Source: an uncultured Eubacteriales bacterium
Lineage (GTDB): Bacteria; Acidobacteriota; Aminicenantia; Aminicenantales; Saccharicenantaceae
Reading direction: 5' to 3'
DNA: 64,000 nucleotides
NCBI GenBank assembly: GCA_964525875.1
Contig: CAZGJS010000008.1
Location: forward strand, 9,556-73,555
Below the pieces are notes generated by a model. It did no database searches, was not told the DNA's origin, and saw only the letters and a list, made by a program, of their open reading frames with translations. Shown here piece after piece: positions 1 through 64,000 of this stretch (the stretch's first letter is position 1; every line of letters starts with the position of its first letter). A program made the position numbers and the translations under genes.

Positions 1-1000
1 GACCTTCCCCCGGGGATGTTTGACGAGGCGGCCGTGCCCTGCGTGCCGTAGGCGCCTTTCTGATCTCCGGTAACGCTGCCGGATACCCAGGTCCATAAAA
101 GCGTTGTCGGATCATACTTCCATAGGTCATTGAGGTCGCCACGAGAGCTGGCCGAATCCAAGCCTTCTCCCCCGAAGAGCCAGAGTTTGCCCTGGGGATC
201 GAGCCAGGATACAGCCGTATACCTTCCTCCGGGGACGTTTGACGAGTCGGCCGTGCCCTGCGTGCCGTAGGCGCCCGCCTGACCATGGGAACTACTGCCG
301 GATACCCAGGTCCATAAAAGGGTTGTCGGGTCATACTCCCACAGGTCATTGAGCCAACCTTTATTGCCGGCCGAATCAAAGCCATATCCCCCGAAGAGCC
401 AGAGTTTGCCCTGGGGATCGATCCAGGATACAGCCCCTAATCTTCCCCCGGGGACGTTTAACGAGTCGGCCGTGCCCTTCGTGCCGTAGGTGCCTATCTG
501 ATCTCCGGTATCACTGCCGGAAACCCAGGTCCATTCAAGGGTTGTCGGGTCATACTTCCATAGGTCATTGAGACTGCCGAAATTGCCGGCTTCATAATAG
601 CCAAGTCCTCCGAAGAGCCAAAGTTTGCCACTGGAATCGAGCCAGGATACAGCCCACTTTCTTGCCCCGGGGACGTTTGACGGAGCGGCTGTGCCCTTTG
701 TTCCGTAGATGCCCGCCTGACTATGGAAACGACTGCCGGATACCCAGGTCCATTGAAGGGTTGTCGGGTCATACTTCCATAGGTCGTTGAGTTGGCCGAT
801 ATAGCCTGCCGAATCATAGGCATATCCCCCGAAGAGCCAGAGTTTGCCACTGGAATCGAGCCAGGTTACAGCATGTTCTCTTGCCCCGGGGACGTTTGAC
901 GGAGCGGCCGTGCCCTGGGTACCGTAGGTGCCCGCCTGATTTACCGTCTTACTGCCGGATACCCAGGTCCATTTGCGGGTTGACACTGGCGTTGTCCCGC
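1..1000. repeat. ~4.5 tandem copies of a ~219-220 bp unit (one 73-aa Kelch-type unit each), roughly 85-90 percent nucleotide identity between copies
   Basis: Unit starts near 1, 221, 440, 660 and 880. Each begins with ..cttcccccggggacgtttgacgag.cggccgtgccct..gtgccgtaggcgcc. Confidence 0.8.
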
Positions 1001-1083
1001 CGCCGTCTCCGCTCTGTTCGCAGGCGGAAAGCAACGCTAAAAATGAAAAAACTAATATTACCAACTTCCATGCGCTCTTCATA
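1..1083 (-). CDS. Kelch/galactose-oxidase-like beta-propeller repeat lipoprotein (5' partial: runs off window start); lipoprotein signal MKSAWKLVILVFSFLALLSAC
   Basis: Reverse-strand frame open from 1083 (ATG) to position 1. Translation gives repeated units ...LWLFGGEGLDSASSRGDLNDLWKYDPTTLLWTWVSGS..., which are Kelch motifs. Lipobox LLSAC after a hydrophobic N-terminus. Not in the ORF track because it has no stop within the window. Confidence 0.75.
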
Positions 1084-1429
1084 CGACCTCCGTCTCTCTT
1101 TTCCTTCTTGCCGCTAAGAACGCCGGCATTGATCAATTTGATTCACTCATCCCTATCTTCTGCCTTGGCCTACGAAACCGCAATCACCGATAAAAGATGA
1201 GAATTTGCGCTAAAATGCCATGCGTATATTGCCCCTCAAGAATAGTCCAATATAGCTAATTGTCAAGTTCCATCTACCAGGTTGTCCCCTGGAGTTGTAT
1301 TCTTGACCTAACCCTCGAATTTGGCCGATACTGGAATTTATGCCGGCTTCTTTAGAAGTAGTATAGTAATGAATAGGGCGGGCCGCCGCCTCGCGAGGCT
1401 CCATAATCGGCCCGTCAAAGGAGGGAGAC

Positions 1430-1684
1430 ATGAAGCTCAGCAAATCGACGACCATTCTGCTTAACGTAGCGCTTGTCCTGCTTATCGCCTTTCTGGTGAA
1501 ATCCCTGATTGCGATTCCGCAAAATGTCAGTGCCGCGCAGAATAGGGAGTATTCAGTCGTTGCATACCCGTCAACCGGGCAGAACGTGGAACAGATGCTC
1601 AATGAAAAGGCCCGGCAAGGCTGGAATTTTGTCTTTGCGTTTCAGTTTGGCAGTGCGCATTATAGCCTGATCTTCGAACGCTGA
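1430..1684 (+). CDS. small hypothetical protein with N-terminal TM/signal segment (DUF4177-like C-terminus)
   Basis: RBS aaaggaggga lies 6 nt upstream of the ATG. 84 aa with a hydrophobic N-terminus. The C-terminal GWNFVFAF motif resembles the small DUF4177 family. Confidence 0.45.
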   Translation: MKLSKSTTILLNVALVLLIAFLVKSLIAIPQNVSAAQNREYSVVAYPSTGQNVEQMLNEKARQGWNFVFAFQFGSAHYSLIFER

Positions 1685-1704
1685 GCGCCCAGAACAATAC
1701 GAGG

Positions 1705-1799
1705 TGGCGGGAAGGTGTGGGAGTCGAACCCACCCGGGACGTCTATAGCCCCATACTGGATTTGAAGTCCAGAAGGCCCACCGGGACCTCTACCCTCCC
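1705..1799 (-). tRNA. selC: tRNA-Sec (selenocysteine tRNA, anticodon UCA), 95 nt including encoded CCA
   Basis: The reverse complement reads GGGAGGGTAGAGGTCCCGGTGGGCCTTCTGGACTTCAAATCCAGTATGGGGCTATAGACGTCCCGGGTGGGTTCGACTCCCACACCTTCCCGCCA. It has an 8-bp acceptor stem, the anticodon loop CTTCAAA (anticodon TCA), a long variable arm and the T-arm GTGGGTTCGACTCCCAC. The GGACTTCAAATCCAGT stretch is identical to E. coli selC. Confidence 0.9.
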
Positions 1800-1848
1800 G
1801 TTGTCGTTTCCGTTGACGGCAGCGGAAGCGCCAAGAGAGTTTAGCATA

Positions 1849-2346
1849 CTACAATCCGAATTTCTTCCTCAATTCCTTGTCGATTTCGGCTGCTGCCTTC
1901 TTGTCGAGGCCCTTGCCGTCGGCCGGGGCTTTCACCCGGCCTCTCGCCTGACGCGATTTTGCGGTCATGATATAGCTCGACGGCTGGACAGACGCGCCGT
2001 GAGCGCGGCAGTTGTTCCGGACGTTATTATCGTCCGACACGACCGTTATATCGGATGTCCTCCCCTTGAAGTCCCGGACGAATCGGATGATCTCATCGTC
2101 GCCGCCGTGGGCGGTCCGGGAGAAAATGCACTTGATACCGGCCAGGCGCTGATCGCGGCCACCCGCGAACTTTTTGTCGCCGTCGAAAACGATGACGCAC
2201 TCGATCGCCGGATGAGTTTGGCTCCAGGTGGAGATCTGAAAAGCGAGCCGGCTTCGCGCGTTTTCCAATCCTCTATCGAGGCTGGGCTGCAATTCCGGGA
2301 TGCGGTTAATGACATTGTAGCCGTCGATGAGGAGGATCTTTGTCAT
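1849..2346 (-). CDS. NYN-domain (YacP/Rae1-like PIN-fold) predicted ribonuclease
   Basis: The N-terminal MTKILLIDGYNVIN... motif is typical of YacP-like NYN proteins. The start ATG overlaps the selB stop (ATGA). Confidence 0.75.
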   Translation of the reverse strand: MTKILLIDGYNVINRIPELQPSLDRGLENARSRLAFQISTWSQTHPAIECVIVFDGDKKFAGGRDQRLAGIKCIFSRTAHGGDDEIIRFVRDFKGRTSDITVVSDDNNVRNNCRAHGASVQPSSYIMTAKSRQARGRVKAPADGKGLDKKAAAEIDKELRKKFGL

Positions 2347-4256
2347 GGTTTAGCGAGAACGTGACGGTCTTCGACCCTTTTCGTCAGGCCCGTCTTGTCG
2401 AAATACTCCAGGATGGCCTGGGCGTATTTCCGGGATAGGTTGAGCCGGTCGCGAAGTTCGGCGATGGTGACGCTGCCGTGGCGCTCGATCAGGCCGAGGG
2501 CCGCCGCCTGTGCCGCTTCGAGTGTCTCCCGGTGATAGGTCACCTTGGGCGCAAGCCGGACGAGCCGGCCGTCGCGGATGAGACCGTCCAAGATCTTCTT
2601 GAACGACGAGGGATTTATTTCGAGCCGGATCCGGACTTCTTCCTCGAGAGGAGCCGAAAAACGCGCGCTCAGGAATGCGCCCTCGACCCGGGCCCGGAGA
2701 TCGTCCTCGACCGGATTTGCCTTCGCCTCCCGGCCGGCGAGCCCGATCTCGGCCTCTTTACGGAAGAGCACTCCTTTGGCGATGAGCTCGTCGAGGATGA
2801 GCTTAAGCGTCGGGGCGTCGCTCTCCTTGAGGAATTCCGCCCGGACGTCCGAAAAGGGCCTGGTCGGGCGGAACGGGTTGGCATCGAAATAGGCCCTGAC
2901 GCCGGCGATGAGATCGTCGGTGAGGCGCGCATATACGGTTTTATGAAGGAATTTCTCCGGCCTCTCCCGGACGATGGCGACGAGGCTCCCGTCGGAAAGC
3001 AGGTCCGCCACGACTTCGGCGACCTCGGGTTCGCCGCGGCCGAGCTTCATGGCGATCTCGCGGATGCCCTGCGGGGCTCCGCCCGATTGGACGAACATCT
3101 GCTCGACAGCGTCCCGGGACGTCCCGCCCAGTTTCTCGAGTCCCTCGAGGACCCGGCCGCTGAACCGCTTGTGTTTTCCGGGACTGGCGTCGAGGACATG
3201 ACCGCCGCCGATGGTCACGAGCGGGGAGAAGGAGCGGATGACGAACCGGTCCCCGGGGAGGGCGACGGTCGGCCTTTCGAGGACGAGTTGGACGGCGGAC
3301 GAGGCGCCGGGAGCGACCGTCTGGCCGCCGAGAATGGCCAGCCGGGCCATGACCTCGTCCGTGCCGATGTGGAGCCTGACCCGCTCGCGATGCTTGATGT
3401 CGCGGCCGGCGCTATCGAGGACGTCGAGACGGGCGTCGAGCCGGGCCGTCGGGACGAGGGAGCCTTCGGCCGCGGCGACCTGGCCGCGCCGGAGGTCCTC
3501 TTTCCGGACGTCCTGGAGGTTGAGGGCCGTCCGTTTTCCGATGCCCGAGACGCCGGTCTTGGCCTTGTGGACTTGGAGGCCGCGGACGCGGGTCTTGAGG
3601 CCTTCGGGGAAGATCTCGATGCGGTCGCCGGCGCGGACGGCGCCGGACAGGATCGTCCCCGCGGCCACGGTCCCGAAGCCGTGCATGGTGAAGACGCGGT
3701 CGACGGGCATGCGGAAAACCCCGCTGTCCGGCCGCGGTGCGACGCGGCGGCCGAGCTCCTGGAGTGTCGCCTTGACTTCGGCGACGCCTGCTCCCGTAAC
3801 CGCCGAAACCGGGAGGACGGGCGCCTCGGCCAGGAACGAGCCGCGGACAAAGTCCCGGACCGCGGCCGTGAGCTCGGCGATGCGCGCGGCGTCGACGAGG
3901 TCGGACTTGGTCAGGGCGACGGCGCCGAGTTTGACGCCGAGGAGCTTGAGGATGTCGAAGTGCTCGCGGGTCTGGACCGAAATGCCTTCGTCGGCGGCGA
4001 TGACGAACAGGGCCGCGTCGATGTTGCTCGCCCCGGCGGCCATGGTCTTGACGAACTTTTCGTGGCCCGGGACGTCGATGAAGACGATCTGCTTGGCGTA
4101 AGCCGGGTCGTCGAGGAAGACGAAGCCCAGCTCGATGGTCATGCCGCGGGCTTTCTCTTCGGGCAGGGTGTCGGGATCGGTCCCGGTCAGGGCTCTGACG
4201 AGGGCGCTCTTGCCGTGGTCGATGTGCCCGGCCGTTCCGACGATGACGTGGTCCAT
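2343..4256 (-). CDS. selB: selenocysteine-specific translation elongation factor SelB
   Basis: GTPase motifs GHIDHGKS, DVPGH and TKSDL, followed by long C-terminal winged-helix domains. Located in the sel gene cluster next to selC. Confidence 0.9.
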   Translation of the reverse strand: MDHVIVGTAGHIDHGKSALVRALTGTDPDTLPEEKARGMTIELGFVFLDDPAYAKQIVFIDVPGHEKFVKTMAAGASNIDAALFVIAADEGISVQTREHFDILKLLGVKLGAVALTKSDLVDAARIAELTAAVRDFVRGSFLAEAPVLPVSAVTGAGVAEVKATLQELGRRVAPRPDSGVFRMPVDRVFTMHGFGTVAAGTILSGAVRAGDRIEIFPEGLKTRVRGLQVHKAKTGVSGIGKRTALNLQDVRKEDLRRGQVAAAEGSLVPTARLDARLDVLDSAGRDIKHRERVRLHIGTDEVMARLAILGGQTVAPGASSAVQLVLERPTVALPGDRFVIRSFSPLVTIGGGHVLDASPGKHKRFSGRVLEGLEKLGGTSRDAVEQMFVQSGGAPQGIREIAMKLGRGEPEVAEVVADLLSDGSLVAIVRERPEKFLHKTVYARLTDDLIAGVRAYFDANPFRPTRPFSDVRAEFLKESDAPTLKLILDELIAKGVLFRKEAEIGLAGREAKANPVEDDLRARVEGAFLSARFSAPLEEEVRIRLEINPSSFKKILDGLIRDGRLVRLAPKVTYHRETLEAAQAAALGLIERHGSVTIAELRDRLNLSRKYAQAILEYFDKTGLTKRVEDRHVLAKP

Positions 4257-4267
4257 GTCCGGGATCT

Positions 4268-5473
4268 TTAGGGGCGCGGCGCCTTCCCCCTGAGGACGAT
4301 TCGTGCCGGGCCCTTGCGGGTGACCCGGCCGATGACCGTGGCGCTCTCAACGCCTTTCTTGTGGAGCGTTGCGAGGAGTGAGGCGGCTTTGGATTTGCGG
4401 ACGGCGATGAGAAGCCCGCCCGAGGTCTGCGGGTCGCAGAGGAGCGTCTCGAATTCTTCCGGGACACCTTTGGCCCGCTTGACGAACGCCGAGGCGTACT
4501 CGCGGTTGCGTTCGACCGCCCCGGATATGACCCCTTGGCGGATGAGGTCCATGACGCCCGTGAAGATGGGGATGGCCTCGCCGTAGACCTCGACCTCGAC
4601 CCTGCTTTGGGCGGCGATCTCGCCGAGGTGCCCCGCCAGCCCGAACCCGGTGATGTCGGTCGCCGTGGTGACACCGGCCGCGGTCATGGCCTCGGCGGCG
4701 GCGCGGTTGAGCTCGCGCATCGAGCGTTCGGCCTCCGCCAAACCATCGGCCGGAGCCCGGCCGATCTGGCGGGCGAAGCTCAGCGTGCCCGTGCCGACGG
4801 GCTTGGTCAGGATGAGGACGTCGCCGGGCTTGGCCTTGCTGTTGACGGTCATTTTCTTGGGGTGGACGACGCCGGTGACGGCGAAGCCGAACTTGATCTC
4901 CCGGTCCTTGATGCTGTGACCGCCGAGGACGGCGACGCCGGCCTCGCGGAGCTTGTCGATGCCGCCCTGGAGCATCCGGTTCATGATGCGGGGGCTGAGT
5001 TTTTCGATAGGGAAGGCGACGATGGAGAGGGCCGTCAGGGGTTTTCCGCCCATGGCGTAGATGTCGCTTACGGAATTGGCCGCAGCGATCTCGCCGAAGG
5101 CGTAGGGGTCGTCGACGACAGGGGTGAAAACGTCGACCGACTGGACGAGGGCCGTCGTCGGCGTGAGCTTGTAGACGCCGGCGTCGTCGCAGGTGTCGGA
5201 CGAGACGAGGACGCGCGGGTTGAAAACGCGGGGGAGGCCGGCGAGGGCCCGCTTGAGATCCTCCTGGCCGATCTTCGAGGCGCAGCCGGCGTTCTCGACG
5301 AGCATCGTCAGGGCCACGTCCTCGGGGGCGTCCTCTTCGCGTTCGCCGGCGCAGAGGCAGACGTTCTTCTGCTTGAAGAGGTCGCAGGGGCAGGGCTCTT
5401 TGGGGTTGCAGATGCAGTGGCCGAGCTTGATCGACCGGCCCATGATGCGCTTGCGCTTCGCGTAGTCGATCAT
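4268..5473 (-). CDS. selD: selenide, water dikinase (selenophosphate synthetase) SelD, Cys-type, with a Cys-rich N-terminal extension if the upstream ATG is used
   Basis: Has ...NAGCASKIGQ (the Cys equivalent of the active-site Sec/Cys) and an AIR-synthase-like fold, with GGHS and DITGFGL motifs. The longest ORF starts at 5473, preceded by an AAGGGA RBS-like sequence. An alternative ATG lies at 5305. Confidence 0.85.
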   Translation of the reverse strand: MIDYAKRKRIMGRSIKLGHCICNPKEPCPCDLFKQKNVCLCAGEREEDAPEDVALTMLVENAGCASKIGQEDLKRALAGLPRVFNPRVLVSSDTCDDAGVYKLTPTTALVQSVDVFTPVVDDPYAFGEIAAANSVSDIYAMGGKPLTALSIVAFPIEKLSPRIMNRMLQGGIDKLREAGVAVLGGHSIKDREIKFGFAVTGVVHPKKMTVNSKAKPGDVLILTKPVGTGTLSFARQIGRAPADGLAEAERSMRELNRAAAEAMTAAGVTTATDITGFGLAGHLGEIAAQSRVEVEVYGEAIPIFTGVMDLIRQGVISGAVERNREYASAFVKRAKGVPEEFETLLCDPQTSGGLLIAVRKSKAASLLATLHKKGVESATVIGRVTRKGPARIVLRGKAPRP

Positions 5474-5500
5474 CTATCGCGGTTCCCTTCGGAACGGGGA

Positions 5501-5540
5501 CACGCACCGCATCGAGAGAAGCGGTGCATGTCCCCATTTG
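5501..5540. repeat. GGGGACA...TGTCCCC family palindrome (extended variant) in the selD-selA spacer, followed by a second imperfect hairpin at 5556-5586
   Basis: GGGGACACGCACCGCATCGAGAGAAGCGGTGCATGTCCCC has 15-nt arms with one mismatch. It is near-identical in layout to the copy at 47349-47388. Confidence 0.6.
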
Positions 5541-5627
5541 CCGCGCCGTCCTGGAGGGACTGTCCCCATTCCTGGGATGATCCCGGAATGGGGGCTGTCC
5601 CTCTTCCGAGTAGTGTCAAATATGGTC

Positions 5628-7043
5628 TCATCCAAGGAGTCCGATGAGGGCGCGTTCGACGACCGCGTCTTCGGCCGGTTGGATCGTCCGGAAATCGAAG
5701 AGGACGGTGTCCTTGTGGATACGGGCGAAGATAGGCGGCGTGAGGAGGCGGAGCCGGAGGGCCAGATCCTCGGCGGAAAGGCCGGGGGCCTGGACGGCCA
5801 GGACTTTCGACGGCAGCGTCTCAACCGGGACGGCGCCGCTCCCGACCTGTGATTCGCCGTCCTCGACCGCTATCATGACGTCGGCGGGGATGGCTTCGCG
5901 CAGGGCCGAGGCGAGCTTTTTCGCCCGGCGGCCGAGCTCGTCCGGCGTCAGAGCGAGCATCCGGTAGATGGGGTGGAGCTCGGCGAGCTTCTCGGGCGCG
6001 AGAAAGAGCTTGAGTGTCGCCTCGAGGGCGGCGAGGGAGAGCTTGCCGCAGCGGAAAGCTCGGGCCAGCGGATTCTTCTTGATCTTCTGGATCCAGACCG
6101 CCTTGCCCACGATGATGCCGCATTGCGGGCCGCCGATGAGCTTGTCGCCGCTGAAACAGACGACGTCGGCGCCGGACTGTACACTTGCCCGGACCATGGG
6201 CTCGGCGGCGAGGCCGTACGGCGTGAGGTCGACCAAGGCGCCGCTGCCGAGGTCGTCGACGACGGGAACGCCGCGGCTCCGGCCGAGGGCGGCGAGCTCT
6301 TCGATGCCCGGCTCCTCCGCGAAGCCGACGATGCGGTAGTTGCTGTGATGGACGCGGAGGATGGCCCCCGTGTTTTCCGTGACCGCGCCTTCGTAATCGC
6401 GGAGGTGGGTCTTGTTGGTCGTCCCGACCTCGCGGAGGACGGCGCCGCTCGTGGTCATGACGTCGGGCATGCGGAACGAACCGCCGATCTCGACGAGCTG
6501 GCCCCGGGAGACGACGACCTCCTTGCCGCGGGCGAGCGTGTTCAGGATGAGGACGGTCGCGGCGGCATTGTTGTTGGCCACGGTGGCTGACTCGGCGCCG
6601 GTGAGCTCGCGGAGGAGGCCCTCGACGTGGCGGTCGCGGGAGACGCGTTTGCCGCTCTCGAGGTCGAGGGCGAGGGTCGAATAGCCGACGGCGACGGCGT
6701 CGAGGGCTTCCCGGGCGGCTTCGGACAGGACGGCCCGGCCGAGCCCGGAGTGCATGATGATGCCCGTGGCGTTGACGGCGGGGGAGAGGGACGGAGCGAA
6801 TTTCTTTTCGAGGCGGGAGCGGAGGCGGACGGACAAGCCTTCGGTCGGGACGTCGGCGATCGTTACGCCGCCGGCTTCGGCCAAGGCGATCCGGGCCCGG
6901 GCCTCGTCGAGGGTCGCTCGGCCTTCGGCCACGACGACGTCCCGTCCGAATTCCTCGATGAGCGCCCGGACGGGGTCCTCCCGAAGGAGAGAATCAAGGG
7001 AGGGGATCGTCCTGAACGGCCTGTTTTTCGTCGTGTCTGTCAT
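5628..7043 (-). CDS. selA: L-seryl-tRNA(Sec) selenium transferase SelA
   Basis: 471 aa. PLP-fold region with ...FSGDKLIGGPQCGIIVGK... (the PLP lysine). SelA-type N-terminal domain. Confidence 0.9.
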   Translation of the reverse strand: MTDTTKNRPFRTIPSLDSLLREDPVRALIEEFGRDVVVAEGRATLDEARARIALAEAGGVTIADVPTEGLSVRLRSRLEKKFAPSLSPAVNATGIIMHSGLGRAVLSEAAREALDAVAVGYSTLALDLESGKRVSRDRHVEGLLRELTGAESATVANNNAAATVLILNTLARGKEVVVSRGQLVEIGGSFRMPDVMTTSGAVLREVGTTNKTHLRDYEGAVTENTGAILRVHHSNYRIVGFAEEPGIEELAALGRSRGVPVVDDLGSGALVDLTPYGLAAEPMVRASVQSGADVVCFSGDKLIGGPQCGIIVGKAVWIQKIKKNPLARAFRCGKLSLAALEATLKLFLAPEKLAELHPIYRMLALTPDELGRRAKKLASALREAIPADVMIAVEDGESQVGSGAVPVETLPSKVLAVQAPGLSAEDLALRLRLLTPPIFARIHKDTVLFDFRTIQPAEDAVVERALIGLLG

Positions 7044-7068
7044 TTCGGCTGTGGACCGGTGCGGGCGC

Positions 7069-7659
7069 TCACTTCTGGAGGGACTTGAAGCGGAGCTTGC
7101 CGAAGATGTCGGGATGGATGTCGGCCCCGCCCGTCTTGGCGACCGGGACGGCGATCTCGAAAACGAGCTCCTTAGGCGGGAGACAGGACGTATTGTCGCA
7201 AGCCTGGTAGCTCAGGATGGCTTTGATGGTTTTGGCCCCGGGGGCGAGGCTGTCCTTGGCTTTGAGGAGGACGCCCAGCACGGCCTCCCCGTCATAGACG
7301 ACGAGCTCGGTCTCCGAGTAGGAGTAGCGGGCGCGGCGGCCGGTCGGGTAGTAGATTTCGACGACTTCGAACTCCGGACCGTCCTCGATGCTGACGGACG
7401 TCGGGAACATGAACTCATCGAGGGGGGCGTTGTCGTTAATATGATAGCCGGCCTGGACCTTGAGGATGACCGCCGCCTTGAAGGTTTCGCCGGGCCGGAC
7501 CGCGTCCCTGGCGAGAGCGCTCTTGACCTCGACGACCTGCTCGTTCTCCTGAGCGGCGAGGGCCGGAGCGAGCGCGAGAGAAACGGCGAAAATCGCCGAA
7601 AAGACCATGATTATCTGATGATTACGCTTCCGTTGGTGCATCTCGAACCTCGGCTTCAA
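7069..7659 (-). CDS. periplasmic DsbD N-terminal-domain-like thiol-disulfide protein
   Basis: Signal peptide, then ...YHINDNAP... and C-terminal LSYQACDNTSCLPP, which resembles the nDsbD motif GCAD..FCYPP. Confidence 0.55.
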   Translation of the reverse strand: MKPRFEMHQRKRNHQIIMVFSAIFAVSLALAPALAAQENEQVVEVKSALARDAVRPGETFKAAVILKVQAGYHINDNAPLDEFMFPTSVSIEDGPEFEVVEIYYPTGRRARYSYSETELVVYDGEAVLGVLLKAKDSLAPGAKTIKAILSYQACDNTSCLPPKELVFEIAVPVAKTGGADIHPDIFGKLRFKSLQK

Positions 7660-7675
7660 TTAGAGACGTTTTCCC

Positions 7676-9481
7676 CTATTTTGTCAATTTCCGCCGCGCT
7701 TTTCCGCCCTTGGCGTCCTTGACGCCCTCTTCGAACGGCTCCGTCAGGATGGGCACGACCCAGCCCTCCGGGCTTTCGGCGAAGGTCTCGATGTCCTCAT
7801 GCACGGCCAACGGGTACTTGAGCCCGTTGAACTGCCTGTCGAGATAATCCCCGAGCCCCTCCTTTCGCGGATACGGGAAGGCGATCCAGGCGTTCCGGTC
7901 GTAATAAACGCTTCCCGCCTTGACCGGCAGCATCCGCGTCTGGTTGTTCGAGCCGAACGAGTAGACGAATCCGCGCGAGACGTAATACCAAAGGCCGTGC
8001 TGGATATAGATGTAAGGCTGCTGGAGCGAGGCCTGGCCTCCGTTGAGGTTGGGCGTCGCCAGGTCGAGGTAGAGCGCCGCGAACCCGATCCCCTTGGCCT
8101 CGTCGAAAAGGCTGACCCAGGGCGTGTCGGGCCGGAGCACGGCGGCGTGGGCCGGATGCATTTTCGAAGCCGCGAAGTCGAGGATTTCCGTCTTCCCGTC
8201 CCTTTTGAAAGCCGCCTTGGAGAAGACCGCCGCGTTGAAGACGACTTCGGCGTTCCGCAGGGCCATGACGAAGAGGTCGTCCTTGATGTCCGTCACAGAC
8301 TCGACCATGACCACGGGCGAGCCGGCGTAGAAATGGTAGCGCAGGCCGATGTCGACGCCCTTGGGGAAGGGCAGGCTGCCGTTGAGGTTGAGCGAGTAGA
8401 AGACCGGCCCCGCGACCTCGGTCGCTTCCGGGTTCGACCAGTCGGAACTGTGGTACCAGGCGTGCGGCGGCGCGTAGACGTCGGGGTTCCAGTGGATGGC
8501 GCCGTTGGTCTCGAGCTTATGCTCGAGCTGGATCTTCGTTGTCTTCTCGACGATCTCGTAGATGACGCCGCTTTTCTCTTGGAGGACGATCTTGTAGAAG
8601 GCGTTCTCGATCGTCCGGCCGAGGTCCTTGCCCTTCTTCACGCTGAGATCGGTCTTGTAGACCGGCTTCTTCGCCTTGGGATTGTTGTAAAAAACGAGGT
8701 AGGTGGCCTTCTCGCCCGGCTTGAGGTCGGCGAGGAATGCGACGCTGAACGAAGTCGTCGGGTGGTAGCGGACGACCCGTTCGCCCGTTTTCGCGTCCTT
8801 TTCCTCGATGGCCAGGATCTTCGGGTCGTTCCAGGTGGCCACGTCGTAGACCTGGCTGGGGATCTCTTTGTAAACGATTTCGTCGCCCTTGCGCTCGGCC
8901 CTCACGATGCGGATCTCGTCCGGCGAGCGCAGGTAATTAGCGAGGACGCCGACCGTGGCGTGGACGGGGTAGCCGACCCTTGCGAAGCCGTGCTCCTCGG
9001 AGAGGACGAGCGAGAGATAATTTTTCCAGGCCGGGTCCCAGTAGCCCTTGCCGGACGGCGACCGGAGAGCCGCCACAATAAATTCTTTCTTACCGGATTT
9101 CGCTTCGACGAGCTCGAGGCGCATCTCGGACTTAGTGTTCGGACGCCAGTTGAACCGGACCTTGATGTCGAACACGAGCCGTCCGCCCGCGTCTTTGAGC
9201 CCGTTTTTGTCCACTTCCCGGCCGCCCTGATAAACGATGAAGTCTCTCGCGCGCGCCCCGTCGATCGCGACGCGGCCGACGCTCCAGGTCGAGTCCTCGA
9301 GCCCGGCCTGTACAGAGGGGTTGACGAAGCTGCACTTGACGAAATACCACGGTTCGCCGCCGACCGGGTAGCCGAACTCCGGTTCGGCCGCGCCCAGCCT
9401 GGCCGTCCCCGCCGCGACGGCCATGGCCCCGAATAGAAGAACGGCGACGATCATCAAAGACGTTCCCTTGTTCTTGTTCAT
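7676..9481 (-). CDS. hypothetical secreted protein (601 aa), unknown function
   Basis: N-terminal signal peptide. It is tightly packed between the SSF transporter and the DsbD-N-like gene. No motif was recognised. Confidence 0.6.
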   Translation of the reverse strand: MNKNKGTSLMIVAVLLFGAMAVAAGTARLGAAEPEFGYPVGGEPWYFVKCSFVNPSVQAGLEDSTWSVGRVAIDGARARDFIVYQGGREVDKNGLKDAGGRLVFDIKVRFNWRPNTKSEMRLELVEAKSGKKEFIVAALRSPSGKGYWDPAWKNYLSLVLSEEHGFARVGYPVHATVGVLANYLRSPDEIRIVRAERKGDEIVYKEIPSQVYDVATWNDPKILAIEEKDAKTGERVVRYHPTTSFSVAFLADLKPGEKATYLVFYNNPKAKKPVYKTDLSVKKGKDLGRTIENAFYKIVLQEKSGVIYEIVEKTTKIQLEHKLETNGAIHWNPDVYAPPHAWYHSSDWSNPEATEVAGPVFYSLNLNGSLPFPKGVDIGLRYHFYAGSPVVMVESVTDIKDDLFVMALRNAEVVFNAAVFSKAAFKRDGKTEILDFAASKMHPAHAAVLRPDTPWVSLFDEAKGIGFAALYLDLATPNLNGGQASLQQPYIYIQHGLWYYVSRGFVYSFGSNNQTRMLPVKAGSVYYDRNAWIAFPYPRKEGLGDYLDRQFNGLKYPLAVHEDIETFAESPEGWVVPILTEPFEEGVKDAKGGKARRKLTK

Positions 9482-11259
9482 CTTCCCTCCCAGTCGATTT
9501 TCGCGATGACTCTGGAAAGCAGGAAGGCCGCCAGCCCTCCCGCCGCAAGATAAGCCGCGCCCGCGCCGAGGCCAATGAAGATGACCTTCCCCAACCCGAG
9601 GAGCAGGAAGAGGATCATGAGCACGGCCAGCCCCCAGCCGAGGAAAGGCGCGGCCTGAAGCTTGTAGGCCCCGCCGTTGAGGCGGGCGATGGGGCCCCAG
9701 AAACCGCCCGGCCGGACCTTCCGGTAGAAGGCGAGGAGCTTGACCTCGTCATCCGGCTTCGTCAGGAACGTCGCGGTGATCCAGGCCGCTGTCGTGACGG
9801 CCACGATGAGCAGGATGCCGACGCCCCACGCGTCGACCCTGAACCCGGCCCTCTCCAGCCCGTTCCCCAGTCCCCGGATGAGCGCGTTGTCGGGAAATAT
9901 CTTGAGATAGACAGCCGTCGCCGCGGACGCGCTGAGGGCCGCGATCTCCGACCAGGCGTTGACCCGCCACCAGTACCAGCGGAGCAGAAGAACGAGCCCG
10001 ATCCCGGCCGAGAGCTCCATGACGAGCTGCCAGCCCATTTTGACGCTGCCGAGGACATAGGAGAAACCGGCCCCGAGGAGCGAAACGAAGATGACCAGCA
10101 CGCGCGAAGCCGCCACGTAATGCTTTTCGCTCGCGTTTTTCCTGATGAAGGGCCGGTAGAAGTCGTTGAGGAGGAAGGAGCCCGAGAGGTTGACGATGGA
10201 TTCGATCGTGGACATGAAGGCGGCGAAGAGCGAAGCGACGACGAGCCCCATGATCCCCTTCGGCAAAAAGGCGAGCATCCGGGGATAGGCCGCCTCCATC
10301 TCGCCCGGCGAGGCCCCGGTGATGCCGGGAAAAAGGACGAGCGCCGCCAGGGCCGTCAGGATCCAGGGCCAGGGCCGGATGACGTAGTGGGCGATGGTGA
10401 ACCAGAGCGTCCCTTTGACGGCGTGCCTGGCGTCCTTTCCGGCCAGCATCCTCTGGGCGATCCAGCCGCCGCCTCCCGGCTCGGCGCCGGGGTAATAGAC
10501 CGCCCACCACTGGACGAACAGGGCGACGAAGAAGGCCAGGGGCAGGGCCTGCCCGAGCGGCGGGAAGACCGAAAGATAGTCTTTGCCCGTCCCGGCGCCG
10601 AGCGCCCTGGCGGTCTCGATGATCGCGCCGATGCCGCCGGCCTTCTCGACCGAAACGACGGAGAGGATGATGGAGCCCAGCATGGCCACGCCGAAGAGGA
10701 GCATGTCCGTCGCTACGACGCCCCACAGTCCGGACAGCGTCGTGTAGAAAACCGTCAGCCCGAGACAGATAGCCAGGGCGGCGACGCCGCTCGTCCCGAA
10801 GATGATCTGGATGATCTTGACCATGGCCAGGGTCACCCAGCCGAAGGTGATGCAGGAGACCGGGATGCCGAGGTAGAGAGCCTTGAATCCCCGCAGGAAC
10901 CGCGCCGCCCGCCCCGAATAGCGGATGTCGATGAATTCGACCTCAGTCACGACCTCGGCCCGCCGCCAGAGGTGGGCGAAGAAAAGGACGGTCAGGGCGC
11001 TGCCGAGCATGAAGTTCCACCAGAACCAGTTGCCGGAAACGCCGTCCTTGATGACGATGCCGGTGACGGCGAGCGGCGTGTCGGAGGAGAAGGTCGTGGC
11101 CACCATGGACGTTCCGAGGAGCCACCAGGGCAGGCTCCGCCCGCTCAGAAAATACTCGGAGATGCTCTTCCCCGCTTTCTTCGAATAGTAGAGCCCGATG
11201 CCGATGGACAGGACGAAGTACCAGACGATGAAGATCCAGTCGACGGCGGCGAGCTTCAT
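9478..11259 (-). CDS. sodium:solute symporter family (SSF) transporter
   Basis: 593 aa with about 13-14 TM segments. Has the SSF hallmarks: GRSLPWW near the N-terminus and a GG..A..G...ST...N region. Confidence 0.85.
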   Translation of the reverse strand: MKLAAVDWIFIVWYFVLSIGIGLYYSKKAGKSISEYFLSGRSLPWWLLGTSMVATTFSSDTPLAVTGIVIKDGVSGNWFWWNFMLGSALTVLFFAHLWRRAEVVTEVEFIDIRYSGRAARFLRGFKALYLGIPVSCITFGWVTLAMVKIIQIIFGTSGVAALAICLGLTVFYTTLSGLWGVVATDMLLFGVAMLGSIILSVVSVEKAGGIGAIIETARALGAGTGKDYLSVFPPLGQALPLAFFVALFVQWWAVYYPGAEPGGGGWIAQRMLAGKDARHAVKGTLWFTIAHYVIRPWPWILTALAALVLFPGITGASPGEMEAAYPRMLAFLPKGIMGLVVASLFAAFMSTIESIVNLSGSFLLNDFYRPFIRKNASEKHYVAASRVLVIFVSLLGAGFSYVLGSVKMGWQLVMELSAGIGLVLLLRWYWWRVNAWSEIAALSASAATAVYLKIFPDNALIRGLGNGLERAGFRVDAWGVGILLIVAVTTAAWITATFLTKPDDEVKLLAFYRKVRPGGFWGPIARLNGGAYKLQAAPFLGWGLAVLMILFLLLGLGKVIFIGLGAGAAYLAAGGLAAFLLSRVIAKIDWEGR

Positions 11260-11423
11260 TGTTTCGCCCGGTAGATGAGGGTGCCGACGAGGATAAAGAC
11301 CGCCGCCGCAAGGAACACGGTCAGCCGCTGGGCCGGCGTCTTGCAGAAAAAGACGCCGAAAATGACGAGGGGGAAGCCGATGCCCCAGAACCCCAGGGCC
11401 ATGGGCCGATATTCTTTTCTCAT
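11256..11423 (-). CDS. small membrane protein (55 aa) translationally coupled to the SSF transporter; putative symporter small subunit (DUF4212-like)
   Basis: Manual translation gives MRKEYRPMALGFWGIGFPLVIFGVFFCKTPAQRLTVFLAAAVFILVGTLIYRAKQ. A GGAGGGG RBS lies 4 nt upstream. The TGA stop overlaps the SSF ATG (ATGA). It is below the 60-aa cutoff of the ORF track. Confidence 0.5.
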   Translation of the reverse strand: MRKEYRPMALGFWGIGFPLVIFGVFFCKTPAQRLTVFLAAAVFILVGTLIYRAKQ

Positions 11424-11434
11424 GCCCCTCCGGA

Positions 11435-11497
11435 CAAGAGAGTACCGGGTCTACGCAATGCTAGTTTTTGGCATTGCGTAGACCCGGTACTCTCTTG
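11435..11497. repeat. perfect 27-bp-stem inverted repeat (hairpin) with a 9-nt loop, in the leader upstream of the small ORF/SSF operon and downstream of usp
   Basis: caagagagtaccgggtctacgcaatgc - tagtttttg - gcattgcgtagacccggtactctcttg. No adjacent U-tract on either strand. Confidence 0.7.
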
Positions 11498-11504
11498 TTG
11501 TGCC

Positions 11505-12371
11505 CTACTGTTCCCGGGGAATGGCGAAAACGGGAACGCGGCTGTGGGCGACGACTTTCTCGGTCGTGCTGCCCAGGAAGAACCGGGCCAGCCTGTGCAC
11601 GGTCGTCGACATGACGATAAGGTCGAACCCCTTCGTCTCGGCGTAGTCGATGATCCCCTCATAGCTGTGGACGGCCTTGGTGACGTCTTCGGTGATCTCG
11701 ACGTCCTCGTGCTCCCTTTTCTTGCGGGCCTGGAGCTTCTTGAGGACAGAGGCGAACATCTCGTCGGTCAGCCGGAACTCGTGGCCGAAGAGCTCGAGGA
11801 CATAGAGAAACTTGAGGCTCGCTTTCAAGCTTTTGGCCAGTTTCCAGGCGTGGTCGCGCTCGAAGTCCTCCTCGACGGTGAAGTCCGTCGGGACGAGGAT
11901 CTTCTTGATGGCGTCCGGCCGGGCCTTGGTCCCCTTGGTCACGAGCACCGGGACGTGGGCGCTCCTCAGGACCTGGTGGGTGACGCTGCCGATGAGGTTC
12001 TGTTCGCGGCCGGAGATGCCCTTGCGGCCGACGACGATGAGGTCGGCGCCTTCCTGCCTGGCCGTCTCCAGGATGACCTTGGCCGCCGAGCCCTCGCGGA
12101 TGACGACCTTGTCGACGCAGATCCCTTCGGTCTTGCAGACGTGGTCGAGCTGGGCTTGGGCGCTTATCTTGGTGGCCTCGATCTTGCCGGCCAGTTCGGC
12201 CTGGGCGTCAGGCCACATCTCATAGAGCGCCGGAGAGAAATCGGGCACGACATGAAGGGCCGTCAGCTTGGCCCCGAAGGTTTTTGCGAAGAAACCGGCG
12301 TAGGCCATGGCTTCCTTCGATTCCTCGGAAAAATCCGTGGCCCAGAGGACGTTCTTGATGGGATGCGTCAT
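11505..12371 (-). CDS. tandem-domain universal stress protein (UspA family)
   Basis: Two Usp domains, each with ...LHVV..., and a GxxGxxxxLLGSVT-type ATP-binding motif (VGRKGISGREQNLIGSVT). Confidence 0.85.
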   Translation of the reverse strand: MTHPIKNVLWATDFSEESKEAMAYAGFFAKTFGAKLTALHVVPDFSPALYEMWPDAQAELAGKIEATKISAQAQLDHVCKTEGICVDKVVIREGSAAKVILETARQEGADLIVVGRKGISGREQNLIGSVTHQVLRSAHVPVLVTKGTKARPDAIKKILVPTDFTVEEDFERDHAWKLAKSLKASLKFLYVLELFGHEFRLTDEMFASVLKKLQARKKREHEDVEITEDVTKAVHSYEGIIDYAETKGFDLIVMSTTVHRLARFFLGSTTEKVVAHSRVPVFAIPREQ

Positions 12372-12459
12372 TCTAAAATCTCCTTGATCTAAGGGGTATC
12401 TTCAGTTTACACGGGACGGGGCGAAAAGGGAAGGGGGCCGGGCGGGCCGAAAAAAATGC

Positions 12460-12487
12460 TTGACAAATGCGCCAGCTGTACTATAAT
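12460..12487 (+). promoter_or_regulatory. sigma70-type promoter (TTGACA - 16 bp - TATAAT) for the GntR/ABC operon; the -10 region is embedded in the direct repeat TACTATAATA / TACAGTAATA (candidate autoregulatory operator)
   Basis: Both hexamers match the consensus exactly. A GGAGG RBS sits at 12504 and the GTG start at 12514. Confidence 0.5.
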
Positions 12488-12513
12488 ATTAATACAGTAA
12501 TACGGAGGCGACG

Positions 12514-12921
12514 GTGCTGATCAAGGTCGACACGAGAGGCTTCGTGCCCCTCTACGAACAGGTCAAGGCGGAAATCCGCAGGCTGGCCGCCCTCGGGGCA
12601 GTCAAGCCGCACGACCCGCTGCCCTCGATCCGCGAGCTCGCGGCCGAGATTCTGGTCAATCCCAACACTGTGGCCCGGGCCTACCGCGAACTCGAACAGG
12701 AAGGGCTGATCTATACGCAGAAGGGCCGCGGCTCGTTCTTGTCCGTCCGGAGAGCCCAGGAAATGGGCAGGGACATCGAGGCCCATCTGAACCGGAAGAT
12801 GGACGAGGCCGTACGGGAGATCAGGAAATTCGGGCTGAGCCCGGCTGAGGTCCGAAAGCTGTTCGCGGACAGCCTGCGGCGCTTTGAGGAGAACGGACGC
12901 AGAGGAGGCGGGGATGAGTGA
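12514..12921 (+). CDS. GntR-family transcriptional regulator (YtrA-like subfamily; short C-terminal domain)
   Basis: Winged HTH: ...LPSIRELAAEILVNPNTVARAYRELEQEGLIYTQKGRGSFL. GTG start. Followed by ABC ATPase and permease genes. Confidence 0.8.
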   Translation: MLIKVDTRGFVPLYEQVKAEIRRLAALGAVKPHDPLPSIRELAAEILVNPNTVARAYRELEQEGLIYTQKGRGSFLSVRRAQEMGRDIEAHLNRKMDEAVREIRKFGLSPAEVRKLFADSLRRFEENGRRGGGDE

Positions 12922-13795
12922 GCTGCTGAAGATCGAAAAACTCTCCAAGGGATTCGGTGGGCGCGCCGTCCTTCGGGAAGTCGGCTTTTCGGTCGATCCT
13001 GGCAAGGTTTACGGGCTCCTCGGCCGGAACGGCGAGGGAAAGACGACGCTCATCCGGACGATCATGGGGGTCATCCCTCGCGACGCGGGCGTCATCACGT
13101 TTAAGGGACGCGCCTTGACGTTCGGCGACGCGGACTATAAAAAGGAGATCGGCTACATCCCCGAAGACGCGTTCTTTTACGGCGGCATGTCCGTCGGCGG
13201 CCTGCTCGAATTCAACGGCCGTTTTTTTCCGAAGTGGGACGCGCGGAAGGCTGCGGACGACTTGAAGAGGTTTGCGCTCGACCCGGCCGCCAAAGTCCGG
13301 ACGCTTTCCCGCGGCCAGCAGCTCAAGCTCGCCTTCGTCGCGGCCCTGGCCGCCCGGCCCGAGCTCCTGCTCCTCGACGACCCGACTTCGGGTCTCGACG
13401 TTCCGACGCGGCAGGACTTCCTCCGTGACGTCATCCGGGAGCTCGCGGCCGGCGGGACGGCCGTCCTCTTCTCAACCCACCTCGTCCACGAGCTCGAACG
13501 GATCGTCGACCATCTCTTCATCCTTCACGGCGGCCGGATCGTCCTCGATGAGTCTTATGAAAAGGTCAAGAGCCTGGCGCGGCGTGCCGTCCTCGGCTTC
13601 GACACAGAACCTCCGGAAAGCCCCGCTCTGGACAGCGTCCTCAGCCAAAGACGGATGGGGAAAGACCTCGAACTCATCATCTATCCCTGGAGCGAGGCGG
13701 TGGAGAGAACGCTCCGGGCCTTGAACGCGGCCCGCCTGGAGATCGAACCTCTCAGCCTCGAGGATATTTTCACGAGCTTCGTCCGAGAGGCCTGA
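12914..13795 (+). CDS. ABC transporter ATP-binding protein
   Basis: Walker A GRNGEGKTT, signature LSRGQQ, Walker B LLLLDDPTSGLD. The start at MSELLK overlaps the GntR stop. Confidence 0.85.
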   Translation: MSELLKIEKLSKGFGGRAVLREVGFSVDPGKVYGLLGRNGEGKTTLIRTIMGVIPRDAGVITFKGRALTFGDADYKKEIGYIPEDAFFYGGMSVGGLLEFNGRFFPKWDARKAADDLKRFALDPAAKVRTLSRGQQLKLAFVAALAARPELLLLDDPTSGLDVPTRQDFLRDVIRELAAGGTAVLFSTHLVHELERIVDHLFILHGGRIVLDESYEKVKSLARRAVLGFDTEPPESPALDSVLSQRRMGKDLELIIYPWSEAVERTLRALNAARLEIEPLSLEDIFTSFVREA

Positions 13796-13812
13796 AGGGA
13801 GCGGGAGGCACC

Positions 13813-15753
13813 ATGTTCAAAACTTTGGTCATCAAGGAATGGAAGGAAAAAGCCCTCATCGCCGTCTTCGGACTGGGGCTGATGGTCGTATTTCTGGCCG
13901 CCTTTCTGATCTTCGGAGATAACCAGGACCTTCGCGATCTCATCCCGGCCGGATTCATGATCGTCCTTTTCCCTTTCCTTGGACTGATGCTCGGCGCCGG
14001 GGCCTTCGAGTCCGAGTTTCGGAATGACTCTTGGGCCTACCTTCTCTCGCGCCCGGTCAGGAAAGAGACGATCTGGCTGGCCAAGCTCACAGCCCTCCTG
14101 TCGATCATGGCCGTCTTCTGGCTGGTTTTCATCGGATTGATGGCGGTCGTGCCGGGGCTCGGCGAAGTTGTCCGAGGCTTTAGGTTTCCGGAGATCCTCG
14201 ACGCGGGGCTTGAGTTCTTCCCCCTCATACTTCTCAGCTCCGTCTTCTATTTCTCGGTCGCCTTCTCCCTGTCCATCCTCTCCGAACGGCAACTCAGCCT
14301 GGTGTTCGGATCGTTCTTCCTCGGCTTCATCCTGCAAGGCGCCCTGTCCTACTTCGCTTTTCAGGCCGGAGGCCGGGGTTTGCTGTCACATGCCGGCCGT
14401 TTTCCCGGGCTCGACGCCTTCAAACTGGCTTTGATTTTGTCGAGTCTGGCCTTTCTCGGGGCCTCTCTGCTCACGTTCATAAAAGCCGATTTTTCACAGC
14501 CCAAGAAAAAAATACTGACGCTGGCCAAGTATTCCATTGTCTTCCTGATCCTGGCCTGGCTCCTGGCTGCGACCTGGCCCGCCGTCCGGCCGGGTCCAAA
14601 GGAAGTGCTCGAGTCCGGGATCGATATCGTGGGCGGAGAGGCCTTTTTCTCCACGACTAGGGGGCTTTATCGTTACGATATCGCAAGCGACAAACTCAAG
14701 AAGATCGCTAGGGGGCGCGCCAATTCCCACAGCGTGATCGGCGGCGGCAAGGTCCTTTACGTCGTCGGATGGGATTATCCTGAAGGCCCGGCGCTTAGTG
14801 TCGTGAACACAGATGGCTCGGGCAAGCGGCGGCTGGCCGGGGGTGGGCAGGGCGATCTGGGGGTCTACCTGTGGTTCTTGGACTTCTTGCCGTCCCCGGA
14901 CGGGAAAAAAGCCGTTTTCCTCTTCGAGGAGGTCGACGAGACGTCACGCAGATCCCACGTAAAATCGTTAGCGTCGATCCGGACCGACGGGTCGGGATTG
15001 ATCAGGCTTCCCCCGCTCGACCCCGGCCTGGCGGGGATGGAAAAAGAGTATTCCTGGCTCGGGATCAATGCCTGGCTCTCGTCCCCGGACCGTCTGCTCT
15101 TCATATCGCGTCCCCAGGAGGCCCGAGTTGGTCTGTGGACGTACAACCTGGCCACCGGAGCTCAAGCGCGCCTCTTCGAGGGTCCCCGGCTCGGCCATTG
15201 TTCCGTATCCCCCAGCTACGATATGGCTCTGATCGTCCATGAGCCGGAAGTCAAGGGGCCGATAGAGTTGTCCCTTTTGGATCTCGCGAACGGGGGAGTG
15301 GTGCCCGTGATGACGGTCGACAGCGCGCCGGGCTCCATCTGGTTTTCGGTCCTGCAAATCGCCTGGAACCGGAAAGGGGACCGGGCAGCGTTCCTCGTCC
15401 AAAATATCCCCGGGGGTTTTACGCCGGCGGTTTATATACTGCCAGAACGACACGTCATCATGTCGAAGGACGCCAAATTGGAAGGAACGCCGACTCAGAG
15501 GCCCTCGCTGGGCTGGGTCGGCGACGAGAGGCTCGTGGCCGGGAGCCCTCGAGAACGCTCGGTGAGAATCCTCGGCCCGGGCTTGGCTGTCGAAAAAACG
15601 ATCCCCGTCCCGGATTCCATCGACGAACGATTTGCGATATACACCGCGGGCGATACCGTCCTTCTTCAGGACTTCAGAAATGATTCGAGCTGGCGGCCGG
15701 CTTCTATCTGGCGCATGGACCTCAAGACGGAAAAGTGGAAAAGGATCTGGTGA
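13813..15753 (+). CDS. ABC-2 type permease fused to a C-terminal periplasmic beta-propeller (TolB/WD40-like) domain
   Basis: The N-terminal ~250 aa have 6 TM segments. The C-terminal ~390 aa are soluble with repeated blade-like units. Confidence 0.7.
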   Translation: MFKTLVIKEWKEKALIAVFGLGLMVVFLAAFLIFGDNQDLRDLIPAGFMIVLFPFLGLMLGAGAFESEFRNDSWAYLLSRPVRKETIWLAKLTALLSIMAVFWLVFIGLMAVVPGLGEVVRGFRFPEILDAGLEFFPLILLSSVFYFSVAFSLSILSERQLSLVFGSFFLGFILQGALSYFAFQAGGRGLLSHAGRFPGLDAFKLALILSSLAFLGASLLTFIKADFSQPKKKILTLAKYSIVFLILAWLLAATWPAVRPGPKEVLESGIDIVGGEAFFSTTRGLYRYDIASDKLKKIARGRANSHSVIGGGKVLYVVGWDYPEGPALSVVNTDGSGKRRLAGGGQGDLGVYLWFLDFLPSPDGKKAVFLFEEVDETSRRSHVKSLASIRTDGSGLIRLPPLDPGLAGMEKEYSWLGINAWLSSPDRLLFISRPQEARVGLWTYNLATGAQARLFEGPRLGHCSVSPSYDMALIVHEPEVKGPIELSLLDLANGGVVPVMTVDSAPGSIWFSVLQIAWNRKGDRAAFLVQNIPGGFTPAVYILPERHVIMSKDAKLEGTPTQRPSLGWVGDERLVAGSPRERSVRILGPGLAVEKTIPVPDSIDERFAIYTAGDTVLLQDFRNDSSWRPASIWRMDLKTEKWKRIW

Positions 15754-15794
15754 GCGAGTAAACGGGCCTATCAGCAAAAGGGGGGTAGTGGCCC

Positions 15795-16577
15795 TCAGTA
15801 CTTCTGCCAGTCCGGCTTGTGGTCGTGAACCCAATTGTAGTAGTAAGCCATCTTCAACTCCGCTGCGGCGTCCTTGTCGAGGATAATGACCGTCCTCGGG
15901 TGCATCTGGAGGACGGAGCCGGGGACCATGGCGGTGATCGGGCCCTCGACCATCTTAGCCACCGCCGCTGCTTTTTTCTTCCCGAAGGCCAGGAGCAGGC
16001 ACATCTTGCTGTCCATGATCGTGCCCAGGCCCATGGTGATGACGTGTGTCGGGACGCCATCGTGCCCCCCGAACCCGGCCGCCGTGTCCAGTCGCGATTC
16101 GTCGGTCAGCGTCTTGATCCGGGTCCTCGAAGAGAGCGAGGAGGACGGCTCGTTGAAGCCGATGTGGCCGTTCGTGCCGATGCCGAGGACCTGGACGTCG
16201 ATGCCTCCGGCCGAGCGGATGGCCTGTTCGTACTGCCGGCAGTAGGAGGGGATGTCGGCGGTCAGGCCGTCCGGGATGTTGATCCGCTCCTTGGGCATGT
16301 CGATTTGGCTGAAGAGATGGGCCCACATGTAGCTGTGGAACGAGGAGGGATGGGCCGGCGGGATGCCGACGTACTCGTCGAGGTTGAAGCTGGTCACGCC
16401 GCCGAAGTCGAGGCCCGACTCCCGGTGCATGAGGACGAGGTTCCGGTAGAGCTGAAGCGGTGTGTTGCCTGTGGCGAAGCCGAGCACGGCGTGGGGTTTT
16501 TCCCTGACGAGGCGGGCGACGATGCGGGCCGCGATCTGGCTGGCGTGTTGGCTGTCGGGCTGGATGATGATTTCCAT
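15795..16577 (-). CDS. nagB: glucosamine-6-phosphate deaminase
   Basis: MEIIIQPD... with GFATGNTP, LDEYVG and GIGTNGHIGFNEP motifs. Confidence 0.9.
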   Translation of the reverse strand: MEIIIQPDSQHASQIAARIVARLVREKPHAVLGFATGNTPLQLYRNLVLMHRESGLDFGGVTSFNLDEYVGIPPAHPSSFHSYMWAHLFSQIDMPKERINIPDGLTADIPSYCRQYEQAIRSAGGIDVQVLGIGTNGHIGFNEPSSSLSSRTRIKTLTDESRLDTAAGFGGHDGVPTHVITMGLGTIMDSKMCLLLAFGKKKAAAVAKMVEGPITAMVPGSVLQMHPRTVIILDKDAAAELKMAYYYNWVHDHKPDWQKY

Positions 16578-16599
16578 GCTGTTCTCCTTCGGGGCGCGG

Positions 16600-17460
16600 T
16601 CAGCGCGTCTTGACCCAATACTTTTTGATCTTTTCTTCGATGCCGGCCCGGAACTTGTCCACGTGGCCGAGGACGAAACCGCCGACGTCGATCTTGTCGT
16701 CGGCTACGAGCGGGGTCAGGTCCATGGCGAACCAAAGCTGCTCGGCCCCGTCGGTCTCATGCGACTGGAAATAGCTGGCGTTGGCCCGGCGCCGCCCTAT
16801 CGTCGCCAGGTCGTAGCGCTTGCCGCCCTCGACCTGGGAGTCGTAGACGCCGACGAGGGCCATGGACAGCGTTTCCCGCCGGCCGACGTCGAGCGGGACC
16901 TTGTCCCCATCGTCCATCCAGTCCAGCCCGCGCCAGACCTCGCAGCCATAGAGCGACTTGGGACGCTCGACGGCAGGCAGCTCGCGGATGGCCGCCAATA
17001 CGGTATAGACGACGGCCAGATGTGTGTCGTGCTTGTCGGCCGGGTTGTGGGTGTAGATGACGTCGGGCCGGGTCGCCCGGAGGACTTGGACGAGATCCGA
17101 CTTCAGCCGGCCCGTCGCGACGTCCTTGATCTCAGCGCTCGTATAGTTGAGCTGGACGAGGGCGCCGTAGTTGCCGAGGATGGCCGCCTTTTCCTGCTCG
17201 CGCCGCCGGAGCGCGGCCATGGCCTCGTCCGTGAAGGACGCGTACTCGCCGGCCCGGGGGCTGCCGCCGCCGTTGGTGCAGGTCACGCCCCCGAACCAGA
17301 GGTCTTGGCTGTTGAAGCATTTCTCGATGCCGTGGAAAGCCATGATCTCGAGGTCGTCCTGGTGGGCGCCGATCCCGAGGTGGGTGACGCGGTGGAACGC
17401 TTCCCCGGCGGCGAGGCCGTCGGGGATGAAGACCGACGCGTCGGGCTTGACGAACTTCAT
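16600..17460 (-). CDS. PIG-L/LmbE family N-acetylglucosaminyl deacetylase
   Basis: The AHQDDLEI and HNPADKHDTH metal-binding motifs begin from MKFVKPD at 17460. The upstream in-frame Arg-rich extension of the ORF overlaps the kinase gene and is not credible. Confidence 0.8.
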   Translation of the reverse strand: MKFVKPDASVFIPDGLAAGEAFHRVTHLGIGAHQDDLEIMAFHGIEKCFNSQDLWFGGVTCTNGGGSPRAGEYASFTDEAMAALRRREQEKAAILGNYGALVQLNYTSAEIKDVATGRLKSDLVQVLRATRPDVIYTHNPADKHDTHLAVVYTVLAAIRELPAVERPKSLYGCEVWRGLDWMDDGDKVPLDVGRRETLSMALVGVYDSQVEGGKRYDLATIGRRRANASYFQSHETDGAEQLWFAMDLTPLVADDKIDVGGFVLGHVDKFRAGIEEKIKKYWVKTR

Positions 17461-18833
17461 GGGCGTGCTCCTTTGATCTCGGGCAGGCTGGCCGCGGCGA
17501 CGGCCTGGCCCACGCGCCTGCTCTTCTCGTCGAGGAGGTGGAGACGGACGCGGGCCGCCGTTTCCGGAAACTCGGCTTTCAGGACCTCGGCCGCCTTGTC
17601 GACGATGATCTTGCCGCCGGGTCCGGACATGACCCGGCCGAGGACGAGCAGGTTCGAGAACTTGTAGAAGACTTCGTACCAAGGAACGGTGAAACCGAGA
17701 TAGATGCCGATCGTTTCGAAGATCGCCGCGGCCCGCTCGTCGCCGCGGTCCATGAGGGACTGGACTTCCTTGAGCCGCTCGGGCAGCGTCATCGCCTCCG
17801 GAAAGGAGATGCCCGCCGTCCGGGCGAGCTTGTTCACGGCTTGCTGGGAAAAATAGTTGGCCCCGACACCCCGGTCCCCGGACCACTCGTCGACGGCCGC
17901 TTCGGGGTTGAGGTCGACGGGGACGAAGGCGAGCTCGTCGAGCCAGCCCGGGATGTGACCGTCAGTGTCGAGGAAGCCGGCCGCTTCGCTCGAGCCCATG
18001 GCCACCCCGAGGATGCCTGTCTCGCCGAGCGAGAGCATCCCGGCCAGGGCCGTGACCTCGCCGTCGTTGATGACCTCGAAGGGGACGCCCCATTCCTTTC
18101 CCAGCCTCACGAAGATGTCCTTGACCTTATTCTCGAAGACGTCCTCGGGCACGGAACGGAAGAGAGAGGCGATACGGACCTGGTTCCGGATGATGACGCC
18201 GGCCGAACTGCCGCCGATCGCGTCCACGCGGGGGAGATGAGCGGCCGCTTTTTTCAAGCCGGCCTGGATGTGGCGGTAGTGGTATTCGGGATCGGCTTCG
18301 GCCCCCGGTGCCCAGGGGATCTCCTCGCTGTAAACGGCCTCGCCCTTGATCACGGCGGCGACCTTGTAGTCGCTCGCGCCGAGGTCGAAGCCGATGCGAC
18401 AGCCGTCGAGGTGGCCGCCCGGAAAATGGACCGCCCCCCTGGCTTCGGGGAAGGTCGCCGGGCTGTGCAGGACGACCTCGAAAGGCCGTTCGTAGACCCG
18501 GCTCATCGTCCGGACGTCGAAGGCCCGGGCGCCCTTCTCGGAATAGTCGGCCTTGAGGCGCTTGCCGATCGCCGCGGGGCCGAGGAAGTGGACCCGCCGG
18601 CCGCCCCGCGACCAGAGCAGGAACTTGACCAGCCTCTCGACGATGAGGTAGGTGGCGGCCGGGTCGGCGTCCTTCTCGGGCACGCGGGTGACGAATACCG
18701 AGACGAGGCCGTCTTCGCGCTCGACGGCGACACGGAGCAGGGCGTCGCCGGCCTTCCGGGCCCTATCCAGGTAGGCGCGCCAGTCGAGGACGATGGGCCG
18801 GAAGCCCGGGTCGCAGGGAGGACGGAACGTCAT
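17457..18833 (-). CDS. ROK/BadF-type actin-fold sugar kinase-like protein with a ~140-aa N-terminal extension
   Basis: GFDLGASDYK phosphate-1 motif and a glycine-rich ...LGVAMGSS... region. Sits in the operon with nagB and the PIG-L deacetylase. Its stop overlaps the deacetylase start (ATGA). Confidence 0.7.
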   Translation of the reverse strand: MTFRPPCDPGFRPIVLDWRAYLDRARKAGDALLRVAVEREDGLVSVFVTRVPEKDADPAATYLIVERLVKFLLWSRGGRRVHFLGPAAIGKRLKADYSEKGARAFDVRTMSRVYERPFEVVLHSPATFPEARGAVHFPGGHLDGCRIGFDLGASDYKVAAVIKGEAVYSEEIPWAPGAEADPEYHYRHIQAGLKKAAAHLPRVDAIGGSSAGVIIRNQVRIASLFRSVPEDVFENKVKDIFVRLGKEWGVPFEVINDGEVTALAGMLSLGETGILGVAMGSSEAAGFLDTDGHIPGWLDELAFVPVDLNPEAAVDEWSGDRGVGANYFSQQAVNKLARTAGISFPEAMTLPERLKEVQSLMDRGDERAAAIFETIGIYLGFTVPWYEVFYKFSNLLVLGRVMSGPGGKIIVDKAAEVLKAEFPETAARVRLHLLDEKSRRVGQAVAAASLPEIKGARP

Positions 18834-20002
18834 TTCGCCTTGAACTCGACTTTCACGGGAACGAGGAGGCGCTGGGCCAACCCTTCGACCTTACGAAGCC
18901 AGTTCTTGGCGGCGGGGACACCGGGCGAAGTGATACCGCGCTCCCAGGCGCCGACGACCCAGTGGGTCAACCACGCGCCGGACGAGCCGTTGAGCTTGAC
19001 CGACCGGTCGAGGGCTGTCTCCTCGATTCCGGCAAAATCAGCCGGCGCGAAAATCGCGGCCAGGCCGATCTCCCCGGCGTTTTTGGCGCCCTTGCCCCAA
19101 ACGGCGAGGAATCCCTTGTCCTTTTCGAGCGACCATGTTTCGCCGGCGAGCTTCTGGATGCCCGGCCCGTATACAACCGGGCCGCCCGCTTTCGCGGAGA
19201 CGACGACGTCGTGGCGGGAGACTGTGCTTTCCGCGAAGGCGGACATAAAGACCGTCAGGCCGGTGTATTCCGCCTTGACCAGGGCCCGGAGCGGCCCCGG
19301 CGAGAGCACGGTCAGCTTGGCCTGCGGGACGGAGGCGCCGAACAGCGGAACGCGGGTGCCGCCGTCCCAGAGGACCAGGCCGCCGAGCCCGGCGGAATCG
19401 CCGGCGTCGACGACGTCCATGCCCCAGTCCTGGGGGCGTTTTTCCAGGGCCGGGAATTTTTTCAAGATGAGCCCGGCCTGGAGTTTGCCGTAGAACTCGA
19501 TCCGGCCGTGGACGAACTTGAAAGCGGCGAGGTTCGACTCCCAGCCGGCCTCGGCGCCGCCCGTATCCCAGGCGGCGCGGGCGAACGCTTTTTGCACCGG
19601 CATGAGCTGGAAGCTGCGGTCGGGCGAATAATAACAGATGAGCCGCGTCTTCGACGATGGCGGCAGGGTGCGGACGAGGACGATCTCGTCGTGGTAGCGG
19701 TCCTTGTCGAGGTCGTCGGCCTGGGTGACGACAAGTGTGTAGTTGCCCCCCTTTTCTTCGAAGAGCGCGTAGTTGTAGGTGTTGAAGTCGGCCGCGATGG
19801 CGGCCCGGATCCCGGCGACGTCGATGACGACGGCGTGGTTCTCCAGAGTAAACGGCGAAGGATTCGTGATCTCGACGACGAACTGTTTCTTGAAGCCGAG
19901 GACCTTGGGGTCCTGGGCCTGGGCGGCGGCCGAGCCGGCCGCGACGGCGGCTGTGATGATAAAGGTCATAAGCCGTCTTCCGGCGTTCACTGTCTGAGGC
20001 AT
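18830..20002 (-). CDS. hypothetical secreted protein (DUF4861-like), first gene of the amino-sugar operon
   Basis: Signal peptide with Ala-rich cleavage region. Its stop overlaps the kinase start. Function unknown. Confidence 0.5.
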   Translation of the reverse strand: MPQTVNAGRRLMTFIITAAVAAGSAAAQAQDPKVLGFKKQFVVEITNPSPFTLENHAVVIDVAGIRAAIAADFNTYNYALFEEKGGNYTLVVTQADDLDKDRYHDEIVLVRTLPPSSKTRLICYYSPDRSFQLMPVQKAFARAAWDTGGAEAGWESNLAAFKFVHGRIEFYGKLQAGLILKKFPALEKRPQDWGMDVVDAGDSAGLGGLVLWDGGTRVPLFGASVPQAKLTVLSPGPLRALVKAEYTGLTVFMSAFAESTVSRHDVVVSAKAGGPVVYGPGIQKLAGETWSLEKDKGFLAVWGKGAKNAGEIGLAAIFAPADFAGIEETALDRSVKLNGSSGAWLTHWVVGAWERGITSPGVPAAKNWLRKVEGLAQRLLVPVKVEFKAK

Positions 20003-20074
20003 CGACGGGGTCTCCTTTCCGGCGGAAAGTCCATGACCTATTTTACTCCAAATCGGGGTTTCTAACGAAACGCC

Positions 20075-20953
20075 CTACGTGATCAGGTTCGACTTGAAGC
20101 CTTTGTCCAGAACGGCGTAGGTGTCGTTGATGACCACGAAGGCCTCGGGGTCGGTCCTCTTGATGAACGCCCTCAGGGCGCTCAGTTGCTTGCGGTGAAT
20201 GACGGTCAGGATGATCTCGCCTTCGCGGTTGAGGTAGAGGGACCGGGAGGGGAGGGCGGTGCCGCTGCGGTCGAGCTGGCGAAGGATGAAATCCGAGATC
20301 TCCTCGGGACGCGTCGAGATGATAATGACCAGCTTCGAGAAGTTCCAGCCCTCGAGGATCATGTCGATGACCTTGGTCGAAAGGAACAGGACGATGTAGC
20401 CATAGAGCGGGGCCTCGAGGCTGCGGAAGGCCAGGCCGGAAGCGGAGATGATCAGGAAGTCGGTGACCATGATGCCGTAGCCGAGCGACATCCCGGTGTA
20501 CTTGCTGACGATCAGGCCGATGATGTCCGAGCCGCCGGTCGAGGCCCGGCCGCGGAAGACGATCCCCAGCCCGACGCCGAGCATGACCCCGCCGTAGATC
20601 GACGCGAGGACCGTGTTGTCCGTGGCCGAGGGGACCTTGATGATCTCGTGGAAAAGGTCGATGAACACGGACGAGAGGACCATGCCCACGAGGCTGTTAA
20701 GGACGTATTTCTTGCCCAAGGTCTTGAGCCCGAGGAGGAAGATGGGCGCGTTGAGGACGATGATGAGCGCCCCGACCGGGAGCCCGGCGAAATAATTGGC
20801 GATGATGGCGATGCCCGAGACCCCGCCGGGGACGAAATGGTGGGGAATGAGGAACAGGGCATAGGCCAGGCCGTTGACGGCGCAGCCGATGACGATGAGC
20901 ACGCCGTTGGCGAGGCCGGACTTGATGGTCTCGATGTTCTTCGTTCTAGCCAT
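20075..20953 (-). CDS. YitT-family membrane protein (DUF161 + DUF2179)
   Basis: 5-6 TM segments followed by a soluble C-terminal domain. Typical YitT architecture. Confidence 0.8.
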   Translation of the reverse strand: MARTKNIETIKSGLANGVLIVIGCAVNGLAYALFLIPHHFVPGGVSGIAIIANYFAGLPVGALIIVLNAPIFLLGLKTLGKKYVLNSLVGMVLSSVFIDLFHEIIKVPSATDNTVLASIYGGVMLGVGLGIVFRGRASTGGSDIIGLIVSKYTGMSLGYGIMVTDFLIISASGLAFRSLEAPLYGYIVLFLSTKVIDMILEGWNFSKLVIIISTRPEEISDFILRQLDRSGTALPSRSLYLNREGEIILTVIHRKQLSALRAFIKRTDPEAFVVINDTYAVLDKGFKSNLIT

Positions 20954-21084
20954 GGGAATTCTCCGTGAGCGGGCGCCGGCATCGCGGCCGCGCCCGGAAT
21001 CGCGCCTATTTTACTCCCTTGCACCCGAAAATCAAGGTGCGGCGGCGTCTGTGACGCAGAGTAGAGACGATTGGAGGGGTAGGG

Positions 21085-21113
21085 GGCAGCGTTAGGGGAC
21101 ACGTACCATAGGT
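21085..21113. repeat. perfect palindrome GGGGACACGTACC-ATA-GGTACGTGTCCCC followed by TTTTT, 127 bp upstream of kdgK
   Basis: Arms of 13 bp with a 3-bp spacer. A member of the dispersed GGGGACA...TGTCCCC family seen at 5501, 34731, 34792, 34884 and 47349. Confidence 0.7.
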
Positions 21114-21239
21114 ACGTGTCCCCTTTTTCCATCCCTGGAAATCATTTGCAGCCTCCTGCCCCGTGCTTTCCCGCAGGGATTTTCTATGTTATGTTAACTT
21201 CAAGCGGGCGGGCGGCCCGCGGCGAAGGAGAGGATAGGA

Positions 21240-22267
21240 TGGCCAACGTCGCGACATTCGGCGAGATCATGCTCCGGCTTTCCCCCCCGGGGAAAGAGCT
21301 CCTGTTCCAGTCCCCCCGGCTCGAGGCCGTTTTCGGCGGTGGGGAGGCCAACGTGGCTGTGTCCCTGGCCATCCTCGGCCACCGCTCGCGCTGGGTCTCC
21401 GTCGTCCCGTCGAATCCCGTCGGCGAGGCGGCCGTCCGCGAGCTCCGCCGCTTCGGCGTCGACGTGAGCGCCGTCGTCCGCGGCAGCCGGCGGCTGGGGA
21501 TCTATTTCGCCGAGACGGGCGCGGACGTCCGGCCGTCCCAGGTCATCTACGACCGCGAGGGATCCGGCATCGCCGAGGCCAAGCCGGGCGACATCGACTG
21601 GGAGGCGGCCTTCGCCGGGATGGACTGGTTCCACGTCAGCGGCATCACGCCGGCGCTCTCCGCCTCGGCCGCCGGACTCACGCTCGAGGCTGTCAAGGCC
21701 GCCCGGGCGAAGAAAATGACCGTGTCCGTTGACCTCAATTACAGGGCCAAGCTCTGGAAATACGGGCGTTCCGCACCCGACGTCATGCGGGAGGTCGTCA
21801 AGCACGCCGACCTTCTCGCCGGCAACGAAGAGGATTGCCAGAAGGCGCTCGGCGTCGGGGCCGCGGTCGAGGTCGCCTCCGGGCGGCTTGACCTGAAGGT
21901 CTTCGAGGACCTGACGGCCCGGGTCATGACCGAGTTCCCCAACTTGGCCCGGGTCGCAATCACCCTACGCGAAAGCGAGAGCGCCGACTGGAACCGCTGG
22001 TCGGCCGTGCTGAGGAACCGGAAGGGATTTCTCTCGGGCCCGTCGTTCGACATCCGGGCGATCGTCGACCGCATCGGCACGGGCGACGCCTTCGCCGCCG
22101 GCCTCATCCACGGGCTGACGAGCTTCGAGGCCGACGCCGAAGCGCTCGACTTCGCCGTCGCGGCCGCGGCGCTCAAGCATTCGATCCCCGGGGATTTCAA
22201 CTTGTCCACGGAAAAAGACATTCGGGCCGTCGCCCGGGGCGACCGGTCGGGCCGGGTCCGCCGGTAA
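21240..22267 (+). CDS. kdgK: 2-dehydro-3-deoxygluconokinase (PfkB family sugar kinase)
   Basis: PfkB motifs GGGEANVAV and DRIGTGDAFAAG. A GGAGAGG RBS. Followed by eda. Confidence 0.85.
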
Positions 22268-22282
22268 GCGGGGGAGTCGACC

Positions 22283-22921
22283 ATGACGAAAGACAAGGTC
22301 CTCAAGGGGCTTCTCGCCTCGAAAGCCGTCGCCGTCATCCGGATGACCGACGCGGCTAGGCTGGCCAAGGCCGCCGCCGCGCTCCGCAAGGGCGGGGTCA
22401 CGGCGCTCGAGGTGACCATGACCGTGCCCGGCGCCGTCGAGATCATTCGTGCCATGGCCCGCGACAGGGAACCGGGCTTCCTCATCGGCGCGGGGACCGT
22501 CCTCGACGCCGGGACGGCTTCGGACGTCATCGCCGCCGGGGCCGATTTCGTCGTCTCTCCGATCACGGACGGAAACATGATCACGGCTTGCCGCGAGGCC
22601 GAAGTCCTCGTCGTACCGGGCGCCTTCACGCCGACCGAGATCGTGGCCGCCTGGAAGGCCGGGGCCGATATCGTCAAGGTCTTCCCGGCGACATCGCTCG
22701 GGCCGCAGTTTTTCCGCGACCTCCGCGGCCCCTTGCCGCATATCCGGCTCATGCCCACGGGCGGCGTCACTCTCGAAAACGCGCGGGAGTTCCTGGCCGC
22801 CGGCGCCTGCTGTGTCGGGATCGGAACGGCCCTGCTCGACAAGAAGACGATCGATGCCGACGATTGGGAGGCGCTCGCGTCGAGGGCCCGCCGGCTCGTT
22901 GAATCGCTCCGCGGACTCTGA
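22283..22921 (+). CDS. eda: KDPG/KHG aldolase
   Basis: ...AVIRMTD... with GVTALEVTMTVPGA, GAGTVL and KVFPA motifs of 2-keto-3-deoxy-6-phosphogluconate aldolase. Confidence 0.9.
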   Translation: MTKDKVLKGLLASKAVAVIRMTDAARLAKAAAALRKGGVTALEVTMTVPGAVEIIRAMARDREPGFLIGAGTVLDAGTASDVIAAGADFVVSPITDGNMITACREAEVLVVPGAFTPTEIVAAWKAGADIVKVFPATSLGPQFFRDLRGPLPHIRLMPTGGVTLENAREFLAAGACCVGIGTALLDKKTIDADDWEALASRARRLVESLRGL

Positions 22922-23203
22922 TATTTGTTATTTTTAATATTTCTGCTATACTTATAACAACGCTTTGCTTCGCTGGCTGTGCAAGGCAACAAGTTACCCT
23001 CCTTCATATCCCCCTTAAACTTGTAATTCCCCCAAATTACAGCCAGCCTTTCTCTCTCCAAGGGTTGACCCATTCGCCGACGCTAAGTCCCGCTCTTCGG
23101 CTCAGGGTTAACCCCGGAAAGGCCCCTGCCATTCATGGCGGGGAGTCGCGGGGTTGACAGTCGGTCGGCGCGTCCTTTATATATCGGTGTCCGGACACCA
23201 TCC

Positions 23204-24415
23204 ATGAGCAGCCTCGAGATCGGCGCCATCCCGCGAGCGGAAAGGCAATCCTTCTGGAACAGGGATTTCCTGCTGGCCTTCGTCGGCTACTTTTTCCTGT
23301 TCATGGCCGTTTCGCTTTTTTTCCTCCTGCCCGTTTTCCTCAAGCAGTTCGGACCTCGCCAGTCCCGGATCGGGATGATCATGGGCATCCACAGCGTCGT
23401 GGCCATCGCCATCCGGCCGCTCTTCGGGCGGATGATCGACGTCCGGGGCGGGCGGCGCATCGCCATCCTCGGCCTGCTCCTCCTGATCTTCACGACGCCG
23501 TTCTTTCATTTCGTCAGCGATGCGGGCTGGCTGCCGTTCCTTCTCCGGGCCCTGACCGGCCTCGGCTGGGGCATCAGCATGACGGCCGCGATCTCTTTGT
23601 GCTCGGACCTTGCCCCGGTCGAGAAGATGGCCTTGTCCATGGGCGTCATCGGCATCGCCGGCCTCGTCGCCAACGCCCTCGGGCCGCTTTTCGCCGAGGA
23701 GATCATCGTCCGCTTCGGCTACGGCTGGCTCTTCAATGCCAGCCTCATCTTCCTCGTCGCCGCCCTCCTCTGCCTCCTGGCGACGCGGGAGATCGTGAAA
23801 CCGCGCGTCGGCGGTCCCGGAGCCAGCCTGAAGATACTCAGAACCGTGCCGTGGGCGCTCGCCGCCGTCATCTCGGCCATGCCCGTCTTCCACGGGGCCA
23901 TCCGGGGGGCCATGATCTACTTCATCGCCGTTTTTGGGAACTCGATCGGCATCGGCCGGGTCGGCCCCTTCTTCCTCTTCCTCTCGCTGGCCGCGATCCT
24001 GACCCGGTTCGGCATGGGCGACGTCTCGGACCGCTACGGCCGGAAAAAGGTCATCCTCCCGGCGGCGCTCATCATCGTCGGCAACCTCTTCCTCATCGCC
24101 CAGGTCCGGAACCTGCCCATGCTCCTCGTGACGGGATTCATCGGCGGGCTCGGCCAAGGCTTGATCTTTCCCGCGCTGAGCACCTACATCATCGATTTCC
24201 TGGGCCGGGAGAACAAGGGTTTGGCCATCAGCCTTTATCTGTCGCTTTTCGACGTCGGAATGGGCATCGGTTCGCCCTTTTTCGGCTGGATGTCCGACCT
24301 CGCCGGATACCGGTGGATGTACCGCATCGCCGGGCTATTTCTGTTGGCTTCGACCGCCGTCTTCATGCTCAAGGCGCCGGCGACCGAAGGCCGGAAAATT
24401 CAAGGAGGCGCATGA
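23204..24415 (+). CDS. MFS transporter (start may be the upstream ATG at 23135)
   Basis: 12 predicted TM segments. The loop 2-3 motif GRMIDVRGGRR. Confidence 0.75.
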   Translation: MSSLEIGAIPRAERQSFWNRDFLLAFVGYFFLFMAVSLFFLLPVFLKQFGPRQSRIGMIMGIHSVVAIAIRPLFGRMIDVRGGRRIAILGLLLLIFTTPFFHFVSDAGWLPFLLRALTGLGWGISMTAAISLCSDLAPVEKMALSMGVIGIAGLVANALGPLFAEEIIVRFGYGWLFNASLIFLVAALLCLLATREIVKPRVGGPGASLKILRTVPWALAAVISAMPVFHGAIRGAMIYFIAVFGNSIGIGRVGPFFLFLSLAAILTRFGMGDVSDRYGRKKVILPAALIIVGNLFLIAQVRNLPMLLVTGFIGGLGQGLIFPALSTYIIDFLGRENKGLAISLYLSLFDVGMGIGSPFFGWMSDLAGYRWMYRIAGLFLLASTAVFMLKAPATEGRKIQGGA

Positions 24416-25005
24416 TGTGTCAGGACGACAAGAGCTTTTATGACGTGCTCGCCGGGCGGCGGACGATCCGCAGATTCAAGCCCGAGCCCGTGGCCGGAGA
24501 ACTGCTCGAGCGGCTCGTCGACGTCGGGCGGCTGGCCCCGTCGGCGGCGAACATGCAGCCGCTCGAGTTCATCGTCGTCGACGAGGCAGGGCTCCGGGCG
24601 GAGGTCTTTCCCTGCCTGAAGTGGGCGGCCTACATCGCCCCGGCCGGCGACCCCGGGCCGGGGGAGGAGCCGGCCGCCTACATCGTCACCCTGGCCAACA
24701 CCAAGGTCCGGGAGAAGATGTTCGAGTACGACGTCGGCGCGGCCATGGAGAACATGCTCCTCGCGGCCCTGGCCGAGGGCGTCGGAAGCTGCTGGCTGCT
24801 TTCGATCGACCGGGACAAACTGCGGGCGGTGCTGGGCGTGCCCGAGGACTACAGGGTCGACAGCGTCCTGGCCCTCGGCTACCCGGCGGAGGAGCCTACG
24901 GCCGAGGTCATGGCGGAGTCCTGCCGTTACTGGAAGGACGCGGCGGGGCGCCTCCACGTCCCCAAGCGCGCCCTCGCGTCCGTCATCCACTTCAACCGTT
25001 TTTAA
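24412..25005 (+). CDS. nitroreductase family protein
   Basis: The RRTIRRF and ...APSAANMQP... motifs. Its start overlaps the MFS stop. Confidence 0.8.
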   Translation: MMCQDDKSFYDVLAGRRTIRRFKPEPVAGELLERLVDVGRLAPSAANMQPLEFIVVDEAGLRAEVFPCLKWAAYIAPAGDPGPGEEPAAYIVTLANTKVREKMFEYDVGAAMENMLLAALAEGVGSCWLLSIDRDKLRAVLGVPEDYRVDSVLALGYPAEEPTAEVMAESCRYWKDAAGRLHVPKRALASVIHFNRF

Positions 25006-25069
25006 TAGTTGGCAATGCTCCCTTGACAGGCTGTCGCCTTTGTAGTATATGTAATACAAAGGTGACATT

Positions 25070-25285
25070 ATGAGTGTTATATCCCTACGCCTGCCCGATG
25101 ATGTCCACGATCGGCTGAATAAGCTTGCTGAGAAAACAAAGCGGACGAAATCGTCTTTTATCAAAGAGATGATCGAAACATCCCTCGAAGAATACGAAGA
25201 AGCCTACCTGGCCCTCGAACGCCTGAACGAGAAAAACGCCCGCTACCTCACGACCGAGGAACTGGAGGAGGAGCTTGGCTTATGA
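25070..25285 (+). CDS. type II antitoxin, RelB/DinJ (ribbon-helix-helix) family
   Basis: 71 aa. An RHH-like N-terminus (SLRLPDDVHDRLNKLA). Overlaps the downstream RelE gene. The promoter TTGACA-17-TATATG and the TTTGTA..TACAAA inverted repeat lie upstream. Confidence 0.7.
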   Translation: MSVISLRLPDDVHDRLNKLAEKTKRTKSSFIKEMIETSLEEYEEAYLALERLNEKNARYLTTEELEEELGL

Positions 25286-25553
25286 AGTCATCTGGCACGA
25301 GAAGGTGCTGAAAGACCTCAAAGCCCTCTCACAACAAGACTCTGCCAGGATCATCGCCAAGGTCAAGACGCATCTGGTCGAGGACCCGGCGGGCTTGGGC
25401 AAGCCCCTTTCGGGTGTATTCAAAGGATTAATGAGGTACCGGGTGGGCAGCCACCGCGTCATATACGCCGTGGACCATGAAAATCGCCGCATCAGCGTCC
25501 TTCATGTTAGGCCGCGTGATGTGGCCTATCGCAGACAGGCCCGAGCGGCTTGA
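25275..25553 (+). CDS. type II toxin, RelE/ParE family mRNA interferase
   Basis: 92 aa with ...RYRVGSHRVIYAVDHENRRISVLHVRPR... RelE fold motifs. Confidence 0.8.
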   Translation: MAYEVIWHEKVLKDLKALSQQDSARIIAKVKTHLVEDPAGLGKPLSGVFKGLMRYRVGSHRVIYAVDHENRRISVLHVRPRDVAYRRQARAA

Positions 25554-25625
25554 CTATCGCCGGCGCGAGAGGTATAAAAAAAACATTCAGTATGGTTTCT
25601 TACTCCCATCCTTAAGGAGGAACTC

Positions 25626-26417
25626 ATGAAAAACAAACGGATTCTTTACACCCTGGCAATTGCGGCGCTCGTCTTCTTCGTCTTCGCGACCGTCCAGGCC
25701 CGGGCCGACGTCTACATGAAGCAGAAGATCCACACGGACGAGCATAAGGTGATGGGCCAGACCCAACCGGCGAAGGACGAGATCATGGTCTTCTGGCTTG
25801 GGGAGAACAAAGCCAGAACGGATCAGGAGGCCGGGACATCCTCCATCTTCCTCGGCGAAAAGAAGATCCTCTACATGATCAACCACAACAAGAAGCAGTA
25901 CGCGGAGATGCCCCTGGACCTCGACAAGATGTTCGAGGAGGCGGCCGAAGCGGGGGCCGGAGAGGATCCGGAGATGGCCGAGGCCAAGAAGAAGATGCCC
26001 GGATTCATGAAGGGCCTGATGAAGGGAATGATGGGCAGCATGTCGGCCAAGGTCACCGAAACCGGCGAGATGAAAAAGATCGGCAGCTGGAACTGCCGCA
26101 AGTACCTCATCGAGATGGACATGGGCATGGGCAAGTCGCAGGCGGAGGCTTGGGCTAACGAGGACCTCAAGATCGACTACGGCCTCTATTTCACTTCGGC
26201 CAACGCCATGCTGGCCTCCCAGCCCGGCTTCGACAAGATCGTCAAGGAGATGCAGAAGGTCAAGGGCGTCATCGTCTATCAGACAGCCAAGATCAGCGCG
26301 ATGGGCGCCGACATAACCTCGACGACCGAAGTCCTCGAATGCACCGACAAGTCCGCACCGGCCGGCAACTACGACATCCCGGCGGGCTACAAGAAGGTCA
26401 AAAGTTTCGGGAAATAA
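25626..26417 (+). CDS. hypothetical secreted protein, Met/Lys-rich
   Basis: Signal peptide ...FATVQARADVY. An AGGAGG RBS. No catalytic motif recognised. Confidence 0.6.
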   Translation: MKNKRILYTLAIAALVFFVFATVQARADVYMKQKIHTDEHKVMGQTQPAKDEIMVFWLGENKARTDQEAGTSSIFLGEKKILYMINHNKKQYAEMPLDLDKMFEEAAEAGAGEDPEMAEAKKKMPGFMKGLMKGMMGSMSAKVTETGEMKKIGSWNCRKYLIEMDMGMGKSQAEAWANEDLKIDYGLYFTSANAMLASQPGFDKIVKEMQKVKGVIVYQTAKISAMGADITSTTEVLECTDKSAPAGNYDIPAGYKKVKSFGK

Positions 26418-26420
26418 ATT

Positions 26421-27932
26421 TCAGGCCGCCGTGGCCTTGACCCGGTCCTCCTGCGGCATCGCCGCCAGCTTCTTGACCTCGGTGACGTCGAGGCCGAGCC
26501 CCTTGGCCACGCGCTCGCCGTATTCCGCGTCGGCCTTATAGAAGAGAGCCGTCTGCCTCAGCTGGATACGCTTCTGCGCGCCCTTGAGGTGGCCGACGAT
26601 GTTAGCGACGAGGTGCTCGCGGTCCATGTCCGCCATGACCTTGCGGTAAAGGGCCCCCGCCTGGACGAAATCGACGTCGCCGAGAACGTAGGCGTGCCGC
26701 GCCGCCGTCCCGGCCACGTCAATAGCCGGGAAGACAAAGCCCGGCTCCGGGGCCGGGCCGCCGAAGCTGTTCGGCCAGTAGTTGGGCCCGCCGCTGCCGT
26801 TCCCGTCGAAACGCATGGCACCGTCGCGCTGGTAGCTGGCCATCGGCGCCGCCTTCGGAGCGTTGATCGGCAGGAGGTGGTAGTTGGGGCCGAGGCGGTG
26901 CCGGTGGGTGTCGGGGTAGCTGAACAAGCGCCCTTGGAGCATCTTGTCCGGCGAGGGCCCGATGCCGGGGACGAAATTTCCGGGGGAGAAGGCCGCCTGC
27001 TCGACCTCAGCGAAATAGTTCTCCGGGTTGCGGTCGAGAACCATGCGGCCGATCTCAACTGGCGGGAAGTCGGCGTGCGGCCAGATCTTGGTGATGTCGA
27101 AGGGGTCGAAGCGGTAGTCCTTGGCCTGCTCCGGGGTCATGATCTGGACCTCGACGCGCCAGGCCGGGTGCTCGCCGCGGACGATCGCCGCGTGGAGGTC
27201 GCGCGTGGCGACGTCGGGGTCGACGCTGCGCATGCGGTCGGCTTCCGGGCCGTCGAAGTTCTGGACCCCCTGTTCGGTCTTGAAGTGGTACTTGATCCAG
27301 CAGTACTCACCTTTGGCGTTGTACCACATGTAGGTGTGGCTGCCGTAGCCGTTCATGTTGCGGTAGGAGCGGGGCGTGCCGCGGTCGGAGAAGAGGATCG
27401 TCACTTGGTGGATCGACTCGGGAGTCAGGGACAGGAAGTCCCAGAACATGTCCGGGTCCTTGAGGTTCGTCGCCGGGTTGCGTTTCTGGGTATGGATGAA
27501 GTCGGGGAACTTGAGCGGGTCACGGATGAAGAAGACCGGGGTGTTGTTCCCGACCATGTCGTAGTTGCCCTCTTCGGTGTAGAACTTGACGGCGAAGCCG
27601 CGGGGGTCGCGCTCCGAGTCCGCCGAACCCTTCTCGCCGCCGACGGTGGAGAAGCGGAGGAAGACCTCGGTCTTCTTGCCCACCTTCGACAGGAATTTCG
27701 CCCGCGTGTGTTTGGTGACGTCGCGGGTGACTTCGAAATAGCCGTGCGCGCCGGCGCCCTTGGCGTGGACGACGCGCTCCGGGATGCGCTCGCGGTCGAA
27801 GTGGGCGAGCTTCTCGATGAGGTGCACGTCTTCCACGAGTACAGGGCCTTTAGGCCCAGCCGTCATCGAGTTCAGGTCGTTGTCGACGGGCATCCCGAAT
27901 CCGGTCGTCAGGGTTTTCTTGTCATCGGCCAT
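26421..27932 (-). CDS. katA: monofunctional heme catalase
   Basis: ...[23 protein letters not shown]... (distal His), a proximal Tyr region and heme-binding Arg residues. Start at MADDKK with an AAGGAGGG RBS. The longer ORF start at 28076 is not supported. Confidence 0.9.
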
Positions 27933-27933
27933 G

Positions 27934-28464
27934 TCAATCCCTCCTTGATTTGTTGGTTTTATGGCGATGGGACCGGGTCCCATGCGTTCGATATGCGTTC
28001 TTATCGGGCCGGCGGGAAGAGCCGGCCGAACAGGGGGCGCAGAGGCCCCGAAGCTCAACGTGGCGCGAGTCCACACGACCGAGGGCGGAAGCCGAGTCGG
28101 GGATCAGCAGGGTGTCGAAATCGCGGTGTTCGAAATCGAGGGTCGTGCCGCACATCATGCAGACGAAATGATGGTGGGGCGATGTGTTGGCGTCGAAGCG
28201 GACGCGCTCGGCGAGAGGCCTCAGGGTCGAAACCAGCCCCAGCTCCCGGAAAAGGTCCAATGTCCGGTAGACCGTGTCGAGGGACACGCGAGGCATCTTC
28301 CTACGGACGCTTCGGTAGATCGTCTCGAGAGCAGGATGGTCGCCCGTCCGGGCGGTCTCGCGATAGATCTCCAGGCGCTGGGGAGTGAGCTTGACCCCGG
28401 CGCTCCGGATCACGGCCTCGAACCTCTCCAGCATCGCTTTCAGCTCGCCGGGGGCCCTGTTCAT
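27934..28464 (-). CDS. perR: Fur-family peroxide-responsive repressor (PerR-like) with a basic/His-rich C-terminal tail
   Basis: Fur fold: ...[15 protein letters not shown]... and the CxxC pair CAPC. Immediately upstream of the catalase gene. The tail ([18 protein letters not shown]) overlaps the catalase RBS. Confidence 0.8.
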
Positions 28465-28623
28465 CGGGCGTCCTCAAAAACAAGAAATATTTACTAATTA
28501 GGAATATATTACAAATTAGAAAGCCGGTCAATCCCTTTTATTTTTCCTGGGCGGACAACGTTGAAGAAGAGGGGGTCAGGTATTTAACCGCGCCGCTTGT
28601 CAACGCACCACGAACGCCGTAAA

Positions 28624-28655
28624 AAATTCGGAAATGGGCATTGTGTCCCCGAATT
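28624..28655. repeat. copy of the dispersed motif AAATTCGGAAAT-GGTATTGTGTCCCCGAATT, overlapping the stop codon of the DUF3943 gene
   Basis: aaattcggaaatgggcattgtgtccccgaatt. Related copies at 38361-38394, 47277-47307 and a truncated one at 45690-45710. Confidence 0.5.
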
Positions 28656-30108
28656 AGAATTGATAAGTGACGAAGGCCCGGGCTTCGTAGATCCGCCGCG
28701 TGTTCTGCGGATAGCCCTTGAAGCTTGACTGGCGGTGGAAGTAGTCGACCTGGACTCCGGCCCCCCAGCTCCTCCAGACCGGCAGCATCACCCGTCCCTG
28801 GAAGATGTCCCAACTGTCGGTCCCGGGCAGGCCCTTGAGGGTATAGATGCCGAAGTGCCGCCAGCTTGCGGAAATATAATCACGTCTGCTGCTGCCCAAG
28901 GCCGCCTGAAAGGCCGTCGTCCACCCCATCCCGTAGTTGTAGTCCCTGTTGCCATCTTTGACGTGGGGATCGTCGGCGCCGCTGAGGGCCAGCCAGCCGA
29001 GGCGCGCCTCCGTCGTCAGCCGGATCTTCGGTGTGAGCGCGAACCGCGACATCAGCCCGCCCGTAAAGGAGGAGCCGCCGAACCTGAACGTCTCGAAATT
29101 GATGAAGTCGTAGTCCTGGTAAATCCCGAAAAAGTGAGCTGATCGGCCGCCCGAAGCGAAGGCCCAGCCGGTGAGCGCCCCGCCCGCCGAGACGGTCAAG
29201 CGAGGCTTGCCGTCCTCCAACCGGACCCGGCCGTTGAGTGTGAAGGTGTCGAATGGCCGTTCGCAGCCGCTTCCCCTCCCCACAGGGTCGCCGTAATCCA
29301 GAGTGAAGGCGATGAGGGTTGATGCCTTGGCGCCCCTGAGCCCGGCGCTCCGGCTGACCAGGGCCCCGCCCAGAAGAACCTCGCCGCTGATGGGGAGGTC
29401 GACGACCGGCGTGCCGGCGGGCGCCGTGCCGCTTTCGGCGGAACGGCCACCGAGGAGCCGGTTGAGGGCGCCGACGGGATTGAGGAAGGCCGCGGCGCCC
29501 CCCCGCAGGGCCCGCTCGAAACCCCTGGCCCCTTTCCTCTGCACGCGGGAGGACAGCCGGTAAGTGACCTCGCCGAAGACGCTCCCGCCGGTCGTCGTCA
29601 GAACCAGGTCGTTAATGCTGGGCCTGTTGATCTCCAACAGCACCTCCCACATCAGGCTGCCCCCGAGCGCCGTGGCGGTCGAACCCCAGAAGCCGAGCCC
29701 GTTGGACCTCGCGGCGTTGAAGGACAGGCCGCCGTGATAAGGATGGTGGAAGAAATTGACGCAGAACAGGTTGGGGTCCCACTCGAAGGATTCTTGTACG
29801 TTATTACGCATCGTGTCCCAGCTGATGTAGGTGTAATGGGCGTCCACGACATAGTGAAAGAAGGCCCAGACGGTCAGGTTGAGGCCGGCGCACTCCGCGG
29901 CCGCGAGCCCGACCCTTGGGCGCGGACCGCCCGGAACCGGGACGGCGGGGGAGGGCGGAACTATTTGGTCCGTCCCCGACGTCAGGATGGAGGCCGCGGG
30001 CAAGAACCAGGAAGGCGGGAGGGCTTCCTCCGGCATGACGCCGGCGAACATGCTCCCGAAAAATAAACCCAGAACCAAAGCCGCCGTTTTCGAGTTCAGG
30101 CTGATCAT
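28654..30108 (-). CDS. DUF3943-like secreted/outer-membrane-associated protein (paralog A)
   Basis: Signal peptide. Conserved block WAFFHYVVDAHYTYISWDTMRNN...FHHPYHG shared with the paralog at 30871-32409. Confidence 0.7.
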   Translation of the reverse strand: MISLNSKTAALVLGLFFGSMFAGVMPEEALPPSWFLPAASILTSGTDQIVPPSPAVPVPGGPRPRVGLAAAECAGLNLTVWAFFHYVVDAHYTYISWDTMRNNVQESFEWDPNLFCVNFFHHPYHGGLSFNAARSNGLGFWGSTATALGGSLMWEVLLEINRPSINDLVLTTTGGSVFGEVTYRLSSRVQRKGARGFERALRGGAAAFLNPVGALNRLLGGRSAESGTAPAGTPVVDLPISGEVLLGGALVSRSAGLRGAKASTLIAFTLDYGDPVGRGSGCERPFDTFTLNGRVRLEDGKPRLTVSAGGALTGWAFASGGRSAHFFGIYQDYDFINFETFRFGGSSFTGGLMSRFALTPKIRLTTEARLGWLALSGADDPHVKDGNRDYNYGMGWTTAFQAALGSSRRDYISASWRHFGIYTLKGLPGTDSWDIFQGRVMLPVWRSWGAGVQVDYFHRQSSFKGYPQNTRRIYEARAFVTYQF

Positions 30109-30156
30109 CTTCGGCCTCCCGTCAGTGTCCTCATGGCGATAACAATATCGCTCAAG

Positions 30157-30207
30157 GGCGGGAAGCAGTTGTCAAGAGGATGTTAAGATTCTGTCAAATT
30201 GTGCTGA
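30157..30207 (-). promoter_or_regulatory. conserved upstream element (two TTGACA-containing direct half-repeats 22 bp apart) shared by both DUF3943 paralogs
   Basis: On the minus strand: caatTTGACAgaatcttaacatcctcTTGACAactgc. A near-identical block is at 32457-32505. Confidence 0.45.
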
Positions 30208-30211
30208 ATGG

Positions 30212-30856
30212 CTAAAAGGAGAGCTTGAGGCCGAGCGTAGCGGCTAAAGCGTAAAGATGAAGGATGTTCTGCTGGGTGGGGTCGGTGTCGCGGACGGGAT
30301 CAGCCCTCGGCAAGGTCTCGACCCACGTCTTGACCATGTTGTAGCGGACATCTCCGGTGATGGCTAGGCGCGAAGAGAGCCGGACGTCGAGCCCGCCGCC
30401 GAGCTGCAGGGCCATGCGGTCGACGAAGTCCAAGTTGATGGGCCCCTCAGCCAGGGAGCCGGGCGTGTATCCGATGAAATAAAACCCCACGCCTATGATC
30501 GCGAAGGGGCGCAGAAGCCCGCGGCCGGCCAAGAAGAAGTGGCAGTTGAACAAAAGCGCGTTCGTTCTCATCTCCCCCGGGCCAAGGCCTTCTGCTCCAT
30601 CATTCACGGGGACATCGTATTTTTCGAAGAGGATTTCGAGCCCGAACTTCCTGGAGGCCTGCCAGAGGAAACCGCCGCCGTATCGAAGTCCGTGCCCGAA
30701 GCCTTTTTCTGTGACGAACGCCGCCCCTGCATTCATCACGGCCGAAAAGGCCTTCCAGTCCTCCGCGCGGCCGGGCCGCGGCGCGAGAAGGAAGGCGCAG
30801 GCGAAGGTCAGGGCAAGTATCGGTTTCGAGATCCGGTTCACGTTTTTGCATTTCAT
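30212..30856 (-). CDS. small outer-membrane beta-barrel protein (OmpW/OmpA-like porin family)
   Basis: Signal peptide, alternating hydrophobic beta-strand pattern, and a C-terminal ...LGLKLSF aromatic terminus. Confidence 0.6.
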   Translation of the reverse strand: MKCKNVNRISKPILALTFACAFLLAPRPGRAEDWKAFSAVMNAGAAFVTEKGFGHGLRYGGGFLWQASRKFGLEILFEKYDVPVNDGAEGLGPGEMRTNALLFNCHFFLAGRGLLRPFAIIGVGFYFIGYTPGSLAEGPINLDFVDRMALQLGGGLDVRLSSRLAITGDVRYNMVKTWVETLPRADPVRDTDPTQQNILHLYALAATLGLKLSF

Positions 30857-30870
30857 GGTGTCGCTCCTCC

Positions 30871-32409
30871 TCAGAATTGGCAGGTCACGAAGGCCCGGAC
30901 TTCGAAGACCCGTCGCTCGCCCGGTTCCTGGTCTTCGAAGTCGATGTGCCGCTCGCAGTATTCGACCTGTAGCCCCGCCCCGAGCTTCCTCCAGACGGGG
31001 ATCCTCACCTGGCCCTGGATGATGTCCCAGGACTCGGACCCTTTCTGGCCCCGCAGGGTGTAAAGCCCGTAGTGCCGCCAGGTCGCGGAGACGTATTCGA
31101 AGCGCCGGGACCCGAAGCCCGCCTCTGCTCCTGCCAGCCAGCCCGTCCCGTAATTGTATTCGCGCCTTTCGGGGCCCTTATGATAAAAGTCGTCCGCGCC
31201 GCCGAGCGCCAGCCAGCCGAGGCGGACAGCCAATTTCAGCCGGGTATTTGGGGCAAGGGTATGGATCGAAGTCAAGCCAGCGGCGATGGACGAGCCGCCG
31301 AGCCGCAAGGTGTCGATACCGTAGTACTCGTAATATTGATAGACGCCGAGGAAGTGCGAGGAACCGGCTGCCGACGGGAGATCCTTGGCGGTTAGAACGC
31401 CGCCGATCGAAAGGGACAGATGGGGCCTGTCCGGCCCCCAGCGCAGGCGGCCCTGGACCGTGAAAAGGTCGAAAGGCCTTCCGCCCCATCCCTTGCCTGC
31501 TGAGTCGCCGTAGTTTAGAGTGAAGGCGACAAGCGGAACCGCTTTTGTGCCTTCGAGCGAGGCGCTTCGTCGGATGACCGGCCCCGTCAGGAGAATTTCG
31601 CCGTGGAGCGGGGTCTCATCGTCCGGGCGGCCGGGGGCCCCGGAGACGCTGTCGTCGCGCCCGTTGAGGAGCCGGTTGAGGGCGCCGACCGGATCGAGGA
31701 TCGTCCCGACCGCCTCCCGCCAGACCCGCCCGATCCCGCGGGCGTCCCTTTTCCTCACCAGGGCGGAAAAACGGTAGCCGATCTCGCCGTAGACAATCCC
31801 TCCGTACGTCGTCGTGATCAGGTCGTTGATGCTGGGCCTGTACTTTTCCAGCACCGTTTCCCACATCAGGCTGCCGCCGAATGCGCAGAGGGACGACCCC
31901 CAGTAGCCGAGCCCGCTGGCCCGGCCGGCCGTGTAATAAAGATAACCGTGGTAGGGATGATGGTAGAAATTGACGAAGTATTGGCTCTGGTCCCACTCGA
32001 ATCCGTCGCGGAAGTTGTCGCGCATCGTCTCCCAGCTGATGTAGGCATAAAACGCGTCAGGGCCGTAGTGGAGGAACGCCCAGACGCCGAGGTTGATGCC
32101 GGCGACCTCAGCCGCCGCGAGCCAGGGTCTCGGGCGGGGCGCTTGAATGGGCGGCGCCGGCGGCGCCGGCGGAGTGAGGCCGGGCCAGGACAGCGAAGGC
32201 GGGAGCGGGGCCGCGGTCAAGACGCGCGCCGCGGCCGGCGTGGTCTCTCCGGCCGACGGGACGTCCGCAGGAATCCGGGACGACAGGAAAAACGAGCGGA
32301 CCAGCGGAGAAGACAAGGTCGTGCTTTCCTCCGGGACGCCTCCAAGGAGCGCGCTCCCGAGTAACAAGCCCAGGATGATCGTGGCCGTCATCGAGTTCGA
32401 TCCGGTCAT
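30871..32409 (-). CDS. DUF3943-like protein (paralog B)
   Basis: Same conserved blocks as paralog A (WAFLHYGPDAFYAYISWETMRDN...YHHPYHG). Confidence 0.7.
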   Translation of the reverse strand: MTGSNSMTATIILGLLLGSALLGGVPEESTTLSSPLVRSFFLSSRIPADVPSAGETTPAAARVLTAAPLPPSLSWPGLTPPAPPAPPIQAPRPRPWLAAAEVAGINLGVWAFLHYGPDAFYAYISWETMRDNFRDGFEWDQSQYFVNFYHHPYHGYLYYTAGRASGLGYWGSSLCAFGGSLMWETVLEKYRPSINDLITTTYGGIVYGEIGYRFSALVRKRDARGIGRVWREAVGTILDPVGALNRLLNGRDDSVSGAPGRPDDETPLHGEILLTGPVIRRSASLEGTKAVPLVAFTLNYGDSAGKGWGGRPFDLFTVQGRLRWGPDRPHLSLSIGGVLTAKDLPSAAGSSHFLGVYQYYEYYGIDTLRLGGSSIAAGLTSIHTLAPNTRLKLAVRLGWLALGGADDFYHKGPERREYNYGTGWLAGAEAGFGSRRFEYVSATWRHYGLYTLRGQKGSESWDIIQGQVRIPVWRKLGAGLQVEYCERHIDFEDQEPGERRVFEVRAFVTCQF

Positions 32410-32456
32410 CTTTGGCCTCCCATCAGGTATCTCCTGTTGATGCCAATATGCCTCGG

Positions 32457-32505
32457 AAGCGGCCTGCAGTTGTCAAGACGGTGTAAAGATTCTGTCAAAT
32501 TGTCA
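32457..32505 (-). promoter_or_regulatory. second copy of the conserved DUF3943 upstream element
   Basis: On the minus strand: caatTTGACAgaatctttacaccgtcTTGACAactgc. Confidence 0.45.
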
Positions 32506-32567
32506 TGGAGGGCGGGGCCCGATTAATATAACAGCGGTCTTGACGGACGGGCCGGACTTGGCCCATA

Positions 32568-34727
32568 TTGGGCGGGATGAATCCCCGTCCTAAAAAAGCG
32601 CTTTTCTCCTCCGCATATTTTGTCCTGGCTCTTGCCCTGGCTCTCCCGGATCTAGGATGCCGCAGCGGGAGAAGCAGCAGCGGGCCGCTCCAGATCGCGC
32701 GGACAGGGTCCGGATATGCCGTGGCTCTGAAGGGCACGAGATACCTGCGGTTCTCCGTCCCCGAATTGACCGGCGCTGGCCTGGCCCGGGTCGAGATCGG
32801 CGAGGCCGAAGACGGCTGGCGCCGCGTCCGCATGACCTGGGACGCTCCCACCGCCGTCGCCCAGGACGAGCTCTCGGTCCGCTTCGACCTCGATTTCGAG
32901 CCGGACTTCTGGTGGGCGCCGCACCTGGCCCCGGAAGAGGGCTATGTCGTAGGCCAGCACGTCTTCCGCTCGCCCGCCCTGATCGCCGGCCGCGGGCCGC
33001 TGACGGTCGTCGTCGTGCCGGACTTGGAAATCGTCGGCAAGATGCCGGAGAATCCGTGGTTCATGGACTATGACGCCCCGCGCCGGAAGATGTGGCTGGG
33101 CCTGGTCAAGACCGATATCCCCGAGCACGTCCTCTTTAAGAAAAAGCTGGGAATGACTTTCGCCCCGGGCCAAGTCGAGCTGGGCTTCTTCATCGCCGTA
33201 TACAACGACCGCGCCGCCGTCAGAAATCCCTGGTCGAAGGCCGCCGCATTTCTGTGGAAGCGCTGGGGCCGCCCGCTCTTCGAAAAAGGGGAGCCCATCG
33301 CGGCTCCGCTCCAGGCCTATGTCCGCCGCACCTACGACTGGGCCTTCGAGGGCTGGGGGAAATTCGTCTGGCAGGAGTTCGATCTCGGCGGCACGCGCGT
33401 CGGCGCGCCCCAGTTCATCGTCAACATCTCGCAGTCGCCCAACTATCCCGGTCCGTGGTATCAGCGCGAGTTCCTGTCCATCTGGAACCAGGCCTGGTTT
33501 TCGTCGCTGCGGAGCGCTTCGGGGCTCTATCGCTACGCCCGGTCCGTGAACGACGAGGCGCTCCTCGGCAAGGCCCGTCTGACCAAGGAGCTGGCCCTGG
33601 CCGCGCCGATGAAGGACGGGCTCTTTCCCGCCGTGATCGGCACGGAGAACGAGATCGTCGAAGTCGACGGCCGGAAGCTCCGCCGGCCGCGCGGCTGGGA
33701 TAAAGCGCGCTGGAGCAATTCCGACCGAACGCCCGACGATCATGGCATCACCCCGGAATGGTACCATGTCCTGGATTCGAGTTGGACGGCGCTCCTCATG
33801 CTGCGCTGGCATCAGGAGCTCGAAAAGGACGCTCGGCTCCTCGACTACGCCCGGGCTTACGGCGAGCGCCTGATCACGCTCCAGGACGTCGACGGCTTCT
33901 TTCCCGGCTGGCTCCACCCGGAGACGCATGCCCCCGGCCCGGTCATGAATCAGACGCCCGAAACGAGCCTGAGCGTGACGTTCCTCCTGAAGCTGGCCGA
34001 GGTGACGGGGGAGACGAAATACCGGGAGGCGGCCATCCGGGCCATGGACGCCGTCCTCGCGGAGGTCGTGCCCCAAGGCTTGTGGCTGGATTTCGAGACC
34101 TACTGGTCGTGCTGCGGCTGGGGTCGGGAGAAATATTTGGGGCAGAAGATCGAGCGCAACGCCATGCACAAGCAGAACACGTTCTCCATGTTCTGGACGG
34201 CGGAAGCTTTGCTCGTCGCCTACAAGGCGACCGGGCGCGCGTCCTATCTCGAATGGGGACGGCGGACGCTCGACGAGCTGTCGATGGCCCAGCAGGTCTG
34301 GCAGCCGCCCTTCATCTATGTCCCCGCTCTCGGCGGATTCGGCGTCATGAACGCCGACGGCGAGTGGAACGACTCGCGCGAAACGCTATTCGCCGAGCTT
34401 TTCCTCGACTACTCCCGGGAGACGGGCGAGCAGGCTTACGTCGAGCGGGGAGTGGCCGCGCTCAAATCGGGCTTCGTCATGATGTACTGCCCGGAGAACC
34501 CGGCCGTCATGGCGATGTGGGAGAAAGTCTACCCGTGGTTTGGGCCGGAGGACTACGGCTTCACCATGGAGAACTACGGTCACGGCGGCCGGACGAGCCC
34601 CGAGGGCGAGGGCATGGGCGTCTTCACGATCTATGACTGGGGGAACGGCGCCGCGGCCGAGGCGGCCATGCGCATCCTCGACCACTACGGCCCGCTGGAA
34701 GGACTCGCGCCCCGCTCCCGGCGGTAG
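32568..34727 (+). CDS. hypothetical lipoprotein (719 aa), possibly a carbohydrate-active enzyme
   Basis: Lipobox LPDLGC. Large Trp/Tyr-rich soluble domain. Sits among glycoside hydrolase genes. No catalytic motif was confidently recognised. Confidence 0.55.
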   Translation: MGGMNPRPKKALFSSAYFVLALALALPDLGCRSGRSSSGPLQIARTGSGYAVALKGTRYLRFSVPELTGAGLARVEIGEAEDGWRRVRMTWDAPTAVAQDELSVRFDLDFEPDFWWAPHLAPEEGYVVGQHVFRSPALIAGRGPLTVVVVPDLEIVGKMPENPWFMDYDAPRRKMWLGLVKTDIPEHVLFKKKLGMTFAPGQVELGFFIAVYNDRAAVRNPWSKAAAFLWKRWGRPLFEKGEPIAAPLQAYVRRTYDWAFEGWGKFVWQEFDLGGTRVGAPQFIVNISQSPNYPGPWYQREFLSIWNQAWFSSLRSASGLYRYARSVNDEALLGKARLTKELALAAPMKDGLFPAVIGTENEIVEVDGRKLRRPRGWDKARWSNSDRTPDDHGITPEWYHVLDSSWTALLMLRWHQELEKDARLLDYARAYGERLITLQDVDGFFPGWLHPETHAPGPVMNQTPETSLSVTFLLKLAEVTGETKYREAAIRAMDAVLAEVVPQGLWLDFETYWSCCGWGREKYLGQKIERNAMHKQNTFSMFWTAEALLVAYKATGRASYLEWGRRTLDELSMAQQVWQPPFIYVPALGGFGVMNADGEWNDSRETLFAELFLDYSRETGEQAYVERGVAALKSGFVMMYCPENPAVMAMWEKVYPWFGPEDYGFTMENYGHGGRTSPEGEGMGVFTIYDWGNGAAAEAAMRILDHYGPLEGLAPRSRR

Positions 34728-34730
34728 TCA

Positions 34731-34917
34731 GGGGACAATTACCAGAGGTACGTGTCCCCGTTCTTAGCCGCACCGTGGGCCTGCGGTTGTCGGGGACAAT
34801 TACCAGAGGTACGTGTCCCCGTTCTTGAAATAGGAGAACAATATTGAGAAAACACGGTGCTGATCAGGAGACGGCGGCTTACAGGGGACATGTACCTCCG
34901 GTACGTGTCCCCGTTAT
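34731..34917. repeat. three copies of the GGGGACA..GTACC-N3-GGTAC..TGTCCCCGTT element at 34731-34765, 34792-34826 and 34884-34917
   Basis: Copies 1 and 2 are identical (ggggacaattaccagaggtacgtgtccccgttctt). Copy 3 is ggggacatgtacctccggtacgtgtccccgtt and lies inside the annotated 5' end of the GH3 ORF. Confidence 0.7.
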
Positions 34918-36706
34918 TATTGTTCTGACGCTCATCGTCTTCGTCGTTTTCGGTGTTTGCGCGAAGTCGCAATCCCGGTCGACGCCCGCGGCGTCAGCCC
35001 AGTCCGCTGGTGGTCCCCAGCTCGCACCGAAGCCGTCCGCCGAAGCCGCCGCCTGGGTCGATAAGACCCTGGCCGGCCTCACGCTCGAAAAGAAGATTGG
35101 CCAGATCATCTGTTCGGACGTCACCGGCGGCTACATCGCCGCAGACGACCCGCGCCTCCTGAACTGGCTCGCGCTCGCGCGCGACCAAGGCCTGGGCATG
35201 TTCGTCCTCTACGGCGGGACACCGCGCGACGTCGCCCACCTTCTCAACCGGCTCCAGAAAGCGGCCGAGATCCCGCTCCTCATCTCCGCCGACTTCGAAG
35301 GCGGCCCGGGCCAGCAGGTGACGGGTGCGAGCGAGTACCCGGCCAACATGGCCTTCGCCGCCGCCCGCTCCGAAGACCTCATGTACCGGGCGGCTTCGGC
35401 CGCCGCCGTCGAGGGCCGGGCCATGGGCATCCACCTGACCTACACGCCTGTCGTCGATATCGCCTGGCGCCCCGACAATCCGGCCGAGAGCGTCCGCTCC
35501 TTCGGCGGCGACCTGGCCCTGCTCGGGCGCATGGTCCGGGCCTACGTCCGCGGCTGTCACGACAACGGCATGCTGACCTCGGCCAAGCATTTCCCCGGCC
35601 GCGGCGACGTCGAGACGATGCCCGCCAACCCCGGCTGGGCGTGGATCAATAAGCCCGCGAAAGACGTCGAAGCTCAGGAGTTCCGGGCCTTTAAGCATGG
35701 CATCGACGCCGGCGTCGATTTCGTCATGACCGAGCACATCGCCGTCCCTTCCGTCACCGGCGGCTCCGATCTTCCGGCGAGCGTCGAAAAGAAACTCGTC
35801 ACCGGCTGGCTCAAAGGCAAGCTCGGCTTCAAGGGCGTCGTGACCTCGGACGACCTCTGGTACGACAACGTTATCAACCGCTTCGGCGCCGAGGATGTGG
35901 CCGTGAAGGCCTTCGAAGCCGGCCACGACGTCATCCTCAAGCCGAAGAATCCGGCCGCGGCGATCGCCGCCCTCGCCGCCGCGGTCCGTTCGGGCCGCAT
36001 TCCCGAAAGCCGGGTCGACGAGGCCGCCCGCAAGATACTGACCCTGAAAGCACGGCTCGGCCTTCACAAAAACCGGTTCGTCGACGAAACGCGCGTGGGC
36101 GAGTTCGTCGGTACAGCGGCCCACCAGGCCATCGTCCAGGAGGTCGCCGACAAGTCGCTGACCCTCCTCAAGAACGACAAGGTCCTGCCGCTCGCACTCG
36201 CCCCGGGCAGCCCCGCGCCCAAACTCGTCAACGTCAACGTCCAGAAGTACGACGGCGACCCCATGCCGGCGGCCCTTTCGGAGAAACTCGCCGCCGCCTT
36301 CCCCGGAACGCCGAGTTTCACCCTGCGGCCCGACATGGACCCGGGCTACTACGAGACCGCCATGAAAGCGGTCGCCGGCGCCGACCTCGTCGTCCTGTCG
36401 CTCTTCGTCCCGAGGAACAGAATGGGCGACGCCGCGCCCTTCCGCGAGGCCGACCTGGCCTTCCTCCTGAAAGTTATCGCCGCCAAGCCCGATGCCGTCG
36501 TGGCCATGGCCTACGGCAACCCGCAGCTCATCCGCAAGATCCCAATGGTCCCGGCTTTTTTGGTGGGCTACGGCGAGCGGGGCTGGTTTGGGAACCAGGC
36601 CGTCTATTTCGACTCGTTCATCAAGGCCCTCAAGGGCGAGCTCAAGCCCGCCGGCCGGCTTCCGGTCACGGTCAGCAGGGAGTATCCGATCGGCAGCGGC
36701 CGCTAA
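34844..36706 (+). CDS. glycoside hydrolase family 3 (beta-N-acetylhexosaminidase/beta-glucosidase-like); true start uncertain
   Basis: GH3 N-domain motifs ...SADFEGG... and KHFPGRGD. An N-terminal hydrophobic segment after about 25 residues. The third palindromic repeat overlaps the annotated N-terminus. Confidence 0.8.
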   Translation: MRKHGADQETAAYRGHVPPVRVPVIIVLTLIVFVVFGVCAKSQSRSTPAASAQSAGGPQLAPKPSAEAAAWVDKTLAGLTLEKKIGQIICSDVTGGYIAADDPRLLNWLALARDQGLGMFVLYGGTPRDVAHLLNRLQKAAEIPLLISADFEGGPGQQVTGASEYPANMAFAAARSEDLMYRAASAAAVEGRAMGIHLTYTPVVDIAWRPDNPAESVRSFGGDLALLGRMVRAYVRGCHDNGMLTSAKHFPGRGDVETMPANPGWAWINKPAKDVEAQEFRAFKHGIDAGVDFVMTEHIAVPSVTGGSDLPASVEKKLVTGWLKGKLGFKGVVTSDDLWYDNVINRFGAEDVAVKAFEAGHDVILKPKNPAAAIAALAAAVRSGRIPESRVDEAARKILTLKARLGLHKNRFVDETRVGEFVGTAAHQAIVQEVADKSLTLLKNDKVLPLALAPGSPAPKLVNVNVQKYDGDPMPAALSEKLAAAFPGTPSFTLRPDMDPGYYETAMKAVAGADLVVLSLFVPRNRMGDAAPFREADLAFLLKVIAAKPDAVVAMAYGNPQLIRKIPMVPAFLVGYGERGWFGNQAVYFDSFIKALKGELKPAGRLPVTVSREYPIGSGR

Positions 36707-38286
36707 ATTCCCTCCGGCCACAGCCGGACCATGACGACGCCGTGGCGGGCGACGTAGGCCGTGAAGGAATCTTTGTGGACCCCGAGGTCTTTCTGGCGCC
36801 AGAGATCGCGGACCTTCTGCCCGCCCTCGACGCCGAGATCGGCCCAGAGGGCGGTGACCTCGGCCAGGCCTTGGCCCCGGTTGAAGAGCCCTACGGCCTT
36901 GGATCCGTCCTCGAGTTCCCTGGCCCAGACTTCGAGGTCGCCGCTTTTCGCGACGCGCCGGCCGGGTTTGCCCAGGGGATCCTGGTCGACGTCGATGACC
37001 TCGTCGTTCGTCAACAGGCCCAGTGTGAAGTCGTCGAGGCGGGTGATGTCGCCGCTGAAGATGAGCGGGGCCGCGACGAGCGCCCAGAGCGAAACATGGG
37101 CGTACTGCTCGTTCGGCGTAAGCGGGGTCATGGCCGTGCCGCCTTTCCAATCGCTCAGGTAGCCAAGCAGGAGGTAGTCCGGGTCGTTCCAGCGGCCCGG
37201 GCCGCCGTAGCGGTGAAGTTCGTTCTTAGAGTAGACGTCGAAGCCGTCGCGGAAGAGCGCGGCCGGGATGCCCTCGAACGAGCCGCCCAGGTCGCCGGCG
37301 GTCCGCCAACTGTTGCCCCCGACCTCGGCGCCCCACTCCCAGACGTTGCCCATGCCGTACTGGCAGAGGTTGAGGACGATGTCGCGCGGCTGTTTGGCCA
37401 GGATGGCGCTCACGAGCCGGTAAGGTTTCTGGAGCTCTTCGACGCTCTTGTCCTTGGCGACGCCGTTGTAGGAGCACCAGTCGTACTTCAGGAAGTCGTA
37501 GCCCCACTCGACGAAGCGGCGGACGTCCTGCTCCTCGTGCTGCCAGGCCGAGACATGCCCGGCGCAGGTGTAGGGCCCGGGCGAGGTGTAGATGCCGGCC
37601 TTGAGGCCTTTGGCGTGGATATAGTCGGTGAGGCCCTTCATGTCGGGGAAGCGCCCGTTGGAGTTGATCATGCCCTTGTCGTCGCGGGGCTCGCCCAGGA
37701 GGGACGGGTCCTTCGCGTCCGGCCGGATCGACCAGCAGTCGTCGATGTTGACGTATTGGTAGCCGTGGTCGATCATGCCGCTCGAGACCATGGCGTCGGC
37801 GGCGCCGCGCATGATCGCGTCGGTGACGTGGTTCTCCCAGACATACCAGCTGTTCCAGCCCATGTGCGGGGTCAGGGCCAAGGCGTCGCCGCAGACGATC
37901 TTGAAGCCGCGCTCGATCGTACCCGACCGGTTCGTCGCCTTGAACGTGACGGCGTATTCTCCGCGGGCGGCGAGCGCCCCCGTGATCTGTCCGGTGGCTG
38001 TGTCGAGCGCGAGCCCTTCGGGCAGGCCCTCGACGGCGAAGGTCATCGGCCGATCGCCCGTGGCCGGGATGGTGAAGAGGAAGGGCGATCCCGGCCTGAC
38101 GCCGAAGATCCGGGCGCCGTTGATGCGCGGTTCGGGCCCGGGCTTAGGCGTGAGGATGACTTTCTCCTCGGCGGCGAGGGGGGCCGCAAGCGGCACGATT
38201 GCCGCGAACGCGAGGGCGCCCACAGCCAGGGTCAGGATAAGCAGGCGGGATGTTCGTTTCATGGGATGTTTCTCCTTTGGGTCCAT
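36703..38286 (-). CDS. alpha-galactosidase, GH27, with an N-terminal Ig-like domain (likely start at MKRTSRL, 38262)
   Basis: GH27 signatures YVNIDDCW and LKYDWC. Signal peptide. Confidence 0.85.
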   Translation of the reverse strand: MDPKEKHPMKRTSRLLILTLAVGALAFAAIVPLAAPLAAEEKVILTPKPGPEPRINGARIFGVRPGSPFLFTIPATGDRPMTFAVEGLPEGLALDTATGQITGALAARGEYAVTFKATNRSGTIERGFKIVCGDALALTPHMGWNSWYVWENHVTDAIMRGAADAMVSSGMIDHGYQYVNIDDCWSIRPDAKDPSLLGEPRDDKGMINSNGRFPDMKGLTDYIHAKGLKAGIYTSPGPYTCAGHVSAWQHEEQDVRRFVEWGYDFLKYDWCSYNGVAKDKSVEELQKPYRLVSAILAKQPRDIVLNLCQYGMGNVWEWGAEVGGNSWRTAGDLGGSFEGIPAALFRDGFDVYSKNELHRYGGPGRWNDPDYLLLGYLSDWKGGTAMTPLTPNEQYAHVSLWALVAAPLIFSGDITRLDDFTLGLLTNDEVIDVDQDPLGKPGRRVAKSGDLEVWARELEDGSKAVGLFNRGQGLAEVTALWADLGVEGGQKVRDLWRQKDLGVHKDSFTAYVARHGVVMVRLWPEGI

Positions 38287-38360
38287 ATGTCGTGAAAGCG
38301 AGTGCGGACATTATTACCCGCTGCCCCGGACAAGTAAAGAGGCGCGCCTCGGCGCACCTG

Positions 38361-38394
38361 GAAATTCGGAAATTGGTATTGTGTCCCCGAATTT
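38361..38394. repeat. copy of the AAATTCGGAAAT-GGTATTGTGTCCCCGAATT motif in the divergent GH27/M14 intergenic region
   Basis: gaaattcggaaattggtattgtgtccccgaattt, 40 bp upstream of the M14 ATG. Confidence 0.5.
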
Positions 38395-38433
38395 GTTAAC
38401 CTACCCCCTCGTGCATGGACAGGAGTTAGACCC

Positions 38434-41271
38434 ATGAAAAAAGCCCGCCATCTCACCCTGCTCTTCCTGCCGCTTCTCTTGGTCGCGGTCATCGTCGCCG
38501 CGGCCCCTCAGACTCAAGTCAAAAATCCATACGCCCCGGACACACCCGAGCCGGGTTCGGTCGAGGCCATCGCCAAGTTCACGACCGAAGCCCGCTTCGG
38601 CAACCCCTGGGTGGCCTACGTGCCGGCGTCGGACACGGTCGTTTCGCCGACCAAGTACCTCGGCCACGTCGTCGGGGCCGAGGGAGAGCTTTCGTCGACG
38701 GTCAAGATCTACGGCTACTTCCGAAAGCTCGCCGAAACGTCGCCTCGCGTCCGCGTCGAAACGATCGGCCGGAGCGAAGAGGGGAGGGACATCCTTCTCG
38801 TCGTCGTCTCGGACGAGGCGGGCATCCGCGACCTCGCGAAGCACAAAGCGGCTACTGCCGCCCTGGCCGACCCGCGCAAGACGACCCCGGAGGCCGCCGA
38901 GGCCCTCATCGCCTCGGCCCGGCCGATCTACTACTTCAACGCCGGGCTCCACTCGACCGAGCTGGGCAGCCCGGAGATGGTCATGGAGCTGGCCTACCGC
39001 CTAGCCGTCTCCGAACAGCCGATGATCCGCAAGATCCGGAGCGAGATCATCGTCCTGATCAACCCCGTCTCCGAACCCGACGGCCGCGACAAGCAGGTGG
39101 ACTGGTTCTATCGCTACCTCAAGGGCAAGACGGATTTCGAAAACCTGCCGCCGGTCTCGCCGCCCTACTGGGGACACTACGTCTTCCACGACAACAACCG
39201 CGACACGCACCAGGAGGCGCTCGAGCTGTCGAAGGCCGTGAGCCGGATGTTCTTCGACTACCATCCGACGGTCGTCCACGACCTCCACGAGTCGATCCCG
39301 CTCCTCCAGACCTGGAACGGCACCGGGCCGTTCAACGCCAACATCGACCCGATCCTCATCAACGAGTTCTTCGCCATGGCCTTTGCCGAGATCGGCGCCC
39401 TGACGTCCCTGGGCATGCCCGGCGTCTGGACCTGGGGCTTCGGCGAGGGCTGGGGGCACCACTACCTCGACTCGATCGCCGTCAACCACAACAGCATGGG
39501 ACGCGGTTACGAGACCTACGGCAACGGCACGGCCGAGACCGTCGAGCGGGTGCTTCGGCCGAACGAGGAGCGCTACGCGGGGCGCCCGGTGACGAGCCGG
39601 GAATGGTACCGGCCCATGCCGCCGCCCCGGAAGCTCCGCTGGTCGCTCCGCAACAACACGAATTACATGGAGAGCGGCTGCCTGGCCATCCTCGACTACA
39701 CGGCCAAGAACGCCAAAGACATGCTCCGCGATTTCTACCGCAAGGGCTACAACTCCTGGCAAAAAGGCGTCAAGGGCGGCCCCTACGCGTTCGCCATCCC
39801 CGAGGACCAGGGCGACCGCCGCCGCGTGGCCGAGATGGTCAACCTCCTCCTCACCCACCGCATCGAGGTTTCGCGGGCGTCCGCGCCGTTCAAGGTCGGG
39901 GAAGGGGAGTTCGCGGCCGGGACCTACGTCGTGCGGCTCGACCAGCCGTACCGCAACTACGCCGTGGACCTGCTTCTCCCCCAGGCCTTCCCGCCCGACG
40001 CGGCATACGAGCCCTACGACGACGTGTCCTGGTCCCTGCCCGTTCATTACGGCGTCGAAGCCAAGCGGATCGACGACGCCAAGGTCATGGACGTGCCGCT
40101 CGCGCCGGTCCAGGCCGGATTCGAAATCCAAGGCAAGCTCGACGGAACGGGGCCAGTTTTCCTGCTGAAAGACACGGGCCAGGAGGCGCTGCTTGCGCTC
40201 CGCAGCCGCCTGGCCGCCTTCCGCGTCGAGATCGCCGAGAAGGCGTTCAAGTCCGGCGATAAGGATTATCCGGCCGGCTCCTGGATACTGTCCGATCAAA
40301 AAGGGCTGACGGACGCGCTGAAGCGGGGCGCCGCCGAGCTGGCCGTGGATTTCGAGAGCGTGCCGGTTGCGCCGGACGTGCCGCGGCACGAGTCCAAGGT
40401 GCCGCGCCTGGCCGTCTGGCACACCTGGGCCGACACCGAGGCGGTCGGCTGGGTCCGCTTCGTGCTCGACCGGGAAAAAATCCCATATACCTACGTTCGC
40501 GACGAGGACATCCGCGCCGGGCGCCTGCGCGAACGGTTCGACATCATCCTCTTCGGCCATAACTATCTCGGCCTCCAGGACCAGATCCAGGGCATCGATA
40601 AGAAGTTCGGGCCGATGGCCTACACCAAGACCAAAGATTTCCCCAGCCTCGGGGTCCCCGACGCTTCCGAGGACATCACAGGCGGGATCGGCTGGACCGG
40701 CATGGCCAACCTCGAGAAGTATCTCGCCGATGGAGGGCTTCTTATCACGCTCGGCAACGGCTCGGCCATCGCCCTCGAAGGAGGGCTCGTCCGGGACGTC
40801 CGCCGGAAATCGGGCGCTTTCTTCACGCCGGGCTCGGAGCTCAAGGTCAAGTTCGTGCGGCCCGACCATCCGCTGGCCTACGGCTCGCCGGAAGTGACGT
40901 CTGTTTTCCGCACGGGAATGCCCGTCTACGACATCGCCGTGTCGGGCCGGCGCGGCGTCGTCCTCCAGTGGGGCACGAAGCTCAGGACGGAGGACCGGGA
41001 GGAGGAGGGAGCGGAAGGCTCGAAGCCGAAAGATCCTAAAGACCCGGTTAAGAAAGAAGAGGTCAAGATGCTCGTCAGCGGCGCCGTCAAGGGCGAGGAC
41101 GAGCTCGAGGGGCGGCCGGCGATCCTCGATCTGCCGGCCGGCAAGGGCCGCGTCATCGCCTTCCTCTTCAACCCGATCCACCGGGACCTCAACCGCTCGG
41201 ACCACCGCTTGCTCTGGAATGCGCTCCTCAACTGGAATATATTTGGGGTCGGACCACAGCAATCAAAATGA
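38434..41271 (+). CDS. secreted M14-family zinc carboxypeptidase-like protein (945 aa)
   Basis: Signal peptide. M14 zinc-ligand block ...FNAGLHSTELGSPEM... (HxxE) and a downstream His. Confidence 0.8.
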   Translation: MKKARHLTLLFLPLLLVAVIVAAAPQTQVKNPYAPDTPEPGSVEAIAKFTTEARFGNPWVAYVPASDTVVSPTKYLGHVVGAEGELSSTVKIYGYFRKLAETSPRVRVETIGRSEEGRDILLVVVSDEAGIRDLAKHKAATAALADPRKTTPEAAEALIASARPIYYFNAGLHSTELGSPEMVMELAYRLAVSEQPMIRKIRSEIIVLINPVSEPDGRDKQVDWFYRYLKGKTDFENLPPVSPPYWGHYVFHDNNRDTHQEALELSKAVSRMFFDYHPTVVHDLHESIPLLQTWNGTGPFNANIDPILINEFFAMAFAEIGALTSLGMPGVWTWGFGEGWGHHYLDSIAVNHNSMGRGYETYGNGTAETVERVLRPNEERYAGRPVTSREWYRPMPPPRKLRWSLRNNTNYMESGCLAILDYTAKNAKDMLRDFYRKGYNSWQKGVKGGPYAFAIPEDQGDRRRVAEMVNLLLTHRIEVSRASAPFKVGEGEFAAGTYVVRLDQPYRNYAVDLLLPQAFPPDAAYEPYDDVSWSLPVHYGVEAKRIDDAKVMDVPLAPVQAGFEIQGKLDGTGPVFLLKDTGQEALLALRSRLAAFRVEIAEKAFKSGDKDYPAGSWILSDQKGLTDALKRGAAELAVDFESVPVAPDVPRHESKVPRLAVWHTWADTEAVGWVRFVLDREKIPYTYVRDEDIRAGRLRERFDIILFGHNYLGLQDQIQGIDKKFGPMAYTKTKDFPSLGVPDASEDITGGIGWTGMANLEKYLADGGLLITLGNGSAIALEGGLVRDVRRKSGAFFTPGSELKVKFVRPDHPLAYGSPEVTSVFRTGMPVYDIAVSGRRGVVLQWGTKLRTEDREEEGAEGSKPKDPKDPVKKEEVKMLVSGAVKGEDELEGRPAILDLPAGKGRVIAFLFNPIHRDLNRSDHRLLWNALLNWNIFGVGPQQSK

Positions 41272-41391
41272 AATCAATAAGTTACCTTCATTTTTACCTA
41301 GTATTTAGGCCTTATTTCGTGGTTTTTGAGGCTAAAAACAGATGTGTATAATAAAAACCGCATCATCACCCGCCAGGAGGTACGACGAATC

Positions 41392-43539
41392 ATGAGTAGA
41401 CACGTTGCGATCATCTTCATCATCGGGCTTGCGCTCCTGCCCGCGATGTCCTGCAAGAAAGACACGCCGGAAACGCCCGCAGCCGTAGCGGTCGTTGCCG
41501 CCAACGCAGACAACCCGTTCTTCAAACCCTACGGGACGCCGTTCAACGTCCCGCCGTTCGACCTCATCAAGACCGAGCATTTCCTGCCGGCCATCGAAGA
41601 GGGCATCCGGCGCGAGCAGGTTGAAGTCGACGCCATCGTCAACAACCGCAAGCCGCCGACCTTCGAGAACACCATCGCCGCCCTCGACCACACCGGGATC
41701 TTCCTCTCGGAAGTGAACGGGGTCTTCGGGGCCCTCCAGGGCGCGCTCACCAACAAGGACCTCCAGGCCCTGGCCCGGCAGACGGCGCCCATGCTGGCCG
41801 CCCACCGCGACAACATTGGGCTCAACGAGACTCTCTTCCAGCGCGTCAAGGCGGTCTATGACAAGCGCGACACGCTGAAGCTCGACCGTGAGCAGCTCTT
41901 CCTCCTGGAGAACACCTACAAGGACTTCGTCCGCGGCGGCGCCCTGCTCGGCGAGAACGAAAAAGCCCGCCTGCGGGAGCTCAACCAGGAGCTGTCGCTC
42001 CAGACCGTGAAGTTCGCCGAAAACGTCCTGGCCGAGACAAACGCCTTCCAGCTCGTGATCGACAACAAGGCCGACCTGGCCGGCCTGCCCCCCTCGGTCG
42101 TCGACATGGCCGCCGCGACGGCCAAGCAATCCGGGCTCGAGGGGAAATGGGCCTTCACGATCCAGGTCCCGAGCATGACGCCGTTCCTCACGTATTCTGA
42201 GAAGCGCCCCTTGCGCGAGCGCATCCACCGGGCCTATTTCATGAAGGGCGACAACGACAACGAATTCGACAACAAGGAGATCGCCAAGAAGATCGCGGAC
42301 CTGCGCCGCCGGCGGGCTGAGATCCTGGGCTACGCCAACCACGCCGCCTTCGTCCTCGAGAACAACATGGCCAAGACCCCCGAGCGAGTCGACGCCTTTC
42401 TGAAACAGCTCTGGGAGCCGACGGTCGTCAAGGCCCGTGAAGAGGCGGCCGCGCTCCAGTCCCTGATCGACCGCCAGGGCGGGAAATTCAAGCTGGCCTC
42501 GTGGGATTGGTGGCTTTACACCGAGAAGCTGCGCCAGGAGAAATACGCCTTGGACGATTCCGCCCTGCGGCCCTACTTCAAGCTCGACAACGTCCGGGAG
42601 GGGATCTTCGCCCTGTGCGAAAAGCTCTACGGCCTGAAATTCGTGGAGAAGCCCGACCTGCCGCGCTATCACCCCGAGGTCCAGGTTTTCGAGGTCCTTG
42701 AGGCCGACGGCCGGCACACGGGCATCCTGTACATGGACTTCCATCCGCGGCCGAGCAAGCGGAGCGGCGCCTGGTCGGGCGGCTTCCGGCGGGCCTATTA
42801 CGAGAAGGGTCAGCGCGTGCCGCCCGTGGCCACCATCGTCTGCAATTTCACCCGGCCCACGGCCGACGCGCCCGCGCTCATATCCACCGACGAGGTCTCG
42901 ACCTACTTCCACGAGTTCGGCCACGCCCTGTCCACGCTCTTCTCGCAGGGCCGCTATCGCAGCCGGACCGTGGCCCGGGATTCGGTCGAGCTCCCCTCGC
43001 AGATCATGGAGCACTGGGCCTTCGAACCCGAGCTCCTGGCCCTCTACGCCAAGCACTATCAGACCGGCGAGACGATCCCCTCGGCCATGGTCGAAAAGCT
43101 CGACAAGAGCAGTCTCTTCAACCAGGGCTTCATCACCGCGGAATACCTGGCCGCTTCGATCCTCGACATGGCCTGGCACACCTTGCCGAATCCGGCCGAG
43201 GTCGACGCGCGTCAGTACGAGAACAAGGTCATGGGCGAGATCGGGCTCATCCCGGAGATCGTCCCCCGCTACCGCAGCACCTATTTCAGCCACATCTTCA
43301 GCGGGGGCTACGCCGCCGGATATTATGCCTACATCTGGTCGGAGGTCCTCGACTGCGACGCCTACGAAGCCTTCAAGGAGAAAGGGATCTTCGACCGGGC
43401 CACGGCCGAATCCTTCCGCAAGAACGTCCTGGAGCCGTTCGGGACCGAGGACCCCATGACCCAGTACGTTCGCTTCCGCGGCGCCGAGCCCAAGATCGAC
43501 GGGCTCCTCCGCAACCGCGGCCTGGAGGTCAAGAAATAG
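41392..43539 (+). CDS. dcp: M3-family peptidyl-dipeptidase (Dcp/oligopeptidase A-like) lipoprotein
   Basis: HEFGH zinc motif (YFHEFGHAL). Lipobox LLPAMSC. AGGAGG RBS. The upstream in-frame ATG at 41326 is less likely. Confidence 0.85.
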   Translation: MSRHVAIIFIIGLALLPAMSCKKDTPETPAAVAVVAANADNPFFKPYGTPFNVPPFDLIKTEHFLPAIEEGIRREQVEVDAIVNNRKPPTFENTIAALDHTGIFLSEVNGVFGALQGALTNKDLQALARQTAPMLAAHRDNIGLNETLFQRVKAVYDKRDTLKLDREQLFLLENTYKDFVRGGALLGENEKARLRELNQELSLQTVKFAENVLAETNAFQLVIDNKADLAGLPPSVVDMAAATAKQSGLEGKWAFTIQVPSMTPFLTYSEKRPLRERIHRAYFMKGDNDNEFDNKEIAKKIADLRRRRAEILGYANHAAFVLENNMAKTPERVDAFLKQLWEPTVVKAREEAAALQSLIDRQGGKFKLASWDWWLYTEKLRQEKYALDDSALRPYFKLDNVREGIFALCEKLYGLKFVEKPDLPRYHPEVQVFEVLEADGRHTGILYMDFHPRPSKRSGAWSGGFRRAYYEKGQRVPPVATIVCNFTRPTADAPALISTDEVSTYFHEFGHALSTLFSQGRYRSRTVARDSVELPSQIMEHWAFEPELLALYAKHYQTGETIPSAMVEKLDKSSLFNQGFITAEYLAASILDMAWHTLPNPAEVDARQYENKVMGEIGLIPEIVPRYRSTYFSHIFSGGYAAGYYAYIWSEVLDCDAYEAFKEKGIFDRATAESFRKNVLEPFGTEDPMTQYVRFRGAEPKIDGLLRNRGLEVKK

Positions 43540-43569
43540 CGGACGGGAATCTCCCGGCGTATTTATAGG

Positions 43570-43989
43570 CTAAAGGGCAAGCCAGTTCTCGACCTTCAGC
43601 CCCGTGATCCCCGCGAAGTGACGCGTGTTGCCGGTCACCACTGTCAAGCGATGCCGCATCGCGATCGCGGCGATCTGCAGATCGGGCTCGAACCGGGGCC
43701 GGCCCTTTCGCTCGAGCTCGGATTTGAGGCGGCCGTAGGTTAGCGCGCTCTCCTCATCGAAGGGCAGGATCGTGAGCCGCGGGAAGACTAGGCCCTCGAA
43801 GAAATCGAGAAGCCGCCTCCGATCGTTTTCTTGATCCTTCATCCTGAAAATCCCGTAATAGATCTCGGCGACATTGACGGCGCTCGTGAATTGCGAGGCC
43901 AACGGTGTTTGAACGAGCCGCGACATCAGGATTTCCGGCCGCCGTTTCTTGGCGAGTTGGCTGAGGACGTCCGAGTCGAAGAGGAACAT
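43570..43989 (-). CDS. vapC: PIN-domain toxin VapC
   Basis: MFLFDSDVL... followed by conserved acidic residues. The start overlaps the antitoxin stop (ATGA). Confidence 0.8.
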   Translation of the reverse strand: MFLFDSDVLSQLAKKRRPEILMSRLVQTPLASQFTSAVNVAEIYYGIFRMKDQENDRRRLLDFFEGLVFPRLTILPFDEESALTYGRLKSELERKGRPRFEPDLQIAAIAMRHRLTVVTGNTRHFAGITGLKVENWLAL

Positions 43990-44264
43990 CAGAGGACCGG
44001 CTTTCGGGCTCTGGATTTCGCCCGGGCCGCGTAGATCTCCTCGATCATGACGTCGATTTCCGCGTCCAGATCTTCGCGAGGCGGGGCGACGGAGGCCAAC
44101 CCGCCGGATGTTTCGCCCTCGCGTCGTTCCCACTCCTCATAAGGGACAAGGGCCGCGACCGGCTTTCCCCGCTTGGTGATCACGATATGTTCCTTCAGAT
44201 GGATAAGACGGTCGACGAGGCCTGAAAATCTCGCTTTCGCCTTGGTCAGGGGAATCGATTTCAT
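43989..44264 (-). CDS. Phd/YefM-family antitoxin
   Basis: 91 aa with ...ITKRGKPVAALVPYEEWE... Phd/YefM signature. Confidence 0.75.
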   Translation of the reverse strand: MKSIPLTKAKARFSGLVDRLIHLKEHIVITKRGKPVAALVPYEEWERREGETSGGLASVAPPREDLDAEIDVMIEEIYAARAKSRARKPVL

Positions 44265-44320
44265 GTTCGCGGCCTCCCCGGGATATCCTTACCTGAGTAA
44301 TATGGTCAAAATGACTAGTT

Positions 44321-45688
44321 TTGTCAACAGAATTATCTTTTGATCTGATATATACTATAAGCGATATAACCCGAGAGGAGCAGGATCCCATCGACAAGAT
44401 ATCCCGCCGGAGATTCTTCGAGAGCGGTCTCAGGCTGGCCGGTTTGGCGGGCCTCGGCGGACTCCGGCTGAGCGGGTCCGCGGAGCCTCGAGCCAGGCTG
44501 AATGCGCCGGCGGGCCCTTCGCCTCATCTAGGCCTGACGGTCGGGCGCGGCGGCTTTTTCGGCGTCCAGACGCACTTCGGCCAGTATCGGGCCGGAGTGG
44601 ACGAACTCCTCGACTTGATCAAGGGAGCCGGCGCCGGCTGGATCCGCGACGAGGTCTACTGGTCGGAGGTCGAAAAGAAAAAAGGTGTTTTCGATTTTCC
44701 GTCTCAGTACGATCACTATCTGAAAGCGGCCCTGACCCGGGGGATCCAGGTCCTCCTGATCCTCGATTTCGGCAACGCCATTTATTCGGGTGCGGAAAAG
44801 GGCGGACCGGCGACGGAGACCGAGCGGATGGCCTTCGCCCGATATTGCGGAGCGGTCGTCAAGCGTTACGGCCCGTTCGGAGTTCGGCACTTCGAAGTCT
44901 GGAACGAGCCGAACGCCTCCATGTTCTGGAAACCTCAGCCCAACCCTGGGGATTACGCCAAACTCCTCGAGGCCGCTTATAAAGCCTGCAAGGACGCCGA
45001 CCCGGGCTCGACCGTGCTCGGTTGTTCGACATCGGGAACGGATCTCGATTTTATCGGCGGAGTCCTCGCCGCGGGGGGCGGCCGTTTCATGGATGCCGTC
45101 TCCTTCCATCCATACTGCCAGCCCTCGCCTCCGGAAGAAAGGCTTCTGAATGACATTTCGAGACTGAAGGCGCTCGCCCCGGAAAAGCCGCTGTGGATCA
45201 CGGAAATCGGCTATCCGACACACGCTGGCGCCGCCGGCGTGCCTGAAGAAACGCAGGCCAACTACCTGGTGAGGACTTTCCTGCTGGCCCGATCGTCTTC
45301 GGCCGTCGAGCGCCTGTTCTGGTACGATCTCCAAAACGACGGCGAAGACCCGGCCGAAGCGGAATTCAACTTCGGACTGGTCCGGACGGATAAAACTCCC
45401 AAGCCCGCGTATAGAGCCCTAAAGACGATGGCTTCGCTCGCAAAGGATCTTGCTCCGGTCGAGTTCCGCAGTATCGGAGATACGTACCTTTTGACATTTG
45501 CGGAAGGGGAGAACCGGCTGACCGCCGTGTGGAGGAGCGGTGGGACGGATTCCATAAAGGTCCCCTGTTCAAAAGGCCTATATCGAATTATCGAGCGGGA
45601 CGGGGAGAGCCGGACGGTCGAGGCGAAAACGCCTTTCCTCGAAATCTCCGTTTCCGAAAAACCGAGATTCATCGTGTCCATGGATTGA
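44321..45688 (+). CDS. clan GH-A glycoside hydrolase (GH5/GH39-like TIM barrel) with a Tat-type signal
   Basis: RRRFFESGLRLAGLAG twin-arginine region. Catalytic Glu motifs EVWNEPN and ITEIGY. Confidence 0.7.
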   Translation: MSTELSFDLIYTISDITREEQDPIDKISRRRFFESGLRLAGLAGLGGLRLSGSAEPRARLNAPAGPSPHLGLTVGRGGFFGVQTHFGQYRAGVDELLDLIKGAGAGWIRDEVYWSEVEKKKGVFDFPSQYDHYLKAALTRGIQVLLILDFGNAIYSGAEKGGPATETERMAFARYCGAVVKRYGPFGVRHFEVWNEPNASMFWKPQPNPGDYAKLLEAAYKACKDADPGSTVLGCSTSGTDLDFIGGVLAAGGGRFMDAVSFHPYCQPSPPEERLLNDISRLKALAPEKPLWITEIGYPTHAGAAGVPEETQANYLVRTFLLARSSSAVERLFWYDLQNDGEDPAEAEFNFGLVRTDKTPKPAYRALKTMASLAKDLAPVEFRSIGDTYLLTFAEGENRLTAVWRSGGTDSIKVPCSKGLYRIIERDGESRTVEAKTPFLEISVSEKPRFIVSMD

Positions 45689-45736
45689 GAAAATTCGGAA
45701 AATGGTATTGAAAGAGGGGGTCAAAGTTTAGCCGGC

Positions 45737-46171
45737 TCAGGCCGTAGGATCGATAGGCTCGAGGAAGGGGAAGCGGTGGAAATCGGTGTCGCGCGTATAG
45801 ATGCGCTTTATCCCGTGCTCCCGCATTAAAATAGCAATTTGGGCATTGTAGAGAAGGTTGCCGTGCAGATTCGTCGTTTTCCGGACGACTCCCGCCGCGA
45901 CCTCCGCATGTCTCTCTGAAGGCACGAGAAAGCCGAAGGTGGGGGCGGCAAGGATCGCCTCGACGAAATCCCAGGCTTTGGGCGCTGTCCAGGGCTTGTG
46001 AAATATGCGCGGGTGGGTGATTACTCGGAGGAATTCATACATGATCCCCCAGGTCGAGTACCAGGGCGTCGTCAGGCGCCGCCATTCCTCGATCTTCCCC
46101 CGGCAGCACTGATGAAAAGGGGAGTCGCCGTCGGCGGCATAAACGAAGATGTTGGTGTCGACGACGAACAT
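45737..46171 (-). CDS. vapC: PIN-domain toxin VapC
   Basis: MFVVDTNIFVY... PIN fold. Overlaps the antitoxin stop. Confidence 0.8.
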   Translation of the reverse strand: MFVVDTNIFVYAADGDSPFHQCCRGKIEEWRRLTTPWYSTWGIMYEFLRVITHPRIFHKPWTAPKAWDFVEAILAAPTFGFLVPSERHAEVAAGVVRKTTNLHGNLLYNAQIAILMREHGIKRIYTRDTDFHRFPFLEPIDPTA

Positions 46172-46398
46172 CAGCGACGCTCCAAGGCTTCGTAAAGGGC
46201 TTCCCTGTCCGCGATCTCGACCTTCGCGCCGCCGCTTTTAAACGAGGGCAGAGGCGGCATCGTGCGGGGACCTTCCTTGGCCGTCAGAAGCAGTCGGAGG
46301 GCGGATTCCACGAGTTCGGACATCGTGCACCCGCGCCGAGCCGCTTCCAGTTTCAAGAGGGCCATGACCGAATCGTCGATGTTCAATGTCGTTTTCAT
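46171..46398 (-). CDS. vapB: VapB-type (RHH-like) antitoxin, 75 aa, starting at MKTTLNIDD
   Basis: Short ORF immediately upstream of vapC. A 13-bp inverted repeat CATATAACCATAT..ATATGGTTATATG overlaps its start (operator-like). Confidence 0.7.
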   Translation of the reverse strand: MKTTLNIDDSVMALLKLEAARRGCTMSELVESALRLLLTAKEGPRTMPPLPSFKSGGAKVEIADREALYEALERR

Positions 46399-46617
46399 CC
46401 ATATAACCATATAATGGATATGGTTATATGTCAATACACGTGATATTTCGTTCATTAATAGAGACGAGTGGCGAGGGAGCCATCTATCACGATCAGTAGG
46501 GTGAGAATCGGCGTCGCTTCCGGACGTCTTTGTTCTTGACAAGCCCTCTCCGTAAAGTGTACAATAGAAGTGTACAATTCATCGGCTGGGCCGTTGCCGC
46601 CGTGAAGAGAGGGCACA

Positions 46618-46875
46618 ATGAAAGCTACGGTCCTTGACCTGAGGAGGCGCATGAAGGACATCCTGAATTCCCTCAAGCGGAACGAACCCGTGACGCTCCT
46701 GCGCCGTGGCAAGGTGGTCGGCACGATCCAGCCGCCCGAGGCCGCCCAGGCCTCAGCATCCGACCTGCATGCTTCAGCCCATCCCGCTTTCGGCATGTGG
46801 AGGGACCGTCCCGACCTCGAAGATGTCGAAGCTGCCGTCGAGAGACTGCGCGGGGGCCGGTTCAATGCTCTTTGA
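46618..46875 (+). CDS. Phd/YefM-like antitoxin
   Basis: MKATVLDLRRRMKDILNSLKRNEPVTLLRRGKVVGTIQP. Overlaps the downstream PIN gene. Confidence 0.7.
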   Translation: MKATVLDLRRRMKDILNSLKRNEPVTLLRRGKVVGTIQPPEAAQASASDLHASAHPAFGMWRDRPDLEDVEAAVERLRGGRFNAL

Positions 46876-47242
46876 CACGGACGTCCTAATTTGGATCCTC
46901 CGCGGAAGCGCGAAGGCCGCCCGGCTCGTCGATGAAGCCGGGGACCGACGGATCTCCGTCGTCACGCTCATGGAGCTCCTGCAGGGCGCCCATGACAAAC
47001 ATGAGTCACGTCTTATTAAGAGGTTCGTTGTTGAGCTCGGGTTCCGAACGTTGCCCCTGACCGAGAACACCGGTCACCGGGCCGTAGTTTATATGGAAGA
47101 ATACGGACTTTCCTCCGGCCTGCGCGTGGCCGACGCCTTGATCGCGGCGACCGCAGCGGAAAACAACCTGACCCTCTGCTCGGGCGACAAGTCCCATTAC
47201 CGGGCGATAGTCGAGCTTGATCTCCTGCCTTTCCGCCCGTAG
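46865..47242 (+). CDS. vapC: PIN-domain toxin VapC (start at MLFDTDVLIW)
   Basis: PIN motif DTDVLI with conserved downstream Asp residues. The longer ORF from 46706 is rejected because it overlaps the antitoxin. Confidence 0.8.
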   Translation: MLFDTDVLIWILRGSAKAARLVDEAGDRRISVVTLMELLQGAHDKHESRLIKRFVVELGFRTLPLTENTGHRAVVYMEEYGLSSGLRVADALIAATAAENNLTLCSGDKSHYRAIVELDLLPFRP

Positions 47243-47276
47243 TCTCTTTTTCTAGGCCGGCATTTCCGGCTCCCTA

Positions 47277-47388
47277 AATAATTCGGAATTTGGTATTGTG
47301 TCCCTATATTGTGAAGGGCTCAAAGACGCGGGACAAAAGACGTGGGGACAAGTACCGCTTCTCTCGAAGCGGTGCGTGTCCCCGTGCT
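47277..47388. repeat. composite repeat region: AAATTCGGAAT-TGGTATTGTGTCCC motif (47277-47307) plus an extended GGGGACA...TGTCCCC palindrome (47349-47388)
   Basis: ggggacaagtaccgcttctctcgaagcggtgcgtgtcccc. A GCCGGcatttCCGGC hairpin precedes it at 47256-47270. Confidence 0.55.
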
Positions 47389-47585
47389 TACCGTGCTTAT
47401 TTCCGTGTCCCGGTTCTTATTTCGTTGATTCCGGACGCGAAAGACCCGTTTCTCTTAACCTCCATAAAACAAAGTAATAGTCAGTCTTATCAGGAATTTG
47501 AACAAGGCTCCATACTTGACAATCCTCCCCTCCGAACCTAGGTTATAGTCAGATCTCATAATTTGGCCTCGGGAAGGAGGGTAAA

Positions 47586-48053
47586 ATGCCGGTCCGCAAG
47601 TTAAAAGAATTTTTGGACGAGAAGAAAATCAAATACGTCACAATCACCCATTCCCTGGCCTACACGGCCCAGGAAACTGCCGTATCGGCCCATATCCCCG
47701 GAAAAGGCCTGGCTAAAACGGTCATTCTGAAAGTTGATGGCAAAATGATCATGGCCGTCCTGCCGGCTCCCCGCAAGCTGGATTTCGACCTCTTGAGGGA
47801 AGCCCTTTGCGCGCGCAAAGTCGAGATGGCCAACGAGGCCGAGTTTAAAGACAAGTTTCCTGAATGCGATATCGGCGCCATGCCGCCTTTCGGCAATCTT
47901 TATGGAATGGACGTCATTTCTGATGGAGCCCTGGCGGAAAACGACGACATCGCCTTCAACGCCGGTTTTCATACAGAACTGATTAAGCTGGCGTACAAGG
48001 ACTTTCTTGAACTCGTCAAACCTAAAGTCGCGACGTTCTCATTAAGCCGGTAG
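47586..48053 (+). CDS. YbaK/ProX-family aminoacyl-tRNA deacylase
   Basis: AGGAGGG RBS. ...GKGLAKTVILKVDGKMIMAVLPA... and GAMPPFGNLYG are YbaK-family motifs. Confidence 0.75.
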   Translation: MPVRKLKEFLDEKKIKYVTITHSLAYTAQETAVSAHIPGKGLAKTVILKVDGKMIMAVLPAPRKLDFDLLREALCARKVEMANEAEFKDKFPECDIGAMPPFGNLYGMDVISDGALAENDDIAFNAGFHTELIKLAYKDFLELVKPKVATFSLSR

Positions 48054-49275
48054 GCGAGGTGTATTTTCTCTGAACGAGGGGATTGAGTCCGATAAGGATC
48101 CTATAATCGGAAATCCCGCTCAAATCGGCAAGACGGTCGGCTGTCAAACCGGAATCCTTCCGCCCGTCAATGAGCGTCACATCATCGCCGACCTGGATTT
48201 CCCGGTCATTATTCAAATCCACGATGATATGATTGGCCGTGACGGCGTCCATGACGGGGAATCTTTTGCCTCCGATCAAAACAAGGCCTTTGCCTCCGAG
48301 CTGAGGGGCATAGCCGTCTGAATAGCCGATGCCGACCGTCGCCACTCTCATCATCTTCCCGGCCGTGAACACTCGGTGGTAAGAAATGGAATCTCCCGGC
48401 TGGAGGTCCGTGATGACCGTGACCCTGGCCGTAAGCTTCAGGGCCGGCCTTAGGTTGAGCCGGTCTTCCTTCTGCGTTTGAGAGTTTGGATAATAGCCGT
48501 ACAGAGTTATCCCCGGCCGTACCATGTCCAGATAGAGCTCGGCGGACTCGAAAATCCCGGCGCTGCTCGCGGCATGCTTCAGGCCTAGTTGGATCTTCTT
48601 TTTCTGCGCCGATCGGCAGACTTTCAAAAATCTTTCGAGCTGCTCCTTGTCGAATCCGGCGTCCTCGGTCAGCGTTGTCGAAACACCTTCGATTTTCGTT
48701 TGCGACAATGCGGCTATTTTCTCGATGAGCGGCAGGGCACGGTCGTGAGGGATTCCCGTCCGGCTCATTCCGGTGTCAATATCGATATGGACCAGAGCTC
48801 TCTTCTTAAGTCTTGAAGCCGTGGCATTCAAGGTTACCGCTTCTTCCGAAAAGACGGATTGGCTGAGATTATTGAGGATGATGGCTTCGCAGTCCCGCGC
48901 ATTGAAGGGTCCAAAATTCAGGATGGGGCACCTGACGCCCGTTGCCCTTAACGCCAGCCCTTCCTGAAGTTTCCCCACCATCAGCCAATCGGCGCCGGCC
49001 TTTTCCAGAGCTTTCCCGACATCGATCAGCCCATGACCGTAGGCGTTGGCTTTGATGACGGCCATAACGGGAACCTTGACCAGGTTTTTGATCTGTGAAA
49101 AATTCCAGCGGATATGGTCGAGATTCACGTCGATCCAGGGATCCATATGGCCGTGGGCTTCGCTTGCAGGACGTGGCGGTGTTTCATGCCCGATAAGCGC
49201 GCCGGGCATTTTAACATCAGGGAAAGCCGCCAAGGAGCCCAGCCCTATTGTTTTGAAGAATTTCCTTCTTTTCAT
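48022..49275 (-). CDS. alr: alanine/amino-acid racemase with an N-terminal twin-arginine (Tat) signal peptide
   Basis: MKRRKFFKTIGLGSLAAF Tat motif. PLP-Lys motif VIKANAYGHG. C-terminal ...YGYYP... region. Confidence 0.8.
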   Translation of the reverse strand: MKRRKFFKTIGLGSLAAFPDVKMPGALIGHETPPRPASEAHGHMDPWIDVNLDHIRWNFSQIKNLVKVPVMAVIKANAYGHGLIDVGKALEKAGADWLMVGKLQEGLALRATGVRCPILNFGPFNARDCEAIILNNLSQSVFSEEAVTLNATASRLKKRALVHIDIDTGMSRTGIPHDRALPLIEKIAALSQTKIEGVSTTLTEDAGFDKEQLERFLKVCRSAQKKKIQLGLKHAASSAGIFESAELYLDMVRPGITLYGYYPNSQTQKEDRLNLRPALKLTARVTVITDLQPGDSISYHRVFTAGKMMRVATVGIGYSDGYAPQLGGKGLVLIGGKRFPVMDAVTANHIIVDLNNDREIQVGDDVTLIDGRKDSGLTADRLADLSGISDYRILIGLNPLVQRKYTSPTGLMRTSRL

Positions 49276-49489
49276 GGCTTCCCCCCTTTGACGTCACCAA
49301 GTTAAGCGCCGGCGTTTGCTCACGGCTGTACGAAGCGCTCTTTCCGCCACGCCGGCAGGTTCACGCAGGCCGATTATAGCATATGTGTGGATATAGTCCC
49401 ATGACTCTCGCCGGCAGCTTCCGCTTCCTGCAGGCGGTGCTCCCGCGCGAGCCGGATTTTCAGACGAAGCTCTACCGCCCGCTCTCAGC

Positions 49490-49909
49490 TCAAAGGTGAT
49501 AATCGCCGGCGGCCTCAGGCTGGTAGAGGACTTCCTCGACCTTGAGGACACGCTTGCCGTTCGGGACGACCCACTCGAAGACGTCACCGGCCCGGTAGCC
49601 GAGGAGTCCCATCCCGATCGGGGCCAGGACCGAAAGCTTATTCTGTGTGATGTCGGCCTCATGGGGGAAGACCAGCGTGTACTCGTTGACTTCGCCCGAC
49701 ACCATGTCACGCACCCTGAACCTCGAGTTCATGGTCACGACATCGGCGGGAATGTCTTTGGGATCGACGATGACGGCTCTCTCCAGCTCTTTCTGGAGTT
49801 CGACCAGATGCTCCCTGTTGGGCCCGGATTGGATCGTGGGCGACATTAGGATACTCTGGAGCCGCGAATTGTCCACGCTCGTGATGTAAATACGGTGATG
49901 TTCGTCCAT
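49490..49909 (-). CDS. rnk: GreA/GreB-family regulator (Rnk-like nucleoside diphosphate kinase regulator)
   Basis: 139 aa. C-terminal FKBP-like Gre domain (...VLAPIGMGLLGYRAGDVFEW...). Confidence 0.75.
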   Translation of the reverse strand: MDEHHRIYITSVDNSRLQSILMSPTIQSGPNREHLVELQKELERAVIVDPKDIPADVVTMNSRFRVRDMVSGEVNEYTLVFPHEADITQNKLSVLAPIGMGLLGYRAGDVFEWVVPNGKRVLKVEEVLYQPEAAGDYHL

Positions 49910-50016
49910 TTCGCCCTCCGGTTTTCTTGATGCGGCTCCGCCCCGGAACCGGCTGATGAAAAATTATTTTAACACAAGGGGCTGAGAAAAAACACCCGCC
50001 CTCAGCTCCGGAGCGA

Positions 50017-50355
50017 TTAATTAATGCCGACTTCTTTTTCGAGCGCCCTCCGGACCAACCGGTTCAACGATATCCCCTCGCTGACCGACTTTCGCACGGC
50101 CCGCTTGTGCAGGTCGGGAGATACTCTTACGTTAAAAGTTCCCTTATAGGACCTAGCAAGATCCTTGCCGACCGTCCGGCAAAGCTCTAGATAATCTTCG
50201 ACAGCCTCTTTAAAGCTTGTCTTGAGCTCATCCACAGAACGGCCCTCGAAGGAAACCAGGTCGTCGATGCCTTCAATCCTGCCATGAAAGCACTCATCAG
50301 CAGGGCTGAAGTATATGGAGCCGATAAAGCCCTTATGGCGAATAACATTTTTCAT
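50017..50355 (-). CDS. hicB: HicB-family antitoxin
   Basis: An RNase-H-like N-terminus and a C-terminal RHH/HTH region (...GISLNRLVRRALE...). Overlaps hicA. Confidence 0.75.
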   Translation of the reverse strand: MKNVIRHKGFIGSIYFSPADECFHGRIEGIDDLVSFEGRSVDELKTSFKEAVEDYLELCRTVGKDLARSYKGTFNVRVSPDLHKRAVRKSVSEGISLNRLVRRALEKEVGIN

Positions 50356-50612
50356 CGAAGGAATCCTTTCCGCTCGAGTTCCCTCTCAACATCATTCAAC
50401 TGGTAGCGCTTAAGGACATTACTCGGATGCGGCCTATGGAGACGAATGATGTTATTGCGTTTTTCGTTGAAAAAAGCGGCTCGAGATCCGGAAGTCTTTC
50501 CGACCTTCACTTCTTTATACCCAAATCCCTGCAATAGTGTGACGAGCTCGTCATATGTAAAATCCCTGGGTTTCGCCAGGAATCTCTTTATGAGCTTATG
50601 ATGGCGGCTCAT
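50352..50612 (-). CDS. hicA: HicA-family toxin (mRNA interferase)
   Basis: 86 aa with ...LLQGFGYKEVKVGKTSGSRAAFFN... HicA dsRBD-like signature. Confidence 0.75.
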   Translation of the reverse strand: MSRHHKLIKRFLAKPRDFTYDELVTLLQGFGYKEVKVGKTSGSRAAFFNEKRNNIIRLHRPHPSNVLKRYQLNDVERELERKGFLR

Positions 50613-50811
50613 GATTAAGATATCTGAATCACCTTAAGAATGCAACTAAATAATAGTGACATTATTTCAGTCCCCAACTTTCAAACACATGAAAAGACGC
50701 CGCAGCCAGGGCGTTTGTCTCATGCCTTTACCATCCGCAATGGCTTGAATTATTTCTTGACAAGTTCTTGACCCGGCGTTATAGTCAGCCCTCGGAAGCT
50801 TTTGCCGGGGC

Positions 50812-51939
50812 TTGGGGAGAATGGGAAACTTCATTCCTGCGCGTCTTAAGAAGGCCCGTGAAGAGAAGGGCCTAACCCAAGAGGCCTTTGCCCGCGCCGT
50901 CGGCCTCTCCTCCGAATTCATCTCGCTCCTCGAGGCGGGTAAGCGCGCCCCGTCCCTAAATACCCTCGCCCGCATCTCCGCCCATTTCAACCGCGACGCA
51001 TCGTTCTTCCTGGGGGAAAAGGAGCCGGCTTTCACGGTTCTCTTCAGGGCCGCGGCCCACGATCTCAGCCCTGAGGCGCGCCTCGAACTTGAGCACTTTC
51101 AGCGCTATGGCGAGGATTACCTGCGCCTCGAGGAAGCGATGGGCCGCCCCCTGGAGCTCGCCCCGCTCTATTCCGGCAACCTTTCGCCCGAACGCATGGC
51201 TGTCGAGGAGCGCCACCGCCTGGGCCTGGGCGACGAGCCGATTCGAGACATCTACGCCCTCCTCGAGCGCAACGGCTGTCGCATCCTGCGTCGGCCTTTC
51301 CCCGAGAACGTCGAGATCTCCGGCGTTTTTGTCTTTCTCGAGGCTCATCCGGCCGCCTTCGCCCTCATAAACTCGGCCCAAAATGCCTGTCGCCAGGTCT
51401 TCACGGCCGCCCACGAATATTGCCATTACCTCAAGGACCGGCACGACGCCCCGCTTATCGACAGCCAGGAGATCTTCGGTGAAAAGCCCCGGGCTATAGG
51501 GAGACAGGGTGGTTCGCGACTTGTTACTGGAGGTACCAAGCCTAAGAATGGACAATTGACTAACGGGGTGCGTAAGGTTGGACCTGTGGCCAAAGAGCAA
51601 TTCGCCCAGGAATTCGCCGCCCGCTTCCTGATGCCCCCGGCCAAGGTCCGTGAGGTCGTCGACAAGGACTTCGGCTCGGGCCGGCGCCTCACCTACGACG
51701 ATGTCCTCCTCATCAAGCGCTACTTCGGCACGAGCGCCCAGGCCATGCTTAGGACGCTCCGCGATCTCGACTTGATCAGCGCCGCCCGATACGAGGACTT
51801 CCTCTCTCTCGACCCCGTCGCCCGCGAGCGCGAGGTCTTCGGCGCTTCGGCCGAAGAGCACGGGCCCGTCTCTTCCTTCGTCTCCGACCGCTATAACTTG
51901 CTGGTGAGCGAAGACACCGCACGGAGAAAAGCGACATGA
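50812..51939 (+). CDS. XRE-family HTH regulator fused to an ImmA/IrrE-family metallopeptidase domain
   Basis: N-terminal HTH (LTQEAFARAVGLSSEFISLLEAGKRAPSLNTLARIS). HExxH motif HEYCHYL. Confidence 0.75.
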   Translation: MGRMGNFIPARLKKAREEKGLTQEAFARAVGLSSEFISLLEAGKRAPSLNTLARISAHFNRDASFFLGEKEPAFTVLFRAAAHDLSPEARLELEHFQRYGEDYLRLEEAMGRPLELAPLYSGNLSPERMAVEERHRLGLGDEPIRDIYALLERNGCRILRRPFPENVEISGVFVFLEAHPAAFALINSAQNACRQVFTAAHEYCHYLKDRHDAPLIDSQEIFGEKPRAIGRQGGSRLVTGGTKPKNGQLTNGVRKVGPVAKEQFAQEFAARFLMPPAKVREVVDKDFGSGRRLTYDDVLLIKRYFGTSAQAMLRTLRDLDLISAARYEDFLSLDPVAREREVFGASAEEHGPVSSFVSDRYNLLVSEDTARRKAT

Positions 51940-52991
51940 TGACCTTTCGAGACACTCGCCTCCAAGATACGAAACTGCCTCTCTCCACCGTATGGCTTTT
52001 AGAAAGCCTGGCCGAGTCCAAGGGCCGCCAACAGCTTTTCGAAAAACAGTCGCCACAGATCCTCAAGTCACTCCGAGAGATGGCACTTATCGAAAGCGCG
52101 GAATCGTCCAACAGGATAGAGGGAGTGACCGTCGACAAAAGCAGACTACGGCCTCTCGTCTTGGGAAACGCGTCCCCCAAAGACAGATCCGAGGAGGAAA
52201 TCGTCGGTTATCGCCTGGCCCTGAACTGGATTCACGCCGATTTCCAGAAGATCGTCATCTCTCCGGAAACTTGCCTCCGCCTTCACGCTCTAGCCCAGGG
52301 GGGAACGACGGGGGATGCGGGACAATGGAAAAGAACTCCAAACGATATTATTGAGATATCCCCCGACGGGCGACGGGAGGTGCGTTTCCGCCCGGTCGCT
52401 CCGGCGCTCGTTCCCAAGGCCATGGAGGAGCTTTGCCTCGCCTACCGCGACGCTATCGAACAGCTCAAGGTCACCCCGCTCCTGGCCACGGCCGGTCTAA
52501 TCCTCGATTTCCTTTGCATCCATCCTTTCCGCGATGGAAACGGTCGCGTTTCCAGATTGTTGACGTTGCTCGCGCTCTACCATCATAGCCACGACGTCGG
52601 GCGTTACATCAGCTTTGAGCGGGTCGTCGAACAGACAAAAGAAGATTATTATGAGGTGCTGAAAAAGAGCTCCGCCCGCTGGCATGAAGAAGCGCATGAC
52701 TTCCTGCCATGGTTCAACTACCTGCTGACGACTTTGCGCCGAACCTATCGCGAGTTTGAGGAACGCGCCGGCCGGGCTCGTCCCGAGAAAGGTTCAAAAT
52801 CAGATCTCGTAGAATATGCCCTGGATACTATCGTGAGTCCCTTCGGCATCGCGGATATCGAGAGGCTTTGTCCCAACGTCAGCCGTGACACCATCCGCTT
52901 GGTTATGAACCGCCGGCGGAAGTCCGGGAGACTCGAAATAATGGGCCGGGGACGCGATGCCAAATGGCGTCGTTCAGAAGAAAAAGGGTAA
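51936..52991 (+). CDS. fic: Fic/Doc-family protein (AMPylation/phosphocholination-type motif)
   Basis: Canonical Fic motif HPFRDGNGRVSR. Start overlaps the XRE-ImmA stop. Confidence 0.85.
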   Translation: MMTFRDTRLQDTKLPLSTVWLLESLAESKGRQQLFEKQSPQILKSLREMALIESAESSNRIEGVTVDKSRLRPLVLGNASPKDRSEEEIVGYRLALNWIHADFQKIVISPETCLRLHALAQGGTTGDAGQWKRTPNDIIEISPDGRREVRFRPVAPALVPKAMEELCLAYRDAIEQLKVTPLLATAGLILDFLCIHPFRDGNGRVSRLLTLLALYHHSHDVGRYISFERVVEQTKEDYYEVLKKSSARWHEEAHDFLPWFNYLLTTLRRTYREFEERAGRARPEKGSKSDLVEYALDTIVSPFGIADIERLCPNVSRDTIRLVMNRRRKSGRLEIMGRGRDAKWRRSEEKG

Positions 52992-53015
52992 TACCACATT
53001 AATGTATGAATAAAT

Positions 53016-55682
53016 ATGGGAATGTCGCAGAAAAACTTCGAAAATCGCAAGTTACGCGCCATCGGCATCGACCTGGGGACGACGAACTCGGCCGCGGCCG
53101 AAATCGTCTGGGACCCGGCCGTTGGGGCAAGCACCGTTTCTCCGGAAACGGCGCGTGTCCCCGGCTTACAGATCCGCACCCTCGAAATCGAACAGCCGAC
53201 GCGCGAGGGTGTCTACACGAGTCCGCTCGTCCCCTCGGTCGTGGCCGTCCTGCCCGACGGCACAGTCTGGGTGGGGGAGGGGGCCAAGCGCCTCCGGGCT
53301 TTCCCGACGGAATACGGTCTATCCTTCGAGAAAAACCTCTTCTACGACACCAAGAACGAGATGGGCCTGCGCAAGACCTACTACCGCGCGCCCGAATCCT
53401 TTAACCACGCCTCGAAGATCGCCGGCAAGGTCCTGGAGTTCATGGCTGGGGCCGCGGCGAAGATGGGAGCGGGCCTGACTGGTCAGCCCTTTCAGCATGC
53501 CGCCGGAGAGCCTGAGCGCGAGAGGGCCGAAGAGCTTTCGCAGACGCCAGACGGGGGGAGAGAGCCCGTCGCCGTCACCGTCCCGGCCTCGTTCCAGATC
53601 AACCAACGGCGCGACACGCTTCAAGCCGCCCGCTACGCCGGCCTGCGCCTTGCCGACGACGACCTCCTCGACGAGCCCACGGCCGCGCTTATCGATTATT
53701 TCGTGTCCGGCGGCCTAGGCGAGGCGCCGACAACGTCCGGGGCCCAGCCCTTCGCCCTCCCTGCCGGCCGCCCGGCGCTCTGCGTCGTCTTCGATTTCGG
53801 CGGCGGCACCTGCGACGTTTCGGTCGTCGAGATTTCACGCCCGTCAGCCCGATCAAGCCGCGAGGAAATGCCAGCCCTCCCTGCCGCCGCCCTAAGCCTC
53901 CTCCCGCCCGCGCTCTCCGGCCTGACCATGTCCCACCTGGCCGTCTCCCGCTACCACCGTCTCGGCGGGGGAGACATCGACGCGGCCATCGTCCACGAAA
54001 TCCTCATCCCGCGCCTCATGGCCGAAAACAAGCTCGCTCCGCTATCCCTCACCTTCGCCCAAAAGAAAAAGGGCCTCGAGCCCCAGCTCCTGGGCAAGGC
54101 CGAAGCCCTCAAGATCGCCCTCTCCTCCGAGATAAACCGCCTCATCAAGTTTGGCCGCTACACCCCCTCCACCGACAAATCCTCCATCGTCGTCCGCCAG
54201 CCGCCTCTCACCTGCACCCTCGGCCCCTCCACATACACCCTCTCCGACCCCTCCCTTTCCGCAGCGGACTTCGAGCGCCTCCTCGCGCCCTTCCTCGACA
54301 CCGACTTCCTCTTTGCCCGCGAGACTGAATACCGCCTGACACTCTCTATCTTCGCCCCCCTCCGCGACGCCATCGACCGCGCCTCGCGCGACGCCTCCGA
54401 CGTCGACCTCTGCCTCCTCGCCGGCGGCAGCACGCTCATCCCCCAGGTCCGCGACGCCCTCCGCGCTTTCTTCCCCAAGGCCCGCCTCGTCTTCCACAAC
54501 GACGGTCTCGAGGCCAAGCTCTGCGTCTCGCGCGGGGCTGCCTGGAACGCCGCCTACAAAGCCCTTGCCTCGCGCCCCCTCATCCTGCCCGTCCTCCACG
54601 ACGGGATCGCGCTCGTCACCTCCGACGGCAAGCTCAACCCGCTCATCTCTTCGGGCACCACCTTGCCCTTCCCCGAGGACGGCTCGTTCCTCAAGGAGCG
54701 CCTCGTGGTGCCGCGCTCGGCCTCCACCCCTGTCCGCGAACTCCGCTTCGAGGTCGTGGGCGAGCTGGATGGCCAGCACATCTTCGATGAGCTCTGGTCC
54801 CTGCCCGAGGGCGTTTCCCCGGGCGACGCGATCATCCTCGAGTACCGCCTGACCCGCGGCAAACAGTTTGAATGCCGGGCCTACCTCGCCGCCCGTCCCT
54901 CGGTCCTCCTTGAGGTGACCGTCGAGAACCCCCTCGTCAACATCGCCAACCCCAACGCGATCCAGCTCAAGATCGAGAAAGTCGAGGAGGACTTGCGCCA
55001 GCGCAAGGGCGGCACGGCCCGCGACCGCGACACCTACTACGAGCTCGCTCAGATGTACGCCGAGCTCAATCAGCGCGAGAAGGCCCTCGACTACCTGCGC
55101 ACGGCCCAGAGCCGCATCTCGCGCCCCGACCCGGCAATTCTCAACCTCCAGGGGATTTACTTCGGCGACCTCGGCGATTACGACCGGGCCACGACGGCCT
55201 TTCTCGAGGCCGACCGGGCCGAGCCTCGCTGGTCCGGCCCGCTCTTCAACCTGTCCTTGAGCTACAGGCGCCGGGGACGTCACGCCGAAGCCCTCGTGAC
55301 GATCGAACAAGCCATCCGCAAGACCGACGACCCCGGCCCTTGCCTGGGGTTCAAATCCCTCTGCCTTGAATCGCTCGGCCTGACCGAGGAGTCCCGCGAA
55401 GTCGCCGCCCAAGCCGTGCGTGCCTTCGACCCACCCGCCGCCCTTGACGACTGGGCCCTGGGCTGGCTGCTGACGGCCGCTAAAATGGCCGGGAATGACG
55501 CGGTCCGCAAACGCGCCGAGGACGAGCAGAAGAATCGCCTCCGCCACACCAAATCGACCCCTTCCCGCGACGACATCCTACGCCCGGCCATAAAAGATGA
55601 CGGCCCGCCTCCCGACGATGAATCCGGCACCGCGGTAAAGCCCAAACCCCGCAAGAAACCAGGGGGAAAACGAAGCGCATGA
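53016..55682 (+). CDS. non-canonical Hsp70-family (actin-fold) ATPase with a C-terminal TPR-repeat region and no Hsp70 substrate-binding domain
   Basis: Hsp70 NBD motifs IGIDLGTTNS, VTVPASFQINQRRDTLQAARYAGL, DEPTAALI and DFGGGTCDVSV. The C-terminal ~350 aa are TPR-like helical repeats. Confidence 0.8.
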   Translation: MGMSQKNFENRKLRAIGIDLGTTNSAAAEIVWDPAVGASTVSPETARVPGLQIRTLEIEQPTREGVYTSPLVPSVVAVLPDGTVWVGEGAKRLRAFPTEYGLSFEKNLFYDTKNEMGLRKTYYRAPESFNHASKIAGKVLEFMAGAAAKMGAGLTGQPFQHAAGEPERERAEELSQTPDGGREPVAVTVPASFQINQRRDTLQAARYAGLRLADDDLLDEPTAALIDYFVSGGLGEAPTTSGAQPFALPAGRPALCVVFDFGGGTCDVSVVEISRPSARSSREEMPALPAAALSLLPPALSGLTMSHLAVSRYHRLGGGDIDAAIVHEILIPRLMAENKLAPLSLTFAQKKKGLEPQLLGKAEALKIALSSEINRLIKFGRYTPSTDKSSIVVRQPPLTCTLGPSTYTLSDPSLSAADFERLLAPFLDTDFLFARETEYRLTLSIFAPLRDAIDRASRDASDVDLCLLAGGSTLIPQVRDALRAFFPKARLVFHNDGLEAKLCVSRGAAWNAAYKALASRPLILPVLHDGIALVTSDGKLNPLISSGTTLPFPEDGSFLKERLVVPRSASTPVRELRFEVVGELDGQHIFDELWSLPEGVSPGDAIILEYRLTRGKQFECRAYLAARPSVLLEVTVENPLVNIANPNAIQLKIEKVEEDLRQRKGGTARDRDTYYELAQMYAELNQREKALDYLRTAQSRISRPDPAILNLQGIYFGDLGDYDRATTAFLEADRAEPRWSGPLFNLSLSYRRRGRHAEALVTIEQAIRKTDDPGPCLGFKSLCLESLGLTEESREVAAQAVRAFDPPAALDDWALGWLLTAAKMAGNDAVRKRAEDEQKNRLRHTKSTPSRDDILRPAIKDDGPPPDDESGTAVKPKPRKKPGGKRSA

Positions 55683-56968
55683 TCACCTGGCTCGTCCCCC
55701 GGCAAGACCTTACGCCCGACCAGGCGCGTGTCGTCGAGCTCCTGCCCACCATCAACCGGGTCGTCCTCGGCATGGCCGGCTCGGGCAAGACCCAGGTGCT
55801 CATCCACCGGGCCGCCCATCTCGCCGAAACCTACCGCATCCCGCCCGAGCGCTACCGGGTCTTCGTCTTCACCAACGTCATCAAGGAATACATCCGCTCG
55901 GGCCTCGAGTTCCTCAAGCTCCCAGACGGTGTGGTGAGCACCTTCGACTTCTGGTGTGTGGACCTTTACGAGAAGCACTGCGGCGCGCGCCTGCCCCGCA
56001 AGCCCAACGGCCGAGACATCGACTTCCCGGCGATCCGCCGCAGGGTCCTGGGCCTTGTCCGCGGCAATCGCGACCTCCAGAACTCGCTCGAGTTCGTCCT
56101 CGTTGACGAAGGCCAAGACCTCAGCCCCGAGGCCTACGAGATCATCTACGAGGCCGCCCGACACGTCACGGTCTTCGCCGACCCCCAGCAGAAGATCTTC
56201 GACGACGGGGCCGAGGCCGGGTTCATTTTCGACCGGCTCCACGTCACGACGCCGCAGATCTCGATCCTGGGCGCCTTCCGGAACGCCATCTATGTTGCCG
56301 AGTTAGCAGCCCATTTCATAGAGGATGGCCAGAAGCGGGCCCAGTTTCTTGCTCAGGTCAGCGCCGCCCAGCGGGTCAAGGAGCGGCCGCTCTGCTACGT
56401 CGCGGATTCCTTCGACCGGGAGATGGACCGTCTGGCCGAAGTCATCCGGGCCCGCCAGGTCCTGAACGAGCGGATCGGCATCATCGTCCCGACCAACCGG
56501 CTTGTCCACGGTTTAGCTGATGGTCTGGCCGAGCGAGGCGTCACGGTCGAGAAGGCCGCGACAAAGGAGAGAGCCGGCAAGATCGAGGTCACCTGCGCTT
56601 TCAACAACCTCGTCCCCAAGATCGCCACTTTCTTTATGGCCAAGGGCCTGACCTTCGACAGCGTCCTTCTGCCGCGTCTCACAGCTAAGGCCTACGACTG
56701 GACCCGCCGCGAGCAGTTGAAGCGGATGATGTTCGTGGGTATCGCCAGGGCCACGCAGTGGGTCTACCTGAGCACGGTCAAGGGGATCGAGTTTGGGGAG
56801 ATGCCTGTGCTGGGAGAGGCTGCCGTTCAGGGGCATTTGACGATGCAGGGAGCAGGGGAGTGGCGAGCCGGGGCAGAGAGAGGGGGAGAAGAGGAGCAGG
56901 AGAAAAGAGATGGCTCGCGAGACTCGGGCAAACAGGAGTTGGAGGAAGATGAGTTTTCAGTGCTGTAG
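55679..56968 (+). CDS. compact SF1 (UvrD/Rep-like) helicase/ATPase, translationally coupled to the Hsp70-like gene
   Basis: Walker A GMAGSGKT, Walker B/motif II LVDEGQDL, and a motif VI-like FVGIARATQWVYL. Its ATG overlaps the upstream stop (ATGA). Confidence 0.75.
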   Translation: MITWLVPRQDLTPDQARVVELLPTINRVVLGMAGSGKTQVLIHRAAHLAETYRIPPERYRVFVFTNVIKEYIRSGLEFLKLPDGVVSTFDFWCVDLYEKHCGARLPRKPNGRDIDFPAIRRRVLGLVRGNRDLQNSLEFVLVDEGQDLSPEAYEIIYEAARHVTVFADPQQKIFDDGAEAGFIFDRLHVTTPQISILGAFRNAIYVAELAAHFIEDGQKRAQFLAQVSAAQRVKERPLCYVADSFDREMDRLAEVIRARQVLNERIGIIVPTNRLVHGLADGLAERGVTVEKAATKERAGKIEVTCAFNNLVPKIATFFMAKGLTFDSVLLPRLTAKAYDWTRREQLKRMMFVGIARATQWVYLSTVKGIEFGEMPVLGEAAVQGHLTMQGAGEWRAGAERGGEEEQEKRDGSRDSGKQELEEDEFSVL

Positions 56969-56992
56969 GGATTAAACAGTAGGAGCGAAAAT

Positions 56993-57598
56993 ATGCTTAC
57001 CTCGAGAGAGCGGATTATAGAAACTCTTGAAACTAGACCAGGCGGACTTTGTGACGATTGCCTCTCTAGAATCGCGGACGTAAAACCGCGGCAACAGGTC
57101 AACATGATCTGTCGGGACCTCCATAAATCCGGAAAACTGAGTAGAGATAAGATGGATTGTCCTGAAGAAAAGAGTAAAAGAAAAAAGATAATCAATAAGC
57201 TCATCGGAGTTGAGGATACATATCCGCCAAAAAAGCCAGCAAAATCGTCCAAGGTTCAAGAAGAAGCAGCACAATATCAACTTGCCTCGCCGAACATGGC
57301 GGGTAAGCTGGATTATATAAGGCGGCAAATTATAACTATGTTGAATCAATTAGATCCGCAAAGACAACAGAGCTCGAGTGCTTCAACATATGAAGTATTC
57401 TCCGACAGGCTACGGAGGCTAGCCGATAAAGGAGTCATTCCCGCGAATATTATGATCATTATAAGAATGCTATGTGCCATGAGAAACGTGGTCGTATACC
57501 AAGAATGCCCACTTGCAGAACAAGATGAAAAGCTCATAGATAATGCATTCAATATAGTCCTAAGTTGGCGGAGCAAAAAAGGAGTATCCTGGCGGTAA
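56993..57598 (+). CDS. hypothetical protein in an AT-rich segment (possible DUF4145-like C-terminus)
   Basis: 201 aa. Lower GC than its surroundings. The C-terminal IIIRMLCAMRNVVVYQ resembles DUF4145-type helices. Weak assignment. Confidence 0.4.
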   Translation: MLTSRERIIETLETRPGGLCDDCLSRIADVKPRQQVNMICRDLHKSGKLSRDKMDCPEEKSKRKKIINKLIGVEDTYPPKKPAKSSKVQEEAAQYQLASPNMAGKLDYIRRQIITMLNQLDPQRQQSSSASTYEVFSDRLRRLADKGVIPANIMIIIRMLCAMRNVVVYQECPLAEQDEKLIDNAFNIVLSWRSKKGVSWR

Positions 57599-57645
57599 GC
57601 AATGAAGACGTAGTGTTCTGTGAACAAGCCAAGGATTAGAGCTAA

Positions 57646-57830
57646 ATGAAGCTCTGGGTCGGGTTAACGGACAACGATTGGTTTGATGTCGTTTCTCATG
57701 TTCCTGGCATCGATGAGGTCAATTTCTGGAAGCCGGGCGGAGGCTTTAAGGCCTTCGAGGCTCAGCAGCTTGGAGAACAGAACATTTTCGAACTTCATAG
57801 CACGCAAAATGAAGAACGCCAGAAGATAGA
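57646..57830 (+). pseudogene. 5' fragment of an HNH-type endonuclease-like gene (N-terminus MKLWVGLTDNDWFD...EVNFW), apparently truncated or frameshifted
   Basis: The conserved N-terminal motif of a restriction-associated HNH family is present, but the frame degenerates after about 60 codons. Confidence 0.3.
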
Positions 57831-58197
57831 GATTCCGAAAGAAACTGGCGGGTCTCGGCGAGCCGGCGAGCGATTTCTTTGGCCTCCTTGTATATACGCT
57901 CGAATTCGTTCAGTTACCTGCGATACCTGTCGCGCGCCTTGTGATATTCGCGGTGCTGGGGATGGGCGCCAAAGTAACTGATGAAGCAGGCGATCGCGAA
58001 GATCATGAGGTTGAATACAATGAAGATCCAACTCGCCATCGCCACGCTGATTCCGACCCTGTGCGGATCAAGGTTGGATCGGAGAGGAAGCCGACGGATG
58101 AAGGCTGTGGTCAGATAAGTTATGGCGGAATTGAAAAAGAATGGCGACGGTTTAACCATGCCCGGAGTGTCACTATGAGTTCGGGTTTTATCTGCAT

Positions 58198-59445
58198 TTG
58201 GCAGCCAGGAGAGCGATAATGGAGGCATTGCGTTCAACATTCACTTGGCTGGACTACTCTGAGCATGAGCGTCGGAGGATGTTGGACGTCATCCACGCAT
58301 TTGATGAGAAGGGTACGCGGGACGAGCTGGGAATCGGTACGATCAGAGACGGGTTGGCGGATCTGCTGTTCCCTGGAACCGGTACGGTGCAAACCCGGGC
58401 CAAATATTTCCTGCTCATCCCTTGGGTCTACGTCGATTTGGAGGCAAAGGGCATTCCTTCAATGGCAATCGCCGACAAGGCCAGGGGGCGGGAAATCGAA
58501 TTGATCGCAGCCTTGGAAAAAGGTGGTGAGAAGACAGGCGGCATCATCGGGATTGAGGCCAGAGCCAATCTACAGCGTTTGCCCAGCAACATATACTGGC
58601 AAGGGCTTGGCGTGTGGGGCATCCGCCGTTTTTCGGGTTCACAGGACCAGTATCACAGGGCTCTCGATGGCTGGTACGAGTCGAAGCGTGACCGTCAACC
58701 AACGGATAGAGGTGAGAACTACGACGATGGGTCTGTCCGCTTGAACTGGCACCCAACTATCCCTGAGCCTCCGGATGGCTGGCGATGGAATACAACATTT
58801 CGTCTTACCAAAGAGGAAGCGCGGTTTCTTCGTGACTGCATTCTGCATTGCACCACAGGCTCCCTTCTAGCTCACTTGGTTATACTCAATCAGCGGCTTG
58901 GCGATGCCGAGTTTTGTTGGGCCAGTGAGAGGCATCGCGACTTCCCGCCCACCAACAGGCAGCAGGTGGCGCACGCTCAAAACTTCTCTGAGTTAATGCA
59001 CGGCGCGGCCCTTATGTACAACCTGCTACTCGGCGAGAGATCCGGCAAATTGGACCTGGAAGCCGGCTACCGCGAAGACATCCTGGCTTGGTCGCAGATT
59101 GTCTTGAATAGCGGCAAAAGGCTGGCCAGCTGGGATACCGGTGCCTTCTGGGCGCTATTCCGGGAACACGGCGTTCGGGTGCCCCCGCGCACATTCAACT
59201 TCGTAAGCGAGTGGATACGCCGTGTGCTTGGCGCTCGTGATCCAGCCAAACTGGCAGATGATAAGCAGGTCCGGCAGCTAATCCGTAATCGGGAGATCGA
59301 ACTCAAGAAAGGACTGGCCCGGTTGGAGAGTGCTCGAGCGCTGGAGCTCTGGAATGGAGCCGCCGGCACCGGCCGGCTCGACTTCCGGTGGCAGGTGGCG
59401 CTGCAGATAGTGAACGACGTTCTCGAGGGCCTAGGCCATGCTTGA
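58198..59445 (+). CDS. hypothetical protein (415 aa), first gene of a three-gene putative defence module (start may be the RBS-supported ATG at 58219)
   Basis: No recognised domain. Its stop overlaps the start of the PLD-like gene. Confidence 0.6.
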   Translation: MAARRAIMEALRSTFTWLDYSEHERRRMLDVIHAFDEKGTRDELGIGTIRDGLADLLFPGTGTVQTRAKYFLLIPWVYVDLEAKGIPSMAIADKARGREIELIAALEKGGEKTGGIIGIEARANLQRLPSNIYWQGLGVWGIRRFSGSQDQYHRALDGWYESKRDRQPTDRGENYDDGSVRLNWHPTIPEPPDGWRWNTTFRLTKEEARFLRDCILHCTTGSLLAHLVILNQRLGDAEFCWASERHRDFPPTNRQQVAHAQNFSELMHGAALMYNLLLGERSGKLDLEAGYREDILAWSQIVLNSGKRLASWDTGAFWALFREHGVRVPPRTFNFVSEWIRRVLGARDPAKLADDKQVRQLIRNREIELKKGLARLESARALELWNGAAGTGRLDFRWQVALQIVNDVLEGLGHA

Positions 59446-61348
59446 ACCGCTAGGCCGCAGGCATCTCTTCGACGCGCTTCGCCCGCCTTCCGGCTATGAC
59501 GTGGATGTGGCCATAGGGACCACGTTCTCAATGGACCTGCTAGCCCTCCTTGCCGTTCCTTTGGCTTTCGCCCTTTTTGACTGGGAGGACGACGAAGGCA
59601 GGGTGAATCCCGATCCCATGGCGTTGCTCGAAGCAGCCCGCCGGTACGCAGGCCGCACACACATTTTCTGCCAGGCAGCCCAGATTCACCTCCCGCGCCA
59701 TCGTTCTAAGCTGCTGTATCATCTTGAGAACATCGTCCACGAAGTCTCACCCCCCAACGACCGTGGGGTATTTCATCCTAAGGTCTGGGTCCTGCGGTTT
59801 GTCCCCTCAGCAAGAGGCGATCCCATCCTCTATCGGGTCCTCTGTCTGAGTCGGAATCTGACCTTTGATCGATCCTGGGACACTTTGTTGGTAATCGAAG
59901 GCGAACTGACGAACCGAGAACGAGCGATTACGGCTAACCATCCACTTGGTGATTTCGTGCAGGCGCTGCCGAAGATGATGGTTCACTCGGTATCTAATGA
60001 ACTCCGGAAGACGGTGGGCCGGATCCATAAGGAATTGCGGCGCGTGCGGTTTACAGTGCCCGAAGGTTTTGACGAAGTCCGTTTTCACGCCCTGGGCTTG
60101 GCCGAAGAGAGCGAGTGGTGGTTCGACTCCAGCTGCGACCAGGTGCTGGCCATGGCGCCCTTTTTGGACTGGGGCTTCGTGAAGAGACTGACGGCCAGCT
60201 CCCCCGGAGCATGCATGCTGATATCACGCCTGGACCAGCTACAGGAAATGAAGCCGAGCCTCCTGGCCGAATGTCAAAAGGTCTATTATCTTGATCCCGG
60301 TGCGGAGGAATCAGTACCGGAGGAAGATGATGAGACCGAACCGCACGGGGCGGCGAATGCTGACGTAGGTGCGCCTAATGAAAACCTCTCTGGACTGCAC
60401 GCCAAGCTCTATATTGCGGATGCGGGCTGGAATGCGAGCGTATGGACCGGATCTGCGAACGGAACAACGGCAGCGTTTTCTAGAAATGTTGAGTTCCTGG
60501 TTGAGCTGACTGGGAAAAGGAGTGTATGCGGCGTTGATGCGTTCCTGAAAAGAGCCCAGGGGCAGACACGGTTTGCTGATATGCTCAGGGAGTTCACTCC
60601 TGGCGATGCACCGCCAGCAGCGGACGAAGATGCACGTAGGGCAGAACAGCTTGCCGATCAGATCCGATTCTCTCTCGCCCGGTTAGGTCTCGTAGCCAAT
60701 GTATCGTCCTCGTCGGATGCGTCTTTCCGCGTAGAGATTGGGTCGGTGACCAAGCCCACGAAATCCAGGCGGCGCGAAGGCGTCTCGGTGCGTTGCTGGC
60801 CGCTGACGCTCGATGAGCGTGAGGGGCTCGAAACCCAGAACTTGCTTGATGGCGGCAAGCTTCTCTTCGCGAAGCTCTCATTCGAGGCGCTCACAACCTT
60901 CTATGCTTTCCACGTCCGGACAATAGTCGGCAAACGCACACATGACGCCCGGTTTGTCCTGAACTTGCCTACGGAGGGAATGCCGGCAGATCGGATGGAG
61001 CGCATGCTGCGATCCATCCTGCAGAACAAGTCTCTGGTTCTACGAATGCTCTTGCTTCTTCTCGCTGATGCAAGCAGCGATCTGTTGGCACGCCTGTTTG
61101 AGTCATCATCCGCCTTCTCGTCGGAAGGTTCGTCGGGCACCTCTTCCGCCCTGGGTGAGCTTGCTTTGCTTGAACCCTTATTGAAGGCATTGGATCATAA
61201 TCCGAGGCGACTTGAGCGCATAGCGCGACTGATTGATGATCTCAAGAAAACAGGCGATGTCGAATTATTGCCACAAGGATTTCTGGATGTGTGGGATCCC
61301 ATTTGGCTAGTGGCCCAAGAACTGACCCATGAAGAAAGCCAGCGATAA
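59438..61348 (+). CDS. phospholipase D-family (two HKD motifs) nuclease-like protein
   Basis: HKD motif 1 is GVFHPKVWVLRF...LSRN. HKD motif 2 is the canonical LHAKLYIADAGWNASVWTGSANGT. Confidence 0.75.
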   Translation: MLEPLGRRHLFDALRPPSGYDVDVAIGTTFSMDLLALLAVPLAFALFDWEDDEGRVNPDPMALLEAARRYAGRTHIFCQAAQIHLPRHRSKLLYHLENIVHEVSPPNDRGVFHPKVWVLRFVPSARGDPILYRVLCLSRNLTFDRSWDTLLVIEGELTNRERAITANHPLGDFVQALPKMMVHSVSNELRKTVGRIHKELRRVRFTVPEGFDEVRFHALGLAEESEWWFDSSCDQVLAMAPFLDWGFVKRLTASSPGACMLISRLDQLQEMKPSLLAECQKVYYLDPGAEESVPEEDDETEPHGAANADVGAPNENLSGLHAKLYIADAGWNASVWTGSANGTTAAFSRNVEFLVELTGKRSVCGVDAFLKRAQGQTRFADMLREFTPGDAPPAADEDARRAEQLADQIRFSLARLGLVANVSSSSDASFRVEIGSVTKPTKSRRREGVSVRCWPLTLDEREGLETQNLLDGGKLLFAKLSFEALTTFYAFHVRTIVGKRTHDARFVLNLPTEGMPADRMERMLRSILQNKSLVLRMLLLLLADASSDLLARLFESSSAFSSEGSSGTSSALGELALLEPLLKALDHNPRRLERIARLIDDLKKTGDVELLPQGFLDVWDPIWLVAQELTHEESQR

Positions 61349-64000
61349 GCCGGATACCAATCGAGCACTGCGTGTACTCAAGGATTTCCAGCTGCGCACC
61401 GTGGAGTACGCATTTCGTAGACTCTACACCGATAAAGACTGCACGCACCGCTTTCTGGTGGCGGATGAAGTAGGGTTGGGCAAGACCCTTGTTGCTAGAG
61501 GGTTGATCGCAAAAATGGTAGATGCACTTTGGGACCGTGGGGGGCGGATTGACGTCATCTACATTTGCTCCAACGCCGACATTGCCCGCCAGAATATCGC
61601 ACGGCTTTACTTGACCGAGGATTATGATTTCACTCTACCGGACCGCCTGACCTTGCTGCCTCTTCACCTCCACGAGATGCCACAGGGCAGACGCATGAAC
61701 TTCGTTGCGCTGACGCCCGGCACATCCTTTGATCTTAGATCGCGCAGCGGAACGGCCAAGGAAAGGGCGCTGCTGCACCGGGCACTGCGGGACAAGTGGG
61801 AATTTCGTGGGCGTTCATCGTGCAACGTGTTCTCCGGCTATATGAATCCAGCCAATTTCTATCCTTGGTGTACATGGATGGACTCGCAGCGTATCGACGC
61901 GCAGGTTCTGGATGCGTTCACAAAACGTGTTGATGCGTTCGATGAATCGGAGCGAGAAGCGGGTCGGCCAACCCTTCAACAACAGTTTGAGGTTCTCTGC
62001 CAAATCTATTCGCGGAGCAATTCCAGGGGCACGCGGGATACCTCCGTTATGCGTGAGTACTTCGTAGGGGAGCTGCGACAGCTGATGGCACGGACTTGCT
62101 TAGAATGGCTGGAGCCGGACCTCATCATCATGGATGAGTTCCAGCGGTTCAAACACCTAATGGATCCGAAGAATCCTGCCGGAGAGTTGGCGAGGGATCT
62201 ATTCGACTACACGGACGATATCACGCACGCCTCTGCGCGGGTAGTCCTTCTGTCCGCGACGCCGTACAAGATGTACACTCTCCACCGGGAGGAGGAAGGG
62301 GAGAACCATTACAGTGATTTCCTTGACACACTGTCATTTTTGCTGAAAGACGCATCGAAAACGGCGCGGATTGAGGAACTACTCGATGCCTATGCAAAGG
62401 GATTACACCGGCTTGAATCCGAGGGAACTGGGCCGCTCCTTCAAATCAAGACTGATCTGGAAGTGATCTTACGGCGTGTTATGGTCCGCACCGAGCGGAT
62501 GGCTCGGTCGACCGACCGTAACGGCATGCTCAAGCAAATCACCCCGTCCCTCCCCTCACCAGAGGTCTCGGATATTAGACACTATCTGGCTCACGCACGC
62601 ATTAGCCGACAGCTGGACGGGGGCTCGGTTATGGACTATTGGAAGTCTGCTCCATACCTCTTGAGCTTCATGGAGGACTACCGATTAAAGAACCTGTTCA
62701 AGCAACGAACTGGAGCTGAAACTGACCCGATCGTTAGGAAAGCGCTGTTGGATGCCCCAGGCACTTTAATCTCGCATCGTGATCTGAAGCGTTACCGCAC
62801 AATTGATCCCCGTAATGCCCGATTGCGCGGCCTGCTCCACGACACCGTTGCCCTCGGGACGTGGAAGCTGCTTTGGATCCCCCCCGCTCTGCCGTACTAC
62901 GGGTTGTTCAATGAGTATAGTCAACCCGGTACAGCCACTTTCACCAAGCGCTTAATCTTTTCGTGCTGGCATGTCGTACCGAAGATGATCGCGGCGATGG
63001 TCAGCTACGAAGCTGAACGGCAATGTGCGCTCCTGCATGACAACAGCGCGAAGAACACCCCCGCCGAACGGAAAAAGAGAACGCCGTTGCTTCGTTTCAA
63101 CGTCTCCGACGGCAGGCTTACGGGGATGCCCGTCCTTGGCTTGATCTACCCGGCAGCGGTCCTGTCCGTAGCGACCGATCCCCTCGGGCTTTCCCGTGGC
63201 TGCACCGCTGGCGGATCTTCTGCGCCGGACTTCGGGGGGGTGTTCGCCGCGGCACGATCACGTGTGGCCGATTTGGTCGCCTCCATTACAGTGAAGCCGA
63301 TACCCAGCGGCCCCGTAGACGAGGATTGGTACTGGGCGGCGCCGTTAATCTTTGACCTGACGCGTCTGCCGGAGGAGACAAGGCTGTGGTTTGACCAGGA
63401 GACTTTAGCGGCTGACTGGGCCGGGGAGGAGCGCGACGATGACGGTGACCGGGAGAACCGATGGCATGACCACGTCGCGAAGGCCAGAAAATTCGTGCAG
63501 GACTTCAGCAGCGGCAAGCTCGCCCTGGGTCGGCCGCCGGATGATCTGATCGATGTCCTCACCTGGATAGGAATTGCCGGTCCCGCTACCTGCAGCTGGC
63601 GGAGTTTGGGGCGCTTGGGCTGTGCGGCTGATCCGGCCCTGGCGCGCAATCTAGCAGGCCAGATGGCACATGCATTCCTAAAACTCTTCAACCTGCCTGA
63701 GAGTATGTCGATGATCCGTGGCGGCCGAGGCGGCGACGGGGCCAGGGAGCCGTACTGGGTCCAGGTCCTATATTACTCGGCAGGCGGCTGTCTTCAAGCG
63801 GTGTTGGATGAGTATATTCACATCCTTCGCGAAAGCCTCGGGCGGGTTGACGCGGCCGCTGACAAGACGCTAAAGGACATCGCGGAGGCTGTTGAGAAGG
63901 CGCTAAAGCTGCGCACATCCCGGGTGGGCTATGACCACGTCTTCGTCAAACCGCGTCACCATCTGCGCGTGATGCCGCAGTCGGTGCGTGTCCGTTTCGC
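61329..64000 (+). CDS. SNF2-family (DExx-box) helicase, 3' partial; runs off the window end
   Basis: Motif I is FLVADEVGLGKT, motif II is LIIMDEFQRFK and motif III is LLSATPY. The frame is open to the window end. Not in the ORF track because it has no stop. Confidence 0.8.
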   Translation, partial: MKKASDKPDTNRALRVLKDFQLRTVEYAFRRLYTDKDCTHRFLVADEVGLGKTLVARGLIAKMVDALWDRGGRIDVIYICSNADIARQNIARLYLTEDYDFTLPDRLTLLPLHLHEMPQGRRMNFVALTPGTSFDLRSRSGTAKERALLHRALRDKWEFRGRSSCNVFSGYMNPANFYPWCTWMDSQRIDAQVLDAFTKRVDAFDESEREAGRPTLQQQFEVLCQIYSRSNSRGTRDTSVMREYFVGELRQLMARTCLEWLEPDLIIMDEFQRFKHLMDPKNPAGELARDLFDYTDDITHASARVVLLSATPYKMYTLHREEEGENHYSDFLDTLSFLLKDASKTARIEELLDAYAKGLHRLESEGTGPLLQIKTDLEVILRRVMVRTERMARSTDRNGMLKQITPSLPSPEVSDIRHYLAHARISRQLDGGSVMDYWKSAPYLLSFMEDYRLKNLFKQRTGAETDPIVRKALLDAPGTLISHRDLKRYRTIDPRNARLRGLLHDTVALGTWKLLWIPPALPYYGLFNEYSQPGTATFTKRLIFSCWHVVPKMIAAMVSYEAERQCALLHDNSAKNTPAERKKRTPLLRFNVSDGRLTGMPVLGLIYPAAVLSVATDPLGLSRGCTAGGSSAPDFGGVFAAARSRVADLVASITVKPIPSGPVDEDWYWAAPLIFDLTRLPEETRLWFDQETLAADWAGEERDDDGDRENRWHDHVAKARKFVQDFSSGKLALGRPPDDLIDVLTWIGIAGPATCSWRSLGRLGCAADPALARNLAGQMAHAFLKLFNLPESMSMIRGGRGGDGAREPYWVQVLYYSAGGCLQAVLDEYIHILRESLGRVDAAADKTLKDIAEAVEKALKLRTSRVGYDHVFVKPRHHLRVMPQSVRVRF

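What the first reader, a model, noticed from the sequence alone, without database searches (positions are those of the whole stretch)
53016..56968. Hsp70-like ATPase-TPR protein translationally coupled to a compact UvrD-like SF1 helicase: candidate uncharacterised defence pair
The first gene has a full Hsp70 nucleotide-binding domain but replaces the substrate-binding domain with about 350 aa of TPR repeats. The second gene (ATGA-coupled) has Walker A, DEGQ and motif VI of UvrD/Rep helicases in only 429 aa. I do not recognise this two-gene architecture as any named system, and it sits in a TA/defence island.
Basis: partly seen in the sequence, partly recalled or inferred. Interest (0 to 1): 0.7.

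Follow-up and report, generated by a model that had tools for sequence, protein, structure and literature searches.

The report
Hsp70-TPR ATPase plus mini-helicase cassette
Two overlapping genes, an Hsp70-like ATPase whose lid is replaced by TPR repeats and a stripped-down UvrD-like helicase with a conserved docking tail, form a conserved, mobile, unnamed cassette that sits among anti-phage genes, so it is a credible new defence candidate with no experimental proof yet.

Summary
ORF A (53016-55682, 888 aa) and ORF B (55679-56968, 429 aa) overlap by ATGA. One detail is wrong: A keeps the Hsp70 NBD and the SBD-beta sandwich, and only the alpha-helical lid is replaced, by about 200 aa of TPR. B is a minimal UvrD-type 1A/2A motor without the 1B and 2B domains.

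The pair is a real unit:
- The helicase follows the Hsp70-TPR gene in 63 of 70 informative metagenomic loci, mostly with a 4-bp overlap.
- The two proteins co-evolve (Mantel r 0.92).
- A related contig shows recombination breakpoints at the cassette edges.
- Two independent proteins fuse the NBD directly to the helicase.

Every complete helicase ends in a conserved acidic-hydrophobic tail (…DDFSVL-COOH) after a hypervariable linker. The fusions lack SBD-beta, TPR and tail together, which suggests a tail-TPR tether.

Neighbours are defence genes in 42 of 80 loci, against 1 of 80 control dnaK loci. Here they are HicAB, HTH-M78 plus Fic, and complete Azaca. PADLOC has no model for ORF A and no paper describes the pair. 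CoCoNuT CnuD is the closest analogue, but membership fails.

Verdict: an uncharacterised candidate defence module. Defence is inferred from context only, and the mechanism is speculative.

The parts
50757..50785 (+). sigma-70-like promoter (TTGACA-17-TATAGT, 11 of 12 matches) upstream of the HTH-M78 gene. It is the only strong promoter-like site before the end of the helicase gene.
   Evidence: This is a consensus match only.
50812..51939 (+). XRE-type HTH fused to an M78 (ImmA/IrrE-like) metallopeptidase with an HExxH site (HEYCH). Probable regulator of the operon. The likely true start is the ATG at 50821, by homology with MGNFLPERL in L098.
   Evidence: Pfam HTH_3 9.7e-14 and Peptidase_M78 1.1e-7. 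PADLOC RmrA 1.9e-31. Homologues lie directly upstream of the Hsp70-TPR gene in L081, L093, L094, L095, L098 and L152, and with Fic in L169.
51936..52991 (+). Class II Fic protein with catalytic HPFRDGNGRVSR and inhibitory SNRIEG motifs. Its start overlaps the HTH-M78 stop by 4 bp. Optional accessory gene or an independent SoFic-like gene.
   Evidence: Pfam Fic 6.6e-15. PADLOC SoFic 4.9e-33. Motifs read from the translation. Fic recurs upstream of the pair in L091, L102/103, L118/121/122 and L169.
53016..55682 (+). Hsp70-TPR protein, 888 aa. NBD aa 1-518 (nt 53016-54569). SBD-beta aa 525-645 (nt 54588-54950). TPR lid replacement aa 648-845 (nt 54957-55550). Tail aa 846-888, with a conserved DDILRPAI segment.
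55679..56968 (+). Minimal UvrD-like SF1A helicase, 429 aa. 1A/2A core aa 1-~395. Walker A at nt 55778-55792. DEGQD at nt 56105-56119. Disordered linker aa 400-421.
56942..56965 (+). Conserved extreme C-terminal acidic-hydrophobic tail of the helicase (EEDEFSVL-COOH). Proposed docking motif for the partner's TPR or SBD-beta.
   Evidence: All 54 complete helicases end in L, F or I, and 46 of 54 match [DE][DE]x0-1[FYWL]x1-3[LFIVM]$. Right-anchored identity is 0.39 for the last 7 residues against 0.09 for the preceding 23.
57646..57828 (+). Remnant (first ~55 aa) of an HNH_2 endonuclease gene. This gene is full length and follows the helicase in close relatives.

Best explanation
ORF A and ORF B are one conserved, horizontally exchanged two-gene cassette. 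It is most likely a not-yet-described anti-phage or anti-mobile-element module.

Gene A is an Hsp70-type ATPase. It has an intact nucleotide-binding domain, the interdomain linker and the SBD-beta sandwich, and a TPR solenoid takes the place of the alpha-helical lid. Gene B is a bare UvrD-type 1A/2A motor without the regulatory 1B and 2B domains. It carries a flexible linker that ends in a conserved acidic-hydrophobic tail.

Proposed working:
1. In this window the cassette is transcribed with an upstream HTH-M78 regulator and a Fic gene from the promoter at 50757-50785 (inferred).
2. The two proteins are made in fixed proportion through translational coupling and form a complex. The helicase tail docks into the TPR groove, in the way EEVD or PTS1 tails dock into TPR domains, or possibly into SBD-beta (inferred).
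3. The Hsp70 ATPase cycle acts as the sensor or switch that holds, loads or releases the helicase (inferred).
4. The helicase is the arm that acts on nucleic acid. It translocates on invader ssDNA or strips proteins from it. In the window's clade it may have worked with a downstream HNH nuclease that has decayed here (speculative).

Shown: domain anatomy, conserved pairing and coupling, co-evolution, cassette boundaries, gene fusion, tail conservation, defence-island context.
Inferred: physical complex, tail-TPR docking, defence function, division of labour.
For: Pairing:
- A helicase homologue lies immediately downstream on the same strand in 63 of 70 informative loci (L100, L156 and L166 rescued).
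- Of the 60 junctions called, 33 are a 4-bp overlap, 4 are a 1-bp overlap and 18 are gaps of 0-30 bp.
- Independently annotated contigs L085/L086, L168 and L169 show the same arrangement.

Co-evolution: Mantel r 0.92, with 0 of 999 permutations reaching it, on 39 dereplicated pairs.

Cassette behaviour: against L097 the pair is 67-80% identical, DNA from 56994 onward is 89-98% identical, and the upstream side does not align.

Fusion:
- P0322 and P0346 join the family's NBD to the helicase in one polypeptide.
- Both are real genes on separate contigs.
- Neither sequence has SBD-beta, TPR or the acidic tail.

Tail: conserved in 54 of 54 complete helicases, and 46 of 54 match the strict pattern. 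It is an island of identity (0.39) after a 0.09 linker and is disordered in the model.

TPR and SBD-beta are conserved (0.46 and 0.45, against 0.58 for the NBD), not hypervariable as phage-sensing TPRs usually are.

ATPase and helicase motifs are invariant.

Context:
- 42 of 80 loci carry SNF2/DrmD-like, Type IIG RM, HmaB/HmaC, HsdM, Mokosh-like, SLFN-HATPase, DprA-like, Fic or HTH-M78 genes, against 1 of 80 control dnaK loci.
- CRISPR-Cas lies next to L081 and L083.
- In the window: HicAB, RmrA-like plus Fic, and ZacABC.

PADLOC has no hit for gene A, and no literature describes the pair.
Against: - No experiment exists, and the core pair has no recognisable toxin or nuclease, so how it would stop a phage is unclear.
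- Defence is guilt by association. The defence-family probes for the control test were taken from the test loci themselves, so that comparison shows these families are rare at random loci but is not an unbiased enrichment score.
- The loci are metagenomic and some are near-duplicates (for example L118/121/122, L134/142), so counts overstate independent events.
- At least three lineages have the Hsp70-TPR gene without the helicase, so the helicase is not obligatory.
- Tail-TPR docking could not be modelled.
- The family is absent from the plasmid and phage collections and occurs on only 1 of 2.9 million IMG/VR contigs. So mobility is inferred from patchy distribution and mosaicism only.
- The HNH remnant suggests this particular locus may have lost a part.
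Confidence: 0.5

Rival explanations
1. The pair is not autonomous. It is an accessory sensor or regulator module that serves neighbouring DNA-modification or helicase-based systems (Type IIG RM plus SNF2, Hma, DISARM/Druantia-like, or here Azaca), much as BrxHI/BrxL-type accessories serve BREX.
For: - 22 of 37 loci with at least 5 kb of flank have an RM/Hma/Mokosh-like gene within 5 genes, and neighbours lie on the same strand far more often than not (262 + against 106 -).
- All recurrent neighbour clusters are co-oriented with the pair.
- In helicase-less loci an SNF2 gene plus a methylase follows the Hsp70-TPR gene.
- L168 has DEAD-MZB plus SNF2 downstream.
- The window has ZacABC downstream on the same strand.
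Against: - The partner system changes from locus to locus (IIG, Hma, CRISPR, Azaca, or none), so there is no specific dependence.
- L085/L086 have only housekeeping-like neighbours.
- Gaps to those neighbours are 60-200 bp or more, not coupled.
- The L097 mosaic shows the pair exchanged independently of Azaca.
Confidence: 0.2
2. In the window's clade the functional unit is three genes, Hsp70-TPR, helicase and an HNH_2 nuclease effector. The copy in this window is then a degenerate, probably inactive remnant, because the HNH gene is truncated and an unrelated low-GC gene has been inserted.
For: - A full-length HNH_2 gene (310-319 aa) lies 18 bp after the helicase in L089, L091 and L139, 125 bp after it in L169, and one gene further on in L168.
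- Fragments occur in the window (57646-57828), L097, L099 and L100.
- The HNH domain is confirmed.
- This would supply the missing effector.
Against: - HNH_2 was found in only 9 of about 88 sequences searched (87 loci plus the window), all in the branch at least ~60% identical to the window. The rest of the family lacks it.
- HNH_2 proteins with an N-terminal reader-like domain are commonly stand-alone Type IV-like restriction enzymes (general knowledge, not tested here).
- The two core ORFs in the window are intact with all motifs, which argues against decay of the pair itself.
Confidence: 0.15
3. The roles are reversed. The helicase is the sensor of invader DNA ends or replication intermediates, as HamB is in Hachiman. 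The Hsp70-TPR protein is the effector, a holdase that sequesters an essential host or phage protein, or it is a TPR-based pattern receptor for phage proteins.
For: - Sensor helicases paired with an effector are established in Hachiman (abstract of PMC12278908, listed).
- SBD-beta is retained and could clamp client peptides.
- TPR sensors are common in Avs-type defence (titles listed).
Against: - TPR and SBD-beta are not hypervariable.
- The NBD-helicase fusions drop SBD-beta and TPR altogether yet keep the NBD, so the client-binding parts are dispensable in some lineages.
- No toxic activity is evident in an Hsp70 fold.
Confidence: 0.1
4. The pair is a housekeeping or stress module, a specialised chaperone plus a DNA or RNA helicase for repair or RNA polymerase recycling, that merely happens to lie in variable regions.
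For: - Both folds have housekeeping relatives.
- NCBIfam gives weak partial hits to DnaK/HscA and to HelD/PcrA/UvrD.
- L085 has ordinary metabolic neighbours.
Against: - All NCBIfam scores are far below the family cut-offs, for example 77 against 620 and 38.8 against 419.
- The family is rare and patchy.
- The context is variable and rich in defence genes.
- The locus shows mosaic exchange.
- No J-domain or GrpE gene is in the operon.
Confidence: 0.05

Closest known systems
CoCoNuT Type III systems: CnuD (Hsp70-like NBD/SBD plus HEAT-like repeats) with the SF1 helicase CnuH (Bell et al., eLife 2024, PMC11090510)
   Same: This was the only published prokaryotic defence context found for an Hsp70-like NBD/SBD followed by alpha-helical repeats. 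It is encoded near an SF1 helicase and often sits in superoperons with RM-type systems.
   Different: - CoCoNuTs are defined by a McrB-type NxD GTPase (CnuB) and a McrC/DUF2357 protein (CnuC). Neither is in this operon nor among the recurrent neighbours that were annotated.
- CnuH is UPF1-like, with large insertions and OB folds. This helicase is UvrD-like and minimal.
- CoCoNuTs carry HEPN, PLD or Vsr nucleases and the core pair has none.
- CnuD ATPase motifs are described as partly degenerate, whereas here they are invariant.
- Direct sequence comparison was impossible because the CnuD sequences were truncated in the stored supplements.
Canonical Hsp70 (DnaK/HscA/BiP) with TPR co-chaperones (Hop, CHIP) and Fic-mediated regulation (FICD-BiP)
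   Same: - Same NBD, interdomain linker and SBD-beta.
- The proposed logic, a short acidic C-terminal tail docking into a TPR domain, mirrors the binding of EEVD tails to TPR co-chaperones (established knowledge).
- A class II Fic gene next to an Hsp70 homologue recalls FICD AMPylating BiP. AMPylated BiP structures are among the best-superposing PDB hits.
   Different: - The TPR is fused in cis in place of the lid, and the tail sits on a helicase rather than on the chaperone.
- There are no J-domain or nucleotide-exchange partners.
- Scores are far below the DnaK/HscA equivalog cut-offs.
- The context is defence-type, not proteostasis.
Gabija GajB and other defence UvrD-like helicases (PADLOC C3a187 NERD+UvrD, DRT-associated helicases), and Hachiman HamB as a paradigm
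   Same: It is an SF1A UvrD-type motor encoded in defence islands and paired with a second protein. The best PADLOC hits are C3a187 (2.5e-18) and GajB models (1e-12 and weaker). GajB is among the Foldseek hits.
   Different: - There is no GajA OLD nuclease and no NERD domain. The hit covers only the helicase part, positions 199-550 of 559.
- The GajB hits are partial stretches.
- This helicase lacks 1B and 2B and has a unique C-terminal tail.
- Its partner is an Hsp70-type ATPase, which has not been reported for any of these systems.
HelD (RNA polymerase recycling motor)
   Same: UvrD-like 1A/2A core. The NCBIfam HelD hit is 2.8e-10 over the C-terminal half, and HelD is among the Foldseek and PDB sequence hits.
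   Different: The HelD-specific N-terminal secondary-channel arm and clamp-opening domain are absent. The score is 38.8 against a cut-off of 419.

Membership tests
Hsp70 / DnaK family | Actin-like NBD with phosphate-1, phosphate-2 and adenosine motifs and the catalytic Glu | tested here: met
   GIDLGTTNS, DEPTAA, DFGGGTCDVS, LGGGDID and VGGSSLIPQV align to DnaK and are invariant in 19 homologues. Foldseek to DnaK 4b9q gives 8.9e-25.
Hsp70 / DnaK family | SBD-beta sandwich after a hydrophobic interdomain linker | tested here: met
   Beta domain at aa 525-645 in the model. HMMER aligns 'vlhdgialvt…LPfP' to DnaK 'DVTPLSLGIET…TIP'. TM-score (target-normalised) is 0.67-0.69 to lid-less DnaK/BiP.
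Hsp70 / DnaK family | Alpha-helical lid (SBD-alpha), and a score above the curated DnaK/HscA cut-offs | tested here: not met
   The lid is replaced by TPR helices at 648-845. NCBIfam HscA scores 77 bits against a cut-off of 620, and DnaK 71.8 against 648.
Hsp70 / DnaK family | J-domain and GrpE-type partners | tested here: not met
   No DnaJ or GrpE domain among the operon genes and flanking ORFs scanned, nor among the recurrent neighbour clusters.
UvrD/Rep/PcrA SF1A helicases | Helicase motifs I, Ia, II, III, IV, V and VI on two RecA-like domains | tested here: met
   GSGKT, FVFTNV, VDEGQD, VFxDxxQxI, YRN, AKGLTFD and VGIARATQW are conserved. Foldseek to PcrA/UvrD/Rep gives about 1e-14 with query-normalised TM-score 0.6-0.7.
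UvrD/Rep/PcrA SF1A helicases | Accessory 1B and 2B domains, and a score above the equivalog cut-offs | tested here: not met
   The profile alignment to UvrD 4c2u skips UvrD residues ~96-186 and most of 311-567. The protein is 429 aa against ~650-720. NCBIfam PcrA scores 38 bits against a cut-off of 911.
CoCoNuT (Type III) | CnuB McrB-type NxD GTPase and CnuC McrC/DUF2357 protein | tested here: not met
   None of the operon genes and none of the annotated recurrent neighbour clusters in the 80 loci has AAA_5/McrB or DUF2357. Singleton neighbours were not all scanned.
CoCoNuT (Type III) | UPF1-like SF1 helicase CnuH with a coiled-coil insertion and OB fold | tested here: not met
   The best sequence and fold matches are UvrD/PcrA/Rep. 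UPF1 ranks lower (1.1e-11), and the model shows no insertion or OB fold.
CoCoNuT (Type III) | CnuD: Hsp70-like NBD/SBD plus helical repeats, specifically related to the CoCoNuT clade | not testable with these tools
   The architecture is analogous, but the CnuD sequences were cut from the stored supplements.
Gabija | GajA OLD-family nuclease encoded next to GajB | tested here: not met
   No OLD or GajA hit among the window neighbours. The GajB hits are partial stretches at 1e-12 or weaker.
PADLOC C3a187 (NERD+UvrD) | N-terminal NERD nuclease domain fused to the helicase | tested here: not met
   The hit covers profile positions 199-550 of 559 only. The protein starts directly with the helicase.
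Rosmer (RmrT/RmrA) | RmrA-type HTH plus M78 peptidase together with an RmrT toxin | tested here: inconclusive
   The upstream gene matches RmrA models (1.9e-31). No RmrT hit was found for Fic, Hsp70-TPR or the helicase.
SoFic | Fic AMPylase with HxFx(D/E)GNGRxxR matching the SoFic model | tested here: inconclusive
   PADLOC SoFic 4.9e-33 and the motif is present. NCBIfam SoFic scores 43.7 bits against a cut-off of 550.
Azaca (neighbour, not part of the pair) | ZacA, ZacB and ZacC in a row | tested here: met
   ZacA 1.5e-127, ZacB 5.3e-172, ZacC 4.4e-231, which runs off the window end.

The most novel reading that the evidence does not exclude
A chaperone-type Hsp70 ATPase has been recruited as an immune switch. 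Its lid is replaced by a TPR clamp that holds a minimal UvrD-like motor by an EEVD/PTS1-like C-terminal tail. ATP-driven Hsp70 allostery, optionally tuned by a neighbouring Fic AMPylase as FICD tunes BiP, licenses the helicase against invading nucleic acid. This would be a defence mechanism with no described precedent. It would also be a prokaryotic counterpart of the Hsp70-TPR and Fic-Hsp70 wiring known from eukaryotes.
Probability: 0.2. Interest if true: 0.85.

Novelty: new variant of a known kind. Interest (0 to 1): 0.7.

Why it matters
If the pair defends against phages or plasmids, it adds the Hsp70 fold to the small set of ATPase switches used in prokaryotic immunity (STAND, AAA+, ABC, SMC-like, McrB). 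The proposed control principle would also be new for defence systems: a motor tethered by a short C-terminal tail to a TPR domain that sits where the Hsp70 lid should be. The natural NBD-helicase fusions and the tail motif give direct, cheap experimental handles. The recurrent Fic neighbour raises the possibility that Fic-Hsp70 regulation, known from FICD-BiP in animals, has a bacterial counterpart. On the practical side, neither gene is recognised as a system by PADLOC 2.0, so islands like this one are under-annotated, especially in Acidobacteriota and Desulfobacterota.

Tried and rejected
1. The genome-contig scan with the full-length alignment A1 was wasted. The tool chose the universal Hsp70 peptide IDLGTTNS and returned 80 canonical dnaK loci at 24-28% identity. 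I reused them as a negative control.
Model coordinates are not exposed, so neither the docking site of the helicase tail nor that of the Hsp70-TPR tail segment could be determined.
3. CnuD sequences for a direct comparison were not in the stored supplements.
4. tblastn against the plasmid and phage collections gave no match. IMG/VR gave one truncated contig. So there is no evidence that the pair is carried by known mobile elements.
5. I considered and rejected CoCoNuT, Gabija, NERD-UvrD and HelD membership (see the membership test), and a housekeeping DnaK/HscA or UvrD/PcrA identity.
6. I considered the TPR as a hypervariable phage sensor. It is not favoured, because its identity is 0.46 against 0.58 for the NBD.
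7. A helicase-tail-like ending on helicase-less Hsp70-TPR proteins (…KKAMFDF, …QDEFSF) looked attractive as 'tail in cis'. It rests on about two independent events, and P0114, P0097 and L144 lack it, so I treat it only as a hint.
8. My crude ORF picker missed the helicase in L100, L156 and L166. I corrected these from the tblastn table.

Full report
**What is in the sequence**

Two ORFs lie on the + strand at the stated coordinates: A at 53016-55682 (888 aa) and B at 55679-56968 (429 aa). The stop of A and the start of B overlap as ATGA, and a GGGGGA run lies about 12 nt upstream.

A matches Pfam HSP70 (3.8e-22) and several TPR models around aa 660-800. B matches UvrD-helicase, AAA_19 and UvrD_C. 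PADLOC has no model that hits A. B gets only partial hits to the helicase part of C3a187 (NERD+UvrD) and to GajB models. All NCBIfam hits to DnaK/HscA and to PcrA/UvrD/Rep/HelD are far below the curated cut-offs.

**Anatomy of A**

- A 19-sequence alignment (A1) gave an AlphaFold model with pLDDT 81.8 and pTM 0.77.
- The model has an NBD (aa 1-518) with two low-confidence insertions, a beta-rich domain (525-645), eleven TPR-type helices (648-845) and a mostly disordered tail.
- Foldseek finds full-length DnaK first (4b9q, 8.9e-25). It superposes best (target-normalised TM-score 0.67-0.69) on lid-truncated DnaK and on BiP, including AMPylated BiP and FICD-BiP complexes.
- A profile search of PDB sequences aligns GIDLGTTNS, DEPTAA, DFGGGTCDVS, LGGGDID and VGGSSLIPQV to the DnaK ATPase motifs. 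The alignment continues through the interdomain linker into the first SBD-beta strands. These motifs are invariant in the family.
SBD-beta is kept, and about 200 aa of TPR replace only the alpha-helical lid.

**Anatomy of B**

- All SF1A motifs are conserved in 20 homologues (A3).
- The profile alignment to D. radiodurans UvrD pairs profile positions 26-92 with UvrD 27-95, 107-221 with 187-311, and 315-370 with 567-630. The 1B domain and the 2B domain have no counterpart.
- The model (pLDDT 81.2) shows two RecA-like domains and a disordered end from aa 400. The top Foldseek hits are PcrA, UvrD and Rep.
- The last residues form a conserved acidic-hydrophobic tail after a hypervariable linker. 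All 54 complete helicases end in L, F or I, and 46 of 54 match [DE][DE]x0-1[FYWL]x1-3[LFIVM]$. The subtypes are DDFSVL, DDDYDAPF and DDxxDLL.
- Right-anchored identity is 0.39 for the last seven residues against 0.09 for the preceding 23.

**Is the pair a unit?**

Both proteins have well-populated families of constant length, about 800 aa and about 410-430 aa. At least 26 of the 120 listed Hsp70-TPR clusters share an exact contig length with a listed helicase cluster.

My first genome scan was wasted on canonical dnaK. A metagenome scan with a family-specific sub-alignment (A2) then returned 80 true loci. Results from these loci:

- **Adjacency:** a helicase homologue lies immediately downstream on the same strand in 63 of the 70 loci that have enough downstream DNA (three crude gene-calling misses corrected).
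- **Coupling:** of the 60 junctions called, 33 are a 4-bp overlap, 4 are a 1-bp overlap and 18 are gaps of 0-30 bp.
- **Independent annotation:** contigs with their own gene calls show the same arrangement (L085/L086, L168, L169).
- **Co-evolution:** pairwise distances of the two proteins correlate at r = 0.92, with 0 of 999 Mantel permutations reaching that value (39 dereplicated pairs).
- **Cassette boundaries:** against L097 the pair is 67-80% identical at the DNA level, everything from 56994 onward is 89-98% identical, and the upstream side does not align. The break coincides with the helicase stop codon.
- **Family size:** an exhaustive profile search of 1.84 billion representatives found 235 family members at E ≤ 1e-30, and the 150 listed all score below 1e-49.
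- **Gene fusion:** two of these, P0322 and P0346, are single polypeptides. The family's NBD (32% identity, 2e-51 to the window protein; hhalign probability 100) is joined at its C-terminal end to the helicase (40% identity, 2e-76). Both are real genes on separate contigs. They lack SBD-beta, TPR and the acidic tail simultaneously.

The fusion is classical Rosetta-stone evidence that the NBD and the helicase work together physically. The joint loss of TPR/SBD-beta and tail is what one expects if those elements are the non-covalent tether.

**Exceptions**

Seven informative loci, plus D. oleivorans (L081) and L083, have the Hsp70-TPR gene without the helicase. On a neighbour-joining tree they fall in at least three places. 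In the largest such clade a REC-TPR gene precedes the Hsp70-TPR gene, and in L134, L138, L142 and L144 an SNF2 gene follows, with a methylase after it in L134 and L142. There the Hsp70-TPR protein itself ends in …KKAMFDF, and in L154 it ends in …QDEFSF. This may be a tail in cis, but it rests on about two independent events.

**Context**

*In the window:*
- Housekeeping genes (alanine racemase, GreA/Rnk-like) end near 49.9 kb.
- Then come HicB and HicA.
- Next is a run of closely spaced + strand genes: HTH-M78 (RmrA-like, 1.9e-31), Fic (SoFic-like, 4.9e-33; start overlaps the HTH-M78 stop by 4 bp), A after a 24-bp gap, and B overlapping A by 4 bp.
- After B come a 201-aa gene with no family match in a region of 46% GC, an HNH_2 remnant, and a complete Azaca system ZacABC.
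- The only strong sigma-70-like site is upstream of HTH-M78 (50757-50785). No convincing terminator precedes the end of B. This suggests a four-gene operon, on consensus evidence only.

*Across the 80 loci:*
- The recurrent neighbour clusters are SNF2/DrmD-like, Type IIG REase-MTase, HmaB, HmaC (HEPN_Swt1 plus DUF499), HsdM, Mokosh-like helicases, SLFN_AlbA_2-HATPase_c_4, DprA/PsyrA-like, Fic, HTH-M78 and REC-TPR. All are on the same strand as the pair.
- L081 and L083 abut CRISPR-Cas.
- L168 and L169 add PIN, AbiEii, AAA_14-DUF4143 (PADLOC PDC-S01), DEAD-MZB plus SNF2, an Eco57I-type methylase and GmrSD.
- Probes from these neighbour families hit 42 of 80 Hsp70-TPR loci but only 1 of 80 dnaK control loci (1.11 Mb). 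The probes came from the test set, so this shows that the families are rare at random loci. It is not an unbiased score.
- The family is absent from the plasmid and phage collections and nearly absent from IMG/VR.

**A possible third gene**

A full-length HNH_2 endonuclease gene follows the helicase after 18 bp in L089, L091 and L139, after 125 bp in L169, and one gene later in L168. The window, L097, L099 and L100 hold only fragments. This is confined to the branch closest to the window.

**Most likely mechanism**

I commit to the following, with the steps marked.

- **Shown:** an intact Hsp70-type ATPase with SBD-beta and a TPR in place of the lid. A minimal UvrD-type motor with a conserved C-terminal tail. 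Obligate-looking pairing, coupling, co-evolution and fusion.
- **Inferred:** the two proteins form a complex. The tail docks into the TPR groove, as EEVD tails of Hsp70/Hsp90 dock into Hop or CHIP and PTS1 tails into PEX5 (established knowledge), or else into SBD-beta. The Hsp70 nucleotide cycle gates the helicase, which lacks its own 2B regulatory domain. The helicase acts on invader ssDNA or on protein-DNA complexes.
- **Speculative:** the HTH-M78 protein derepresses the operon on an infection or damage cue, as ImmA/IrrE/CapP-type peptidases do. Fic modifies the Hsp70-like protein as FICD modifies BiP. HNH_2 was the nuclease effector in this clade.

I put about 0.5 on 'autonomous or semi-autonomous defence module built on a physical Hsp70-helicase complex', and about 0.2 on the specific tail-TPR-gated mechanism.

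**Comparison with what is known**

The only published link I found between Hsp70-like proteins and prokaryotic defence is CnuD of Type III CoCoNuTs, an NBD/SBD plus HEAT-like repeats encoded with an SF1 helicase. This pair works with analogous parts but is not a CoCoNuT: there is no McrB- or McrC-type gene, the helicase is UvrD-like rather than UPF1-like, and there is no HEPN, PLD or Vsr nuclease. Gabija, NERD-UvrD and HelD each fail a defining feature. Kaur et al. 2020 describe HSP70 with tubulin and GTPases, which is a different architecture. Five literature searches found no description of this pair. The searchable library is incomplete, and PADLOC-DB 2.0.0 dates from 2023.

**Verdict**

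I class it as a new variant of a known kind, a defence-island ATPase-helicase cassette with unprecedented parts. There is a modest chance that the mechanism is categorically new. Interest 0.7.

Noticed in passing
window 57646-57828 (inside ORF 57646..57981, +): N-terminal remnant (~55 aa, 69% identical to L168:12808-13740) of an HNH_2 endonuclease gene. The full-length gene follows the helicase in L089, L091, L139 and L169, and lies one gene further on in L168. Further fragments occur in L097, L099 and L100.
   Followed up: yes
window 56993-57598 (+): A 201-aa ORF with no Pfam, NCBIfam or PADLOC hit, in a region of 46% GC (window 57001-58000) against ~66% across most of the pair. It sits between the helicase and the HNH remnant. 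A copy with 95% protein identity occupies the same place in L097, although the Hsp70-helicase pair there is only ~70% identical.
   Followed up: partly
window 53094-63892 versus L097: Mosaic similarity: 67-80% nucleotide identity over the pair, 89-98% from 56994 onward (U201 plus Azaca), and no alignment upstream. The cassette appears to have been exchanged at a fixed island position.
   Followed up: yes
window 58198-64000 (+): Complete Azaca system: ZacA 58198-59445, ZacB 59438-61348, and ZacC from 61329 running off the window end.
   Followed up: yes
window 50017-50612 (-): HicB (50017-50355) and HicA (50352-50612) toxin-antitoxin pair at the left edge of the island. Alanine racemase and a GreA/Rnk-like gene lie just upstream.
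   Followed up: partly
window 50812-52991 (+); L169 6175-8494: HTH-M78 followed by Fic recurs as a tightly linked pair (4-bp overlap here, 1-bp gap in L169) upstream of the Hsp70-TPR cassette. With AMPylated BiP and FICD-BiP among the best structural matches of gene A, this raises the idea that Fic regulates the Hsp70-like protein. It could equally be an independent Rosmer-like or SoFic-like module.
   Followed up: partly
P0322 (L170 5484-8012) and P0346 (L171 65-2695): Natural fusions of the family's Hsp70-like NBD to the compact helicase, without SBD-beta, TPR or the acidic tail. Some NBD motifs are degenerate in them (GIDLGAGHS, VVDLGATACQ).
   Followed up: yes
L134, L136, L138, L140, L142, L144, L154; L081; L083: Helicase-less Hsp70-TPR genes in at least three lineages. 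The main clade has a REC-TPR response-regulator gene upstream. An SNF2 gene follows in L134, L138, L142 and L144, with a methylase after it in L134 and L142. There the Hsp70-TPR protein ends in …KKAMFDF (…QDEFSF in L154), resembling the helicase tail.
   Followed up: partly
window 55569-55595 (aa 852-860 of gene A): A conserved short motif in the otherwise disordered tail of the Hsp70-TPR protein (DDILRPAIK here; LPxIKGGL or VLPIxTxGL in other clades). In the model it has pLDDT of about 81 and a beta-strand, so it seems docked somewhere, possibly as a pseudo-substrate in SBD-beta. The site could not be determined.
   Followed up: no
L081 12436-12762 (D. oleivorans, downstream of its Hsp70-TPR gene): A tandemly repeated unit that translates as IRHCEERSDEAIPSAP (three copies) lies between the Hsp70-TPR gene and the type I-E cas3 gene. 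It looks like a repetitive intergenic element.
   Followed up: no
window 54001-55000: The most extreme GC skew in the window (-0.31) falls inside the Hsp70-TPR gene, whose coding strand is strongly C-rich there.
   Followed up: no
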